The position numbers were made by a program, and so were the translations under genes. A stretch of DNA of 57,527 nt, filler included, from Streblomastix strix (taxonomy: Eukaryota): NCBI GenBank assembly GCA_008636045.1. It is 3 parts of 3 records of this genome, joined end to end, with 100 filler letters (N's around TTAATTAATTAA, not from the genome) between each part and the next. Parts side by side here need not be neighbours in the genome. Positions count along the whole stretch, not along the records: positions 1 to 19,115 come from SNRW01000544.1; positions 19,216 to 38,326 come from SNRW01000545.1; 1 more part is not named here. One strand, written 5' to 3'. The notes beneath the pieces were generated by a model, which had not been told where the DNA came from, searched no databases, and worked only from the letters and a program-made list of their open reading frames with translations. Each line of letters begins with the position of its first letter. The stretch's first letter is position 1. This document shows positions 1 through 57,527 of the stretch, one piece after another.

Positions 1-244
1 CCTATTTCTGATGACTCTCTACATAAACTTCATATATTTTAACTCCAATTATTATAAACTATTTGAAACCCGATTTATATTCACACAAAACCATCAAATC
101 TATTTTAGTCTCTGCTTATTTTATTTTTTTTATTTTTTTTTAACGATTTTCTTTGCTCTTTTCCATAAATATCATATTTTTTTTAATCAAATCGATTATT
201 TAAAACTGATTTTTCATTATTAATATAATTTTTTTTAGTTCTTC

Positions 245-3200
245 ATGTCTGGAACTCTAAATTTATTTTCACCATCAAACGCTTAAAATACATTTACTAA
301 AGATAGCATTATTCTGGTACCTGTTGTTGCAAGTGAGACATTTTTTATTCGTAGTATGGGCTTAACTTCAATGAATGTAATTCCTGGATTAGAATGCAAT
401 GAAATTGAGGTATTGATTTTTAAATTGTTGCAATTTTATAAAAATTGAAAAAAATTTTGAGTAGGGTTCCTTATAAACAACACAATCTACTCATGCAAGC
501 AAAACTTTCACAAAAAAGATTGTAGGGTTTAAAAAAGGAATGGAGCCAAAGATTATATTTGCATAGTAGAACAAATTTACTTCTTTTGAAGGAATGCCTT
601 AACTTGTAAACTTAGAACAGATATTTCTTGATAATAATTAGATAATAAATTTTGTTGGAATTCCATATTTAAAGAATCTTCATATTCTAACACTTGAGAA
701 TAATAATATCACTTCATTCTGTGGTGCTGAATTATTGCCAAATTTAGAACAACTTAATTTAAAGGGAAATCCAATTACTGAATATATCCCTGAAGATGCG
801 CATGAATAATCAGATAAAGCTTATAGGGTAATGGCATTTATTGCATTTGGATCAAATAAACTAAAAAGAATTGACAATGAAATATTATCATTGTGTGAAA
901 GAGATGATGGAGAAAGAATAATGCAATATGTCTAAGATAATATTCGTTAAGGATATTTATTACGTCATATATATAATGAACCACTTAACTCACTTGAAAG
1001 AGCTAAAGGGTAATATATTGCATATGAAGAAGATCTTTAAAAAGAATAAGAATTATAAGAAGATTAAAATGATAATTTAATTTAAGTTTCCCACACTCCT
1101 CCTTCATGGGAATAGAACAATTAATTTAGTAAAATTCCTTCTGATGATGTTAGACTCTCAGATGAATAAACAGAATAAGAGAATAAATAATACAATTAAA
1201 CATAAAACTAATAATTAACTCCTAAACATTAAAGTCCAATTCATCAATCTAAATAATTGGATAAGAAATAAAAGTTATTCTCCACTCCAAACACTCAATA
1301 AACATCTCGAAGTGGTAATAATTAAATTAATAATTCTAATAAATCTTAAAGTAGAAATAAAATTGATCCTTAATTTGGTATTATTTTATTATTATTATTA
1401 TTTTTTTATTGAAATACTATTTAATTTTTACTGTATTATATTATTACAGAAGTGTCTGGATATGTAGATTTATTATGGAAGAAAGATTCAATTAAAGAAT
1501 TGAAAGTAATGAAGGTAATTAAATTAATATTTTTATTAATATTTACTTAATTTTGATTTATCTTTCTTTTAATGATTTTATTCATTTTTAATTTTATGCT
1601 TTATTTAATAATATTTAATCTTAATTTTAAATTACTTTAATGTATTTAAATCAAATATACTTAAATAGAAACATCCATATCACATCAGAGGGAAGATGGA
1701 TCGCATTTCTCCATTTGTTGTTCCAGGTAAATGGACTGAATAATCTCTATTAAAAGAATAGAAAGAGAGATAAATTAAATAGAAGTGTAAATAATAGAAA
1801 GAAAGATTGAGTGGATGGGAAGGTAATGAAGAAATAATATAAGATGAAAATATAACAAAGTAAGATGATCCCAATAATACAATAGTATAAATTAAGGATG
1901 ATGATTAATTGGAGAATGAAGAAATATAAAGAAATAAAGAAAGAAATGAATTTAATGATGATTATGAATAAACTTAACATATTTATGTTGCTGAAGAAGA
2001 TTTACATGACACAGATATATTATTCCTTAAGAAGATGAGAGATGTTATGGATGGTATTATTTTATAATATATAAAGTTTATATTTATATTCATATTTCCT
2101 TCTTTATTATATATATATATATTTATATTTATACTTCAGCTACAAAATAATTATTAACGATTGAAGATGATATTTTTAAATAGGAGTAAGATAATGAATA
2201 GAATAAGAGTACAGAAATAAAAGAAATTAAACATCTTCGTGGACTTTAAGGGAAGCTTTGTGCTCATCCAGCTGTATTTGATGCACTTGGAATTAATTTA
2301 ATTCGTCTTACTGATGAAAGTTCAAACATTTACAGTAGTATAAAAAAAGCATCAAAACACGGAATTAACTAAAATATGAATTTTATTGTTTCAATGAAGA
2401 GTATAATAGAATATTTATCAACATCATAAATAGATTGGGCTTTGAATATTGCTGATTATGAAGATAAAGGAGATGAAGATTTGAGGCAACGAGCATAATT
2501 TCTCTCTTCAATTGACCGCAGAGGAGTATTTCCAAAGAAAATTAATTGTCTCTTTCTTGAAGAATATATTGGTTAAATTCCTGAAGAAGAAGAATAATAA
2601 TAAGAAGAATAAATACAAAAAGAAGAATAAGAACATGAATCAGAATAAGATAATTAAGAGCATGAATAGATATAAGATAATTAAGAGCACGAATAAGAGT
2701 AAGATAATTAAGAGCATGAATAGATATAAGATAATTAAGAGCACGAATAAGAGTAAGATAATTAAGAGAATGAATAGATATAAGATAATTAAGAGCACGA
2801 ATAAGAATAAGAGAATGAATCAATCAATGAATAATAATTAAATTAAGAAGATTAAATAATATAAGAGAATGACAATTAAAAAGTACAATAAGAATAGTAA
2901 TAAGAACATGAATAAGAAGATTAATAATAAACAGAACAAAATGATGAATCAATTAGTGAATAAGATTAAATTCAGATAAAAGATAGAAAAGAAGACACAA
3001 ATGAGAAAGATGATGACAAAGATGAAGAAAAACATAAGAATATTAATTAAGAAGAAAGATTAAATGATCAATTGGATAAAATAGAAGACAATTAAGAAAT
3101 AAAATATTAAAAGGTTTTAAAATAAGATAATGTACTTGAAGATGGAAATGAAGTAATAATATAAGAAGATATATTGAAGTAAGAAGAAGAAGGGATAAAT

Positions 3201-4757
3201 GAAATACCAATTCTATGCACTGGGATGCAATCATAAAGATTCAGAAAAGGTAAAATAGAAGTTAATCACCGTGGAATATTCTTCTCAGCTGAAGTTAATA
3301 CATATTAATAAAATGAAAATGACGAAGTTGAAGATTAAGACAATTATTTATAAAATGATTCAAAATCTGAAATAATATTTTAAAGTTCATTTTTGCTTTT
3401 GAGTGGAATAGAACTGTTGAATGATGGAGAACTATTTGATGGATAAGATTTTGTTATATCTAATTAATAGAATGGAGAATTAAATGATAATGGTGAAGAA
3501 TAAAATACTTAAGAAGGAAGTATTCATATTTCATTAGATTTAATATTTGAAGACGAAGAGAGAATAGAAAAAGAAATAATTGCAATTGAAACAAAAAAGA
3601 CTTTGTATAAATATAGAAAGAAGAGAAAAGAATAAGTTTCTGATTAAGAAATTGAGCTAAAAGGAAGTCCAAACATCACTTAGAAACATTCAAGAAGTAA
3701 GAAATATAATAAAATAAAGAAAAGAAGAAAGAAATCTTAATCATAATCAAGAGATCATTAATTAGATGTCAATAAAAGATCCAATTCACAACCAAATTCA
3801 CCTCCTCAGAAGACATTGAAATAATCTAAGAATTCATCTGCCAAATTAAAGACTGACTAATTCTCAAAATCTGAAATAAAACATAAATCTTCCCAATAAA
3901 AGAATAAATCAACATCAATTTCTCCTTCAAAGCTAAAAATTAATAAATAAAAAACATTACCATCAAAAGATGAATTAATTTAAAATGAAAAAGAGATTGG
4001 TAAATAGATAAATTCATAGAAAATTGACATAATTAATAAACATAAATCATAATAACACAAAACTAAACAATTTTCCACAAATAAAGAAAAATTTATTTCA
4101 GATATTAAAACTAAATAAGAAAAAGGAATTTAAGAATATATACCTAATAGTAAGAACAATATTGTTGCATTAAACTCATAGCAAACTAATAAACTCAATA
4201 ATTCAATAGATAATTAACAATAAAATGATATTATTGCAGATAAACATGAAATTGAACACGATCTTGAATCAAAATAAAGCCGTCATACAATGAATACAAC
4301 TACTTCATCAATATTTACTTCAGAAAGTTCATCTCATAAATCTCATAAATAGGCAATATTTGATTAAATGTTTATTTCACCAGTATAAGAAAAAGATATA
4401 TAATAGGAATTAAGTGATTAAAATGATAAAGGTAAATAAGTTAATTTTGATTAATAAGAGAAAAGAAATGAAAATAATAGTTAAAATTCAGATTAATAAG
4501 ACAGTAGTGATAATATTGAAGATCTTGTAGGAACACTGCGCTTAGAATTTCTTACAGGTATAATTATTCGCTTCCGGTGCATATAACCCCTGCACGTTTA
4601 TGGGATCATTAAGCTATGGTTTGAGAGAACTCAAAGTAAAAGAATGGCATTTCTTGAACATGTACAGAAGTTCTTCACAGAATAAGTGAATAATAAAGCT
4701 CAATAACATGGCCATGTTCTCCTGTTTCATGATTTACGATAGAAAAACTCACTTTGA
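245..4757 (+). CDS. Leucine-rich-repeat protein (N-terminal SDS22/AIR9-like LRRs, long Q/E/N-rich tail); multi-exon
   Basis: With TAR=Gln: ATG 245, GT-AG intron 410-464, LRR units NLEQIFLDNNQI / NLHILTLENNNI / NLEQLNLKGNPI and LRR-cap YRVMALIAFG..LKRIDN; more AT-rich introns near 1.38-1.45, 1.51-1.67 and 2.05-2.14 kb; ends ...QKNSL-TGA 4755-4757. Confidence 0.75.
2631..2819 (+). repeat. Coding tandem repeat, 7 x 27 bp (EHEQIQDNQ / EHEQEQDNQ alternating)
   Basis: Alternating units GAGCATGAATAGATATAAGATAATTAA and GAGCACGAATAAGAGTAAGATAATTAA, a 54-bp higher-order period. Confidence 0.9.
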
Positions 4758-4958
4758 TTTTTATATTTCTTTTTAAAAAATAGTCTTTTATAATATCACA
4801 TATTTAATTTATTGTTATAATAAAAATGGAAAAACATAAACAAATAATGGATCTAAATTAGTTTTATTATCATTAGTGCTATATATGAATAGAAATTAAT
4901 AATTAATACAATTTTATTAAATAATAAATAATTCATATCATGAAATTTAGTTGGCGAC

Positions 4959-7900
4959 TCATTCTTTATTTTCTTATTCATTCTCATTTCTGTGTTTATC
5001 CATCAACCTATATGGATTGATTGAGTTTGAAGGTTGGGGTTTCTATGAATTAATTGTGTAGTTGACATTTTCTGTGTGAAATGATTATCCAGTGGAGTGT
5101 TGTTAATCATAGATATTGTTATTTTTGACAATATTTTTCGGATTTTCTTTGTTATCATAGATATTGGATTATTTGGAGCGTCTAGAAACTTATAAGACTT
5201 TTTCTTGTGGCATTGGTGATGCTAGTCGAGGACCAATTTACAACTAAAGAAGTTGATTATATAAATTTTATTCTTTCATATCTTTTACTCCAATATCAAT
5301 GTTTCTTCCTTAATTTTCAGTTATTTAAGGTAATTAAATGTTTTATATTTATTTAATACCTGAATGATTGGAATTATTTTGATTCTCCTATTATGAAATT
5401 GCTTATTAATTATTATTAATATTTGAATTAATATATATTCTTCTAGGAGGAGAAGAACGAGGAGGTGATTTAGGTAGAATATATTATTCATTTATATTAT
5501 TATTATTATTGTTGTTGTTGTTATTATTATCATTATTATAATTATTATTTTATTATTATATAGATAAAGATTAAGGACTATAATGATGCATTTCTTTATG
5601 AATATGCCTTTTATAATGTCTATTTGGTGATTGACTTAATTCTAATGATGATTAATCAGGAGGAGATGAAGAATAATTACTTATTGGTTGTTATATAATC
5701 TTTTCATCCATCTGATATAAATTCGGATATATATCTATTTGATTATTATTCTATTTTAATGTAGGATATTGTTTAAATTTATCAAGCTAATCTTTGTTTT
5801 TATTTTAAATGAATTAAATATTATAATCTCTTTAATCTTTATTTTATTATTATATATTTTTATTATTCTTAATTTCATTTTGTTTATCAAACCATTCATG
5901 ATCATCAATAAATTCATTGTTATTATTATGATTAATATTATGATTTGTAGACTCATTATTTCTTTCTGATTTGTATCTCTATCTAAAATCTATATTATAA
6001 TCCCTATCTTTATCCTTATTAATAATATGATCTGTTTTATATTATTCTCTTTATTTGGTAACTAACCTTTATTATTTATAATCTTATAATTTTTATAAGT
6101 AATCATCATCAATATTTTCAAATTCTTGAGAAGGAATTTATTAAAAGTTATGAGAATAAAAGAGTTAATCATTATTATGATGATGATGGGTTCTTATCAA
6201 TCTTTTATCTTTATCATTAATATATTCTTATATTGTAGGAGATATAGGATATTAATGATTATTATTGTTGATATATTGATAATTAGATTTCATTGGATGT
6301 GAAGATTGCTATTAATTAATTAAAGGAGTATGAAGTTATGAATGAGAAAGACAATTTGAAGTTTAATCTAACATTTCTGGAGAATGGACAGATTATTATT
6401 AAGTTATAATTGCTTATTTATAATCTGAATTCTAATCTCTCTAAAGAATTGTAGGAGATTATACTAATGAAGATTTAATCTTCTAATATTTTTCATAATC
6501 AAGAGAGTTTCTTCCAAATAATTATGATCTATAGTTATATTTATTATTATTGATACTGCTACTTATACGATGATTATTATAAGGTTAACTATTATATTTT
6601 AGTGAGTAAATATGTGAAGATGATTTTGGATTATTGAGTAGTAAATTTCTTCTATATTCTCTAAAATCATCTTCTTCTTTAAATTAATGTTAGTTATTCT
6701 ATTAAAATTTTTATTAGAATTATAAATCATTGACTTATTTGGATTTAAATTGAAATTGTTCAAATTCAGGAATAGAATTTTTATCATCAATTTAATAATT
6801 AGATTGTTATGAACTTTAAATATGATTATCATCAACATGATTATTAGATGGAGATATATTGCGAGGATATTTTCTTTATTATATTTCTTCTATAATATAT
6901 TTTTATTCTCGAGAATTATTTGGTTCAGAATGAAATAACTAACTTGTTTGTGGATATTTGATTCGATTTTATTAATAATTATCATATATATATCTTCTTT
7001 CTTTAATATCATTTAATTTATCTTCATTTTCGTTGTAACAATCATATTACTAATCTGCTTAATTTGGTGGAGATATTAAATTATGCAGTTAATGATTATA
7101 TTGATGTTAATTTGAATGAGACTATGAAGGAGAAATACTTCTATAATGATGATGATTATAACCTAAATTTAAATCTTTTCTTTATTAAAATATATCTTAA
7201 GGAGATGCTTCTTAGTATCTATTCTATACTAGTCTATTTTGAATATCTGGAGATGAACTATGATGACGTGATAATCTTAATTTATAATCATTTTCATTTG
7301 TATTTGATATATTATTATATTAAGGATTAAACATCTTTATATCACTCTAATCTGAATTGAAATTTGTATCAATTGGAGATTGAAGAGGATAATAATGAAT
7401 TGTTTTTCTTCTCTTATCATCGCTGTTTCTTTATTAAATTAATTCTTTATTTTTTTAATCTACTGGAGTCATTAATTCAATAATTTCTTAGTCAATCTAA
7501 AAGAATTTCATTTTTAACAATTATTCTGAAGTTGCACGATTCTATGGATTATAAACAATAATAGATCTTAGAACTTCACTAAATGAATCCCATATTTATT
7601 CTGGTAGTGGAGATAGAGTTTCATATAACCTTGAATATCCTTCAACATCATCACTATTCAATTATGCTTTTCCAATAATAATCCAAGAAGTAGGAATAAC
7701 ATCTGGTCTACTTAATTTCAAGCAATTAAATCTGGTGTCTTATAAGTATCTCATGTCCTTTCTTTATGGATTACCAAATCTTGTGAATATTGCAGAAAGA
7801 AGTTCATCATAACTTCCTCCAGTTAGAGGAGGATATCCAAGAATAGATTCAAAAAGAATATTCCCTATAGCCCATATATCATTTTCTTCAGTAAATACAT

Positions 7901-8203
7901 CGTCCATCTTTGCCTCAAGCCTCAACAGAACTTCGGGTGCATAATATGAGCTTCTATTGCAATCTCGAAGTGCCAATTCTACATCTCCATTACAAGAGAG
8001 CACATTTTTGGGGTGAATTGCACTATGCACGAATCCGGAACGGTGTTTTTCTTTAAGTAATTACAATACACTATGAATAACGTGTCTTACAAATATCCAA
8101 TCCAACGTTCCTGCAATATGCATAGAAAAATTGATGAATTTTGTGTAAATTTTTAGAAAAATATACCATTTGAACTCCTAAGAAGACTGAAGAGTGATTT
8201 CAT
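4959..8203 (-). CDS. Degenerate CMGC-like protein kinase (probable pseudokinase) with long Q/S/P-rich C-terminal tail; 5' end uncertain
   Basis: MKSLFSLLRSSN/intron/GTLDWIFVRHVIHSVLQLLKEKHRSGFVHSAIHPKNVL...YYAPEVLL...DIWAIGNILFESILGYPPLTG...YNPQNRATSEQLL; frame ends ...ENEQENKE-TGA at 4959-4961. Confidence 0.7.
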
Positions 8204-9062
8204 ACTAAAAAAGTTACTCTATGAATATTATAAAAAAATATAAATATTCAGATTTCATAAATAAAACTTAAAAAAACAATTTGATAAAATAATAAAAATA
8301 TCCAGATTTCATTGATATAATTTAAAAAATGTTATAATAAGATAGTTTTAAATCAATATTTAGCTATAAAATGATTTAAATATTTGATATTTCAAGAAAA
8401 TTTGGTAAGAATTTCGATAAGTTTTTTTCTTATTCAGTTTGTTTAATATGCAATAGATATGTTGTTTGCATATTCCAAATATATAATATGTATATCTATT
8501 ATAACACTTTTGGCGACAAATAATATCAATTTCCATAAGCTGAATTTAGGGATGGGCAACTAGCGCATAAATTGAGTCATTGGCGCGTTTGGAAAAGTAC
8601 GCGCGATCTTAGATTTATTACAATATTTTGAATAAACCCGCCATTAATAACAATTTTCAACTCAGTACCAAGTGCACCACAGGTGTCCTTGTTGAGATAA
8701 TTTTTTTATTATAAAATGTACGTTTCAAGTCTATAAATCAATATATACTGATTTAGTTTATGTGTTGTACATCATAATTAATTAGAACCATTTCATCTGG
8801 AGTCTGGATGGTTGTTGAGAAACGGTGCCGTGAAGTTTGAAATTTTAGATCATTTTGCCTGTAAATTTTTTTATTTAATTTGCTTTCATTTTATTGATTT
8901 TATGATTTATTGATAGATTATTGCACATTTTTAAAGAATTTAGTAACTCAACTCATCTAATGATCTTTTTGTGCTTCTTTAAAAGTGGGTTAGTGTATTA
9001 AAAATATTGAGCTTTACATGCCTTTTCTTGCATCAGGTTGGAGTTTAAATCTAATGAGCTTA

Positions 9063-9328
9063 GTAGTTATGTGAAAAAGGAGAGTGCGCCACATTGAAAA
9101 ATAAAATAAAATAATGAAAATAAGATAATAATAATAAATAATAACAATAAATAATGTAAAATAAATAATGATAATAAACAATGTAAAAGAAAATAAACAC
9201 TTGGATAGGATTAATGATGTGCATTTATAGTGAAACATGATAGAATGCGGATATTGAAGTAGATTAATGAAGTACGTTATTGAATGATATTCTTGAATGA
9301 ATGGCACTCTCCTTTTTCACATAACTAC
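9063..9328. mobile_element. MITE-like element with perfect 25-bp terminal inverted repeats
   Basis: GTAGTTATGTGAAAAAGGAGAGTGC (9063-9087) is the exact reverse complement of 9304-9328; AT-rich non-coding interior. Confidence 0.7.
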
Positions 9329-9467
9329 ATGCAAAGGTTGATGGAGTTGGCTGATGGATTTCATTGATAGAAACCTAAAATATGTTGATGAAATCGTTAG
9401 TGAAAACATGAATATTTGACTGTTCCGAGTATTCTGAGTGTTCCGAGTAAAATGGGTTCTATGAAAA

Positions 9468-10668
9468 ATGCCAGTCGATCCGCCAAATAGTCGAAATATG
9501 AAAAAAACATTCAATAATGCTTGTAGATTCACAAGTACAATAGATGGAATGTCAACAATTACTGGATCATCATTTGTCAAGTCAGGAGCAGATAATACTG
9601 TAATTTTACTTGGAGCTGGTGGCACTAAACCAATTGCAGAGTTTGGAGGATGCATTGATGATTCGAATTACGTGAAAAAAATAGGCTAATCTCTATAAGT
9701 TATTAGAGGATATATTAGAAAAAGTATGTAAGATGTGGATGATGAATCATCCGAAGAAGATGAAAATTATATAACAAAAGGTGAAGTTGAAACCTAATAT
9801 GTTTCACTAGGTGATAGTTAACAAATCATCGTAATTAAATCATTTTATGATAAAGTTACCGCTAATGGATTCGTTAAAAAAGATGGTACAAATCAACAAG
9901 TATTATTAACGAATGGAACAACGAAACTACTTTCAGAATTTACTGGTATTCCAACTGATTTATCAAATTATTATATTAAAAGTGAAACTTATTCACAAAC
10001 TGAATCAAATAATAAATTTGTAAGATTGGAAGGTTCAATTCAATAAACAATAACAGGAAGATTAAAATATATTAGTCCATTTGGTTAGACATATGATGAG
10101 ACATAAGATCCAGTTGAAAATACATATTTGGCTTAGTCAGAAGTTGATGCAAAACTAACAAGTTATGTTAATACTGTTAATAATTAATCAATAAATGGAA
10201 CTAAGACATTCAATGCAAATGTTAATGCTACTTGATTTGAGAAAACAGGTAAAGATGATACATTAGTCTTATTGGCTGGAGGAGGAGATATGTTATTATC
10301 AGCATTTGGAGGATTAGAATTAGTAAATTTTAATTATACGAGTAATGTAGTTAGTCCAACTTCAATAATGTCACTAAAATATTATAGATGTGGATCACTA
10401 ATCAACTTTTACGGTTATATATATGGGTAATGGAGCAGGAGCATCTGATGCATCAGTTGCTGTTTGCACACTTGAAAGTGCTGGATTTCCAAAGTATTTA
10501 TTTTATGCATATGATATAGTTTTTGCTGGCTCTGCACCACATGTCGCAAATTTCAGATTTGGAACTGATGGAAAGGTTACGAAAACTATTAAAGCACTAA
10601 GTGAAACAGCAGGTTTGGCTGGTGACGCATCAGCATACATCAATGTTACATATCCTGCAGCAAATTGA
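9468..10668 (+). pseudogene. Viral fibre/tail-fibre-like repeat protein (in-frame TGA and frameshift; probably 5'-truncated)
   Basis: Three repeats: TITGSSFVKSGADNTVILLGAGG, KVTANGFVKKDGTNQQVLLTNG, NVNAT*FEKTGKDDTLVLLAGGG; TGA at 10233-10235; frameshift in the TA run at ~10416-10423 before the beta-rich head (...YINVTYPAAN*). Confidence 0.7.
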
Positions 10669-10741
10669 AAACAATAATGGAGCTATTGATATTAGCATTA
10701 CCTATCAAACTAGTCTATTACTATTATTTTTGAAGTATGAA

Positions 10742-12361
10742 ATGAGTTCAGTATACTTAGATGAAGCATTATTAGACGCAGCAGGATTATCAGATTTTCC
10801 AGAATTATACGCATACATTCGTGAGAGATATTAAGATCCAATACCACCAGCATAACGAATACTAATCGGAGAGTAAACTTTATAAAAATAAGTGAAAGAT
10901 AATGATGATATTCTATTTAATACAAACGAAGAGTTCGTACCACCAGTTCCAAACGCTACTTAAATATTAGATTTAAGTTCATAGCAAGAACGATCTAGTT
11001 TCTTATCATCAAGTGGATCAGATCCATAATTAATTGTGTATAATGATCCTGCTACATTAACCGCGTCATATGAAACTACTGGATTATTTCCCAATGGATA
11101 TTTATTCAAAAGTTATCCTGAAAAAGCGAGACCAAAAGCTGGTGATAAAATGATTGGATTAGTTGGAATAGATACAACGAATAAAAATAGTATATTTTGT
11201 TATATCGATTAGAATGGACCATTTATCATCAGTACATCATAGATTCTATCAAATACTGCACTCGTAATAAACGTAACCTATTATAAAATATATGAATATT
11301 CGAAGATAATAAATTATGATGCGAATAATGATGGACGAGTTGATATAATGGATACATAGCATATTAATAGCAAAGGAACATTCGAATCACAATCACATGT
11401 GTATGAAACTGTGAAAAAATAAACTTGTTTGATCGCAACTGGATTGCTTGGTGATGTTAAAGTAAATTATTTGAATAGTGATATAAAATTATAGGATGAA
11501 TTGGCAATCTATAAAGCGGATAGAGCAGCATTCTTCATTAAAGAAGATTCATTTATTACATTTAGTTTTGGGGCAAAATTAGGATAAATAATATAATAAT
11601 AAGCTAATTCAGAAAATCTATAAACAATTCATAGATTATTTTCGACAATAACTTAAAAATTACTTCCTCCAAATACGAAATACATGCCAGTTCGTACTGA
11701 ATAGTAAGAATATACTGCGATGTGTTTGTTCAAAGATATCTATGATAAATCATTAGCGGTAGAAGTAGCTGTAAGTGAAGTATTGAATAAGTATGATTGT
11801 GAATTTAAAGGAAAATATTTACTCGATAACTATAAGAATCCAACATCAAATGAAGAGTCAAATGAAGAACCAAACGTATCTCCATCAGATCCAAAAGAAC
11901 CTGATTCTCATATTGATGAAGTAATAACAAAACGTGATAAATTATTAGCATTATCTTCACAACCAATATATACAATTACTAACGTATTCAATTAAATTTA
12001 ACTTATTGCACCATTTGATCAAGGTGGGCATGCCTATAATACATTCTATATTGTTGATGATGAGACTTGCAAAGTATGTGTATTCAATCTATATTTTGAA
12101 ACAAAAGGATAAGCAATAAGTACATAAGAAATTGGTAGGATTCCAGATTCTATATTACCAGCTGATGGTAAATGTATAGGATTTCCTGCATCTGTATATA
12201 GAAATGCTGGTGGATATATTAATTGGTTGGGTACGAGCTATTTCGGATTCAATTAATAATATAAAATGCTATATTGCTTTTTGCAAAATGTTCAAGAAGT
12301 TATTCCTGAATCATCAACTGATATATATAGGTATTGTGCAAGTGGAATATATTACTTATGA
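10742..12361 (+). CDS. Viral hypothetical protein, 539 aa, beta-rich, with a DxNxDGxVD loop; possible virion/fibre protein
   Basis: Uninterrupted intronless ORF with TAR=Gln, MSSVYLDEALL...YCASGIYYL-TGA (1620 nt). Confidence 0.7.
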
Positions 12362-12448
12362 AGTAACAGGCAATGAAATTGCGTACTATCTATGAGACAT
12401 TGATTCGATAAATTGATGCAAATACGTTTATTTTTGCGTATTAAAATC

Positions 12449-12778
12449 ATGGCACCAGGAATATTCAGCAAGCTTAAAAAATTAGTCTCATTTGTAGGTA
12501 AAGGAGTCAGTTGGATGAATGATAAAGTAGTCAAGCCAATAATGCCCATAACTAACGCACTTCTCTAATCTTTGGAACCAGCAGGAAGCATGGTGGCGAA
12601 AGGGATTAGTGCAGGATCATCTGCAGTTGATGCTTTATTTGGACCGAATAAATAATAATCAAAATAACAATTCAGATAAGAGTTTAAGACATTCCGATAG
12701 GATGATTTCTTAAGGAAAAAGGTTCCGATTGATATAATAAGCAATCGTATAAAGCATCTTGGAGATAAATTGTAGTGA
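12449..12778 (+). CDS. Small viral protein (109 aa) with an N-terminal amphipathic basic helix; putative membrane-active core protein
   Basis: MAPGIFSKLKKLVSFVGKGVSWMNDKVVKPIMP...KHLGDKLQ-TGA; lies directly upstream of the capsid-like gene. Confidence 0.7.
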
Positions 12779-12811
12779 ATCATTAATTGAGTTAATTAAC
12801 ATATAATCAGA

Positions 12812-12820
12812 TTATTTTTG
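12812..12820 (+). promoter_or_regulatory. TTATTTTTG motif before viral start codons (representative copy, upstream of the MCP)
   Basis: Exact copies at 10724, 12428, 12812, 14567 and 16464, each 9-12 nt before an ATG. Confidence 0.5.
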
Positions 12821-12831
12821 CACAATTAAAC

Positions 12832-14553
12832 ATGAATCGCTAGCTTATGAAGACACATGTGCCTAAAATACAAACCAATTTGGAAACAATCGAGAATTTG
12901 TTAAAGACTTTCACAATTCAACCATTTTAGAACGATGGATAACACCATTTCTCAATCAAAGAGATCAAACCAGAATCATAAATGCCATCATTATTTGATA
13001 AGGAAGTTATTATCAGTTTGACCGATCCAGATCATGACGTAACATAGATTTAAAATTCATTAATTACACTTGATTTTACGTTGAATCTATTGTTCGATAA
13101 TAAATTTGATTAATTTAGCGAATCTTATAGAGCTGGAACATTTATATTTGTTGGATTAAAATCATCTGCATAACTAATTCGCGAATATGTTCTGTATCAT
13201 CGAGGAAGAATAATTGATGGATCCCTCTAGAACGATTCAACTACCGAATAATTTATCTATAATACTATTAAACCCAAATCAGAGAAAAATAATAATAGAT
13301 TCGTTCATTCACTCTATGAAAATGTACGTAAAGATGATATATCGCATTGTGGAAAATATCTTAATATCAAGGATATTTCAGATGCATTTGCTCCACAAAC
13401 TGCTGCTCCATATGTTATGCCAGTAAATTTCTCTGTCTCAATTCCACTAGATGATTTACTCATTTTCTCAGCAATCTCTGAATATCCTAACGCATTATTT
13501 GGAGATCTCAAAATTAAATTCAAAATCAATCAAAACGCTTTCGTATTCTGCCAAATTGATCCAGTAATTTCGATGGCTAGATATTACACAATTAATAACG
13601 ATGAATTATTGAGCTCATGTTAAGATAAGCTTAAGGATATTGATCTATTCTTCCGCAACTGGAGTCTCACATTCTAATATACTAACATGTTCATATAAAT
13701 TGGATGCACTGCTGATTTGGTTACAGGAGTACGTGCTGAAGAGCTAACTCCATCATGATTAAAGAATCTAGTTTGTGATATTAGACCAGTAACAGAATCT
13801 GTAAGAAATTATGTCATTACTGCAGCTGTTGCAAATATGTGTGGATATAAAGCTTCACAAAAATGTCTTAATCATGTGCGATAATTCTATTCAACTCGTC
13901 CATTTGTTGTATCTGCATAACGTATTGAAACATAGGCATTTCCAAGTGGTGCTACTCTCACTGGATTGCGTACTTCATAAAATATACCGCTATCTCATGT
14001 TACTGATATGTGCTTACTATTTCCTAAAGATGCTAGACAAACAACTTGCTTCGAAAATCCATGGTATTAAAATATGTAATTATCCACTTTAGGTAGAAAT
14101 TTCCCAGATTTCCCCATGAATACACTTAATGAATAATTTTTCACAATGTAGATGACTGAAAATAATCTCGATAATATATTCGAAGCTATTGATGAATATG
14201 AAGATTCATTAACAACTCCAAGAGGAAATTTGATTAGAAGATACAATTCTGTAACTGATTATACGTCATTCTTTATTATATTATAATGTGAACGTAATAG
14301 CAATCGTGTATTAACATTTGATGGATTAGATACTTAAAATTAAAATACTTCAATTGAATTACATGGATATCTAATTTACTAAGGTGCAGTTGATACTTAT
14401 TATTATGTTGATACTAATGGAAAACTTCCACCTCCTCCAATTCTGCGCACAGTTCATGATTCATTCCGGCTATTTAGCCCTGCAGATGGAGTATCATGCG
14501 TCTATGATACAAATCATTCATTCGATGAGGTTATTGGATAAGTAACTGCTTGA
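12832..14553 (+). pseudogene. Putative major capsid protein (double jelly-roll, PLV type) with one in-frame TGA
   Basis: 573-codon intronless frame MNRQLMKTH...FIFVGLKSSAQLIREY...IPLDDLLIFSAISEYPNALFGDLKIKFKIN...TCFENP...LQCERNS...FDGLDT...QVTA-TGA, one TGA at 13756-13758. Size, beta-rich content and linkage to a packaging ATPase support MCP; the fold is inferred. Confidence 0.7.
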
Positions 14554-14585
14554 TATTGATGGAATATTATTTTTGCTTATAGAAA

Positions 14586-14976
14586 ATGGCATATAATCGT
14601 GCAGTAATTAATGATATGACTTCAGCTCAGAATGTAAAGCGCTTCGTAATAATGTAGGATGATTGTACGTATGTTGATGGAATGTTTAAAGTGTAGTTGC
14701 CTTATGATTTTGTAAACTCATATAATTGGCGAAAAAAAAATCGTATAGTGTAAGATTCTTAATACTCCTGATATAGTTTCTATTCATTCAACATTAGTAT
14801 AAGAAGAATAATATTATGATAGTTTTGTAGATTTCTGTAATGAAACAAAAACGATTAATTAATTTTAATATATGAATCATTAGTCAAATATATTGATTTG
14901 GTTCAAAAATAATATGAATTAAAATGTATCATAAACGGATATAAAATTTGCTCTTGAATTAATGCTTCAATATTGA
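14586..14976 (+). pseudogene. Putative minor capsid (penton-like) protein, frameshifted
   Basis: MAYNRAVIND...FKVQLPYDFVNS, +1 shift in the A9 run at 14732-14740, then SIHSTLVQ...FVDFCN...ILIWFKN...FALELMLQY-TGA; immediately after the MCP. Confidence 0.5.
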
Positions 14977-15003
14977 TTTTTAATTATTTTTATGAATTAT
15001 TGA

Positions 15004-15156
15004 GTGTGGAGGAATTCCGCCATACCATCTGATATAGAGATTAGTGGTCAAATTATCGGTTCATTTTGACAGGTAAAATTTTACCCAACAACTTTTAACA
15101 TGGATATTAGTGGTCAAATTATCAGTTCGAACAGTCGGCCGAAATTCGGCTGACCC
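15004..15156. repeat. Intergenic cluster of two 23-bp direct repeats interleaved with three palindromes
   Basis: ATTAGTGGTCAAATTATCRGTTC at 15040-15062 and 15106-15128; palindromes at 15004-15025 (imperfect), 15072-15085 (GGTAAAATTTTACC) and 15134-15154 (GTCGGCCGAAATTCGGCTGAC). Confidence 0.8.
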
Positions 15157-15216
15157 TTCATAAATTATTTTTATATATTAATCAAAATGTAATTTGGATA
15201 TTTTTATTATAAGCAA

Positions 15217-15477
15217 ATGGAATCGAAATCAATTATCGAATAATGCTAAAAAATATTATAAATCTAAGATTAATGCAAATAAATCATGGTACTTGAGTAA
15301 CGGACTCATGAATTAAAATAAATACTTAAGGAAAAACTAATCTATACATTAGTAGGTTTAGCTTATAGCTTTGTTGATCCTATGGCTAATGAAAGTGATA
15401 AAGATACAAGATTAGAATTAATGGAGCAATATGATGCAGAAGTTGATGACATTATCAATGATATTAAGAGATTGTGA
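15217..15477 (+). CDS. Viral hypothetical protein (86 aa, helical)
   Basis: MESKSIIEQ...GLAYSFVDPM...DIINDIKRL-TGA; alternative in-frame ATG at 15187. Confidence 0.6.
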
Positions 15478-15559
15478 ACTATTTTGATAAATTATTTTTA
15501 TGAATTGATTAATAATCGTTCGTTTTAATTTACTAATCCAACTTTTTTGCCGATCAGAA

Positions 15560-16450
15560 ATGACATCGGAAACACCATCTACTCGTCAAATAGGCTCGAA
15601 TAACGAAAATTTTACAATTGGTTCTTACAATGGTTTCGAAATAATGATACGTGATAATGATGGCTTTGTTAATGCTTCTAAGTTAGTCCAATAGATTAAT
15701 GAAAGAGAACATACATCTAAGGAATTACGTAATATTACACGTTCACCAGTCTTTGTAGAATACAAATAATATCTAGAGAAAATTAGCCCGTTCAATTTGA
15801 ACGGACCCCTTTGTTACTTACTTCCGACTGTTTTTATGAATAATGTTAGAGGAACATACGTTCATAGGTAATTATTGAATATTATCTGTATAATATCATC
15901 AGTTAAATAATTACATCATGTCACAACTATAATGGACAAAATTAACGAAAGAGTTCATGAAGAACACAATGCTGATCCCAATACTCCTATAGGTACTCAT
16001 ATTGATAATGTTAACATTGAATTCATGATTTATCAATAAGATAAAATTGATTAATTAAGATTAGATAATAAAGGTTATAATAATAATATACATTAACTAG
16101 TACCAAGAGCTGTTCCAAATGGTAAAGAAAGAACATATATATTGATAGTTGAAAAGGTTAGCGAAGATGAATAGCTTGAAGATTAGCAGGAAATTCATAT
16201 TACAAAATGAATCAGAAGAATTAATAGAAAAGACTTACGTCCCGCAAAAATAGAACGATATCGTCGTGAATCATTACTTTTTGTTGATAATTTACCAATA
16301 GATATGATGATTAATGAAAAAATTAAAGAAACTCTATAATCAAGACAAGATGTAAAAATATGATCAACTCATTATACATTCCCAGAAGACTAATTTGATT
16401 TCATAATTGATATAATATAAGCTGTAATTAACACAGAAAGAGCACATTGA
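15560..16450 (+). pseudogene. KilA-N domain DNA-binding protein (two in-frame TGAs in the C-terminal part)
   Basis: KilA-N hallmarks YNGFEIMIRDNDGFVNASKL...VRGTYVHRQLL; then coiled coil and PRAVP; TGAs at 16208-16210 and 16361-16363; final TGA 16448-16450. Confidence 0.85.
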
Positions 16451-16482
16451 TGGTTCGGTTATTTTATTTTTGTTTAATTGAA

Positions 16483-16887
16483 ATGTCTCGTATACTATTC
16501 GATAGTAAGCTAGTTAAGAACAATAAATCTTAAGACAAAATATAACCATTACATGAACTAAAAATAATCAATAAAACTGATACGTAGCCGTTAACGTTTG
16601 ATTCGACTGATGAATTCCATTAATATTATGCAGCTAATAAAGAATCTATTGATAAGATGCTAGCTACAAAATTAAATAAATAGTATAAAATAGATGGATA
16701 TATCTTCACAAAATAGAATGAATAAATAGCGTTGAAATAAGCAAAACATTAGTAATCTGAACAAATTGAACTAGCTTGTCTATAAGAATAAATCAAAAAA
16801 ATTAATGATAAATTAACGTATTTAATGAACTTCTTTGAATAAAAATAATAATCAACTTAATATGAAGATGATAAATACGTTCATTGA
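16483..16887 (+). CDS. Viral hypothetical protein (134 aa)
   Basis: MSRILFDSK...FDSTDEFHQYYAANKESIDKMLATKLNKQYKIDGYIFTK...DDKYVH-TGA; intact and intronless. Confidence 0.65.
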
Positions 16888-16923
16888 ATCCTTCAATATT
16901 AGATCAATATCCTCAGTCCTAAA

Positions 16924-17224
16924 AACTGTGCAGGTGTGCAGGATTAGGACCCCTAAAATTGATAAAATGATAGTCGGTCGGTCGCTCGCTCGGATTTGCT
17001 TTTGAGATAAGCGACTGAAAAAAATATATATTAACTAATTCATCAATCGTATTATTTTTATCAATATTCCCTATCTCTACTTATCCTGCACAAAATGACC
17101 AAAAATAGGGGAAAATTAAGGAAGTTTTATTAATGCTGCTACTTAAATGTATTCTTTAGCGAGCGACCGACCGACTTTCATTTTGGCAAAATTAGGGGGT
17201 CCTATCCTGTACACCTGCACAGTT
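16924..17224. mobile_element. MITE-like element with ~67-bp imperfect terminal inverted repeats inside element A
   Basis: Left arm AACTGTGCAGGTGTGCAGGATTAGGACCCC...AGTCGGTCGGTCGCTCGCT (16924-16990) pairs with 17158-17224; GC-rich arms between convergent viral genes; no clear target-site duplication. Confidence 0.75.
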
Positions 17225-17296
17225 CCCCAAGCTATTGAGATTCACTCTAATTATGAAGGACTAAAAATAGAACTAATTGAAAATAAAATTTCAATA

Positions 17297-18070
17297 TCAA
17301 ATAACTCGTACCATTGTTCCATCATTATTATACTGTACCAGTAATGCTTCTTGTTTGCCTAATTGCACATATTCATTCCATAATGTTTCTTTAACTAATG
17401 GAATGCTTGATTAATAGAAGAATAAATTGAATTTTTATCTGTTGAATCCACCGAAAAAGTATATTGTATCTACATTAGATTTAATGCTAGCATCCAAACC
17501 AATTATATCTTATAAGCATAGGAAGTAAGTGATTCTGGGCTATCTATTTTTGAATAGATTCTTGTATATTGGATTGATTTTATTCTTGAAGATACTCATT
17601 GCATCATCGAACAGTACTATTGTATGTGAAAATTTGATTGCAAAGTCCTTTATTCCTATGTGAGATAATATATCTTTTTTAGATTCATCATTCATTTATT
17701 TTTCTAATTTCCTTTCAATAACCTCATCATAAGCTTGTTTTCATTCGATCAATTCATCTAATGCTTCATTCACTTCTGCATATGGAACTATCTTAGTTGG
17801 GATAGTGATTAAATCTTTCATTTTTTTATAAGTTATATCATTATTGCTATCAGTAACATATTTGAATAGTGTATAACATTTATTAGGCAATTAGCTCAAT
17901 TTGATTAGCTCTTTGAATACATTATATGACTTACCGCTTCCACGTTATCCTATGTGCAGATTGATAGAATTATATGAGAAATTTATTTCTTTATGAATCA
18001 TTGATTATACTTCATGTTTATTAGTTTTCAATTTACTAAGCAATTGATCCACATATGCTGTCAAGGACAT
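17297..18070 (-). pseudogene. A32/FtsK-HerA family genome-packaging ATPase (element A), one in-frame TGA
   Basis: Walker A GQRGSGKS, Walker B TIVLFDDA, NRQPRITYFLCLQ (Arg finger and Gln sensor), IKSNVDTIYFF; TGA at 17741-17743; 257 codons. Confidence 0.9.
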
Positions 18071-18121
18071 TTGTTTGTTATTAATTATTTCATTCGGTTA
18101 TGAACGTTTTCTTATTAACAA

Positions 18122-19115
18122 ATGAGCTCAGAAGAGTTAAATTCTGAAATTGGAAATATCTGGACAAGTGCACGAGGTAATAATGAATTCATTAATGAGT
18201 TACGTAATGCGTAGGATAATATACAAAATTAATATGAACATAAAAGTCGTAAAAGTAAAGCAGAAGAATTAGAAATATTGAATCAAACAGTTATCGCATT
18301 TCGAAGAATTTAATAAAACATTAGAACTCAACATAATAGATTACTAATAATCCTTTATAAACTTATATTGCTAGTTAACCTTAAACAATTACTTAAAATT
18401 TATTAGTATAATTATAATCAACATATTAACGAACATAATAACCAAGAGAATAAGCGATAGAATAAATACAAATCCTAACTTTTATCCAAAACCAAATAAT
18501 GGCTTAAGTATAACAATCGAGTTTCTCAAAATGGTTAGAGAAAAATTAAGCTCCATTATCCGAAAAAAAAACGTAATAAGAAAAACGCTAGATTATAGAA
18601 GCTTGCATAAGGTAGAATTATCCGTGCAACAGGACTTAAAGCAAAATAACTACAAGCATTAATCGGAGTATTAAATGTTAAACAAAACCTGCATAAAGAT
18701 ATAAAACATAATTAAGAATTCAGAAAAATACTATCAGGAGAACAATATATTGCTTCTCATAAAGGAATGCAAGGATATACTATGTAGATGGTCGATCCAG
18801 ATGGTGAAGGTCCGCTACCTGAATTCGCTACCGTTTATACGAATAATGGAAAATTATATTCTATGGGCGGATATATACCAAAAGACGAAAGTAAATATAA
18901 TAAATATCGAGAATAATTTATCGGTTAAGTAGCAAAAGATCATCGTAAAAATACTAAATTCTTCGATTTTATGTAAGGTAAGGAAGTTCGATATGGTGCG
19001 CAACATAAAGATGGCACTTATAACATGAAATAATTCTAATAATTAGTTCCAAGAAATCATTTCTTAGCTACTTATGTCCCAACCATTGCAAACGAATATA
19101 AAGACACGAATGAAA
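18122..19115 (+). CDS. Viral hypothetical protein, 3'-truncated by the assembly gap
   Basis: Frame free of TGA from MSSEELNSE through ...MVDPDGEGPLPEFATVYTNNGKLYSMGGYIPK... to the N run; divergent from the ATPase. Confidence 0.6.
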
Positions 19116-19215
19116 NNNNNNNNNNNNNNNNNNNNNNNNNNNNNNNNNNNNNNNNNNNNTTAATTAATTAANNNNNNNNNNNNNNNNNNNNNNNNNNNNN
19201 NNNNNNNNNNNNNNN
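19116..19215. other. Artificial gap linker (44 N + TTAATTAATTAA + 44 N)
   Basis: Exactly 100 nt with a six-frame standard-code stop cassette; identical to 38327-38426. Confidence 0.97.
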
Positions 19216-19644
19216 AATATATGAATGTATTAATCGTTTGATTACTGACAATTGCTATTACGAAAGAGAAGTCATTTAAGTTATATTAAATGAGTATAAT
19301 ATCATTAATCAAGTCAATATTTAATTATAGATTCTATAGTGCTAATTTCTTATTATCTGTTATTAGTTTATCGATACCTGAACAAGTATAAGAATTAATC
19401 AATGAATTTAAAAAACTATGGAGTTATCTTGATGTGATAGTGATTCCAATTAGTATTATAATATATATTGTTAAATTCTTCTATCATTGTAAAATGCTAA
19501 ATAAAAAGGATTTACACTGGAGTTAATATACGATTGATGAGTTGTATTAGTTAGTATAATTAACGATTGACGATAAGGTTCTTAAATTAGCATAGCATTA
19601 TCGATACCTAATTACTTTAAAATTGATTAATTAAAACAATTAAA

Positions 19645-20676
19645 ATGAGTTTATCAGAAATAAAGCAAAAATAGTTTGATACTTATAATAGGTTAGATGA
19701 ATATAAAACGAAACCATTAACCCCTAAATCTATCTTTCTTATTAACGCAAACTATTATATTGTAGGAACTGTTGGAAGTGGTAAAACAACATTAATGAGT
19801 AAACTAATTGTACAATATAAACATATAATTAATCCTTATATACTATACTTCTCAAATTTAGGACCGGATGAAAGTATGTCGTTAAATATGAATGATAAAA
19901 ATATATCAATTAGTAATATAACTTACGATGAAGCGATGATCTTCTTACCATAGTTCGATAAGATTAAATACAAGGTTAAATAGATATATACTTATTGGAA
20001 ATTAAAGCAAATGAAAGTTAAGTATAACAGTGATTACATTAATTAACTTAAATAGAATATGTTCGATGTAAATGAATTAAAAAATGAAGAAACGTATTAA
20101 TAGTTTATAACTTGAATGAAAGAGTAATTTAAAATCTATTGTATTGAAACAATTAACGAATATAGCTAACTTACAAAAATAATGTAATTTATTATACCTT
20201 CGTTAGTTTAAAATGTTAGTTATGAGATTAGATTGAAAATAACTGATACATAAGAAATAGATGAAGATGGAGTTACTATAATTAAAACACTAAAATTTCC
20301 TATACTTTAAAATGCAAAATTATTATCTACGTTAATGATCTTTGATGATATTGGTTCTAATACAGATATATAAAGATATACTTCATAGTTATCTTGTACA
20401 ATTACTCATCTCGTAAGTGATAGTAAACATTCTAAAAATACTTTATTCTTTGTTGCATAACGTATGTAATACTTGTTTAAAACTGCTCGAATATTATGTC
20501 ATGTGATTGTCCTTGGGGTTAATTTAGGAGATAGTGATTTGAAATAGATTTATAATGAGAATAATATAAACATACCAACAGAATAAGAGTTAATTATATT
20601 ATGTAACTCATTGAATAAGTATGAATTTATTGTTATTAATAAGTGGTTATAAAGATTTGAAATTATTAAATAATGA
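19645..20676 (+). pseudogene. A32/FtsK-HerA family packaging ATPase (element B), one in-frame TGA
   Basis: NYYIVGTVGSGKTTLM (Walker A), TLMIFDDIG (Walker B), DSKHSKNTLFFVAQR, KTARILCHVIVLG; TGA at 20113-20115; 343 codons. Confidence 0.85.
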
Positions 20677-20697
20677 TAAATTTTATTTTTAATTTAA

Positions 20698-20841
20698 ATG
20701 ATATGTTGGGAAATTATTTGTTGTATTTCATTAATGATTATAACTTACAATCATCTATTAGTTTGTATATTAACAATATAGCAAATAAAAATAGATAACG
20801 AAGGGATTAGTGATGAAGTAAGAAATTCAATTTATTCGTGA
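20698..20841 (+). CDS. Possible small membrane protein (47 aa)
   Basis: MICWEIICCISLMIITYNHLLVCILTIQQIK...NSIYS-TGA; preceded by the TTATTTTT motif seen before other viral ATGs; overlaps the extended antisense fibre frame. Confidence 0.35.
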
Positions 20842-21903
20842 GACTTAAAAGTCGCCAAGCTATGCTTGGATTAACTTGATTAATTATTAATAGCATATGA
20901 ATCACAAACGTATACACAAAAATCATCCCGTAAACTTAACTTACACATTATATTAATTCTTACATGTCCATCAGGATCAAATTAACAATCAATAGGAATT
21001 GCACCATTCTAACATATAGGGTACCCATATACTTTTTATGCAAACATAACAGCATTTAAAGGTATATTATAAGGTGTTCCAGTGAATTTTGGTTTTATAT
21101 CATCTTTAACGACTGAGAATAAAGTATATTTAGATTGACATGCAGTATTAGGGTCAGAATGAGTTACTTATACCGATAAATATGCTCTTCCATTATTGGT
21201 TGTAAATGAACCCCATACTAATTGTTCATACATTCCATATGCAAGTGCTTATTTGATAGCATTTTCAATAGGTATAGGTGCTATAATTTAATTGTTGAAT
21301 TTAAGTGATGTACAATCGAAATCAATAATTAGACTCTTATAATCATATGCTTAATCTTTTTTTTTGTATCCTAAATTATGATGAAGTTGATCCAACTTTC
21401 TATACACCATCTCTATCTGTAGGGTCAGTGATACATCCAGTGAGTACAAAACTATCCCAATTTGCTTTATTTTTCATTAACCTAATACCTTAATCTAATA
21501 TAATATCACTCGGTTCAATAATAAATTATCCTATTGTATGAGGATAGTATTTGGGTAAAAAATCACCTACATCAGTTGTATCACCATTAGCTAGTAGAAT
21601 CTAATTATCAGTGCCATCTGTTTTTATACTCTTGTTTGCTACTATAGGTTATATAAATGATTTGCTTCCTGCTACTGTTTGATCGGTATCTAATAACATT
21701 AAATTAGATAAATAAATATCCTTAGTTTTCATGTATTAACTGAAATAAGTAAACAGTTTAATAATCTTTGTATCAATGAAAGAGGTTAATTATCTTTATA
21801 GTTTCTCTAATTACTTCACTTCCTCTTATTTTTATTATATCTCTTACAATTATTTTCGTATATAAGTTATCTCCTCTTCAGATGGTTCGATTAATGATTC
21901 CAT
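20751..21903 (-). pseudogene. Viral fibre-like protein of element B (frameshifted; 3' end uncertain)
   Basis: MESLIEPSEEE coiled coil, then DTDQTVAGSKSFIQPIVANKSIKTDGTDNQILLANG (same repeat class as 9468-10668); +1 shift in the A9 run at 21357-21365; beta-rich C-terminus. Confidence 0.65.
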
Positions 21904-21922
21904 TTAGATTAAAATAAACTGA

Positions 21923-22540
21923 TCAGAATTCATTTAGATCAATATCTGATGCAGGCTTATCAGATAGTCTAACGAAATCTTTGTTTATTCGATATAGGTT
22001 CTCAACAGAGTTAAACAACACATTATCTAATACACTAATGCTTACATTTTTAATTAGTACATCCATTACACTTACTAAGTTTTTTTTCTTATATTTATTT
22101 GCCATACATGAATGTGATTACGTTAATAGTTCCTCTAATACTATTTCAATATCATCTTCGTTTTCTTATGTGATTAGTGCCCAAAATTTAATGAAGTTAT
22201 CGCTATTCAATATGAAGTCATCTCCTCGTTTTCTTGATGTAGTTACTCTCCAGATACAATCAATAACAAATTTAAGTACTTCTAGATGTGGATGAGCTAA
22301 GAAAGTTTTTTTAACTACATCTTCAGGTTCAACTTATGCAGTCTCTCATTCTGCTTCTTTGTATTTATTTTTATTATAATGCCTCTTAGGTCTAACTTCG
22401 TCTTTAGTAATATCCTCTTTAATTTCTTATTATGGAATTGATAAATTTCTCAAGGCTTAATCAATCGATTATAATCTAAGTTTATCTTCTTCCGATAACT
22501 CTTTCTTCATGTCTTCGATTTGTTTCTTTGATTTACTCAT
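21923..22540 (-). pseudogene. Viral hypothetical protein (205 codons, one in-frame TGA)
   Basis: MSKSKKQIEDM...HPHLEVLKFVIDCIW...SDIDLNEF-TGA; internal TGA at 22346-22348. Confidence 0.55.
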
Positions 22541-22604
22541 TCGGAGTTAATTCCTCTCGATGCTTGAAATAATTTAAATCAATTAAAAATTTTATTATTG
22601 ATAA

Positions 22605-23159
22605 ATGGATAAATCGTAAACCTTAAGAAAATTAAAAGAAAATGGAACTGCATTTGAAAGCTTCATTGGAGGATATCTAATGTAAATAGGTAAGTAGATT
22701 AAGATATATGAAGATGGATAGAGGACTCCAAAAGTCTTAATACAAGCTTAGTAAAATAAGTTGTTATAGATGCCAATAATAAAAGAATAAAAATAAGACG
22801 AACTATTTATGTATCAGGATGATGAAGATGAAAGTGAAGAAGAATAAGAAATATAAGTACCAGTAGTTAAGAAGAAGATTAAAGCAATATAAAAATAACC
22901 TACTATTAAATATTCTACTCCATAGATAGATCTTGAAGACCTAATTAAATTGCGAACTGAAAATTAATTCATCAAGAAATAGCATATCGAAGCATAAAAA
23001 CAAATTAATAAATATAAGCATAAACATAAATCAATGAAACAAGTTAAAAAACCTTCAATTAAAGAATAACCTATTGAATAATAATAAATTTAAGAATAAC
23101 CAATTTAGTAAGAATTAGTTAGCGAAAGATACATTAGTGAGTTCGAGTTATATTAATGA
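22605..23159 (+). CDS. Viral hypothetical protein (184 aa, charged/coiled-coil)
   Basis: MDKSQTLRKLKENG...IDLEDLIKLRTEN...SEFELYQ-TGA; intronless and divergent from the preceding gene. Confidence 0.6.
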
Positions 23160-23782
23160 TTATTTTTGTCAGGGGTTAATCAGAACTACTAAGTATTGAA
23201 GAAATCGGCAATATTTTAATAAGTATGACAAACTCGGAAAAATAAACCGTAATATTTAAGCGAGCCTCTTTTTGATTAACCCGAAAAAATTTATCCATAC
23301 AGATTTCCTACAGAAATAATCAGAATGACTATTTGTAATGATTTATGATGAGAATTAATTAAAGTTAAGAACGATGAATTGTATAGTAAAACACTTAAAA
23401 TAGCGTAGAAAATTGATGTGTTAAAAGTAGACATGTAGGGCGAGCTTAATCCTGAAGGGTTATTTTGAATGATTTGCTATACTTTTTAAAAATGGTGCCA
23501 ACTTCTTCAATAATTAGTAGTGCTATCAATAAAACTGTAGAATTTTTTGATTTTATTTCATAATTTTATTTAATGATAATTTATTTGCAATTAAAACAGA
23601 AAAAAAGAGAAACTAATAAAATTAAATATATATTTATTAAAAAAATTTATAAACATTAATGTACTAGGAGTTATGAAACACTCTGTAGATAGATCAAAAT
23701 CAATAAATTCATATTTTATAATAAACAATTTATTTATGCAGATATAATAAATAATTTTATGGCATAAAAAATATTATTGAGC

Positions 23783-34159
<10,377 letters not shown>

Positions 34160-34596
34160 CTTCTAAATCAAATTAAAAAATAAAAATATATAAAAGATCA
34201 ATTCGTTAAAAAAATAATACATTGTATCAATAAAAGATACAGAAAAACTTGTATAAAAAAATTTGTTCAATTTTTGCATCAAAGATATAAAAATCAAAAA
34301 AATATGGGCAAGGCACTTTAGTTATTTATTTATTCATTAAATTTTGAATATAAAAACTTAATAAAATTCTGTGGCTCGAGATATTGGCTGTACAATTTAT
34401 TAAATAACTGTTTATTTATTAAACTTCAAATAATATGTTATATAATAAAAATCAACCTTAAATGAACCGCTTTGAAATGAAAGTGCTACAAATCTACAAA
34501 TTATATACAAAAAATTTATTATTTCAATAAATTTATCGAATGAAAATTAAAATTAAGCATTCTTACCAATGTTTTCTAAGTATTTATGCTGAATCT

Positions 34597-35255
34597 TCAC
34601 CTAATAATGAATGGCGCGCAGTGAACTAGTGCATCGTTTATAAAAATGCGCAATTCGTAGTCTCCAACTGGCCAAGCTCTGAATAATAAGAATACAAATA
34701 AATAGTTTATAAAAACACGTATCAAACCTTGGAAGCTCTGCATGAGTGTCAATCACATTTAACTCTTTCGATTATAAATCACATGCGACAATTTCGTAAT
34801 CCTCAGGCTAATAAAGTAAATATATATAATTGTAAAAATAGCAAATAAATAAGAAAAAAACGATAAAATCTAAATCACATACCGCTTTAACAAATAAGAA
34901 ATAATGTTAAAAAAAGATATTATAACATTATCAATGAGAATATAAAACCGGCTCCTGAGGAATAACTGCAGATCCACACTACCCTACCCTTTGAACCAAC
35001 TAATACATGTGATAAAATACAACGAGCATGTATTTTGAGATCTGCAAAACAGAAATTTAATTAAATGGTTGTTAGGTATGAAAGTGAGAAATCAGTACCA
35101 GATGGCTTAAAAATAGCTTTAACTTGCTCCCCAGGGTTACCATTCGAATCAGATCTAAAAAATAGCACATTTTCGACTGTAACAGGCTTATCTTATTATT
35201 CTTATACTTGCATTTCTTACAAAAGAATCTCTTCCTTCGATGAGCAACAACCCAT
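34597..35255 (-). CDS. Predicted myristoylated/palmitoylated protein with an Ig-like beta-sandwich domain; three introns
   Basis: MGCCSSKEE...VENVLFFRSDSNGNPGEQVKAIFKPS/DLKIHARCILSHVLVGSKGRVVWI.../PEDYEIVACDLQSKELNVIDTHAELPR/AWPVGDYELRIFINDALVHCAPFIIR-TGA. Confidence 0.7.
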
Positions 35256-35572
35256 TGATATCTTAATTAATAAATATAAAATAAAATTAATATATTAATT
35301 ATATTATCAAAAAATATTACTAATAAATTTATCGGCTAGGCCCTGCTATATAGGACAGTGCGTTAGATAGTCCTAGTTGAGTACATCAACATTAATTAAA
35401 ATGGCTTTCTTCAAGAGATCAGTATTAGTGGAGGGGTAGGGTTTGGAAGTTTTGAAAATTAAGGATTTTTTACCAAGATTATTACAGCATTATTTGTTTA
35501 ATTTTATTGCAATTTGTTCTATATAACAATGATTAAATTATAGGTGTGAAATAAAATTCAAATTTTTGTCTG

Positions 35573-35881
35573 TAGCGATCAAAAAATTGATTTTAGAATA
35601 AAAAATAAAAAATGCAGAATTTGGATTATTTTTGCATAAATTTGAGTTAATTTATATCTTTAAAAAATTTATTTTAATTAATTCGATATTATAAAGTCAA
35701 ATATTAATAGATTTAACCAGTTACACGGTGCTAAAAAAGAAAGCTATTATTAGATGAATTTAGTTACCAAATTAATTAATATAAATTTATTTAAATATAA
35801 ATTAATACTCATTTATGCAAAAATAACATAAATTTTTCATTTTTTTATTTTTTTATTCTAAAATCAATTTTTTGACCGCTG
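35573..35881. mobile_element. AT-rich foldback/MITE-like element with long imperfect inverted arms
   Basis: TAGCGATCAAAAAATTGATTTTAGAATAAAAAATAAAAAATG from 35573 matches the reverse complement ending ...AAAATCAATTTTTTGACCGCTG at 35881; pairing extends ~120 bp inward. Confidence 0.65.
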
Positions 35882-35971
35882 GAGATGAAACAAACGTTCT
35901 ATTTATATATAAACAAATTTTTAAAAATAATTTTATTTAATTTTATTTATTCAATCATTTAGAACTCTTTT

Positions 35972-36942
35972 ATGTTAGCTTAGCTCATTATATTAACAAT
36001 TTGTGCCAATGCACTGAAAATTGGCGGAGAAAGGTTCGATATTGAGAATTTAACTTTATCTGGAGATATATATTACGAGGTTGAGGCAAAATCAGAATTT
36101 ACGTATGTTTTACACGTAATAAAATTATGATTTTTTAACAATTTTTTAAACTTTATTTGACATTAATTACAGAGAGCTTGGAAGGGACGTATTATTATTC
36201 AATGTATTTGCCCCTCTTAGTGCAAATGTAACAGGGTCTTGCAATTAAACTAATCTGTCAGCTATAGCCTATTTAAATGGGGATTTGGATAATTGTTATC
36301 CTGTAGCACAATATTCAGAATCGGTCAAGCCAGTTTTACTTCAAAATGGTTAAGGATTTTCTCTTGCTTGTGTGGACTTTTCCTATTTATTATACTTTAT
36401 TAATTTTATTTCTTTATTTATACTTTTATATAGATAAGTTGTAAGGAACTTAATAAAGTCTAGATATAATATTTTCTTGTAACAAGATTTAAAACCTCTC
36501 AGCGTATTTTAAGTTTGTATTATACTTGTTTTATTTTATCTTGATCTTTATTCATTGATATTTTTCAGCTAATCATATCATTATACTATCAATTGGTTAC
36601 ATCCGCAGGCATGCCCCACAAGCAAATAGTTGAGCGTTGGCTGGATTTTCTTAATTGTCATAGGATCTATTATTGCACTTTATTTCCTTGTAGGGATTCC
36701 TATCAATGTATGTTCTTGGAGGAAAAATATTCACAAAACTTACATTTGTATATATTCTTTTTATTTAAATTGTAATTTAATTGTAGGTATTTTTGCTTAA
36801 AAAGAGAGGAATCTAAGTGTTACCGTTCTTTGGATATATTTCGAATCTCTTTGAAATTATTAAGGATGGAGCTCTTTTTTTAATATCACCATGCATTCCA
36901 AAGAAGTCGCAATACTAAATATTTGAAGACACAACACTTTGA
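35972..36942 (+). CDS. Mannose-6-phosphate receptor / ATG27-family type I membrane protein; multi-exon
   Basis: Signal peptide MLAQLIILTICANA; MRH-like domain (LLFNVF...C...CYPV...FSLAY...IQFSC...YTINWLHPQACP); TM LSVGWIFLIVIGSIIALYFLVG; tail GIQVLPF...IKDG...YQIF (YxxPhi). Confidence 0.75.
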
Positions 36943-37414
36943 TCCAATATTTTACATGTTATTTCTAAAATCTGATTAAAATAAATAATAAAATATTCAA
37001 AGTTATTCGAAAAATTTTCTTAATATTTTAGTTATTTTAATCGCACGCCCAGCTAAATCGCTCTGGGCAAGTTTGACTACCCTAAATTATAAATATTGTA
37101 ACATTTATGTTTATAACTTTTTATAAACCAAACTTTTTTACATTCTCATTATAGAATAAAGTTGCACTTGAAATGAATCGAGAGCAGCACATCCATAAGA
37201 TAGTATTGCGCTATATTGTTATATCAACTAGTATTTTCTGTTGAACATAATGCAATTTGATCAATTTAAAATTACTATTTATATCATTAATAACATTAAA
37301 ATACGAATAGAAAAAAATAATTTTTTAATCACTTAAATCTATTTGAGCCTAATTTTAATTTTATTATTTTCAATTTTTTTATTGATTAGTTTACATTTAT
37401 AATAATAACCAGAT

Positions 37415-37843
37415 ATGCAACAGTCAATTTACGAACGCGATATCGAGAACTCGCAGAGACTTTGGCTTCAATAAGGATACGATTTGGAGGACTGGTTCAA
37501 CTACTCTTTTGATGAAGTTTCATGGTTGCAATACTGTGAAAGATAATCAGCTATGCGTTAATATGTAGATCGTCTCAAGTAGAAAATCCAGCACAACAGG
37601 CGGACAGTCTAAACACCGATTCTGATTCAATTTCCAGGTTATGGGAACGATGCACATAATGTTGCTATACCAATTGAACCTGCTCAGAAGATCTAGTCTG
37701 TCCTTATTCCACCGAACTCCAATGCAATGCCACTCCTCTCACTTCCCAAGACAAGTACAGTCCAACTTGTAACACCACCAAATTTTCCTCTAAATGTCTC
37801 ACAAAATTAATATTAAAATTACCCTTAAAACGGCATCAAATGA
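37415..37843 (+). CDS. FIP1: Pre-mRNA 3'-end processing factor Fip1 (short form; an upstream exon is possible)
   Basis: Fip1 motif DIENSQRLWLQQGYDLEDWFNYSFDEVSWLQYCERQ matches W..PGADLSDYFNYGF.E..W..YC..Q; Pro-rich tail; TGA 37841-37843. Confidence 0.85.
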
Positions 37844-38007
37844 TTTGAATGATTATTATTATTTGTTTTATTTATTCATTCCAAAAAATCACTTCATTTA
37901 CTGCCTCTTTCATTGTGTCATGTAAAACAATAAAATTATGAATGGAAAGATAAAATAACTCATTCATTAATATATTCTTTATTTCATTTATCTTTCATTG
38001 TTCATTT

Positions 38008-39069
38008 TCATTTCTTTTCGTCTGGCTTTCCTTGTGTCTTTGTTTGAGTCTTTGTTTATGATTGAATTTGAGAAGGAAGTGAAGATTTGGAATCTTGATT
38101 TGATTTCTCTTTCTCTGAATGTCCTTCTTTTGATCCTTTCTTTTATGCATCACTTATTCCTAAGTTAGATGTTGATACTATAAGTTCTCTGCTATTCGGA
38201 TTCTCTTTTTCTTTTTCTTTTTCTTTCTGTTTTTCTTTTTCTTATTCTTTTTTATTCACACTATCATCTTTCTATATTCTTGCTTTCACTTATTCTTTTT
38301 ATACAATTCCATCTCTTAGTAATATTNNNNNNNNNNNNNNNNNNNNNNNNNNNNNNNNNNNNNNNNNNNNTTAATTAATTAANNNNNNNNNNNNNNNNNN
38401 NNNNNNNNNNNNNNNNNNNNNNNNNNAATAATTTGATTCCGCTCTGTGTCGCCTGAGAATTGTTAATGGAGAAGAATAGTAAAATTAATGTGAATTTTTA
38501 ATATAAAATAAATAAGTAATATAAAATACTGTTGCTGCTGCTGTTTTAAGATGGTTCAACTTCATATTCTTGAGTTTGCTCCAAAATAATATTTTCTTCA
38601 ATTTCTTGTTCAAATGGAGGAATTGCATCAATAATATGCGTAAGAACATCGCGAATCATCTGAACGCAACAATGACAAATAATAATGAGTAATAATAATT
38701 TAGATTCATACTTACACCTCTTTGCGAGAAAACTTCGTTCTTTATCGAAGCATTTTTCTTAATTCTTCTTCGTTGATCACTTCGATCATTTCATCGCAAA
38801 ATCCTTGGCGAATTGCTCTGCAGATCAGCTCAATTATTCGGCGAATGCAACGCGATTGCATAACTTCATTATCAGACCGAAGTATTAATACCATATATCT
38901 CAATTCTGATAACTGAAAGTTGAACGTTAGGAAATAAAAATAAAAATAAACGGAAAATTTTATTTTTGCGCACATCAAGCTTCTGTGTATACGACCATGT
39001 TGTTGGTGTAAAAATTTCTTCTACATCGTATTCATACAGACAATTTGTATTCTTAAAGCCTGTCCTCAT
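38008..39069 (-). CDS. Hypothetical protein, multi-exon, apparently spanning the assembly gap
   Basis: Exons MRTGFKNTNCLYEY.../LSELRYMVLILRSDN.../MIRDVLTHIIDAIPPF...; the other side of the gap gives a same-strand K/E-rich C-terminus ending GKPDEKK-TGA. Confidence 0.55.
38327..38426. other. Artificial gap linker (44 N + TTAATTAATTAA + 44 N)
   Basis: Identical to 19116-19215. Confidence 0.97.
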
Positions 39070-39905
39070 GCAACTAATCAAGTGAAAAATAAGAAATGAA
39101 ATAAAAAAATAGAATGTAAGTCTACGAATGAGAAATTTTGTTGAATGTTATTATTAATAAAACACAGCTATGATAAAATAATTTTTAGGCTCTCATTTCA
39201 ATATTTATTTAATTTATATACTCGAATTTTTATAAAAAGCATTATTTATTTTTTTGTTGTTAAGTTACTCAAGAATCGGCATAAATAAGTATTTAAAAGA
39301 AATATTTGTTCCAATGTTGCTGGATAAATGTTAAAATAAATATTCCATATTTAGCCCCGTCTGGGCGTTTAGGTAAGTGTGTCTCCCTTTTTGCTTTTGG
39401 TGCATGGTTCAATCCCGGTTAAGTTAGTTTTTTAATAATTAAATATTTTATTTAAAAGAATTATTAAAATGTTAGAGTATTATTTTTAATTGATTAATTT
39501 ATTATGGAAATTTTATCATAATTTCCTGTTGACACAAAAATTACAGATATAAATCTGTTTGATATTAATGTTTCAATGATATTTTGTAAAATGTGCTTTA
39601 AATATATATGATAATTGTATGTCAATAATACTGTATTCGTAGTATTGAGTTAATAAAAACGAATTTCATATTATAATAAGTTTTTCACAATGATGATTAA
39701 TTTGATATTTCTAAATTAAATTTTATGCTCATCAAAATTACATTTATAACATAATTGGATTTTAAATTAATTCATTCCAATCCTATATGATAAAGAAATA
39801 TAAGAATTTCATTTTTGTTTGTTGTGACTTATTTTTCTTCTATATACAATTTATTTACATATAAATTGTAATTTTAAATTTAGTTATTGCAATATCAGAA
39901 ACATA

Positions 39906-41945
39906 ATGCAAGATACATAAATGACGTTAACCTAGCCAAAGGTGGACGAATAAGGTCTTTAAGTTACAAGCGACAATATTCCAGTAAAAACGTGGAAAAC
40001 ATGGTACTTTGATAAAGATAGATATGAGAAGCTTCCATAATCTAGGCGAATACTTATTGAGAGACCGGGATTTATGCAAGGTTTACATTCATATATATAT
40101 ATATTTCACTATCTTTTTACTTGATGTGTATTTTCTTATGGATTAGTTTTGGATAAGCTTAAAGTTGAAAGAAGTGCGATTGAAGCTGCTCTTAATGAAT
40201 ATTTCAAAATGAAGCATAGAATTAAATAGGAAGATCAAAGATATAGATTTCTGACTCGCTTCGTTGAAAACTAACTTGTATGAGAATAACAATTTTCAAT
40301 TAATAATAATAAAAATAATAATAAACTACCGTATATATTATTGTTATTATTGTATTTATACTTTATTATTTATGTTATATATCTATATATTATATCTACA
40401 TATTTTCAGACCGAGAGATAGCTCAACATGGTCCACCAGCGAAACAAACCGCAAAATTCCAACAAAACATTCCTCAATAATTTAGTCGATCAAATCCAGA
40501 ATTAACAACAAAACTTGGATTCTACATTAAATTCACAGTTTCCTACAACCCCATTAAACAATTAGTCCACATCACAAACATATACAAGCAATAATAACAA
40601 TAATAATAATAGATCACGAAGTATTAGTATGAATAATACATATACAACTTAGAATATTTCTCCATAAAATACTTATGGACGAAGATCCCCAACGATGAGT
40701 TCTAATGGACGTCAATCCCCAGTGAATTAAAATTAAATTAACACTGATAATGCAATCAATCAAAGACTTCGTGAAATTCTTCCACAATTGGAAGGATTGA
40801 ATTAAGAAGAATAATTGATAAAAGCTTAATAGGAACTTGATTAGATGGATTACGAGCTGTATTTGAAGGAGCTGAAAGAATTGCCTGTTGTTTTCGCATC
40901 TGAAGGTTAGTTTAGTCCATAGAATGCTGGAGATACTTAGAATTTAGATGAATAATAATAACAATAATAACAATAGCAAACTCAGTTACTATCAAATACA
41001 ACATCAACTCCAATTAGACAGAGAATTAACAACAGCTCAACAACTACCAGATCACACAGTATTCCACATTCAACACTAATGAAGGACACATAATTCTATT
41101 TCACACCACAGCAACTGAAGAAAATGAATATAAGTACTCCTTTCTCATAAAATATGAGTTAGACTTATAATTCATCATCATTTTTGAATTAAACCGCTCG
41201 TAGTTAAACTTAATCACGATCGAATACAGCACAACAACAATATACTGAAAGATATATTCCGTCCTTAGCTCCTCCACTAACTGAAGATCTAGAATATAAT
41301 TCCAAAGAACTGAACAACATCGATTTACAAGTCAAAACATCGATGAAACGCACAAAAAGATTCGTTGAACAGACAACAGCAATTGAAAAAGGTTTATATG
41401 GCAAAAATATCACTGAAATTCCTCCATACAACAAAAACTTGAGGAAAGTTCAAACTGATCTGAAACATCAGAGATTCTTGGATTCATAATAAAAGGACAT
41501 TAAAAAGTAATAAGGATTTTTGAAGAGTCAGAATATGATAGAGTAGATGCACGATAACTTAGTTATGCAGTAGACTAGGCAAGCTCTTACATAGAACAGC
41601 CTTGAGCGGATGGGGGCATATAATAGCCAGATTGGATTACTTGACTTAAAAGAAGATAGTAATTCGCCTATTAAATACACTGCGATGTATACACCAGCAC
41701 TGACGCCAGATTTTGCTTCTGGGTCAAATAGGTATCAGAAACCTATGGCGTAGACATAGACTTAGAGTTAATAAGGTACTACGCGAGAGAGGTTTGTTGC
41801 TTATGAGAGGCCGAAGCAGTTGAATCCGCTTCTGTATGGAAAGGCAGCGAATTTGAGCAGAAAATTGGCAGAAAAGGAAGCATAGGAAGAAAAATAGAAG
41901 GAGTTAGATAAAAAGGGCAGCAAGAAAGATATTAATAACACCTGA
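39906..41945 (+). CDS. Hypothetical Q/S/N-rich protein, two introns
   Basis: MQDTQMTLTQPK...WKTWYFDKDRYEKLP...; introns ~40081-40146 and ~40263-40409; ends ...SKKDINNT-TGA. Confidence 0.6.
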
Positions 41946-42660
41946 ACCTTGGCTTATTAACCTTAAAATAGATGGGCCTTGGTTTATTTATGTTAATGTA
42001 ATATAATACAATACGGATTTTAAGTTACAATATTCCACAACTTCCATATTTCAGTTTGTAATTTCAATGTATAATTTGGTATATTCACATTATTAGTAAT
42101 TGAATATCTTGAAAATTAAGTAAATTGAAAAATACGACTAGCATGAATTTTTCACTTAAATTTATCTCTTAAATAACTCTATTTACATATTTACATATTG
42201 TTTATAAATAATAAATTTGATTTTAGAATAAACTAAAAAATTAATATATATTCTTAATATTATTGATTATTCATTGTCAATCAAATATTTTTAACTAATA
42301 GAATTTTTCAAATATAAATTGATCATAAATTAACCATTTTGTTTAATTACTTTATAATCTATTATTAATTAATTTTATCATCACTTTAAAACTAACATTT
42401 ACTATTTATATTTAACTTTAAAACCATTACTTGACGAGATACATAACTCAAAAAATATTTCATTTAAATTTCATAACTCAATCAATATTTATGATATTTT
42501 ATTTTATATTTATTTTATCAATTTTTTATTTTAAATATTATTGAATATGCAAAGTTGCAAATATCTATTTATTTATTAAATATTTTTTCCTTTATTTTTA
42601 TTTTTTTTTATTCATTTATTTATTTTTTCCTTTCTTTTTGGATAGATATTTATACCAGTA

Positions 42661-45600
42661 ATGCAAAAAGCTCTGCAAAAGCTTGGTATGCATTACTCAT
42701 TAATATCTTCCTATTTCTTAACATCAATATATAATAAATTTACTCGCACAGCTTAATTCCCAGCACATCCTGGAGGAGTGAATGCAGTAGCATTGGCTCA
42801 AAATGCAGCTCTTGTTGCAACTGGTGGATAAGATAATAAGACTTGCATATGGTCAATCCGCAAATTGTAAGAGAAGAGTACTCCTATGATGGTATGGATG
42901 ATATATTATTGAATTAAGGATTGAAACATTTCTTTATTTTTATACAAACCATATATAATTTTATCAATATCTTAATTTACTAATAACATCCTTTAATGTA
43001 ATTCTATTTCATATTCTTATACATACAGACTCTTCTTGGTCATTCATCTCCAGTAACGTGTGTTGCATTTGATCAAACAGAAGCTCGTGTTGCTTCAGGA
43101 AATGTTGGAGGAGGTCTTCGAGTTTGGGATATATCAGCTGGGAAATGTGTGAATGATGAATATTTACTTATTTTATTTTTATATTCATTGATTTTTATAT
43201 TTATTTGTTTATATATTTATATATTTATATATTTATTATCATACATTATTTTATTTATTTTCAAAAAATAATTTCATTATTTCTTTTCTGATTTCACTCA
43301 TTCATTTATTTTCTATTTCATTTGCTATATTTCTCTCCACACAGCCATCAAGATCTTTTCAGCAGGTATCCATCACTAGGCAGTTTCATGCTTAAACTTC
43401 AATGCTAATGGACAACATTTAACAACTGGATCAAATGATATGTCAGTCAAAGTATGGGATATGAGACATAAATAGGTTGTGCAGTCGTATAAAGTGTGAG
43501 GAATGGTTGAGTTATTTATTATTTATTATAATAATATTCTTATATTATCATATTTTATAAATATATTAATTAATATTGCTATTATTTTCTTTTTCTATTT
43601 ATCAATTCCTTATTTTTCACCATAATTCAATACTCCAATGCCATCTATCACTATAATATATACCATCATCTCCAAATAAGATTCATTCAAACAATGTGAA
43701 TGCAGCTCTTTTCTCTCCAGATGGGAAATACCTATTCACTGGTGGGGAGGATGGAATTTGCAATGTTGTTGATTTGGGCGAAGGAAAAGTAGTGAAATAG
43801 TTCAGCCATGATGGTGTGAATGTTAGTGATGGGGGATTATATATATTATTTGAGTGGTGGATTATTTATTTATTTTAAAAATTGTCACTTTTTTTGTTAA
43901 TATAAATATTTGTATTAAATTATCATATATTTAAAACAATTCTAATTTCCCAATTTTTTTTCTAATTAATTTAATTTTAATATCATTTTTCTTATTTAAA
44001 TTTAATTTTTCATGCAGGCCCAATAAACACAATTGCTCTTCATCCGCTTGATTTAATAATGGCAACAGGTTCTTCTGATAGAACGTCCAAAGTTTATGAT
44101 TTGAGCTCATTTCAGATTGTTGCAAGTATTCCTATGGATTCAACAAAGGTAATTTGATGATAATTATAATAAAAAAATATTTATGAATTATTCTTATATT
44201 ATTTAATTTTATTGTATTTTTTATTATATTTTTTTATTCATTTATTCATTTCAATTAATAATTTATTATTTATTTATTTTCTATTTAGATCCGTTCTTTA
44301 CAATTCTGTGGCGATGACGGTGATGTCTTATGCACAGGTTCAGAAGAAGCCATCAAATTCTGGAGATGGGAAAAAGAATGCAATTTGCAGATATAAGGAA
44401 ACCCTAACAATTATAATAGTAATATAAATTATAATAGTAATATAAATTATAATGGTAATAGTAATATTCATAGTAACAACAATAATAATGCATATAACAG
44501 TGGATAACTATTTAGTAAAGCCAATACAGGAGGTGGAATGGCTGAACGTGAAAGAGAATTTAATCTTTAGCTCAGCCCTTAATCAAATTAATTACAGTAA
44601 TAATAACAATAATAATAATTATTATCACTTCAACCATATATGTATGATCGAATCACATGCCAATCGGGGAAAATATCTGATATTCGCATTGATCAGTTCA
44701 ATTTGCTAATCAGTTATGCGAAAGATCAGTAGATAATACTGCAGTCGTGCTAGATCAAAGCTTTTGAACCTTGGAAAAGCAGAAATGGTAAAGTGTAAAA
44801 AATTGATAATTCCAGATTGAATGACAGCAGAGTATCAATTAGATGGAAGGAAAATGAAAAAGAATTAAATTAAGAAGAAAGCGAGAAAGAAAAGAAACGG
44901 AAAGAAATAGAATATTAGAATAAATTGTCTATTTAAGCATAATTGAAAATGTAGTAGAAAAGATAACAGTAATTAATTTAATAATAAAAAACTCAAAATT
45001 TTGAAAGTGAAGATAAATCTAATAATATGAATGATAATAATGATGATGAATAAGAAGATTATTATATTGATGATGATAAATAACAGTAACTTAAATTAAA
45101 GCTGATGGAACAAGAATACGAAAGATAGAAGATGTAGTTGGAACTTCAATATTAAAAAATGAGATAATAAGAAAAATTAAAAAATTCGAATTAATTTGAT
45201 ATAAATCGAATAAGTGCAGAAGATAAAAATGAAGAAATTAACAGAAGTAAAGATGATGAAATTAAAACTAAATGCTTAATATTTTAAGATGATGATAATA
45301 ATGATGATAATAATAAAGATTGATTGAATTAAGAATAGTAATAAAAAGAATTGAATCATGATGATGATGTTACATAAATTGTTACTGTGAGATTTTCACA
45401 AAATTTTGATACATAATACAACGATGATGACGAATTTTTGGATACAAATATACTAGAAAATGATCCTAAAAATAAAAATATTAACTTAAACAACGAAAAA
45501 TAACTAAAATAACAACTAAATAAATAATAATAAAATCTATTTAAGCAAATTACATCTAATCAAACCCCATCTTCTTCACCTTCATATATTACATAATCTG

Positions 45601-48600
45601 AACAAACATATTCATCTCCATTTCAATCATCTCCATCATCAATAAAATCATAATCATTAAAATCGTCTAAATCCAGTTCTTCTTCATCATCATTCCAACA
45701 TTCAGGTGAAATTGAGTAGAAATCGAATAGTTCAGTTTAGAGCTAGAAGTCGAATTAAATATCGAATGGTTCTATAAATTCGTCTACGTAATAACAATAA
45801 GCTAAATTGAAATAATCGACTTCTTCTTAATCATCATAAATTATTTACTCATAATAATAATTATAAAATTAATAACAATCCAAAGATAGTAATATAAAAT
45901 TGGATAAGAAAGGTTCAAATAATTTAGATGAAGAATATTCTGATAGCTTTGATGAAGATGATATCATTAAAAAAGAAAATAAAGAAGATAAAGATCGGAA
46001 TAGAAAGAAAATGCCGATTATTCAAAAATCATCATCATAATCAAATATCGCATTATCACAAAATATATAATAAAATTCTTCATTAGTTAAATTAGATGGA
46101 GTATAATCTATAATCATAACTGATGACAAGTCAGAAAATAATATGAAAATCAATAGTAATAATAAAATAATCGATAAATAAATAAAACCATATGAAGTTC
46201 TGCATCCAATTAGCACACCACCGTAATAAATATATAATAAACAGTTGCATAATAAACAATAACTGGAAATATTTAACATATAAGTGCCTTCAACAGCATC
46301 TAGTGCTTCTTCTGCAAGTAGCTCAGGATCATTAAATTAAAATTTAAGTTAAAATTAAAATCAAAGTCAAAATTTACTTTTAAACCAAAATCAGATCAAA
46401 AACAAAGAAAATAAACAAGTTCCAGAACCGCAAACTCCAACACATCACATTTTGCCTGTTTTGCCTCCAAGTCCTTCTCCTTCACATTCATCACATTCAA
46501 ATAGTAATTAATTTCCTATTTAAATTTCTAATTAAATTTCCAGTTAAATTTCTAATTAAATTATTTCTTCTTCCAATTCTCCAATTCCACCAATTAATTA
46601 GAATTATAATTTTAATTCAAACCAATAATCTCCAATTATTAATAAACCACTGTATTCTAATTCATCTTCTTCTTCATCATCATCATCATCTTAATTATAA
46701 TAATAGAAACAATTACCATAAATTACTACATCTGAACAGCCAAATGTTTCTTCTTCATCTTCGTAATAATAATAACGAGCTGGTTCATTACCGCAACTAA
46801 AAAAATTGCCAGATTAACAATAATAACAAAATTAATAATAAAAAAAGCTACAATAAGATTAATCTCAAATATCATAAATATAAAACCAGTAATCATCCAT
46901 TTCATAACAACAACAATAATCACAACTTTCTTCATTAAGCAAACTTCATTCTGATATTTTCTCATTATGCAAACAACTACATATTGACTTGGAAGAGAAT
47001 AAAATTCCATCTACACAACTGGAATTAATGCGGTTGAAGAAATAACTTGAAAAAGCTGTAGTTCGAAGAGAAAATATTATTAAAGGAAAAGCAGATGCGA
47101 AAATGAATGAAAATAATAAATATCAAAAAAATGGAAATATGAATGAATAAGAAAATGGGAAAGAAAATATTCTTAATAATAATAAACCAAATGAGAGTTT
47201 TATATCAAAAACAAAACTTTTTGTTTAAGGTGATACTGAAAGAATAAATCGCTTCAACCAACTTGAAGAGATTAAGAACTTATTAAATTAACAAAAAGAT
47301 ATGAAAGATGAAGATGAAGAAGATGATAATATTAATTTTAATAACAACAAAAATTAAAACAAAAAATCAAACATTGGAAATTAGAACTACAAATTCTACT
47401 CTTCTCCAGATTTAATTAAATAACAGCAATATGTAAAAGATATGAGTAAAGTTATGGAGAATGAATAGTAGTAGTAATAATAATAATAACAAAAGAAAAG
47501 CAAACTTGGATAATAATAATCTAATTAATAGAACAATTAATAGCGCGTTTCTACTCCAAGATCTAAATCCAATATCAATTCGAATAAAAATCAGAAAGAT
47601 TTAATAAAACAACAATCTTCGCAATCAAATTTATTAAATGGATAATAATAATAATAATAAAATTAGCATTCACCAAAACTATAACTTTCACCATCAAAAG
47701 AATCTCTTGATTTTGAAAAGAAAGTAGATTTACTTTTGCAACAAGGAGATCAAAGAGTAAAAGAAATGATTGCTAAAAGAAAAGTGCATGGCGAAGATTA
47801 GAAAGTAATAAAAAGTTAAGAAGAAGAAGAAAAATAAGAAAACTTCAAAAATAACAATGATGAAGATGATGATGATGATTAAATTAAATACAGTGTGAAT
47901 AATGAGAAAAATAATAGCAATAATAAAGTTAATGGAAATAATAATATAGATAATAATAAATAATTCGTTAAACCACCTTCTGGGAAAAGAAGAATGTCTT
48001 TCAGTGGAAAGATCAGAAGTATGTGCAATTTGCCAGATGAAGAAAATAAACAACAATAAAAAGAATTTAAGTAAGAAAATCAATAAAATTCACGAAATGA
48101 CATTTAAAATTACAATTAAATGAAACAAAAACCACCAAAAACATCTTCATCTTAACAATAATAAAGGTCATAATCAAGAGATAGGAATAATAATAAATAA
48201 AAAGAAGATAGAGTTGAATCAGAGGAATAACTTTCTCGACCATAAAGTGGAACATTGAAAAGTTCTAAGTAACATAAATAACCAAAAATAATAGAAAATT
48301 AATAATAATAACCAAATTCACTTCAAAATTAACAATAACAACAATAATAATCACCTTCTTCTTCACCCAAACTTCCATCATACGCACTTCCAACCAAATC
48401 ATCAGTTTCTAAGTTTAAAAGATCATAATCATAATCAAATGTATAATAGTAATAATAGTAATAATAAATATTAAATCGGCCAGATTCATAATAATCAGAT
48501 AATTAAATAGATTCAAATTAATAATCAAATTAAATTCCACCAATAGCATTAACACCATCATAACTTCCACCTGCTTCATATCCTTCATCTTAATAACAAT

Positions 48601-50107
48601 TATAATCCAATTAATAATAAATTCAATAATAACTATAATTAAATCTTCCATCAGATAATAATCCTTCTTCTGTCAACCCTACTCCAATTCCTTCATTTCC
48701 ATCATTTCCAGCTTCTTTTCCAATTCGTTCAATATCTAATTCACCACATAGACAAATAAATTAATAAAATAGTAATTAAAATATCAATAATAATATATAG
48801 AATATTAATCCTAATTAGATCTAAGCTCAAAATCAACCTCATTAATAACCACTTCATAATCAAATCAAACAACAACAACAATAATAATAATAACAACAAC
48901 AACCAATACCCACTTCATACATTTCATTCCCTCCTTTCACTTCATTATAATAATCTTCTTCCTTTAATTCACTTACTACAAATCCATCTGACAAACATTT
49001 ATTATCTCTTATTGAAAATGTTTCATCATCATCTTCTTCTTAATAATAATCATTTCAAGCTTAACCATTTCCTTCTTCTTCTTCATCATCTCAAATATCA
49101 AATGATTCACCATTCTTTTTATATCCTTCATAACAGTAACAATATTAATAGTAGTAATAATAATAGAATTAGTTGCCTAATCTTGATCCTGAATAATATT
49201 AACTTGAAAAAGAGACTTAAATGCTTAATCGAATTAAATAATCGCATAAAAGTCTTGTAAATAGTTTGAATCAAAGACAAAGCAATTTATAAATATTGAG
49301 ATAAATACATTAATAAGCTGGAATTCCTGGATTGTCACTTGCACTTGGAGATGGTGGAATATATGATTCAAATATGAATAGAGAGAAGAAAGATAATATC
49401 AATGATAATTAAATAGATTTATAAAACAGATAAAAATAACAATAATAGCAATAAATATACCAGATTAAAACATGCAGCGATGATTCATCAGTAATCGATG
49501 TGATTAATTTGCTTCTCTCAAAGAAGAACCGCGGTTTTTCATTCCGAAAATAAAATTAAATTAATTAAAATTCAGATCCAGAAAATCGTACAATTGGTGC
49601 TTTTGATTTCGACTCAGTGTGTAATTTGCTTCCTCGACTCACTAGATTGATTTTCAGTCCAATTGAACAACACTGTGAATTAGCCATACGGACATCTGTA
49701 TTAATTGTGAAAGAGTTTGGATAAGCGATTAAAATAGGAGCGAAAATGAATATATTGGATAATTAAATGGATGATATTAATGATAAAGATTAATCAAATG
49801 AGAATGATGGTAAAGATGCGTCTAATGACAAGAAGCTATGTAAAGAAGAAATTGACAATAGAAAGAAAAGGTATTTATTTATTTTTAATTTATATTTATA
49901 ATTTATCTAAATTTAAATTCTATTCTATTTATTTACAAATATAAATAATTTAGAATGCAGCAATGTATTGCAGCATATGCTTAACTTAATGAAATTTTTG
50001 CATCTGCTGAATCACTTGAAGCTGTTTATAGCCGCGAACGAGTGAAAACAAAAGTTGCAACTGAAACATCTGAGCTTGTTTAAATTATTCACCGTTTAAT
50101 AAACTGA
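42661..50107 (+). CDS. KATNB1: Katanin p80 WD40-containing regulatory subunit B1; multi-exon
   Basis: N-terminal WD40s (AHPGGVNAV...ATGGQDNKTCIWSI; LLGHSSPVTCVAFD; FSPDGKYLFTGGEDG; LHPLDLIMATGSSDRTSKVYDL); C-terminal con80-like domain (SHKSLVNSLNQRQSNLQIL...DDSSVIDVINLL...LLPRLTRLIFS...IVKEFG); TGA 50105-50107. Confidence 0.88.
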
Positions 50108-50466
50108 ATAATTTTTTTTTCAATTTGAATTATTTATTATTTTTTATTTTAATGGGTTAAAATGGTATTGCCCATTAAATTATATAGGAAATAAAAAACA
50201 TATTAATTAATTCAATTTTTTTTATTTTATTATTTGTTTGTGATTTTATCACATCTCCACAGTCTCAAACAAAAATATAATAATAAGTTAATTAAAAAAT
50301 ACATATCAAATACTTTTTTATTTAAACATTATATACAGTCAACTGTTTTTGAGAAATAAAAATTTTTCGCTAAAATACGTTTATTAACGGAGCAATAATA
50401 TACATCTTCATTTAAACTATTTAAATTATTTTCATTATTTATTTATTTATTATATTTTCAGAGTTC

Positions 50467-50988
50467 ATGCTAATTATTGTCCTTCTTGTTGAGCTTTGCT
50501 ACTCGAACAAAACTCCAACTGCAATTGAACCAACGACAATGGTTTCAATACTGAATACAAAAGTAAATGATACATTTGATATATCTTTACAATCATAATT
50601 GACCACTGGCTATATGTGGGTTTTTAAAACAATCTTGGATAATGAAGAAAGTTTGTTTTGAATTTATTATTATTTATTGTTAATAAATTTTCAAAATTCT
50701 GAATATTATATTATAGGCATTGTCAAGATAATTAACGAAAGCTTTTAATAGGATAATCCGCAGGTTGGGAATTATCCAGTAGATGTGGTATGAAACGGTT
50801 TTTTATTTTTAACTTTATGTTTCATGTAAATTTAATATCTTTAGATTGGTGGAACCGAAACATACACGGTTACATTCATTGCCAGAAAGAAAGGAACGAT
50901 AGACCTCAAATACATTTATCGCCGAGTATGGCTTAAAGAAGGTGAAGGATATGAAGAAATTCGTATATTTCATGTGAATGTTGATTGA
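50467..50988 (+). CDS. Chagasin-family (I42) cysteine peptidase inhibitor, secreted; two introns
   Basis: Signal peptide; FDISLQSQLTTGYMW (NPTTGY loop), IGG, FIARKKGTIDLKYIYRRVW (RPW loop), terminal FHVNVD. Confidence 0.8.
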
Positions 50989-51290
50989 GTGAAATTAGAC
51001 TAACACTTTTTTTTTGCCTTTTTATGAAAACAATAAAGATAAATAATGATAATGAATTGTTGATTGTATTTTTTTGGAAAACTCTTACCCTCTTTAAAAA
51101 TGAAGTGTCTATCAGAAACTCTTTGTTGGTACTTTTTCAAACTGTAACAAAAGGCTAATCATGCATCCTTTGAAATTGATATGAAAAAATAAAACTTGCG
51201 ATTCTTGCTCTTTTTGTGCATATTTTGGAGAATCAAACTCTAAGGTAAAGATATGAAAGAATGGAGAAATTGATGCATATTTATTTTTTT

Positions 51291-54200
51291 TCACTACCTT
51301 GTAAGGCACTCTGCAACTTCTGGAATCTCAAGGATATCTGCAGATGTAATACGACGAGATGGATCCTGGAAAACAAATAAGTTGATAACAAGAATTAATT
51401 TAAATATAATTATTTATTAATCTAATTATATTGAATACTTTAGACAGCATGTTCTTGATCAGTTTCCTCAAGTTCTCGGAGTAGTGACTAGGAAGTTCAG
51501 CAGGTTGTTCTTCGGTAATTCGGCGGATAAGTTCAAGTAGAGAGAGGTTGTTATCCTAAAATATATCATTTTAAATTAATGACAATATGAATTTATTAGA
51601 TCAATATAATCAATATAATAAAAATAAACGAATAAAAACAGATTTTCATACTTTGGCATCAAAGAATGGGTGACGCTGTGCCAACAATTCGAACATCATG
51701 ACTCCAATGGCCCAAATATCTGCTGCTGGTGTTTGCATCAATTTCTTTGCACCTTACCCTTAACTGGGTTCTACTTTGTTTTGGAGGAGCTCGGGCCCAA
51801 GGTATAAGCTGAAATAAATATAAATTTTTAATAATAAACATTAAAATTAATTAATGATTATTTAATATTTGTTATAAATAATACTTAAATTTTATTCAGA
51901 TATATATTTTTCCATTTATTATATATAGATTCATACGTTGTGCCTCCCATGGCTGTGAGATAATCTCTTCCTTCTTCGATCTTACGAGCCAACCCGAAAT
52001 CGGCTGACAAACAAATTGATAATAGAAATTAAATAAAGAAACATAAAACAAAATTAACATACAGAGTTTTACCCTGTAATCTTTCATGACCAGAACATTC
52101 TCAGGCTTTAAGTCCCCATGAATAATATTGTTTATGTGAAGTTGGTGAACAGCAGAGGTAATCTGTGCAATGAGCTCAAAAGCTTTCTATAATAATAAGA
52201 TTATTATTATTATTATATTATATAATTTGCAATAATAGTTTATTAAAGAAAATTCAATATAAATAAAATAATAATAATAATATTTATATGATTTATTTTA
52301 TTATAAATATTTTTTAGCAAACTCTATCGGTAATAGCAGCTCCCATGCTCCTCATATTGTTAATATATTTCCTCAGATCACCTTTCTCGCAGAACTCAAG
52401 CACAAGATAAGCTTTTGTAGAATCTTCGCTCAAAAAGAACCCAAGAGGTTGAACCACATGAATGAATGATCCAGGAGGACTTGATTTTTTAATAGACTCG
52501 TAGATGTTCAACATTATGTCTCTTTCCTTGAGTATCATCTATTATGCTTGTTCATTATCATAATCAACTACTTTTATGGCAACAACTCTTTGTGTGCTTC
52601 TTTCCATCATGCACCAAACTGTTCCAAATCCTCCTCTACCAAGTTTCTTGACCTTCTCGACTAAATAATAAGATATAAAAAAGAAAAATAATATTAACAA
52701 ATGATTAAAATAATAATAATAGTTAAAAATTAAAAGGAAATGTAAACAATTTATACAATAATTTATATATTATCCAATAATAATATATATTCTCCATACA
52801 ATCAGTTTTATCCCAGGTTGTGTTGAATGGCGCATTTTCATTTTCCATTTGAACATGATCTTTTTTTTTATCTTTCTATTTCTTGCGTCTACAGATGCAG
52901 CAGATGATGATAAGTACTACTATTATAATAAGGAGAACACCAACTGCAGCAATTAGAATTATCATCCACTTTGGGAATGAAAATCCTTTTGGAGAATCAA
53001 CACCATCTATTTCTTCTTATTTTTGTTCTTCATCTGTTTCTTCATCTGTTTTTTCATCAACTTCTAATTCAATGACATTAAGAGGAGGTGATGCACCTTC
53101 TTTTCCTTCAACACCAGTAAATATCGATCCATCATTCGAGATTAGGAAATTATAGTTATATTTATTGTAGTCAAACCACTTATAAATTTTCATTCCAAAT
53201 GTTGCTGTTTGTTCATCTTGAAGATTTCCTTCAACTTGGATTGGAGTCCCTGATCCATCTTCTGGAGGATATATTACATCATCTGCATTGTATTATTATA
53301 TTGATAATTCCTTATTGACTGATGTTTTTAATCCTGCTTATATAATCTTCACTCTCAAATTAACTCCTGCTATTATACCGCTGCCTTTAATTGTGAATTG
53401 AAGAGGTAAGTTGGTATTTGAAATATTCAAGGTAACTTCTACTCTGGTTAAAGTTGCTATTTTAACCCAGAAGTATTAGAGATGATATTATTATTCTTGT
53501 ATTTCTTCTTATGAAAGTCCTTAGAATGCATTTGATTCCATTATTACACCTTCAAGATCATTTAAATTTGCTAAAGTATCACTATAATTACCTTTCACAT
53601 ATTCTCCCAGTGACCCTTAACTGCACCATTCTGCTAATTTAGTCATTACAACATATAAGCTTTATCCACCTCTACCTGCAGTATTTCCAGTAATATTCAT
53701 CCATCTAAAGTCCAGAGCCTTTTATGAAGGTTCATAACTTCCTGTTCCAGTCAAGAAGATTCCTCCTCCATATCCAGTTGGAGAAGCTGGTGATATGTTA
53801 TTGACTGCTTGGCAGTTTTGGATTACAGAGTCCCTGATAATGAATGTGGTTGAAGAATCTGCACTAAACGTCATATCAGCATAAATTCCTCCTCCATTTC
53901 CTGAAGTTGCTTTGCATTACTTTAATGAACATGTATTTTAGAGGATAAGTTTGCCACCTCCTGTTATTCTCGAATACAATCCTCCTCCTCTTAAACCTTC
54001 GCATTATAAGAATTAAGTTCGAGACAATGTCATTTATGCATCTGTATTCTATATTTCTGCATTAATTGCTCCTCCCCAAGTATTTTGAGCTTTACATGAA
54101 GTAAATGTACAATTTGTAACATTAAATATATTCGATGCGTATGATAATACTGCCTTGATTATTCCACCTGCAATTGTATCTCCTAATTTTGTAATATTCT

Positions 54201-56845
54201 CAAATTAGCTGTTAATAATTCTAATTGATCCAGTTTCATTGAAATTAACTTTGATGATATTCTCTTCAGTAGAAATATCTTTTGCTTTCAAATTGGATAT
54301 TATATGAGAACCTCCTCTTATTACTGAAACAAGACTTCTGGCAATTTATGATCCTAAATTCTACAAGTGGAATTCACAGTCTTATAGATCAATTTCTGCA
54401 GTTGATTATAGACCATATATACCCAGATTAGTATATAGTAGGATGGTGCTCTCCATAGTAAAGTTTATTAATTGGAATCTTACTTTTCCACTTATATTGA
54501 ATTTTCCATCTGTATTAATTAGGATTCTACTTAATTGAATACTTGAAAGTGGATTGTTTCTGAATGTACGTCGAGTAGCTGTCTGCGATATTACTGCTGT
54601 ACTATTTATGGAGGTGTTGTCATATATATAAATCTAAGTTACTGTTTCACTGTTAATATTAGTCTATATCACAGATGCATCTAATGTCTTACAAGGATTT
54701 GTTGAGTTACACGAATTTGAATCATCGCTACCATCTGATTTGATAAAATATTCATTTCTTTCTTCATTCCAATAATCTTTAAGGTACTTCTATAGCAAAC
54801 TTATATTTGATGTTGAATATGAACTGAATGTTGATGAATTCACTGGTATTCCTTCTAAATCACTTACATCAGAATAAGTATCACTGTAATTCCCTTTCAC
54901 ATATTCTCCTTCTCCTCCATATTTGCACAAATCAGCAACTTTTGTCATTGCAGCAAATACGCTATATCCTCCATTATCAGCTCTGTTTCTGTATATATTC
55001 ATTCCACGAAGGTCAATCAGTTCAGATGATGGATCATAATCTCCATTACCTGCAAGAAACAAGCAACCGCCATATCCAGAAGGTGGTATATCTTAATTTT
55101 CATCAGATTTTGCTTGGCATTCTTGAATTAAGGTATTATTGATCTTGAATTAAAATTATGATGTAAAGTTATTGATATTGATAAATAATCCTCCTCCGTT
55201 TCCTGATGTAGCTTAGCAATCAGAAAACAAACATTAATCTTCAATTATTAACTTCCCTCCTGTACTTATAGTTGTATAAATACCTCCTCCACTTATTCCT
55301 CTACAATTATCAACAGTTACTCCACTTAATTCAACTGATCCTCCCGAGATTACAATATTAATAGCTCCACCACTTCCTGATGTTGCATTGCAATCTGAAA
55401 ATGAAGTTGAGCTATTGATGGTTAACTTCCCTCCTGTACTTATAGTTGAATAAATACCTCCTCCATTCACTGCAGAACAGTTATTAAATGTAACATTACT
55501 CAATTCTATAGATTTATTAGAAACATTATAAAAATATAATCCTCCTCCCGAATTCAAAGCACTGCAATTTAAGAATTATGAACTTGTTATATTAATTTCA
55601 CCAGAATTTTAAGTTGATATATATAATCCTCCACCATTACTACTTTAACAATATTTGAATGTTGCATTATTAATTTCAAGAGTTCCAAGATATTGAATAT
55701 ATATATACATTCCACCACCATCTGTAGCTTTGCATTAATCAAATTCTAATTCTCCAGTAAAATTTATTTAAGATCCTGAATCCCAACTAGATAAATATAA
55801 TCCTCCTCCATATCCTGAACTTGTACTTGTGCTTGAGCAATTGTAAAAAGTGTAATTACCTGTAATTGTCAGATTTTACACAGTTTATATTTAAAAATAG
55901 ACTCCTCCTCCTCCTAAACCAAAGCAACTGCATTCATTGAATGATAATTTATTCATCTAAAACTATCCAATGTAACTTAAAGATATAGCTAATCCACCTC
56001 CTTAGTAACCTTTACATCCCTCAAATAAGAGTTCTCCAGTGATATTGATATTATAGTTTGGGTTTAATGCGTTTATGTAACACCCTCCTCCAGAGCTGCT
56101 TGAGCCTGAACAAGAACAGTTCTTAAATGTGCATACTCCAGATATTGTAAGATACCCATTTTCATATATCAATGCAAATAATCCACTTCCACCGCCACCT
56201 CCTGCTCCAATTGAATTGCAGTCAGTGAATTTACTTTAGTTAATTAGCAATGCTCCATTTGATTAAGCACTACCATACATTCCTCCTCCATCATTAGATC
56301 TACAATTAATAAACTAAACTTAATCAAGAGTTGCTTATCCATAGTTGTTGCAAGTTATATACAAGGCTCCTCCATTGGTTGAAGAATTACATCCAATAAA
56401 ATTGCACCCTGAGATATTAAGTTTACATGAAGTACCAAGAAAAGCATTAATTATACCACCCTAAGAGTTTGATACTCTAGCTTCCATTGTGAAATTAATC
56501 AATTCAAAGTGAGCATTTCCACCAATATTGAATTACCCACCTTTATTAATTTGGATCTAACTATTAGTTGTGCGATCCATAGGATTGTTTGTGAATGTTC
56601 TCGGAGATGATGTATATGTAATTGAGAAATTAGAAGACAAAGTTGTTTAATCCAAGATATAGACTATATATGTACTTGCAGTGTTTATGCTATTTTTTAT
56701 AGATTGTGCATCTAATGTTAAGCATTAACCTTATTATGAGCATTAATTTGAATCAGTTCCAGAAGTTTCAACGTAAAATTCTTCCCCAGAAGTATTAAAG
56801 AATCCAAAGGAAATGAAGAACGTAAGGAATAATAACAGATAACAT
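51291..56845 (-). CDS. Single-pass receptor-like Ser/Thr kinase with a Gly/Cys-rich beta-helix (pectin-lyase/Pmp-like) ectodomain
   Basis: Many F..C...GGG(I/L)Y repeats; TM WMIILIAAVGVLLIIIVVLIIICCIC-RRKK; kinase LGRGGFGTVW, VAIK, HGDLKPEN, DFGLAR, GPE, DIWAIG; ends CLTRQ-TGA 51291-51293. The ATG at 56845 is one base out of frame with the signal-peptide-like stretch. Confidence 0.85.
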
Positions 56846-56976
56846 TGATTTTTCTTATTATTTATATGTTTGAGTTTATATGATAATTACAAGTTGATGG
56901 AGAGAATTTAAGTTGCTAATATAGGCAGAAAATAAATAAGGATTAGAATTATTATAATTCTATTGAATGATCTTAC

Positions 56977-57527
56977 TTGTTGTTGTAACTAGGAGAATAT
57001 GGTACTTATTAATTTGATGTATCTGTTAATAATGTTTGTTCTGGAAATAGGTGAACGATCTAATAATCTAATTTAATCTTTTCTTACTTCATCAATTATT
57101 AGTCCTTCCACTTTATAATCACCTTTATCATCTCTCATTGAACAAAGCATAATCCTGTCAATCATTAAAGTCAAGAGATCAGCGAAATACGTTGGATTAT
57201 TTGAGCTATTACATCCAAATTAGTCATTATACTGCGGTACAGTTAATCTCATTATACTCTCAAGATCAATTTTTTATTCAGATTTGAGTTCATTGAATAT
57301 ATGTTATTCTTCAATTACGAATGAATTAGCACCAAGATCTGATTGTGCGAACACTCTTGTACATTATTCGAGATAAGATCCAACAAATGTGAAGTGGATT
57401 GGACGATCGGTGGGATTCGCGCCTATGTATGAAACATCTGGAAGAGTGCATTTGATCAATTGATTCCTGAATATATATTCTGTTCCTTCCAACTTATTCT
57501 TACTGACAGACAATATATTCTCAGTGT
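56977..57527 (-). CDS. Partial hypothetical coding region running off the window end
   Basis: Open frame TENILSVSKNKLEG...HFTFVGSYLEQC...LTLMIDRIMLCSMRDDKGDYKVEGLIIDEVRKD...; 3' end or splicing unresolved. Confidence 0.45.

What the first reader, a model, noticed from the sequence alone, without database searches (positions are those of the whole stretch)
9500..19115. Endogenous Polinton-like virus with a near-complete virion module, hidden by the non-standard code
Seen: an intron-free, densely packed island among intron-rich host genes, with a clear A32-type packaging ATPase, KilA-N, a 573-codon beta-rich gene followed by a ~130-codon beta-rich gene, and fibre-like genes. Known: ATPase plus double-jelly-roll MCP plus penton is the morphogenesis module of Polintons, PLVs and virophages, and PLVs are integrated in many protist genomes. 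Inferred: the two beta-rich genes are MCP and minor capsid of a divergent metamonad-infecting lineage that standard-code annotation would miss.
Basis: partly seen in the sequence, partly recalled or inferred. Interest (0 to 1): 0.9.

Follow-up and report, generated by a model that had tools for sequence, protein, structure and literature searches.

The report
Broken copy of known protist provirus
This stretch is a broken, likely dead copy of an already published family of viruses found by the hundreds in the genome assembly of a termite-gut protist; its main shell protein is predicted to have the typical viral fold, and a small neighbouring gene may be the family's vertex protein.

Summary
12832-14553 encodes a double jelly-roll major capsid protein (AlphaFold pLDDT 91; Foldseek E 2e-13; Z 20). 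It is 92% identical to a Streblomastix strix protein in the confirmed-MCP set of Bellas et al. 2023, who described this Metamonada (MMN) group and its use of code 6. The island is one copy of a large multicopy family. It has stops or frameshifts in at least four virion-module genes, a 408-bp stretch that relatives lack, and is cut by a contig end at 19115 (the window is three joined contigs). No polymerase, integrase, protease or terminal repeats lie in it. The 129-codon gene is a real conserved gene (19 of 35 variable sites at third codon positions) with a low-confidence jelly-roll-like model, so 'penton' is plausible (about 0.6) but not shown. The ATPase has FtsK/HerA motifs by eye, with no A32 profile hit. 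'Fibre-like' is unproven. Small additions: a candidate minimal penton, conserved gene order, and a KilA-N gene in an oxymonad element. Interest is low.

The parts
9063..9328 (.). Non-coding foldback: 52-nt inverted arms, 81% complementary, just left of the first gene. In some relatives its right arm joins nearer to the gene block.
   Evidence: I14; joints 9328-9371 (X1) and 9328-9415 (X3)
9468..10668 (+). Gene with a repeated ~16-residue motif and a beta-rich C-terminal domain; fibre/spike-like by inference only. Broken by a TGA (10233-10235) and a frameshift near 10415.
   Evidence: relatives differ in length at 10415 (table 4); no hits
10742..12361 (+). Intact 539-aa acidic, beta-rich protein, conserved upstream of the MCP; function unknown, possibly a spike or vertex protein
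   Evidence: 11 of 11 fused gene models place it before the MCP; Atlas hits of a relative are all under threshold
12449..12778 (+). Intact 109-aa basic, Gly/Lys-rich protein directly before the MCP; possibly an internal capsid protein
   Evidence: 26 of 26 fused models place it before the MCP; net charge +10
12832..14553 (+). Double jelly-roll major capsid protein, MMN group; broken by one in-frame TGA (13756-13758)
14586..14976 (+). 129-codon beta-rich gene, candidate single jelly-roll penton; frameshift at the A9 run 14732-14740, specific to this copy
15187..15477 (+). 96-aa helical ORF, unknown
   Evidence: no family
15560..16450 (+). KilA-N protein; open to 16210, and the frame continues past further TGAs (16208-16210, 16361-16363), so it is probably broken
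   Evidence: (PF04383 E 1.3e-9)
16450..16887 (+). 145-aa ORF with C-terminal coiled-coil look, unknown; conserved in the family
16888..17296 (.). 408-bp non-coding stretch with 67-nt inverted arms between two convergent stops; absent from relatives (MITE-like insertion, inferred)
   Evidence: I3; joint 16887-17296 seen in 4 of 4 runs
17297..18070 (-). 257-codon P-loop ATPase with Walker A (41-48), Walker B (151-156) and an R...Q motif (174-187); likely the packaging ATPase; broken by a TGA (17741-17743)
   Evidence: motif set from PMC11703096; weak terminase/Zot P-loop hits only
18122..19115 (+). Basic coding region, probably more than one gene with a frameshift at the A9 run 18563-18571; cut by the contig end

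Best explanation
This is a broken, likely inactive integrated copy of the published Metamonada (MMN) Maverick/Polinton-like virus family of the oxymonad Streblomastix strix (host inferred from named relatives), holding the virion-gene block: a predicted double jelly-roll capsid protein, a likely packaging ATPase and a possible penton. Shown: MCP fold and identity, code-6 reading, many relatives, conserved gene order around the MCP, breaks in this copy. Inferred from how Polintons and PLVs work: an intact member is transcribed in the host nucleus and translated with the host code; MCP trimers form the faces and a penton the vertices of an icosahedral shell; the ATPase pumps the linear DNA in; an integrase and replicase, which would lie beyond the contig end, insert new copies. 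This copy has since decayed and can make neither capsid protein nor ATPase itself.
For: Fold: pLDDT 91.3, pTM 0.90; Foldseek best hit iridovirus MCP E 2.2e-13; VIA Z 20.1, rmsd 4.1, 347 aligned to PBCV-1 capsid, and 50 of 50 rows are DJR capsid proteins or hexons. Identity: 527 of 573, no gaps, to KAA6381728.1, a protein used in the confirmed-MCP set of PMC10120064. Family: 286 hits, 120 of 120 listed named S. strix; the window MCP nests among S. strix MCPs, SH-like 100. Summed contig depth is 7-11 over the host flank and 1,365-132,049 over 9440-19115 in run X1, with the same step in the other three runs (depth is not copy number, and X1 may be the source sample). Decay: breaks listed in parts; 17 departures from conserved MCP residues against 6 in the nearest intact relative; 33 full-length open MCPs among 177 S. 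strix proteins in hand.
Against: No pPolB, integrase, protease or terminal repeat was found in the stretch, so the life cycle is inferred. No listed contig piece bridges the host-element junction near 8634 (table cut). The one related locus fetched (L001, 1 of 1) has a truncated MCP without the upstream genes. None of the fused gene models links the ATPase to the MCP. 17 departures lies within the family range of 1-40 for most members, and PMC10120064 warns that collapsed assemblies create false stops.
Confidence: 0.88

Rival explanations
1. The copy is intact in the cell and the breaks are assembly artefacts from collapsing many similar copies.
For: Two frameshifts lie in A9 runs; hundreds of similar contigs map here; PMC10120064 reports such artefacts.
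Against: Three genes have substitution-type TGA stops, there is a 408-bp extra stretch, and the MCP differs from its nearest open relative at 46 of 573 residues.
Confidence: 0.06
2. The virus contig is a free or episomal virus, or a chimera joined to host DNA during amplification or assembly.
For: The junction is not bridged in the listed pieces.
Against: No gap between host genes and island; host code is used; many diverged, partly decayed copies (1 of 528 MCP pairs at 99% identity or more, median 72%).
Confidence: 0.04
3. It is a fragment of a giant virus (NCLDV) or of a true virophage rather than a Maverick/PLV.
For: Top fold hits are NCLDV MCPs, with Sputnik and mavirus below; KilA-N is common in NCLDVs.
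Against: Fold identity is only 4-12%; by sequence the MCP belongs with S. strix and T. vaginalis Maverick MCPs; PMC10120064 finds virophage MCPs in a separate cluster; no NCLDV core gene was found in the stretch.
Confidence: 0.02

Closest known systems
Metamonada (MMN) MCP group, cluster MMPC_40, endogenous viruses of Streblomastix strix (Bellas et al. 2023, PMC10120064)
   Same: MCP 92% identical to a listed member; same code 6; many copies per assembly (820 hits reported)
   Different: This copy is broken and cut by a contig end. In the passages and supplement text I saw, the paper names no penton, ATPase or gene order for the S. strix elements; its gene-map pictures and figshare tracks were not visible to me.
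Trichomonas vaginalis Mavericks (Polinton-1_TV type)
   Same: Same MCP cluster (about 32% identity between the listed S. strix MCP and T. vaginalis copies); KilA-N gene present
   Different: Standard code in T. vaginalis; polymerase and integrase of those elements are not seen in this stretch; different metamonad lineage
Polintons / Tlr (Krupovic 2014, PMC4028283)
   Same: DJR MCP, FtsK-like ATPase, small beta-rich gene beside the MCP
   Different: The Tlr penton is 227 codons against 129 here; no protease seen; Metamonada elements remain ungrouped in a 2026 framework

Membership tests
MMN group (Bellas 2023) | MCP homologous to the confirmed S. strix / T. vaginalis MCP cluster | tested here: met
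   92% over 573 aa to KAA6381728.1
MMN group (Bellas 2023) | Double jelly-roll fold of the MCP | tested here: met
MMN group (Bellas 2023) | S. strix members read in table 6 | tested here: met
Maverick/Polinton or PLV | A32/FtsK-HerA packaging ATPase (Walker A, Walker B, Arg finger, Gln sensor) | tested here: inconclusive
   All four motifs are present in order by eye; no Pox_A32 profile hit; not folded
Maverick/Polinton or PLV | Single jelly-roll penton near the MCP | tested here: inconclusive
   Single-sequence model pLDDT 40; best Z 7.3, rmsd 3.4-3.7, 101 aligned, to jelly-roll-type sandwiches; 0 matches at E<=0.001 in BFVD
Maverick/Polinton | Protein-primed PolB and retroviral-type integrase | tested here: inconclusive
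   Not among the ORFs scanned; the element is cut by the contig end and no genome is held
Maverick/Polinton | Terminal inverted repeats and target-site duplication | not testable with these tools
   Only one side is in the contig; no TIR pair in the window
Maverick/Polinton | Adenovirus-like cysteine protease | tested here: inconclusive
   No hit among the island ORFs; element incomplete
Endogenous viral element | Joined to host genes in the chromosome | tested here: inconclusive
   Same contig as host genes, no gap; depth step; junction not bridged by an independent listed piece
Virophages (Maveriviricetes) | Virophage-type MCP, penton and protease | tested here: inconclusive
   Sputnik and mavirus rank below NCLDV MCPs by fold; no Sputnik_MCP Pfam hit; not filed here

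The most novel reading that the evidence does not exclude
The block shows the full, so far undescribed virion kit of the ungrouped metamonad Mavericks: a minimal 129-residue penton right after the MCP, a basic membrane-active internal protein right before it, and phage-fibre-like spikes. Its KilA-N gene extends KilA-bearing polintons from Parabasalia to oxymonads, pointing to giant-virus partners in the termite gut.
Probability: 0.3. Interest if true: 0.5.

Novelty: already known. Interest (0 to 1): 0.22.

Why it matters
As one more decayed copy it matters little. The family matters because Metamonada Mavericks cannot yet be placed among DJR viruses; naming their penton and ATPase would give further markers, and near-intact MCP copies exist (1-2 departures from conserved residues). 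A virus recoded to TAA/TAG=Gln would likely be locked into hosts with that code (inference). A 2026 preprint says KilA appears restricted to Parabasalia polintons; this locus is a counter-example.

Tried and rejected
Homologues of the 129-codon gene: none at 70-226 aa or 227-2000 aa; only a 32-residue piece in one fused model, so it had to be folded without an alignment. A penton family was not listed in the fold searches, which excludes nothing. Related loci: 0 in five IMG/VR scans, 0 in GTDB genomes, 1 in metagenomes. Sequence searches of the PDB gave nothing useful for MCP, ATPase, the 109-aa gene or the first gene; phage tblastn had no match. Adenovirus protein VI-like idea for 12449-12778 (recalled resemblance, no call): best hydrophobic moment 0.53 was reached by 540 of 2000 shuffles and there was no PDB hit, so it is unsupported. 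TGA read as tryptophan: rejected, since the residue opposite the MCP stop in the intact relative is not Trp. No RNA holder listed. An ML tree did not finish; FastTree was used on 91 of the 98 rows, dropping those under 430 aa. The two ATPases of the window show no BLAST similarity. Earlier-findings look-ups returned nothing. One paper was not held. No complex was predicted: an MCP trimer exceeds the size cap.
Full report
Setting. The window is three contigs joined by spacers at 19116-19215 and 38327-38426. The finding is the right half of contig 1, so its right border is an assembly end. No whole genome is held. The DNA reads in code 6. The host is inferred to be the oxymonad Streblomastix strix, because 120 of 120 listed relatives of the big gene carry that name (286 hits in all among 7993 candidates scored).

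The island is real. By my gene% of 9468-19115 is coding, at 29.6% GC against 23.8% for bases 1-8600. Contigs from four public runs laid at 85% likeness give summed depth 7-11 over the host flank (7500-8275), 595-13,907 over 8276-9439 and 1,365-132,049 over 9440-19115 in run X1, with a step in the same place in the other three. This shows many related sequences, not a copy number; two of the runs are one sample and X1 may be the source. Loose ends cluster at 9415-9507, so the gene block starts near there, with less common repeats from about 8634. No listed piece bridges the host junction.

Major capsid protein: shown. The 573-codon gene has one in-frame TGA, read as X. A profile search gave 529 relatives at E<=0.001. 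I aligned it with 19 near-full-length S. strix proteins and 78 distant ones picked from the 120 and 150 listed. The model has pLDDT 91.3 and pTM 0.90. Foldseek's best hits are iridovirus and PBCV-1 MCPs (E 2.2e-13). VIA gives Z 20.1, rmsd 4.1, 347 aligned, and all 50 rows are DJR capsid proteins or hexons. BFVD agrees, as do Atlas features of an intact relative.

It is published. PMC10120064 (passages; rows of supplement Tables S1, S3, S4, S5, a file cut when stored; text of the gene-map file) defines a Metamonada group of MCPs from parabasalids and S. strix, states that S. strix elements use the host code, lists 820 hits for S. strix and confirms one by Foldseek. KAA6381728.1, used there as a confirmed MCP, is 527 of 573 identical to the window protein, without gaps. 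Whether this very copy is in their table I did not check. A 2026 preprint (10.64898/2026.06.19.733378; passages and section 8) says these elements remain ungrouped. PMC11071308 has none of my five terms; 10.64898/2026.10.13.758929 (passages) mentions T. vaginalis once.

Candidate penton: plausible, not shown. The gene at 14586-14976 has a frameshift in an A9 run. Relatives differ in length at that spot, and likeness ends at 14978, just past the stop. Of the 40 variable places listed (34 more not shown; 5 in the break zone dropped), 19 of 35 are third codon positions in the two-frame reading (p=0.009), so it is a conserved gene. No usable homologue was found, so it was folded alone: pLDDT 40, pTM 0.30, about eight to nine strands. 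Its best matches are jelly-roll-type sandwiches, including small-virus capsid domains, at Z up to 7.3, which the tool says may be only a common arrangement; BFVD has 0 matches at E<=0.001. Position beside the MCP fits pentons (PMC4028283, passages), though the Tlr penton there is 227 codons. I put it at about 0.6.

ATPase. Walker A at 41-48, Walker B at 151-156 and an R...Q motif at 174-187 match the FtsK/HerA motif set described in PMC11703096 (passages). Profiles give only weak P-loop hits, none to Pox_A32. With an MCP 2.7 kb away, packaging ATPase is the likely role. It has one in-frame TGA.

Other genes and order. GenBank models that join neighbouring genes to the MCP (taken by me to be annotation joins) give gene order in other copies: among 353 proteins in hand, all gathered through MCP searches, 26 of 26 hits to the 109-aa gene and 11 of 11 to the 539-aa gene lie before the MCP part, 1 hit each to the 129-codon gene and to KilA lies after it, and none involves the ATPase. 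The one fetched locus lacks the upstream genes. 'Fibre-like' rests on a repeated motif and sub-threshold Atlas hits to phage proteins; fibre-like genes are reported in related viruses (10.1101/697771, passages). KilA-N is solid.

State of the copy. Breaks: first gene (stop and frameshift), MCP (stop), 129-codon gene (frameshift), ATPase (stop), probably KilA-N and the last region. A 408-bp foldback between two convergent genes is missing from relatives in 4 of 4 runs. The MCP departs from conserved residues at 17 positions, against 6 for its nearest open relative and 1-2 for the best of 33 full-length S. strix proteins. The copy is most likely dead; near-intact MCP genes exist elsewhere.

How it works (inferred from Polintons and PLVs, not shown here): an intact element is expressed in the host code, builds an icosahedral capsid, packages its DNA with the ATPase and integrates anew through genes that are not in this contig. 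Whether it needs a giant-virus helper is unknown.

Not in print, as far as I searched: a description of the penton, ATPase or gene order of S. strix elements was not found in seven full-text searches (listings only, except the papers named above). Gene-map pictures and figshare tracks of PMC10120064 may hold such annotation.

Verdict: an already known family, one decayed and truncated copy; interest 0.22.

Noticed in passing
window 19216-23200 (start of contig 2): A second, different virus-like island: a 343-codon P-loop ATPase (19645-20676, one TGA) with no BLAST similarity to the first, a broken minus-strand gene sharing the repeated motif (tblastn E 2e-4; PHROG 17788 E 1.5e-4) and several small ORFs. 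Two neighbouring contigs both carrying such islands suggests they are very common in this assembly.
   Followed up: partly
window 9063-9328, 16924-17224, 23182-23524, 35574-35880: Four unrelated 270-410 bp foldback elements with 50-70 nt imperfect arms; three sit at the edge of or inside the viral islands.
   Followed up: partly
window 11315-11345 (in gene 10742-12361): A DxNxDGxVDIxD motif resembling a dockerin/EF-hand calcium loop (resemblance recalled; no Pfam hit), kept in distant relatives P0105 and P0235.
   Followed up: partly
window 15034-15128: Two 29-nt direct repeats (90%) in the gap after the 129-codon gene; relatives vary in gene content here (joints).
   Followed up: no
L001 624-1154 and 1923-3083: A truncated MCP directly beside what looks like a glycoside hydrolase fragment (by eye, recalled), in a record outside the main S. 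strix-labelled set.
   Followed up: no
proteins P0127-P0269: Many full-length, mostly unnamed relatives at 21-41% identity from ENA, JGI and Logan assemblies; one is labelled Alphaproteobacteria bacterium, possibly a protist element binned with a bacterium. The MMN-like group is wider than the named genomes.
   Followed up: partly
GenBank models such as P0004, P0082, P0144, P0330: Gene models join separate viral genes, or a host gene, to the MCP through predicted introns.
   Followed up: partly

What the first reader, a model, noticed from the sequence alone, without database searches (positions are those of the whole stretch)
9468..10668. Phage-tail-fibre-like repeat shared by both viral elements
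Seen: a repeat of the form Q(T/S)I.G.K.F...(I/V).A..F(V/I)K..G....(V/I)LL..G occurs three times here and once at ~21580-21690 in element B, each time followed by a different beta-rich head. Inferred from recall: it resembles shaft repeats of bacteriophage tail fibres, notably in Bacteroidota phages. Since termite-gut oxymonads carry Bacteroidota ectosymbionts, this may be a phage-derived attachment module exchanged between eukaryotic viral lineages with swappable heads.
Basis: partly seen in the sequence, partly recalled or inferred. Interest (0 to 1): 0.75.

Follow-up and report, generated by a model that had tools for sequence, protein, structure and literature searches.

The report
Swappable-headed fibre of oxymonad endogenous virus
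This stretch is the broken tail end of a fibre gene, likely a virus attachment fibre, carried in many copies by likely viral elements in a termite-gut protist's genome; its shaft repeat also occurs in gut-bacterial phage proteins, and different copies end in different, likely receptor-binding, tips.

Summary
The repeat is real. A 48-residue unit occurs three times at 9507-10307 and once at 21559-21702 (-); the two elements lie on different contigs. The interval is the C-terminal part of a 5'-truncated, broken copy (one stop, one frameshift) of a roughly 1,000-residue modular fibre gene of Streblomastix strix (code 6), with hundreds of relatives. The unit's first half matches the neck of lactococcal phage TP901-1 receptor-binding protein (Pfam BppL_N) and is widespread. 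The whole unit occurs in a crAss-like gut phage lineage (up to 62% identical) and was found only in Bacteroidota among three phyla sampled (10/350 versus 0/349 and 0/350, seeds excluded). Each fibre has one C-terminal head, not one per repeat. At least 10 head classes (at most 36% identical) sit on shafts up to 97% identical, so heads are swapped. Head models weakly resemble phage/adenovirus knobs. A trimer model could not be run. No ectosymbiont donor was found. Phage-like fibres with BppL_N are already described in Polinton-like viruses, so this is a new variant of a known kind.

The parts
9363..9506 (.).
   Evidence: depth jump and loose ends at 9506/9507; other copies continue with fibre-coding letters
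9507..9644 (+). Shaft unit 1 (insertion type, N-terminal part lost)
9645..9797 (+). Acidic spacer module (YVKK.G...Q.I.G..R...EEDE.YITK)
   Evidence: sequence; recurs in relatives
9798..9941 (+). Shaft unit 2, complete 48 aa; first half BppL_N/beta-prism-like
9942..10163 (+). Second spacer module (DLSNYY...RLEGSIQQTITGRLKY...EVDAKL)
   Evidence: sequence; recurs in relatives
10164..10307 (+). Shaft unit 3 with in-frame TGA at 10233-10235, which contigs of other copies do not share
10308..10668 (+). Single C-terminal head, about 120 aa, class 2 of at least 10; frameshift near 10415-10423; predicted knob-like beta-barrel
   Evidence: model of intact homologue P0033
10742..12361 (+). Intact 539-aa partner gene with two confidently modelled and one likely head-type domain; conserved neighbour of the fibre gene
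   Evidence: 18 pairs of consecutive locus tags, counted by eye
12832..14553 (+). Putative major capsid protein gene, 573 codons, one in-frame TGA; identity inferred from size and position, not shown
   Evidence: no Pfam; no IMG/VR relative; follows the partner gene in relatives
15560..16210 (+). KilA-N domain protein
   Evidence: PF04383 E 1.3e-9, above cut-off
17297..18070 (-). P-loop ATPase with one in-frame TGA, likely packaging ATPase
   Evidence: Walker A/B-like motifs by eye; only a weak Pfam hit (E 0.009)
19645..20676 (+). Element B P-loop ATPase (one in-frame TGA), no BLAST similarity to that of element A
20904..21900 (-). Element B fibre-like gene, frameshifted: helical start, one shaft unit (21559-21702), a middle module and a C-terminal domain with no BLAST hit among the session's proteins

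Best explanation
The interval is the broken C-terminal part of a modular fibre gene, likely the trimeric attachment fibre of an endogenous, likely Polinton-like virus of Streblomastix strix. Shown: intact relatives of about 900-1,100 aa consist of a conserved N-terminal segment, runs of YTK.E.D.LL..KADK repeats, several 48-aa units with exchangeable spacers, and one C-terminal head. Heads of at least 10 classes sit behind near-identical shafts, with the switch point just after the last unit. Inferred: three chains interlace, with the first half of each unit forming a short triple beta-helix like the TP901-1 neck. The N-terminus would anchor to the capsid and the knob-type head would bind a surface glycan. 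Recombination between virus copies within the conserved last unit would exchange heads and so change receptor specificity, as between lactococcal phages TP901-1 and Tuc2009. The unit shares ancestry with Bacteroidota-phage fibre modules, more likely phage-to-virus than the reverse; donor and date are unknown. The copy in the window is a dead relic.
For: Family: 119 of 120 listed homologues are named S. strix and the other is the window's own; all 120 listed of 867 unit-profile hits are S. strix. Neck: the best 7 of 11 PDB hits are TP901-1 BppL or its chimeras, E 0.003-0.005, profile columns 2-25 on residues 36-59, which is linker plus beta-prism neck (PMC3893620, passages). BppL_N passes Pfam's cut-off in 3 of 15 full-length relatives. 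PHROG 10305 'tail fiber protein' hits 5 of 15, on the helical repeats. Head: the top Foldseek rows for the model of intact homologue P0033 are lactococcal RBPs, adenovirus fibre heads and reovirus sigma (best E 0.009, prob 0.96-0.99); the partner gene gives the same fold (E 5e-4, prob 1.00). Swapping: 139 of 3,474 different-head pairs have adjacent 118-aa shafts >=85% identical while heads are <=36% identical; 38 of 96 fibres have a nearest shaft neighbour with another head. Independently assembled contigs leave the window at 10313 and 10319 into two other head classes, and a contig from another study joins shaft to the window's head. Phage side: 21 of 47 IMG/VR loci match all 48 residues at 48-52%; the genome of one has a Crassvirus capsid above cut-off. 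Bacteroidota 11/351 versus 1/350 and 1/351, seed genomes included. S. strix code-6 viral elements are reported in PMC10120064 (passages).
Against: No fold match of the fibre model reaches E<=0.001 in PDB or BFVD, and the model is poor (mean pLDDT 52.8). The window's own pieces hit no fibre or tail family in Pfam or PHROG and no INPHARED phage. Capsid identity was not shown, and no integrase, polymerase, penton or terminal repeats were found in the window. The 21 best phage loci are near-identical, so one lineage. The first half of the unit is widespread outside Bacteroidota (Campylobacter, an acorn worm, unnamed metagenomes). Pair counts are not independent events, head classes were defined by identity, and a single-cell short-read assembly (recalled) can make chimeras. 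Bacteroidota genomes sampled were larger than the Bacillota ones listed, and the first look is capped, so the enrichment is approximate.
Confidence: 0.75

Rival explanations
1. The fibre came from phages of the host's own Bacteroidales ectosymbionts, and its heads bind those bacteria, so virions would reach the protist by riding its bacterial coat.
For: The complete unit is found in Bacteroidota and a crAss-like phage. Streblomastix carries Bacteroidales ectosymbionts in its furrows (PMC2717939, passages). A virophage tail that binds cyanobacterial LPS has been reported (PMC12724248, abstract).
Against: No termite-symbiont title among 27 genome loci. The 12 metagenome loci match only short stretches at E>=7e-7. 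No head of this family has a bacterial or phage sequence match in the calls made; the crAss-like protein ends in a head related to an Alteromonas phage fibre instead.
Confidence: 0.12
2. The unit is an old, generic fibre module shared across phages, giant viruses and Polinton-like viruses; the Bacteroidota signal reflects sampling and AT-rich composition, not a specific transfer.
For: 3,201 cluster representatives match at E<=0.001, and many of the non-Streblomastix ones shown match the first half only. BppL_N fibres occur in Paulinella PLVs (PMC12220804, passages). The tree is unresolved and does not reject one Streblomastix clade (p-AU 0.054).
Against: One crAss-like unit is 62% identical and colinear with a Streblomastix unit over 48 residues. 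5 of 351 Bacteroidota genomes have matches reaching column 37 or beyond, against none in the two other phyla sampled.
Confidence: 0.3
3. The head/shaft mosaics are assembly chimeras or decay products of dead copies rather than functional exchange.
For: Many listed relatives are partial, fused or deleted; the window copy is truncated and broken.
Against: The switch sits at one position, right after the last unit, for all 10 classes. Read-derived contigs show the alternative joins. Heads within a class are intact and conserved (median 76% identity).
Confidence: 0.1
4. The genes are domesticated host surface adhesins, no longer virion parts.
For: Hundreds of copies; capsid identity not shown here.
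Against: Fixed order of fibre, partner gene and capsid-like gene, near an ATPase and KilA-N; many copies decayed; no intron was needed to read the window's frames.
Confidence: 0.05

Closest known systems
Lactococcal phage TP901-1 / Tuc2009 / p2 receptor-binding proteins (BppL; Pfam PF18338)
   Same: Sequence match of the unit's first half to the neck; stem-neck-head order; predicted head fold; heads exchanged on conserved stems (PMC3893620, passages).
   Different: Fibre about six times longer, with several necks; the unit has a second half (F.K.G....VLL.GGG) that TP901-1 lacks; encoded in a eukaryotic genome under code 6.
Phage-like fibres of Polinton-like viruses and virophages (Gezel-14T Ltf; BppL_N fibres of Paulinella PLVs; DSLV2 tail proteins; Zamilon Zav_19)
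   Same: Long modular phage-type fibre next to capsid genes, BppL_N included (PMC12220804 passages; bioRxiv 2022.07.28.501842 passages; PMC12724248 and bioRxiv 2023.01.23.525297 abstracts).
   Different: No S74 chaperone, collagen, laminin-G or gp36 hit in 15 relatives scanned; ends in a lactococcal/adenoviral-type knob with at least 10 exchangeable classes in one host assembly, which I did not find described.
Tail-fibre gene cluster of a TAG-recoded crAss-like phage (185 kb; Zeta group inferred from size, PMC7886860 passages)
   Same: Colinear 48-aa unit, 48-62% identical, also directly before a C-terminal head of about 115-125 aa.
   Different: One unit per protein; unrelated head and N-terminus; tailed phage of bacteria.
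Metamonada-group endogenous Maverick/Polinton-like elements of S. strix (Bellas et al. 2023, PMC10120064)
   Same: Same host and genetic code; capsid-sized gene and ATPase nearby.
   Different: The main text has no occurrence of fiber, fibre or tail; I did not match this copy to their capsid clusters.

Membership tests
BppL_N-type trimeric receptor-binding fibre | Sequence match to BppL neck / PF18338 | tested here: met
   E 0.003-0.005; 3 of 15 relatives above cut-off; window pieces alone do not pass
BppL_N-type trimeric receptor-binding fibre | C-terminal beta-barrel knob | tested here: inconclusive
   consistent top hits, none at E<=0.001, pLDDT about 60-70 in the head
BppL_N-type trimeric receptor-binding fibre | Homotrimer with interlaced beta-prism | not tested
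BppL_N-type trimeric receptor-binding fibre | Binds a cell-surface receptor | not testable with these tools
   needs binding assays
Polinton-like virus / Maverick | Double jelly-roll major capsid protein | tested here: inconclusive
   573-codon gene without Pfam or IMG/VR hit; not folded; such capsids were confirmed only by modelling in bioRxiv 2026.06.19.733378 (passage)
Polinton-like virus / Maverick | A32-like packaging ATPase | tested here: inconclusive
   P-loop ATPases in both elements, no Pox_A32 hit
Polinton-like virus / Maverick | Single jelly-roll penton | tested here: inconclusive
   the 539-aa neighbour models as head-type domains, not a penton; no other candidate identified; the element runs to a contig end
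Polinton-like virus / Maverick | Integrase or recombinase, polymerase or helicase, terminal inverted repeats | tested here: inconclusive
   none found in the window fragments; no whole genome held
Bacteroidota-phage-derived module | Complete unit in Bacteroidota phages or prophages | tested here: met
Bacteroidota-phage-derived module | Streblomastix units nested within phage units | tested here: inconclusive
   interleaved but weak; p-AU 0.054

The most novel reading that the evidence does not exclude
The oxymonad's endogenous viruses took a fibre shaft from Bacteroidota phages and keep a genome-wide library of ten or more exchangeable knob heads, with which they bind the changing Bacteroidales coat of their host and enter through its symbionts.
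Probability: 0.12. Interest if true: 0.8.

Novelty: new variant of a known kind. Interest (0 to 1): 0.42.

Why it matters
It assigns a likely attachment apparatus (fibre plus a multi-head partner) to an unplaced group of protist viruses. It also shows phage-style head exchange among endogenous copies in one protist assembly, which gives a ready panel of natural heads for asking what these viruses bind on a cell covered by bacteria. The general idea, phage-like fibres on Polinton-like viruses, is already known.

Tried and rejected
Table 11 gives no long frames; code 6 does. No whole genome is held. The window protein found no INPHARED phage; a full-length relative found 4 weak records. One IMG/VR hit of the window protein is a giant-virus fibre matching the helical stretch only, at 23% identity, and was not counted. 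Pattern scans with the unit alignments could not be run on three occasions for lack of conserved columns. The VIA-align wide search and the Atlas look-up of the capsid-like protein were busy and never answered. The Atlas search with P0033 gave its own cluster first and a lead at 0.77 to a cluster with 15% Caudo_bapla_RBP, a lead only. A profile of all head classes was not built, so homology of all heads is open; only some classes show detectable similarity (about 28-29% over 93-95 aa). The three partner-gene domains show no sequence similarity to each other or to fibre heads, apart from read-through fusions. No RNA holder listed. No earlier findings. Treitli et al. 2019 is not held. Actinomycetota were not sampled. 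I rejected 'head after each repeat', 'A and B adjacent' and 'partner gene = penton'.

Full report
Setting. The window is three contigs of about 19.1 kb joined by N-spacers at 19116-19215 and 38327-38426. It reads under code 6. Of 120 listed homologues of the 9465-10232 frame, 119 are named Streblomastix strix and one is the window's own. Bellas et al. 2023 (PMC10120064; I saw three passages) report S. strix endogenous viral elements that use this code.

The observation. A 48-aa unit lies at about 9507-9644, 9798-9941 and 10164-10307 on +, and at 21559-21702 on -. A profile of 12 non-Streblomastix units finds these four places at i-E 1e-5 to 1e-11; 30 shuffled controls reach -1.6 bits at best. 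The three copies in element A belong to one gene. It is cut at its 5' end by a different high-copy repeat and broken by a TGA at 10233 and a frameshift near 10415-10423; contigs of other copies differ at these places. Only the last unit is followed by a head.

The intact gene. A search with the unit profile returned 867 proteins at E<=1 among 7,996 scored; all 120 listed are S. strix, many of 900-1,100 aa. They consist of a conserved N-terminus, YTK.E.D.LL..KADK repeats, up to seven profile segments with variable spacers, and mostly a 100-120 aa C-terminal head. The helical repeats hit PHROG 5004 in 13 of 15 relatives and PHROG 10305 (tail fiber protein) in 5 of 15. BppL_N passes its cut-off in 3 of 15. 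Against the PDB the best 7 of 11 hits are TP901-1 BppL or its chimeras, columns 2-25 on residues 36-59, E 0.003-0.005; that stretch is linker plus triple beta-prism neck (PMC3893620, passages). An AlphaFold monomer of an intact homologue with the window's head class is poor (pLDDT 52.8). Its top Foldseek rows are lactococcal RBPs, adenovirus knobs and reovirus sigma proteins, none at E<=0.001. The trimer could not be modelled, so trimerisation is inferred from these relatives.

Head exchange. Of 139 C-terminal tails, 113 fall into 10 head classes (39, 29, 27, 4, 4, 3, 2, 2, 2, 1). I set aside the other 26: 16 have a further shaft module before their head and 10 are fused or broken singletons. 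Of the 113, 96 had a full last unit and 70 residues before it. Among 3,474 different-class pairs head identity is at most 36% (median 22%), yet 139 pairs have shafts >=85% identical (up to 97%). Conversely, 80 of 1,086 same-class pairs have heads >=85% and shafts <=50% identical, and 38 of 96 fibres have a nearest shaft neighbour with another head. Pairs are not independent events. Read-derived contigs support the joins. In run X2 one contig follows the window from 10218 to 10319 and continues into what I read as head class 8, another leaves at 10313 into a class-0-like start, and a contig from another study (X3) bridges shaft and the window's head. Related contigs occur in runs of three studies.

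Phage relatives. The profile matches 3,201 of 1.84 billion cluster representatives at E<=0.001. Many of the non-Streblomastix ones among the top 150 match only the first half (output was cut). Of 20 looked up by name, four carry an organism: Chryseobacterium hagamense and C. taiwanense, with both halves split by an insert, and Campylobacter jejuni and Ptychodera flava, with the first half. In IMG/VR, 21 of 47 loci match all 48 residues at 48-52%. They are near-identical to each other and read under TAG=Gln (coding cover 0.12-0.25 under table 11, 0.81-1.00 under table 15). The complete 185-kb genome of one has a Crassvirus capsid above cut-off; its size fits the Zeta group (PMC7886860, passages; inferred). 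There, too, the unit stands directly before a C-terminal head. In phylum samples the profile hit 11 of 351 Bacteroidota genomes, 1 of 350 in the phylum of a Bacilli genome and 1 of 351 in that of an alphaproteobacterium; the single hits are the seed genomes. A scan seeded with the phage unit gave 27 genome loci, 19 with Bacteroidota titles and none with a termite-symbiont title. A 48-column tree interleaves Streblomastix and other units weakly and does not reject one Streblomastix clade (p-AU 0.054), so donor and direction are open.

Neighbourhood. The next gene (10742-12361, intact, 539 aa) has 144 homologues, all named ones among the 120 listed being S. strix; 18 have locus tags consecutive with a fibre gene (my count). 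Its model has two confident domains with lactococcal-RBP-head matches (E 5e-4, prob 1.00), so it is likely a second, multi-head spike rather than a penton. A 573-codon capsid-sized gene, a KilA-N gene and a P-loop ATPase follow. The capsid identity was not shown. Element B has a dissimilar ATPase and a short fibre-like gene with one unit, 55% identical to its closest family unit and 40% to the closest outside unit, ending in a domain with no BLAST hit among the session's proteins. This fits module sharing between two viral lineages of one host.

Comparison with print. PMC12220804 (passages) describes phage-like PLV fibres, BppL_N among them. Gezel-14T Ltf is virion-associated (bioRxiv 2022.07.28.501842, passages). 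DSLV2 tail proteins bind Synechococcus LPS (PMC12724248, abstract). The knob fold is common to phages, adenoviruses and virophages (bioRxiv 2023.01.23.525297, abstract). Conserved stems with unrelated heads are known for TP901-1 and Tuc2009. Searches (listings) showed no description of the S. strix fibres or their head library; supplements were not opened.

Verdict. The repeat is real, and the recalled Bacteroidota-phage resemblance holds. The thing is a decayed copy of a likely trimeric attachment fibre with exchangeable heads (confidence 0.75), a new variant of a known kind. The ectosymbiont link is unsupported but not excluded (0.12). Interest 0.42.

Noticed in passing
L002-L022 (IMG/VR): The closest complete phage units lie in crAss-like phages that read TAG as Gln, a code whose genes the TAA/TAG=Gln host could read; 48 residues cannot show that this is more than coincidence.
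   Followed up: partly
window:10742-12361: Partner gene looks like a string of head-type domains joined by short helices, with an EF-hand-like motif (named so for some homologues); a few homologues differ strongly in single domains (under 35% identity in 3-4 of 35-52 rows).
   Followed up: partly
window:9063-9328, 16924-17224, 35600-35852, 23182-23524: Short inverted-repeat pairs (41-70 nt arms, 110-260 nt apart), possibly MITE-like insertions; one lies just upstream of the truncated fibre.
   Followed up: no
window:9363-9506: Very high-copy repeat with tandem gttccgagt motifs that abuts the fibre's break point.
   Followed up: no
P0127-P0238: Between the first two units the full-length fibres carry a conserved globular insert of about 110 aa, for which no family hit was seen.
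   Followed up: no
window:52564-57525 (-): 1,653-codon open frame with Cys/Gly-rich repeats like a right-handed beta-helix surface protein, ending in a transmembrane segment (likeness recalled).
   Followed up: no
window:20904-21560 (-): Element B's middle module resembles a phage-fibre 'LPLxGGTxTG' block by eye (recalled), and its C-terminal domain has no relative among about 460 proteins held.
   Followed up: partly

Follow-up and report, generated by a model that had tools for sequence, protein, structure and literature searches.

The closest precedent we know of is Roi of phage HK022, a DNA-binding protein for which a palindrome lying within its own gene has reportedly been proposed as the binding site. 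We know of no array of sibling sites in print for Roi. The locus described here, in the termite-gut oxymonad Streblomastix strix, likewise joins a viral DNA-binding protein to a palindrome (here a predicted site) within its own gene, and differs from Roi in that the latter belongs to a bacterial phage and to another protein family, and involves an IHF site. Arrays in which a constant spacer alternates with variable units copied from genes are familiar from CRISPR and from vls-type silent antigen cassettes. KilA-N domains are widespread (phages, poxviruses, giant viruses, metamonad polintons) and their viral targets are largely unknown. Relatives by fold, Mbp1 and PCG2 (1mb1, 1bm8, 4ux5; PMC4333399), bind duplex DNA sequence-specifically; as described in the available text of that report, helix B of PCG2 enters the major groove but makes few contacts, the short CGCG core is bound mainly via the wing, and neither protein carries a self-encoded site. 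For metamonad polintons, the available text of bioRxiv 10.1101/2024.03.23.586382 calls KilA "of unknown function" and apparently restricted to polintons of Parabasalia, and that of PMC10120064 describes endogenous viruses of S. strix that use TAA and TAG for glutamine. The present locus shares with these systems a multicopy KilA gene in endogenous viruses of gut metamonads and, with the S. strix elements, the reassigned codons. The strings "palindrom", "hairpin" and "Streblomastix" do not occur in the main text of the former source, nor does "KilA" in the main text of the latter, and a full-text literature search, whose coverage stops short of subscription journals and bioRxiv supplements, found no paper on a KilA-N coding palindrome or array.

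We analyzed a 57,527-nucleotide stretch of S. strix DNA (the window), which is gene-dense under translation table 6 and has almost no open reading frames under table 11. Two identical linkers (19116-19215 and 38327-38426), each with a 12-base AT palindrome between two runs of 44 N, are artificial joints; DNA beyond them may not be contiguous, and the first interrupts the element region. The features of the gene and its surroundings are as follows.

12832 to 14553, plus strand: capsid-like gene in two ORFs (12832-13758 and 13837-14553), multicopy by homology, its capsid identity putative
15382 to 15477, plus strand: small 31-codon ORF (MANESDKD...) between the array and the KilA-N gene
15560 to 16450, plus strand: KilA-N gene (code 6), from Pfam and predicted fold, with premature TGA at 16208 and 16361
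15710 to 15742, plus strand: predicted helix-B region (codons 51-61), whose residues co-segregate with palindrome type
15785 to 15808, plus strand: coding palindrome, from hairpin folding, encoding loop SPFNLNGP (residues 76-83), with perfect 8-bp arms at 15788-15804

The site lies within a decayed, multicopy virus-like element; "virus-like" serves here as a label for what the gene content suggests, with no claim to Polinton membership. Homologues of the ORF at 15560 are labeled S. strix in 49 of 49 cases and, in an alignment-based search, in 73 of 76, and the capsid-like gene has 175 homologues at E≤1e-10, all labeled S. strix among the 120 matches listed. The low-confidence model of the capsid-like protein (pLDDT 47) is beta-rich and has no significant fold match. 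Downstream of this multicopy gene, the KilA-N gene faces ATPase-like ORFs; Walker-A-like ORFs at 17741-18070 and 19645-20115 gave only a sub-threshold Terminase_3 match. The split ORF sets to which they belong (17297-18070 and 19645-20676, both minus strand) carry the Walker-A-like motifs GQRGSGKS and GTVGSGKT and may represent two packaging-type ATPases. The MANESDKD peptide also occurs in gene models P0011, P0031 and P0034, and the small ORF is missing in some copies, where contig joints lead from the array directly to 15487-15523.

The KilA-N gene is recognizable only under genetic code 6, in which its product matches Pfam PF04383 over residues 22-129 (E 1.3e-9, 38.2 bits against a gathering score of 23.8). 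Its predicted fold is Mbp1/PCG2-like: the top three Foldseek matches are Mbp1, Mbp1 and PCG2, with modest scores (E 0.011-0.082, prob 0.99-1.0), and the VIA structure comparison places Mbp1 and PCG2-DNA on top with similarly modest ones (Z 7.6-7.9, rmsd 3.6-3.8, 88-89 residues aligned). A PDB sequence search with the KilA-N alignment yielded no KilA-N or APSES entry. In the structure model, helix B is the helix that follows the NATKL helix, and loop residues 76-83 form the coil that links helix C to the wing. Unlike Mbp1 and PCG2, the present protein has an extra helix and the palindromic loop before the wing.

The original prediction had described, from the sequence, a palindrome-repeat-palindrome-repeat-palindrome cassette at 15004-15156 and a further palindrome within the KilA-N coding sequence, and we find every one of these in place. 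The coding palindrome ranks eighth among the window's 30-nt hairpins by folding energy, and none of 200 shuffles folds equally well; only four of the 1210 perfect hairpins in the window have at least four GC pairs, the coding site and the third palindrome of the array among them. It had also been predicted that this segment of about eight codons would be hypervariable among paralogues yet palindromic, which is borne out by paralogue alignment, back-translation, locus DNA and base pairing in five related genes. The loop is the most variable segment of the KilA-N domain (entropy 2.46), with types that include SPFNLNGP, GLFNLKGP, GQLNLSQP, VGQNFTQQL, AGLKTIQP, AGPKKDQP, ECGGNPP, CEPNGSD and RGGENSP; these differ yet mostly remain palindromic. 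The best back-translatable palindrome falls in the 10-codon loop zone in 22 of 34 full paralogue domains (related sequences of about 11 types), with the other 12 failing the test, and among distant homologues it peaks there in 16 of the 58 sequences (out of 136) that have both anchors, where about 5 are expected. Twelve loci were available as DNA, and ten of these, comprising 11 genes, were scanned (L005 and L007 being near-copies of L004): the loop hairpin ranks first within its own locus in seven genes, second in one and seventh in one, and is absent in L006 and L015. Apart from these two exceptions, the gene for the regulator carries a palindrome in a constant coding position, as in a self-embedded operator.

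Of 60 pair cells in L010-L014, the five related genes, 56 are Watson-Crick; shuffles average 35, and 0 of 20000 reach this value. Each pair column contains up to four pair types. That symmetry is kept while the loop sequence changes argues for the palindrome as the protein's site. Mismatches on the sense strand comprise 5 G.T and 8 A.C over 13 sites, with no constant bulge, and the lack of a G.U bias in this small sample favors symmetry of the duplex over an mRNA stem. Gene models P0022, P0024, P0031, P0034, P0052 and P0074 skip the palindrome segment, through either real deletions or false intron calls.

We found that the sequence of the site appears to track predicted DNA-reading residues in two close splits. 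Between SPFNLNGP (n=6) and GLFNLKGP (n=6) domains, residues outside the loop are diagnostic only at 51, 53, 55 and 57, such that 4/4 variable positions in zone 51-61 are diagnostic versus 3/40 elsewhere (Fisher p=2.6e-4, the zone having been picked after this split). The independent SAG split (4 versus 4) gave only 53, 55, 58 and 61 (4/4 versus 3/29, p=8.6e-4), and a split of ECGG versus ECEP gave 5/14 (p=0.013). P0009 and P0010 keep helix and loop though their residues 1-48 drop to 68-77% identity, and residues 1-48 of P0003 are 90-98% identical to GLF types. None of the 34 paralogue domains, sampled from annotated proteins, combines the helix of one type with the loop of another, which favors a protein-site pair that changes together. 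The Mbp1/PCG2-like fold, with helix B of PCG2 in the major groove, counts for such a helix-site pairing; the reading of the PCG2 core by the wing, with few helix-B contacts in the available account (PMC4333399), counts against it. Helices B and C vary to a similar extent across the 34 domains (entropy 1.77 and 1.68, respectively), and P0012, P0014, P0017 and P0023 share helix residues though their inner palindromes differ. Linkage or block transfer can mimic co-evolution of helix and loop, which lie 60-90 bp apart, and each split may represent one event.

Upstream of the gene, the array is built as follows.

14955 to 14993, plus strand: conserved left anchor, from contig depth, ending in AATTATTTTTAT (14982-14993)
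15002 to 15038, plus strand: slot 1, loop-region copy of the ECGG(N/I)PP KilA-N subfamily by homology, with palindrome 1 at 15007-15022
15030 to 15063, plus strand: shared spacer with repeat copy 1 (15040-15062), from contig depth and repeat search
15053 to 15096, plus strand: slot 2, 44-bp loop-region copy of the VGQNFTQQL subfamily by homology, with palindrome 2 at 15071-15086
15106 to 15128, plus strand: repeat copy 2, the spacer before slot 3, 22/23 identical to copy 1
15133 to 15156, plus strand: slot 3, with palindrome 3 at 15134-15154 (10-bp arms, one G.T), the strongest hairpin, in coding-site geometry

The two copies of the 23-bp direct repeat (15040-15062 and 15106-15128) have no third in the window at up to 3 mismatches (0.00 expected). 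The AATTATTTTTAT motif occurs in the window only at 14982, 15163 and 15490, flanking the array at both ends and preceding the start of KilA-N, and is a candidate promoter or termination motif. A search for AG-N7-AAWTT-N5-GACCC, put forward in the original prediction, returned exactly two window matches (15133 and 15785; 0.01 expected; 0 of 100 shuffles reach two), a significance that is overstated because the pattern was derived from these two sites. The shared geometry that it expresses holds, with the center 11 bases after AG at both sites; as a family motif the pattern proved too narrow, fitting some subfamilies only. Elsewhere, the repeat pattern had three matches in viral_contigs, in unrelated context and taken as chance, and none in metagenome_contigs, and the KilA-N alignment gave 56 stretches in viral_contigs, none of them confirmed.

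No 30-nt hairpin in the window is more stable than palindrome 3, for which 3 of 200 shuffles fold as well, and palindromes 1 and 2 are weak (17/200 and 71/200 shuffles, respectively). The latter two are not convincing as hairpins alone and are validated by their homology to paralogue loops, a relationship that the earlier description of the cassette had missed. These folding data bear on the idea that a folded single strand, either an attC-like site or an RNA pause or termination hairpin, inserts or swaps whole KilA-N genes and that the array is the record of such events. Such a mechanism would suit the conservation of pairing rather than sequence, the location of breaks beside the palindrome, the occurrence of different KilA-N types behind one and the same upstream DNA (loose ends at 15560) and a minus-strand terminator-like match (15807-15785). 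We nevertheless consider it quite improbable, given the weak folding of palindromes 1 and 2, the lack of G.U bias or constant bulge, the lack of a recombinase in the part of the element read, an Rfam search with no match at E≤1, and the lack of chimeras at the loop.

Read in code 6, slot 1 encodes ECGGIPPYHL, 9/10 identical to P0030, and slot 2 encodes QNFTQQLL, 8/10 against P0015, and these are the best matches of either kind in the window. In other copies of slot 1, position 15010 is a C that pairs with G15019. Compared with 357 other paralogue offsets, the cassette never exceeds 6/10, leaving the loop zone alone represented. At the DNA level, contigs from P0015-type genes lie on 15053-15096 (38/44 in X4 record 30), with coding sequence continuing on both sides. 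Slots 1 and 2 are thus 35-45-bp copies of loop regions from two other KilA-N subfamilies, the DNA-level confirmation being for slot 2, and the repeat was probably formed in part from sequence flanking the two snippets (3' of that in slot 1, 5' of that in slot 2) and then duplicated. No loop matching slot 3 was found among the paralogues; the slot contains an in-frame TGA, and its position holds another sequence in other copies. The array falls outside the coverage of the predicted S. strix proteins. It resembles CRISPR arrays and vls-type cassettes in alternating a constant spacer with gene-derived variable units, and differs from them in that its two imperfect repeats do not fold and are built from coding flanks, while the palindromes are the variable units; no cas family was detected among the 11 window ORFs scanned, and no donation to the gene was seen.

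Contigs from four sequencing runs (X1-X4; three samples, three studies, one of them possibly the source of the window) allowed the array to be followed in other copies, where, as the original prediction had anticipated, the cassette recurs. Summed contig depth in X1, which is not copy number, is about 3000 at the left anchor and 1700-3300 over the spacer, about 300-400 over slot 1 and below 100 over slot 3. At least six different palindromes adjoin the same spacer across copies from three studies, as judged from consensus loose ends of up to 30 letters on short contigs that are not phased with the neighboring gene. Among them are GLF-type and SAG-type palindromes in all four runs, a GPKFMGP type in X1 and X3, and the present gene's own SPF coding palindrome (joints 14983->15784 and 15807->15030 in X1, 15807->15030 in X4, and 14978->15784 in X3), which the array of the present copy lacks. 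In X2, a different core lies within the flanks of slot 2, and in X4 a GTKKCP type that matches the P0082 loop directly follows the left anchor. A 38-letter SAGIKTCQ variant between 15060 and 15487 was not counted, being weakly paired and similar to a capsid-gene peptide. Slots are exchanged between element copies around a constant spacer, and their palindromes correspond to the coding types SPF, GLF, SAG and GTKKCP, which speaks for the palindrome as the protein's site. Some copies join the array directly to the upstream region of KilA-N.

Movement of DNA between gene and array, as seen in the presence of the coding palindrome in slot 1 of other copies, is what would be expected if silent cassettes donated loops to KilA-N by gene conversion and so diversified the protein, and the slots are indeed oriented as the gene is and have homologous flanks. 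However, the slots carry no helix codons, so that donation would uncouple helix and loop, and none of the 34 annotated domains is uncoupled or carries a cassette segment on a mismatched background; slot 3 also has its in-frame TGA. The array is therefore not a loop donor as far as these domains are concerned, and we rate this explanation as very improbable. The suggestion in the original prediction that KilA-N binds these palindromes as operators gains indirect support from the co-segregation of helix and palindrome; its alternative, recombination that diversifies the loop, is not supported, given the lack of chimeras among the 34 domains.

The iterons of lambda lie inside gene O, and from this analogy, together with the palindromes, repeats and AT-rich flanks, one could imagine that the KilA-N gene and its surroundings hold a replication origin or packaging signal. 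Some copies, however, have a shortened array or none (joint 14949->15199), and its content varies; we regard such a function as extremely improbable.

Exchange is also seen in an unrelated element family for which full DNA was available. L004 and L005 carry an 83-84-bp piece, 95-96% identical to the L008-type loop region, just upstream of a different KilA-N gene, and in L008 (480-640) and L009 (60-150) truncated KilA-N genes have an intact palindrome about 5-11 bases from their start, one of these genes directly following a complete KilA-N gene that belongs to another type. These remnants could be neutral debris, the palindrome being a hot spot of mutation or breakage that stays symmetric through template switching in a tolerant loop, and repeated replacement of KilA-N genes at the locus leaving behind scraps whose ends lie near it by chance. 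Slippage at hairpins, though, usually deletes the hairpin, and the scraps always retain an intact palindrome. Slots that include coding flanks beyond the palindrome, truncation of L004, L008 and L009 genes beside it and decay of the present KilA-N copy all agree with debris, and template switching can create and maintain hairpins, according to the available text of 10.1101/2021.04.15.439925. Against this stand the conservation of the spacer over many copies in three studies while the cores were exchanged, the representation of the loop zone and of none of the 357 other offsets, and the helix-B changes alongside the loop, which debris leaves unexplained. We judge debris to be an unlikely explanation.

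On balance, we lean toward the view that each KilA-N protein binds the palindrome in its own coding sequence and that the array collects sibling sites for cross-regulation or titration. A KilA-N dimer would bind the palindrome in duplex DNA; as helix B changes, the site would change with it, and template switching between the arms would preserve symmetry. Older KilA-N genes at the locus would erode to the sequence surrounding their site, and slot cores would later be overwritten by conversion from coding loops, making the array a multi-specificity landing pad assembled from sibling palindromes. With many element types per nucleus, such an array could expose the element that carries it to repression by the KilA-N proteins of related elements, or allow it to sense or titrate them. 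A more tentative possibility is a regulatory code of self and non-self, with self-written sites, orthogonal helix-site pairs and an updatable upstream "address book" of relatives' sites; were this true, it would imply DNA-level cross-talk, immunity or decoy activity among hundreds of co-resident copies. A functional array would show how related elements that share a eukaryotic nucleus in large numbers regulate one another. A predicted cognate site accompanies each of about ten natural protein types, and some of these protein-site pairs are separated by only four helix residues and a few base pairs, which makes both function and recognition code testable with short oligonucleotides.

Several smaller features accompany the locus. 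C-terminal halves of KilA-N proteins are shuffled independently of domain type, with identity over residues 129-200 of 0.25-0.95 among near-identical domains. Between the converging gene blocks lies a GC-rich inverted repeat (16924-16990 and 17158-17224; 67 nt, 85%, 167 nt apart) that may represent two element ends joined together or a small inverted-repeat element, and farther along are an AT-rich inverted repeat (35600-35669 and 35783-35852; 70 nt, 77%, 113 nt apart) and, at 52564-57525 on the minus strand, a very long host ORF in which beta-helix-like units that contain GGG are repeated and a membrane segment lies at the C terminus. L010-L014 also carry, outside the KilA-N loop, a second recurrent palindrome family of the TTTAAAGC...GCTTTAAA type, several per locus, as in L011 at 1012, 1404, 1760, 3466 and 3506.

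What the first reader, a model, noticed from the sequence alone, without database searches (positions are those of the whole stretch)
17297..20676. Viral genes use TAA/TAG as Gln, even at conserved catalytic-motif positions
Seen: in ATPase A the Walker A Gln (GGA TAA CGT GGA AGC GGT AAG) and the sensor Gln (TGC TTA TAA) are TAA; the sensor Gln of ATPase B (GTT GCA TAA) is also TAA; every viral gene ends in TGA. Inferred: these viruses replicated for a long time in hosts with this code, so they are not bacterial or phage contamination, and the code would restrict host range.
Basis: partly seen in the sequence, partly recalled or inferred. Interest (0 to 1): 0.75.

Follow-up and report, generated by a model that had tools for sequence, protein, structure and literature searches.

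The report
Protist virus genes use host's code
Broken copies of a capsid-encoding DNA virus sit in the genome of a termite-gut protist and have TAA/TAG where related viruses have glutamine, likely because this virus family adapted to its host's unusual genetic code before these copies decayed, a pattern already reported for Streblomastix strix.

Summary
The codons are real and the core reading holds, but it is published: Bellas et al. 2023 state that S. strix endogenous viruses use the host's TAA/TAG=Gln code, suggesting long association. The window is S. strix-like DNA carrying decayed Polinton-like virus copies (double jelly-roll capsid fold, packaging-ATPase fold). Sensor Gln codons are TAA at invariant columns. 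All 18 of 18 real homologous loci from other collections have CAA/CAG there, and most end in TAA/TAG. TAA/TAG makes up 78% of Gln codons in viral genes and 77% in host exons. Post-integration decay cannot explain this: 20 of 23 conserved Gln columns are TAR, against 1 of 29 comparable non-synonymous CpA/TpG changes, with no CpA bias. Corrections: the 'Walker A Gln' is not conserved (Arg in 17 of 19 non-Streblomastix relatives). Both ATPases and the capsid gene carry an internal TGA, so these copies are pseudogenes. The two ATPases lie either side of an artificial-looking linker, probably on different contigs. Host-range restriction is untested. The scan noted the same phenomenon on two other genomes.

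The parts
17297..18070 (-). ATPase A: FtsK/HerA (A32-type) genome-packaging ATPase, pseudogene; 8 TAR and 5 CAR Gln codons; internal TGA at 17741-17743; terminal TGA at 17297-17299
   Evidence: model pLDDT 88.9; best Foldseek match is the STIV B204 packaging ATPase, E 7.3e-9
17945..17947 (-). TAA at Walker A position Q42; a variable position
   Evidence: R 17, K 1, Q 1 among 19 non-Streblomastix rows
17540..17542 (-). TAG = Q177, next to the putative arginine finger R176 (NRQP motif)
   Evidence: Q in 26 of 28 rows; CAR in 18 of 18 homologous loci
17510..17512 (-). TAA = sensor Gln Q187, at the end of strand 180-186 of the model
   Evidence: Q in 28 of 28 rows; strand E180-186; sensor role from PMC11703096 passages
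18122..19114 (+). Unknown ORF divergent from ATPase A, cut by the linker; 20 TAR and 12 CAR codons; likely part of the same element
   Evidence: no Pfam hit; multi-copy in four runs
19116..19215 (.). 44N + TTAATTAATTAA + 44N linker; likely an artificial join of two contigs
   Evidence: piece lengths 19115/19111/19101
19645..20676 (+). ATPase B: second, distant A32-like ATPase family, pseudogene; 21 TAR and 3 CAR Gln codons; internal TGA at 20113-20115; K at 261 where 15 of 15 paralogs have R
   Evidence: Pox_A32 hit in 5 of 16 family members, best E 6.2e-6, below the curated cut-off; HHalign to family A, probability 80%, E 1.4e-5
20458..20460 (+). TAA = sensor Gln Q272 of ATPase B
   Evidence: Q in 15 of 15 paralogs
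12832..14553 (+). Double jelly-roll major capsid protein gene of the element that carries ATPase A, pseudogene; 26 TAR and 7 CAR codons; internal TGA at 13756-13758
   Evidence: model pLDDT 90.9; Foldseek matches to SGIV, PBCV-1, Sputnik and mavirus capsid proteins, E 4e-13 to 5e-10
16450..16887 (+). Small ORF convergent with ATPase A; homologues lie beside the ATPase in 7 metagenome loci; 16 TAR and 1 CAR codons
15560..16210 (+). KilA-N domain ORF inside the element
   Evidence: Pfam PF04383, E 1.3e-9
9468..12778 (+). Three further ORFs upstream of the capsid gene (9468-10235, 10742-12361, 12449-12778), likely viral structural genes; assignment inferred from position only
   Evidence: no Pfam hit
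16924..17224 (.). 67-nt inverted-repeat pair (MITE-like, inferred) between ORF16450 and ATPase A
   Evidence: multi-copy depth

Best explanation
These are decayed endogenous copies of a Polinton-like virus in a Streblomastix-type genome, and their genes have TAA/TAG at positions where relatives have glutamine, likely because the virus lineage evolved under purifying selection while being translated by a host that reads TAA/TAG as Gln. Mechanism: the virus relies on host ribosomes and tRNAs (inferred from established PLV biology; no tRNA gene in the window). In such a host the first position of YAR is synonymous. AT-biased mutation then drove CAR to TAR to the same level as third-position NNY sites, while TGA remained the only stop (equilibrium shown; causal path inferred). 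The copies in this window were later inactivated by internal TGA codons and scattered substitutions (shown). A TAR-coded genome would be cut into short peptides in a standard-code host (computed), so the lineage is probably confined to code-6 hosts (inferred, untested).
For: Viral identity: capsid fold; packaging-ATPase fold; 35 of 56 ATPase A hits and 32 of 32 ATPase B hits are S. strix proteins. Code: TAR at conserved Gln columns in three genes; 18 of 18 real homologous loci, found with a pattern that allowed TAR, have CAR at both test columns and end in TAA 11, TAG 3, TGA 3, one off-contig. Equilibrium: viral 170 TAR of 218 Gln codons (0.780) vs host 743 of 962 (0.772), Fisher p 0.86; viral NNT share 0.79. 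Not decay: ATPase A keeps 148 of 155 columns conserved among 16 nearest paralogs, yet 5 of 6 conserved Gln are TAR; over A and B, 20 of 23 TAR vs 1 of 29 His>Tyr, Met>ATA, Trp or Cys>Tyr changes, Fisher p 2.7e-10. CpA observed/expected is 1.10 in viral and 1.12 in host genes. Viral genes lack the host's CpG depletion (0.92 vs 0.46). Another copy, P0103 (JGI, 51 aa, 42 of 51 residues as in the window), spans exactly M126 to R176, between two Gln columns, as a standard-code gene caller would cut a TAR-coded copy (its DNA not seen). The 18 S. strix rows plus the window form one side of a branch, 100/99. Published statement of the same.
Against: Codons of intact young copies were not read: no genome, protein hits carry no codons, and one search listed no difference near either Gln codon because edge positions appear masked. 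No TAR-coded homologue was found in IMG/VR, JGI or GTDB scans, so no free virus with this code was seen. The window copies do show some C>T decay (His>Tyr at ATPase B 37, capsid 513, ORF18122 codons 38 and 94), so a few TAR may be post-integration. Three standard-code relatives also end in TGA, so the terminal TGA need not be a switch. ATPase B's viral status rests on weaker evidence, and no capsid gene was found on its piece.
Confidence: 0.85

Rival explanations
1. Standard-code viruses integrated, and TAR arose afterwards by neutral or RIP-like C>T decay of CAR, tolerated because the copies are dead.
For: The copies are pseudogenes with internal TGA; 9 of the 12 best-supported differences in ATPase A against other copies are non-synonymous; a few CAT>TAT changes exist.
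Against: It needs about 78% conversion of CAR, but comparable non-synonymous sites changed in 1 of 29. 57 of 60 conserved capsid columns are kept. There is no CpA context bias: the share of T at NNY sites is 0.81 before A vs 0.74-0.84 otherwise. P0103 points to shared TAR columns in another copy.
Confidence: 0.05
2. The code was adopted during long vertical inheritance as chromosomal DNA (provirus kept under selection, or a Maverick-like transposon without a virion stage), not during independent viral replication.
For: Only integrated copies are seen; hundreds of copies in the host (820 capsid hits for S. strix, PMC10120064 Table S1); no TAR-coded free virus was found; no RNA holder was available to test expression.
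Against: Viral genes lack the CpG depletion of neighbouring host genes (0.92 vs 0.46; T share before G 0.79 vs 0.92), which fits short chromosomal residence. Capsid and packaging motifs stayed conserved across divergent paralogs, which fits selection for virions.
Confidence: 0.1
3. The viral stretches are contaminating bacterial, phage or other-organism DNA, or assembly errors produced the stops.
Against: The viral DNA is contiguous with code-6 host genes on both pieces. There are 26, 8 and 21 TAR codons, which fall on Gln columns. Similar DNA occurs in four runs from three studies, one of which may be the source. The Alphaproteobacteria-filed contigs carry capsid, ATPase and a pPolB and are probably mis-binned protist-virus DNA (inference).
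Confidence: 0.01

Closest known systems
Metamonada (MMN) group endogenous Polinton-like viruses of Streblomastix strix (Bellas et al. 2023, PMC10120064)
   Same: Same host lineage, same double jelly-roll capsid family (the supplement's S. strix capsid row resembles the window's capsid N-terminus by eye, and both match Sputnik 3j26), and the same claim that the EVEs use the host's TAA/TAG=Gln table, indicating long association.
   Different: The passages read state the code in one sentence, without codon counts, a decay test or a comparison with standard-code relatives; those are added here. The copies here are pseudogenes.
Standard-code relatives: Trichomonas vaginalis TVAG_036400 (P0029) and homologous loci L001-L022
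   Same: ATPase 40-50% identical, capsid about 28-32% identical, same ATPase/small-ORF/capsid neighbourhood.
   Different: CAR only at the test columns, and mostly TAA/TAG terminal stops; intact reading frames.
Other viruses with ciliate-type codes: RNA viruses of the Zhao-like group (PMC7508674) and an Imitervirales IM_12 giant-virus genome under code 6 (PMC13524828)
   Same: Virus genes read only under a host-type reassigned code (passages).
   Different: Those are metagenomic with hosts inferred; here virus and code-6 host DNA are on one contig.
Totivirus of Scheffersomyces segobiensis (PMC3628385)
   Same: Virus-host co-evolution under a modified nuclear code (search listing and start of abstract only).
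   Different: RNA virus, CUG=Ser code in a yeast.

Membership tests
Polinton-like virus / Maverick-Polinton EVE | Double jelly-roll major capsid protein | tested here: met
   Model pLDDT 90.9; top Foldseek hits are iridovirus, PBCV-1, Sputnik and mavirus capsid proteins
Polinton-like virus / Maverick-Polinton EVE | FtsK/HerA (A32-type) packaging ATPase with Walker A/B, arginine finger and Gln sensor | tested here: met
   ATPase A: top hit STIV B204, E 7.3e-9; motifs. ATPase B is weaker: sub-threshold Pox_A32 hits in paralogs, and the arginine is lost in this copy
Polinton-like virus / Maverick-Polinton EVE | Integrated in host nuclear DNA | tested here: met
   LRR and kinase genes lie on the same piece as capsid and ATPase A, with no linker between
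Maverick-Polinton (strict) | Protein-primed DNA polymerase B and rve integrase | tested here: inconclusive
   No hit in the window from ORFs of ten related loci; a relative, L017, has DNA_pol_B_2, E 3.8e-6; both elements are cut at piece ends
Maverick-Polinton (strict) | Terminal inverted repeats and target-site duplication | tested here: inconclusive
   No long TIR pair; only one end of each element is in the window
Metamonada (MMN) capsid group of Bellas et al. 2023 | Capsid clusters with T. vaginalis and S. strix MCPs | tested here: inconclusive
   Visual match to one supplement row and a shared 9-residue motif in stored homologues; no clustering was run against that set
NCBI translation table 6 | TAA and TAG both occupy conserved Gln columns | tested here: met
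   TAA at A Q187 and Q220, B Q243 and Q272, capsid Q289 and Q363; TAG at A Q177, B Q301, capsid Q133
NCBI translation table 6 | TGA is the stop and is not read as one amino acid | tested here: met
   The terminal TGA of ATPase A is 83 codons after the NRQ motif vs 84-87 in relatives, and 12 of 16 paralogs end at the same column. The three internal TGA columns hold unrelated residues in relatives, none of them Trp. 0 TGA in 7214 host exon codons, which were chosen as open frames
NCBI translation table 6 | Gln actually inserted at UAA/UAG in the viral proteins | not testable with these tools
   Needs proteomics; no RNA run was listed
RIP-like CpA>TpA hypermutation of repeats | CpA depletion and His>Tyr, Met>Ile(ATA), Trp>TAG changes at high rate | tested here: not met
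   CpA O/E 1.10; 1 of 29 such changes

The most novel reading that the evidence does not exclude
A single Polinton-like virus lineage crossed from standard-code gut flagellates into the code-6 oxymonad, recoded about four fifths of its Gln codons to TAA/TAG while replicating as a virus (it lacks the host's CpG depletion), and is now locked into that host: a datable natural case of a genetic-code barrier trapping a DNA virus, with a second ATPase family possibly marking an independent event.
Probability: 0.35. Interest if true: 0.5.

Novelty: already known. Interest (0 to 1): 0.2.

Why it matters
The code match ties these viruses firmly to their host and excludes contamination, and this is already published for S. 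strix. What this analysis adds is a quantitative test that the recoding predates decay, plus standard-code relatives for comparison. Together they could make the old hypothesis that variant codes act as host-range barriers testable by phylogeny (Shackelton and Holmes 2008, seen only as a reference entry). It also shows why standard-code gene callers miss such viruses.

Tried and rejected
No whole genome is held, so young and old copies could not be compared at DNA level. The search for related loci in viral contigs found nothing with P0004 or P0019, nor did the motif scan there. Of 22 pattern hits in metagenome and genome collections, 4 were chance matches and were dropped (L008, L011, L019, L020). 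Laying contigs on 17492-17560 listed only two mid-stretch synonymous differences, so it says nothing about the Gln codons. One search showed 40 of 611 difference rows; none of the 37 in coding sequence was a TAR/CAR first-position swap, which is weak evidence only. No RNA holder was listed, so there is no evidence on expression. The PDB sequence search for ATPase A gave nothing significant. ORF18122 and ORF20751 remain unannotated (no Pfam hit). The S. strix genome paper was not held. Rejected: TGA as a sense codon (the three internal TGA columns hold unrelated residues); RIP-like decay; the two ATPases as neighbours in one genome (linker between them). The tree root is unresolved (72/52 at the midpoint, long branches flagged), so a host jump versus co-divergence through the host's code change is not settled. 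Tree labels for the S. strix rows and for 13 named or metagenome protein rows come from organism or gene-calling, not from read DNA.

Full report
What the window is. Under table 11 only 8 ORFs reach 100 aa. Under table 6 there are long ORFs with LRR, kinase and WD40 domains. The nearest named homologues of both ATPases are Streblomastix strix proteins: 35 of 56 hits for ATPase A, up to 90% identical, and 32 of 32 for ATPase B. The host is therefore S. strix or a very close relative (inference), an organism described as using TAA/TAG for Gln (PMC10120064 passage). Two linkers of 44N+TTAATTAATTAA+44N split the window into pieces of 19115, 19111 and 19101 bases. These are most likely separate contigs in length order, so ATPase A and ATPase B should be treated as unlinked.

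Observation. The three quoted codon strings are present. Alignment A1 holds all 21 non-Streblomastix hits and 8 of the 35 S. strix hits. In it the sensor Gln Q187 is invariant in the 28 rows with a residue, Q177 is Q in 26 of 28 and Q220 in 27 of 27; all three are TAR in the window. The Walker A position Q42 is R in 17 of 19 non-Streblomastix rows, so that example fails. In ATPase B (15 of 32 hits aligned), Q243 and Q272 are invariant and are TAA. In the capsid alignment (67 of the 150 listed hits, of 450 found), the three columns with at least 70% Gln are TAA, TAA and TAG. The role of the Gln sensor and arginine finger in this ATPase family is taken from passages of PMC11703096.

Viral identity. 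The capsid candidate at 12832-14553 folds with pLDDT 90.9 and matches double jelly-roll capsid proteins of iridovirus, PBCV-1, Sputnik and mavirus. ATPase A folds with pLDDT 88.9 and best matches the STIV B204 packaging ATPase. Related loci L012, L016 and L021 carry both capsid and ATPase, and L017 carries a pPolB. ATPase B is a distant second family (HHalign probability 80%; sub-threshold Pox_A32 hits in 5 of 16 members), and no capsid gene was found on its piece.

These copies are dead. Each of the three genes has an internal TGA. The three columns hold unrelated residues in relatives, so TGA is not a recoded sense codon. ATPase B has also lost an arginine and a proline that are invariant in 15 of 15 paralogs. 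Of the 12 best-supported differences between ATPase A and other copies in four runs, 9 are non-synonymous (only 40 of 611 rows were shown).

Did TAR come from decay? No. Ten viral ORFs have 170 TAR among 218 Gln codons (0.780) and eight host exons have 743 among 962 (0.772; Fisher p 0.86). The viral share of T at two-fold third positions is 0.79. The YAR first position thus behaves as an equilibrated synonymous site. Against its 16 nearest paralogs, ATPase A keeps 148 of 155 conserved columns while 5 of 6 conserved Gln are TAR. For ATPase B against 5 paralogs, 15 of 17 kept Gln columns are TAR. Non-synonymous changes of the same CpA/TpG type occurred at 1 of 29 His, Met, Trp and Cys columns (Fisher p 2.7e-10). 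The capsid agrees: 15 of 17 Gln shared with its nearest homologue are TAR, with His>Tyr at 1 of 8. There is no CpA bias (O/E 1.10), and viral genes lack the CpG depletion of host genes (0.92 vs 0.46). That suggests their codon usage was set outside the host chromosome's mutational regime (inference). A JGI protein fragment of another copy, P0103, runs exactly from M126 to R176, between two Gln columns, which is the longest standard-code segment in the window copy too (51 aa). Against this reading: some C>T decay exists, and the codons of intact young copies were not read.

Direction. A DNA pattern that allowed either CAR or TAR found 22 loci in two collections, 18 of them real homologues. All 18 have CAR at both test columns, and 14 of the 17 complete ones end in TAA or TAG. 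In a 46-row tree, the window and 18 S. strix proteins form one side of a branch with support 100/99, but the root is unresolved. One recoded lineage with standard-code relatives is supported; a host jump versus co-divergence with the host's code change is open.

Host range. Read with the standard code, the capsid frame stops after 3 residues, ATPase A after 21 and ATPase B after 9, so a standard-code host would be predicted not to express them. In the other direction, relatives ending in TAA/TAG would be read through in a code-6 host. Both are inferences; nothing here tests infection.

Novelty. Bellas et al. [quoted passage not shown] Code-6 viruses are also reported among RNA viruses (PMC7508674 passages) and one giant-virus genome (PMC13524828 passages). 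Six paper searches listed no codon-level study of the S. strix elements, but the library lacks most subscription papers, and I did not read the SI Appendix PDF. Two earlier scan notes on other genomes describe the same kind of thing (unchecked).

Noticed in passing
window 19116-19215 and 38327-38426: Linkers with stops in all six frames (under the standard code) join three pieces of near-equal, descending length; findings that span them probably join unrelated contigs.
   Followed up: partly
viral ORFs 9468-23159 vs host exons: Host genes are CpG-depleted (O/E 0.46) and viral genes are not (0.92), hinting at CpG methylation or deamination in the host and short residence of the viral copies.
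   Followed up: partly
viral ORFs 9468-23159: CAG is rare in viral genes: TAG 44 vs CAG 3, against 116 vs 42 in host exons (Fisher p 0.002, not corrected for multiple tests). Unexplained.
   Followed up: partly
window 9063-9328, 16924-17224, 35564-35890: Three short inverted-repeat elements (MITE-like, about 270-330 bp); one at the host/virus boundary, one between viral genes.
   Followed up: no
   Followed up: partly
window 12449-12778; L012 2275-2751; L021 6758-7207: A short ORF directly upstream of the capsid gene with an amphipathic-looking N-terminus sits at the same position in relatives; similarity by eye only, no tblastn hit.
   Followed up: no
window 52564-57252 (-): Large host membrane-anchored, Gly/Cys-rich repeat protein resembling polymorphic surface proteins (resemblance recalled, no family hit for the repeats).
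   Followed up: no
window 20751-23159: Further apparently intronless ORFs beside ATPase B with no Pfam hit; one shares a short motif by eye with the ORF at 9468-10235.
   Followed up: no
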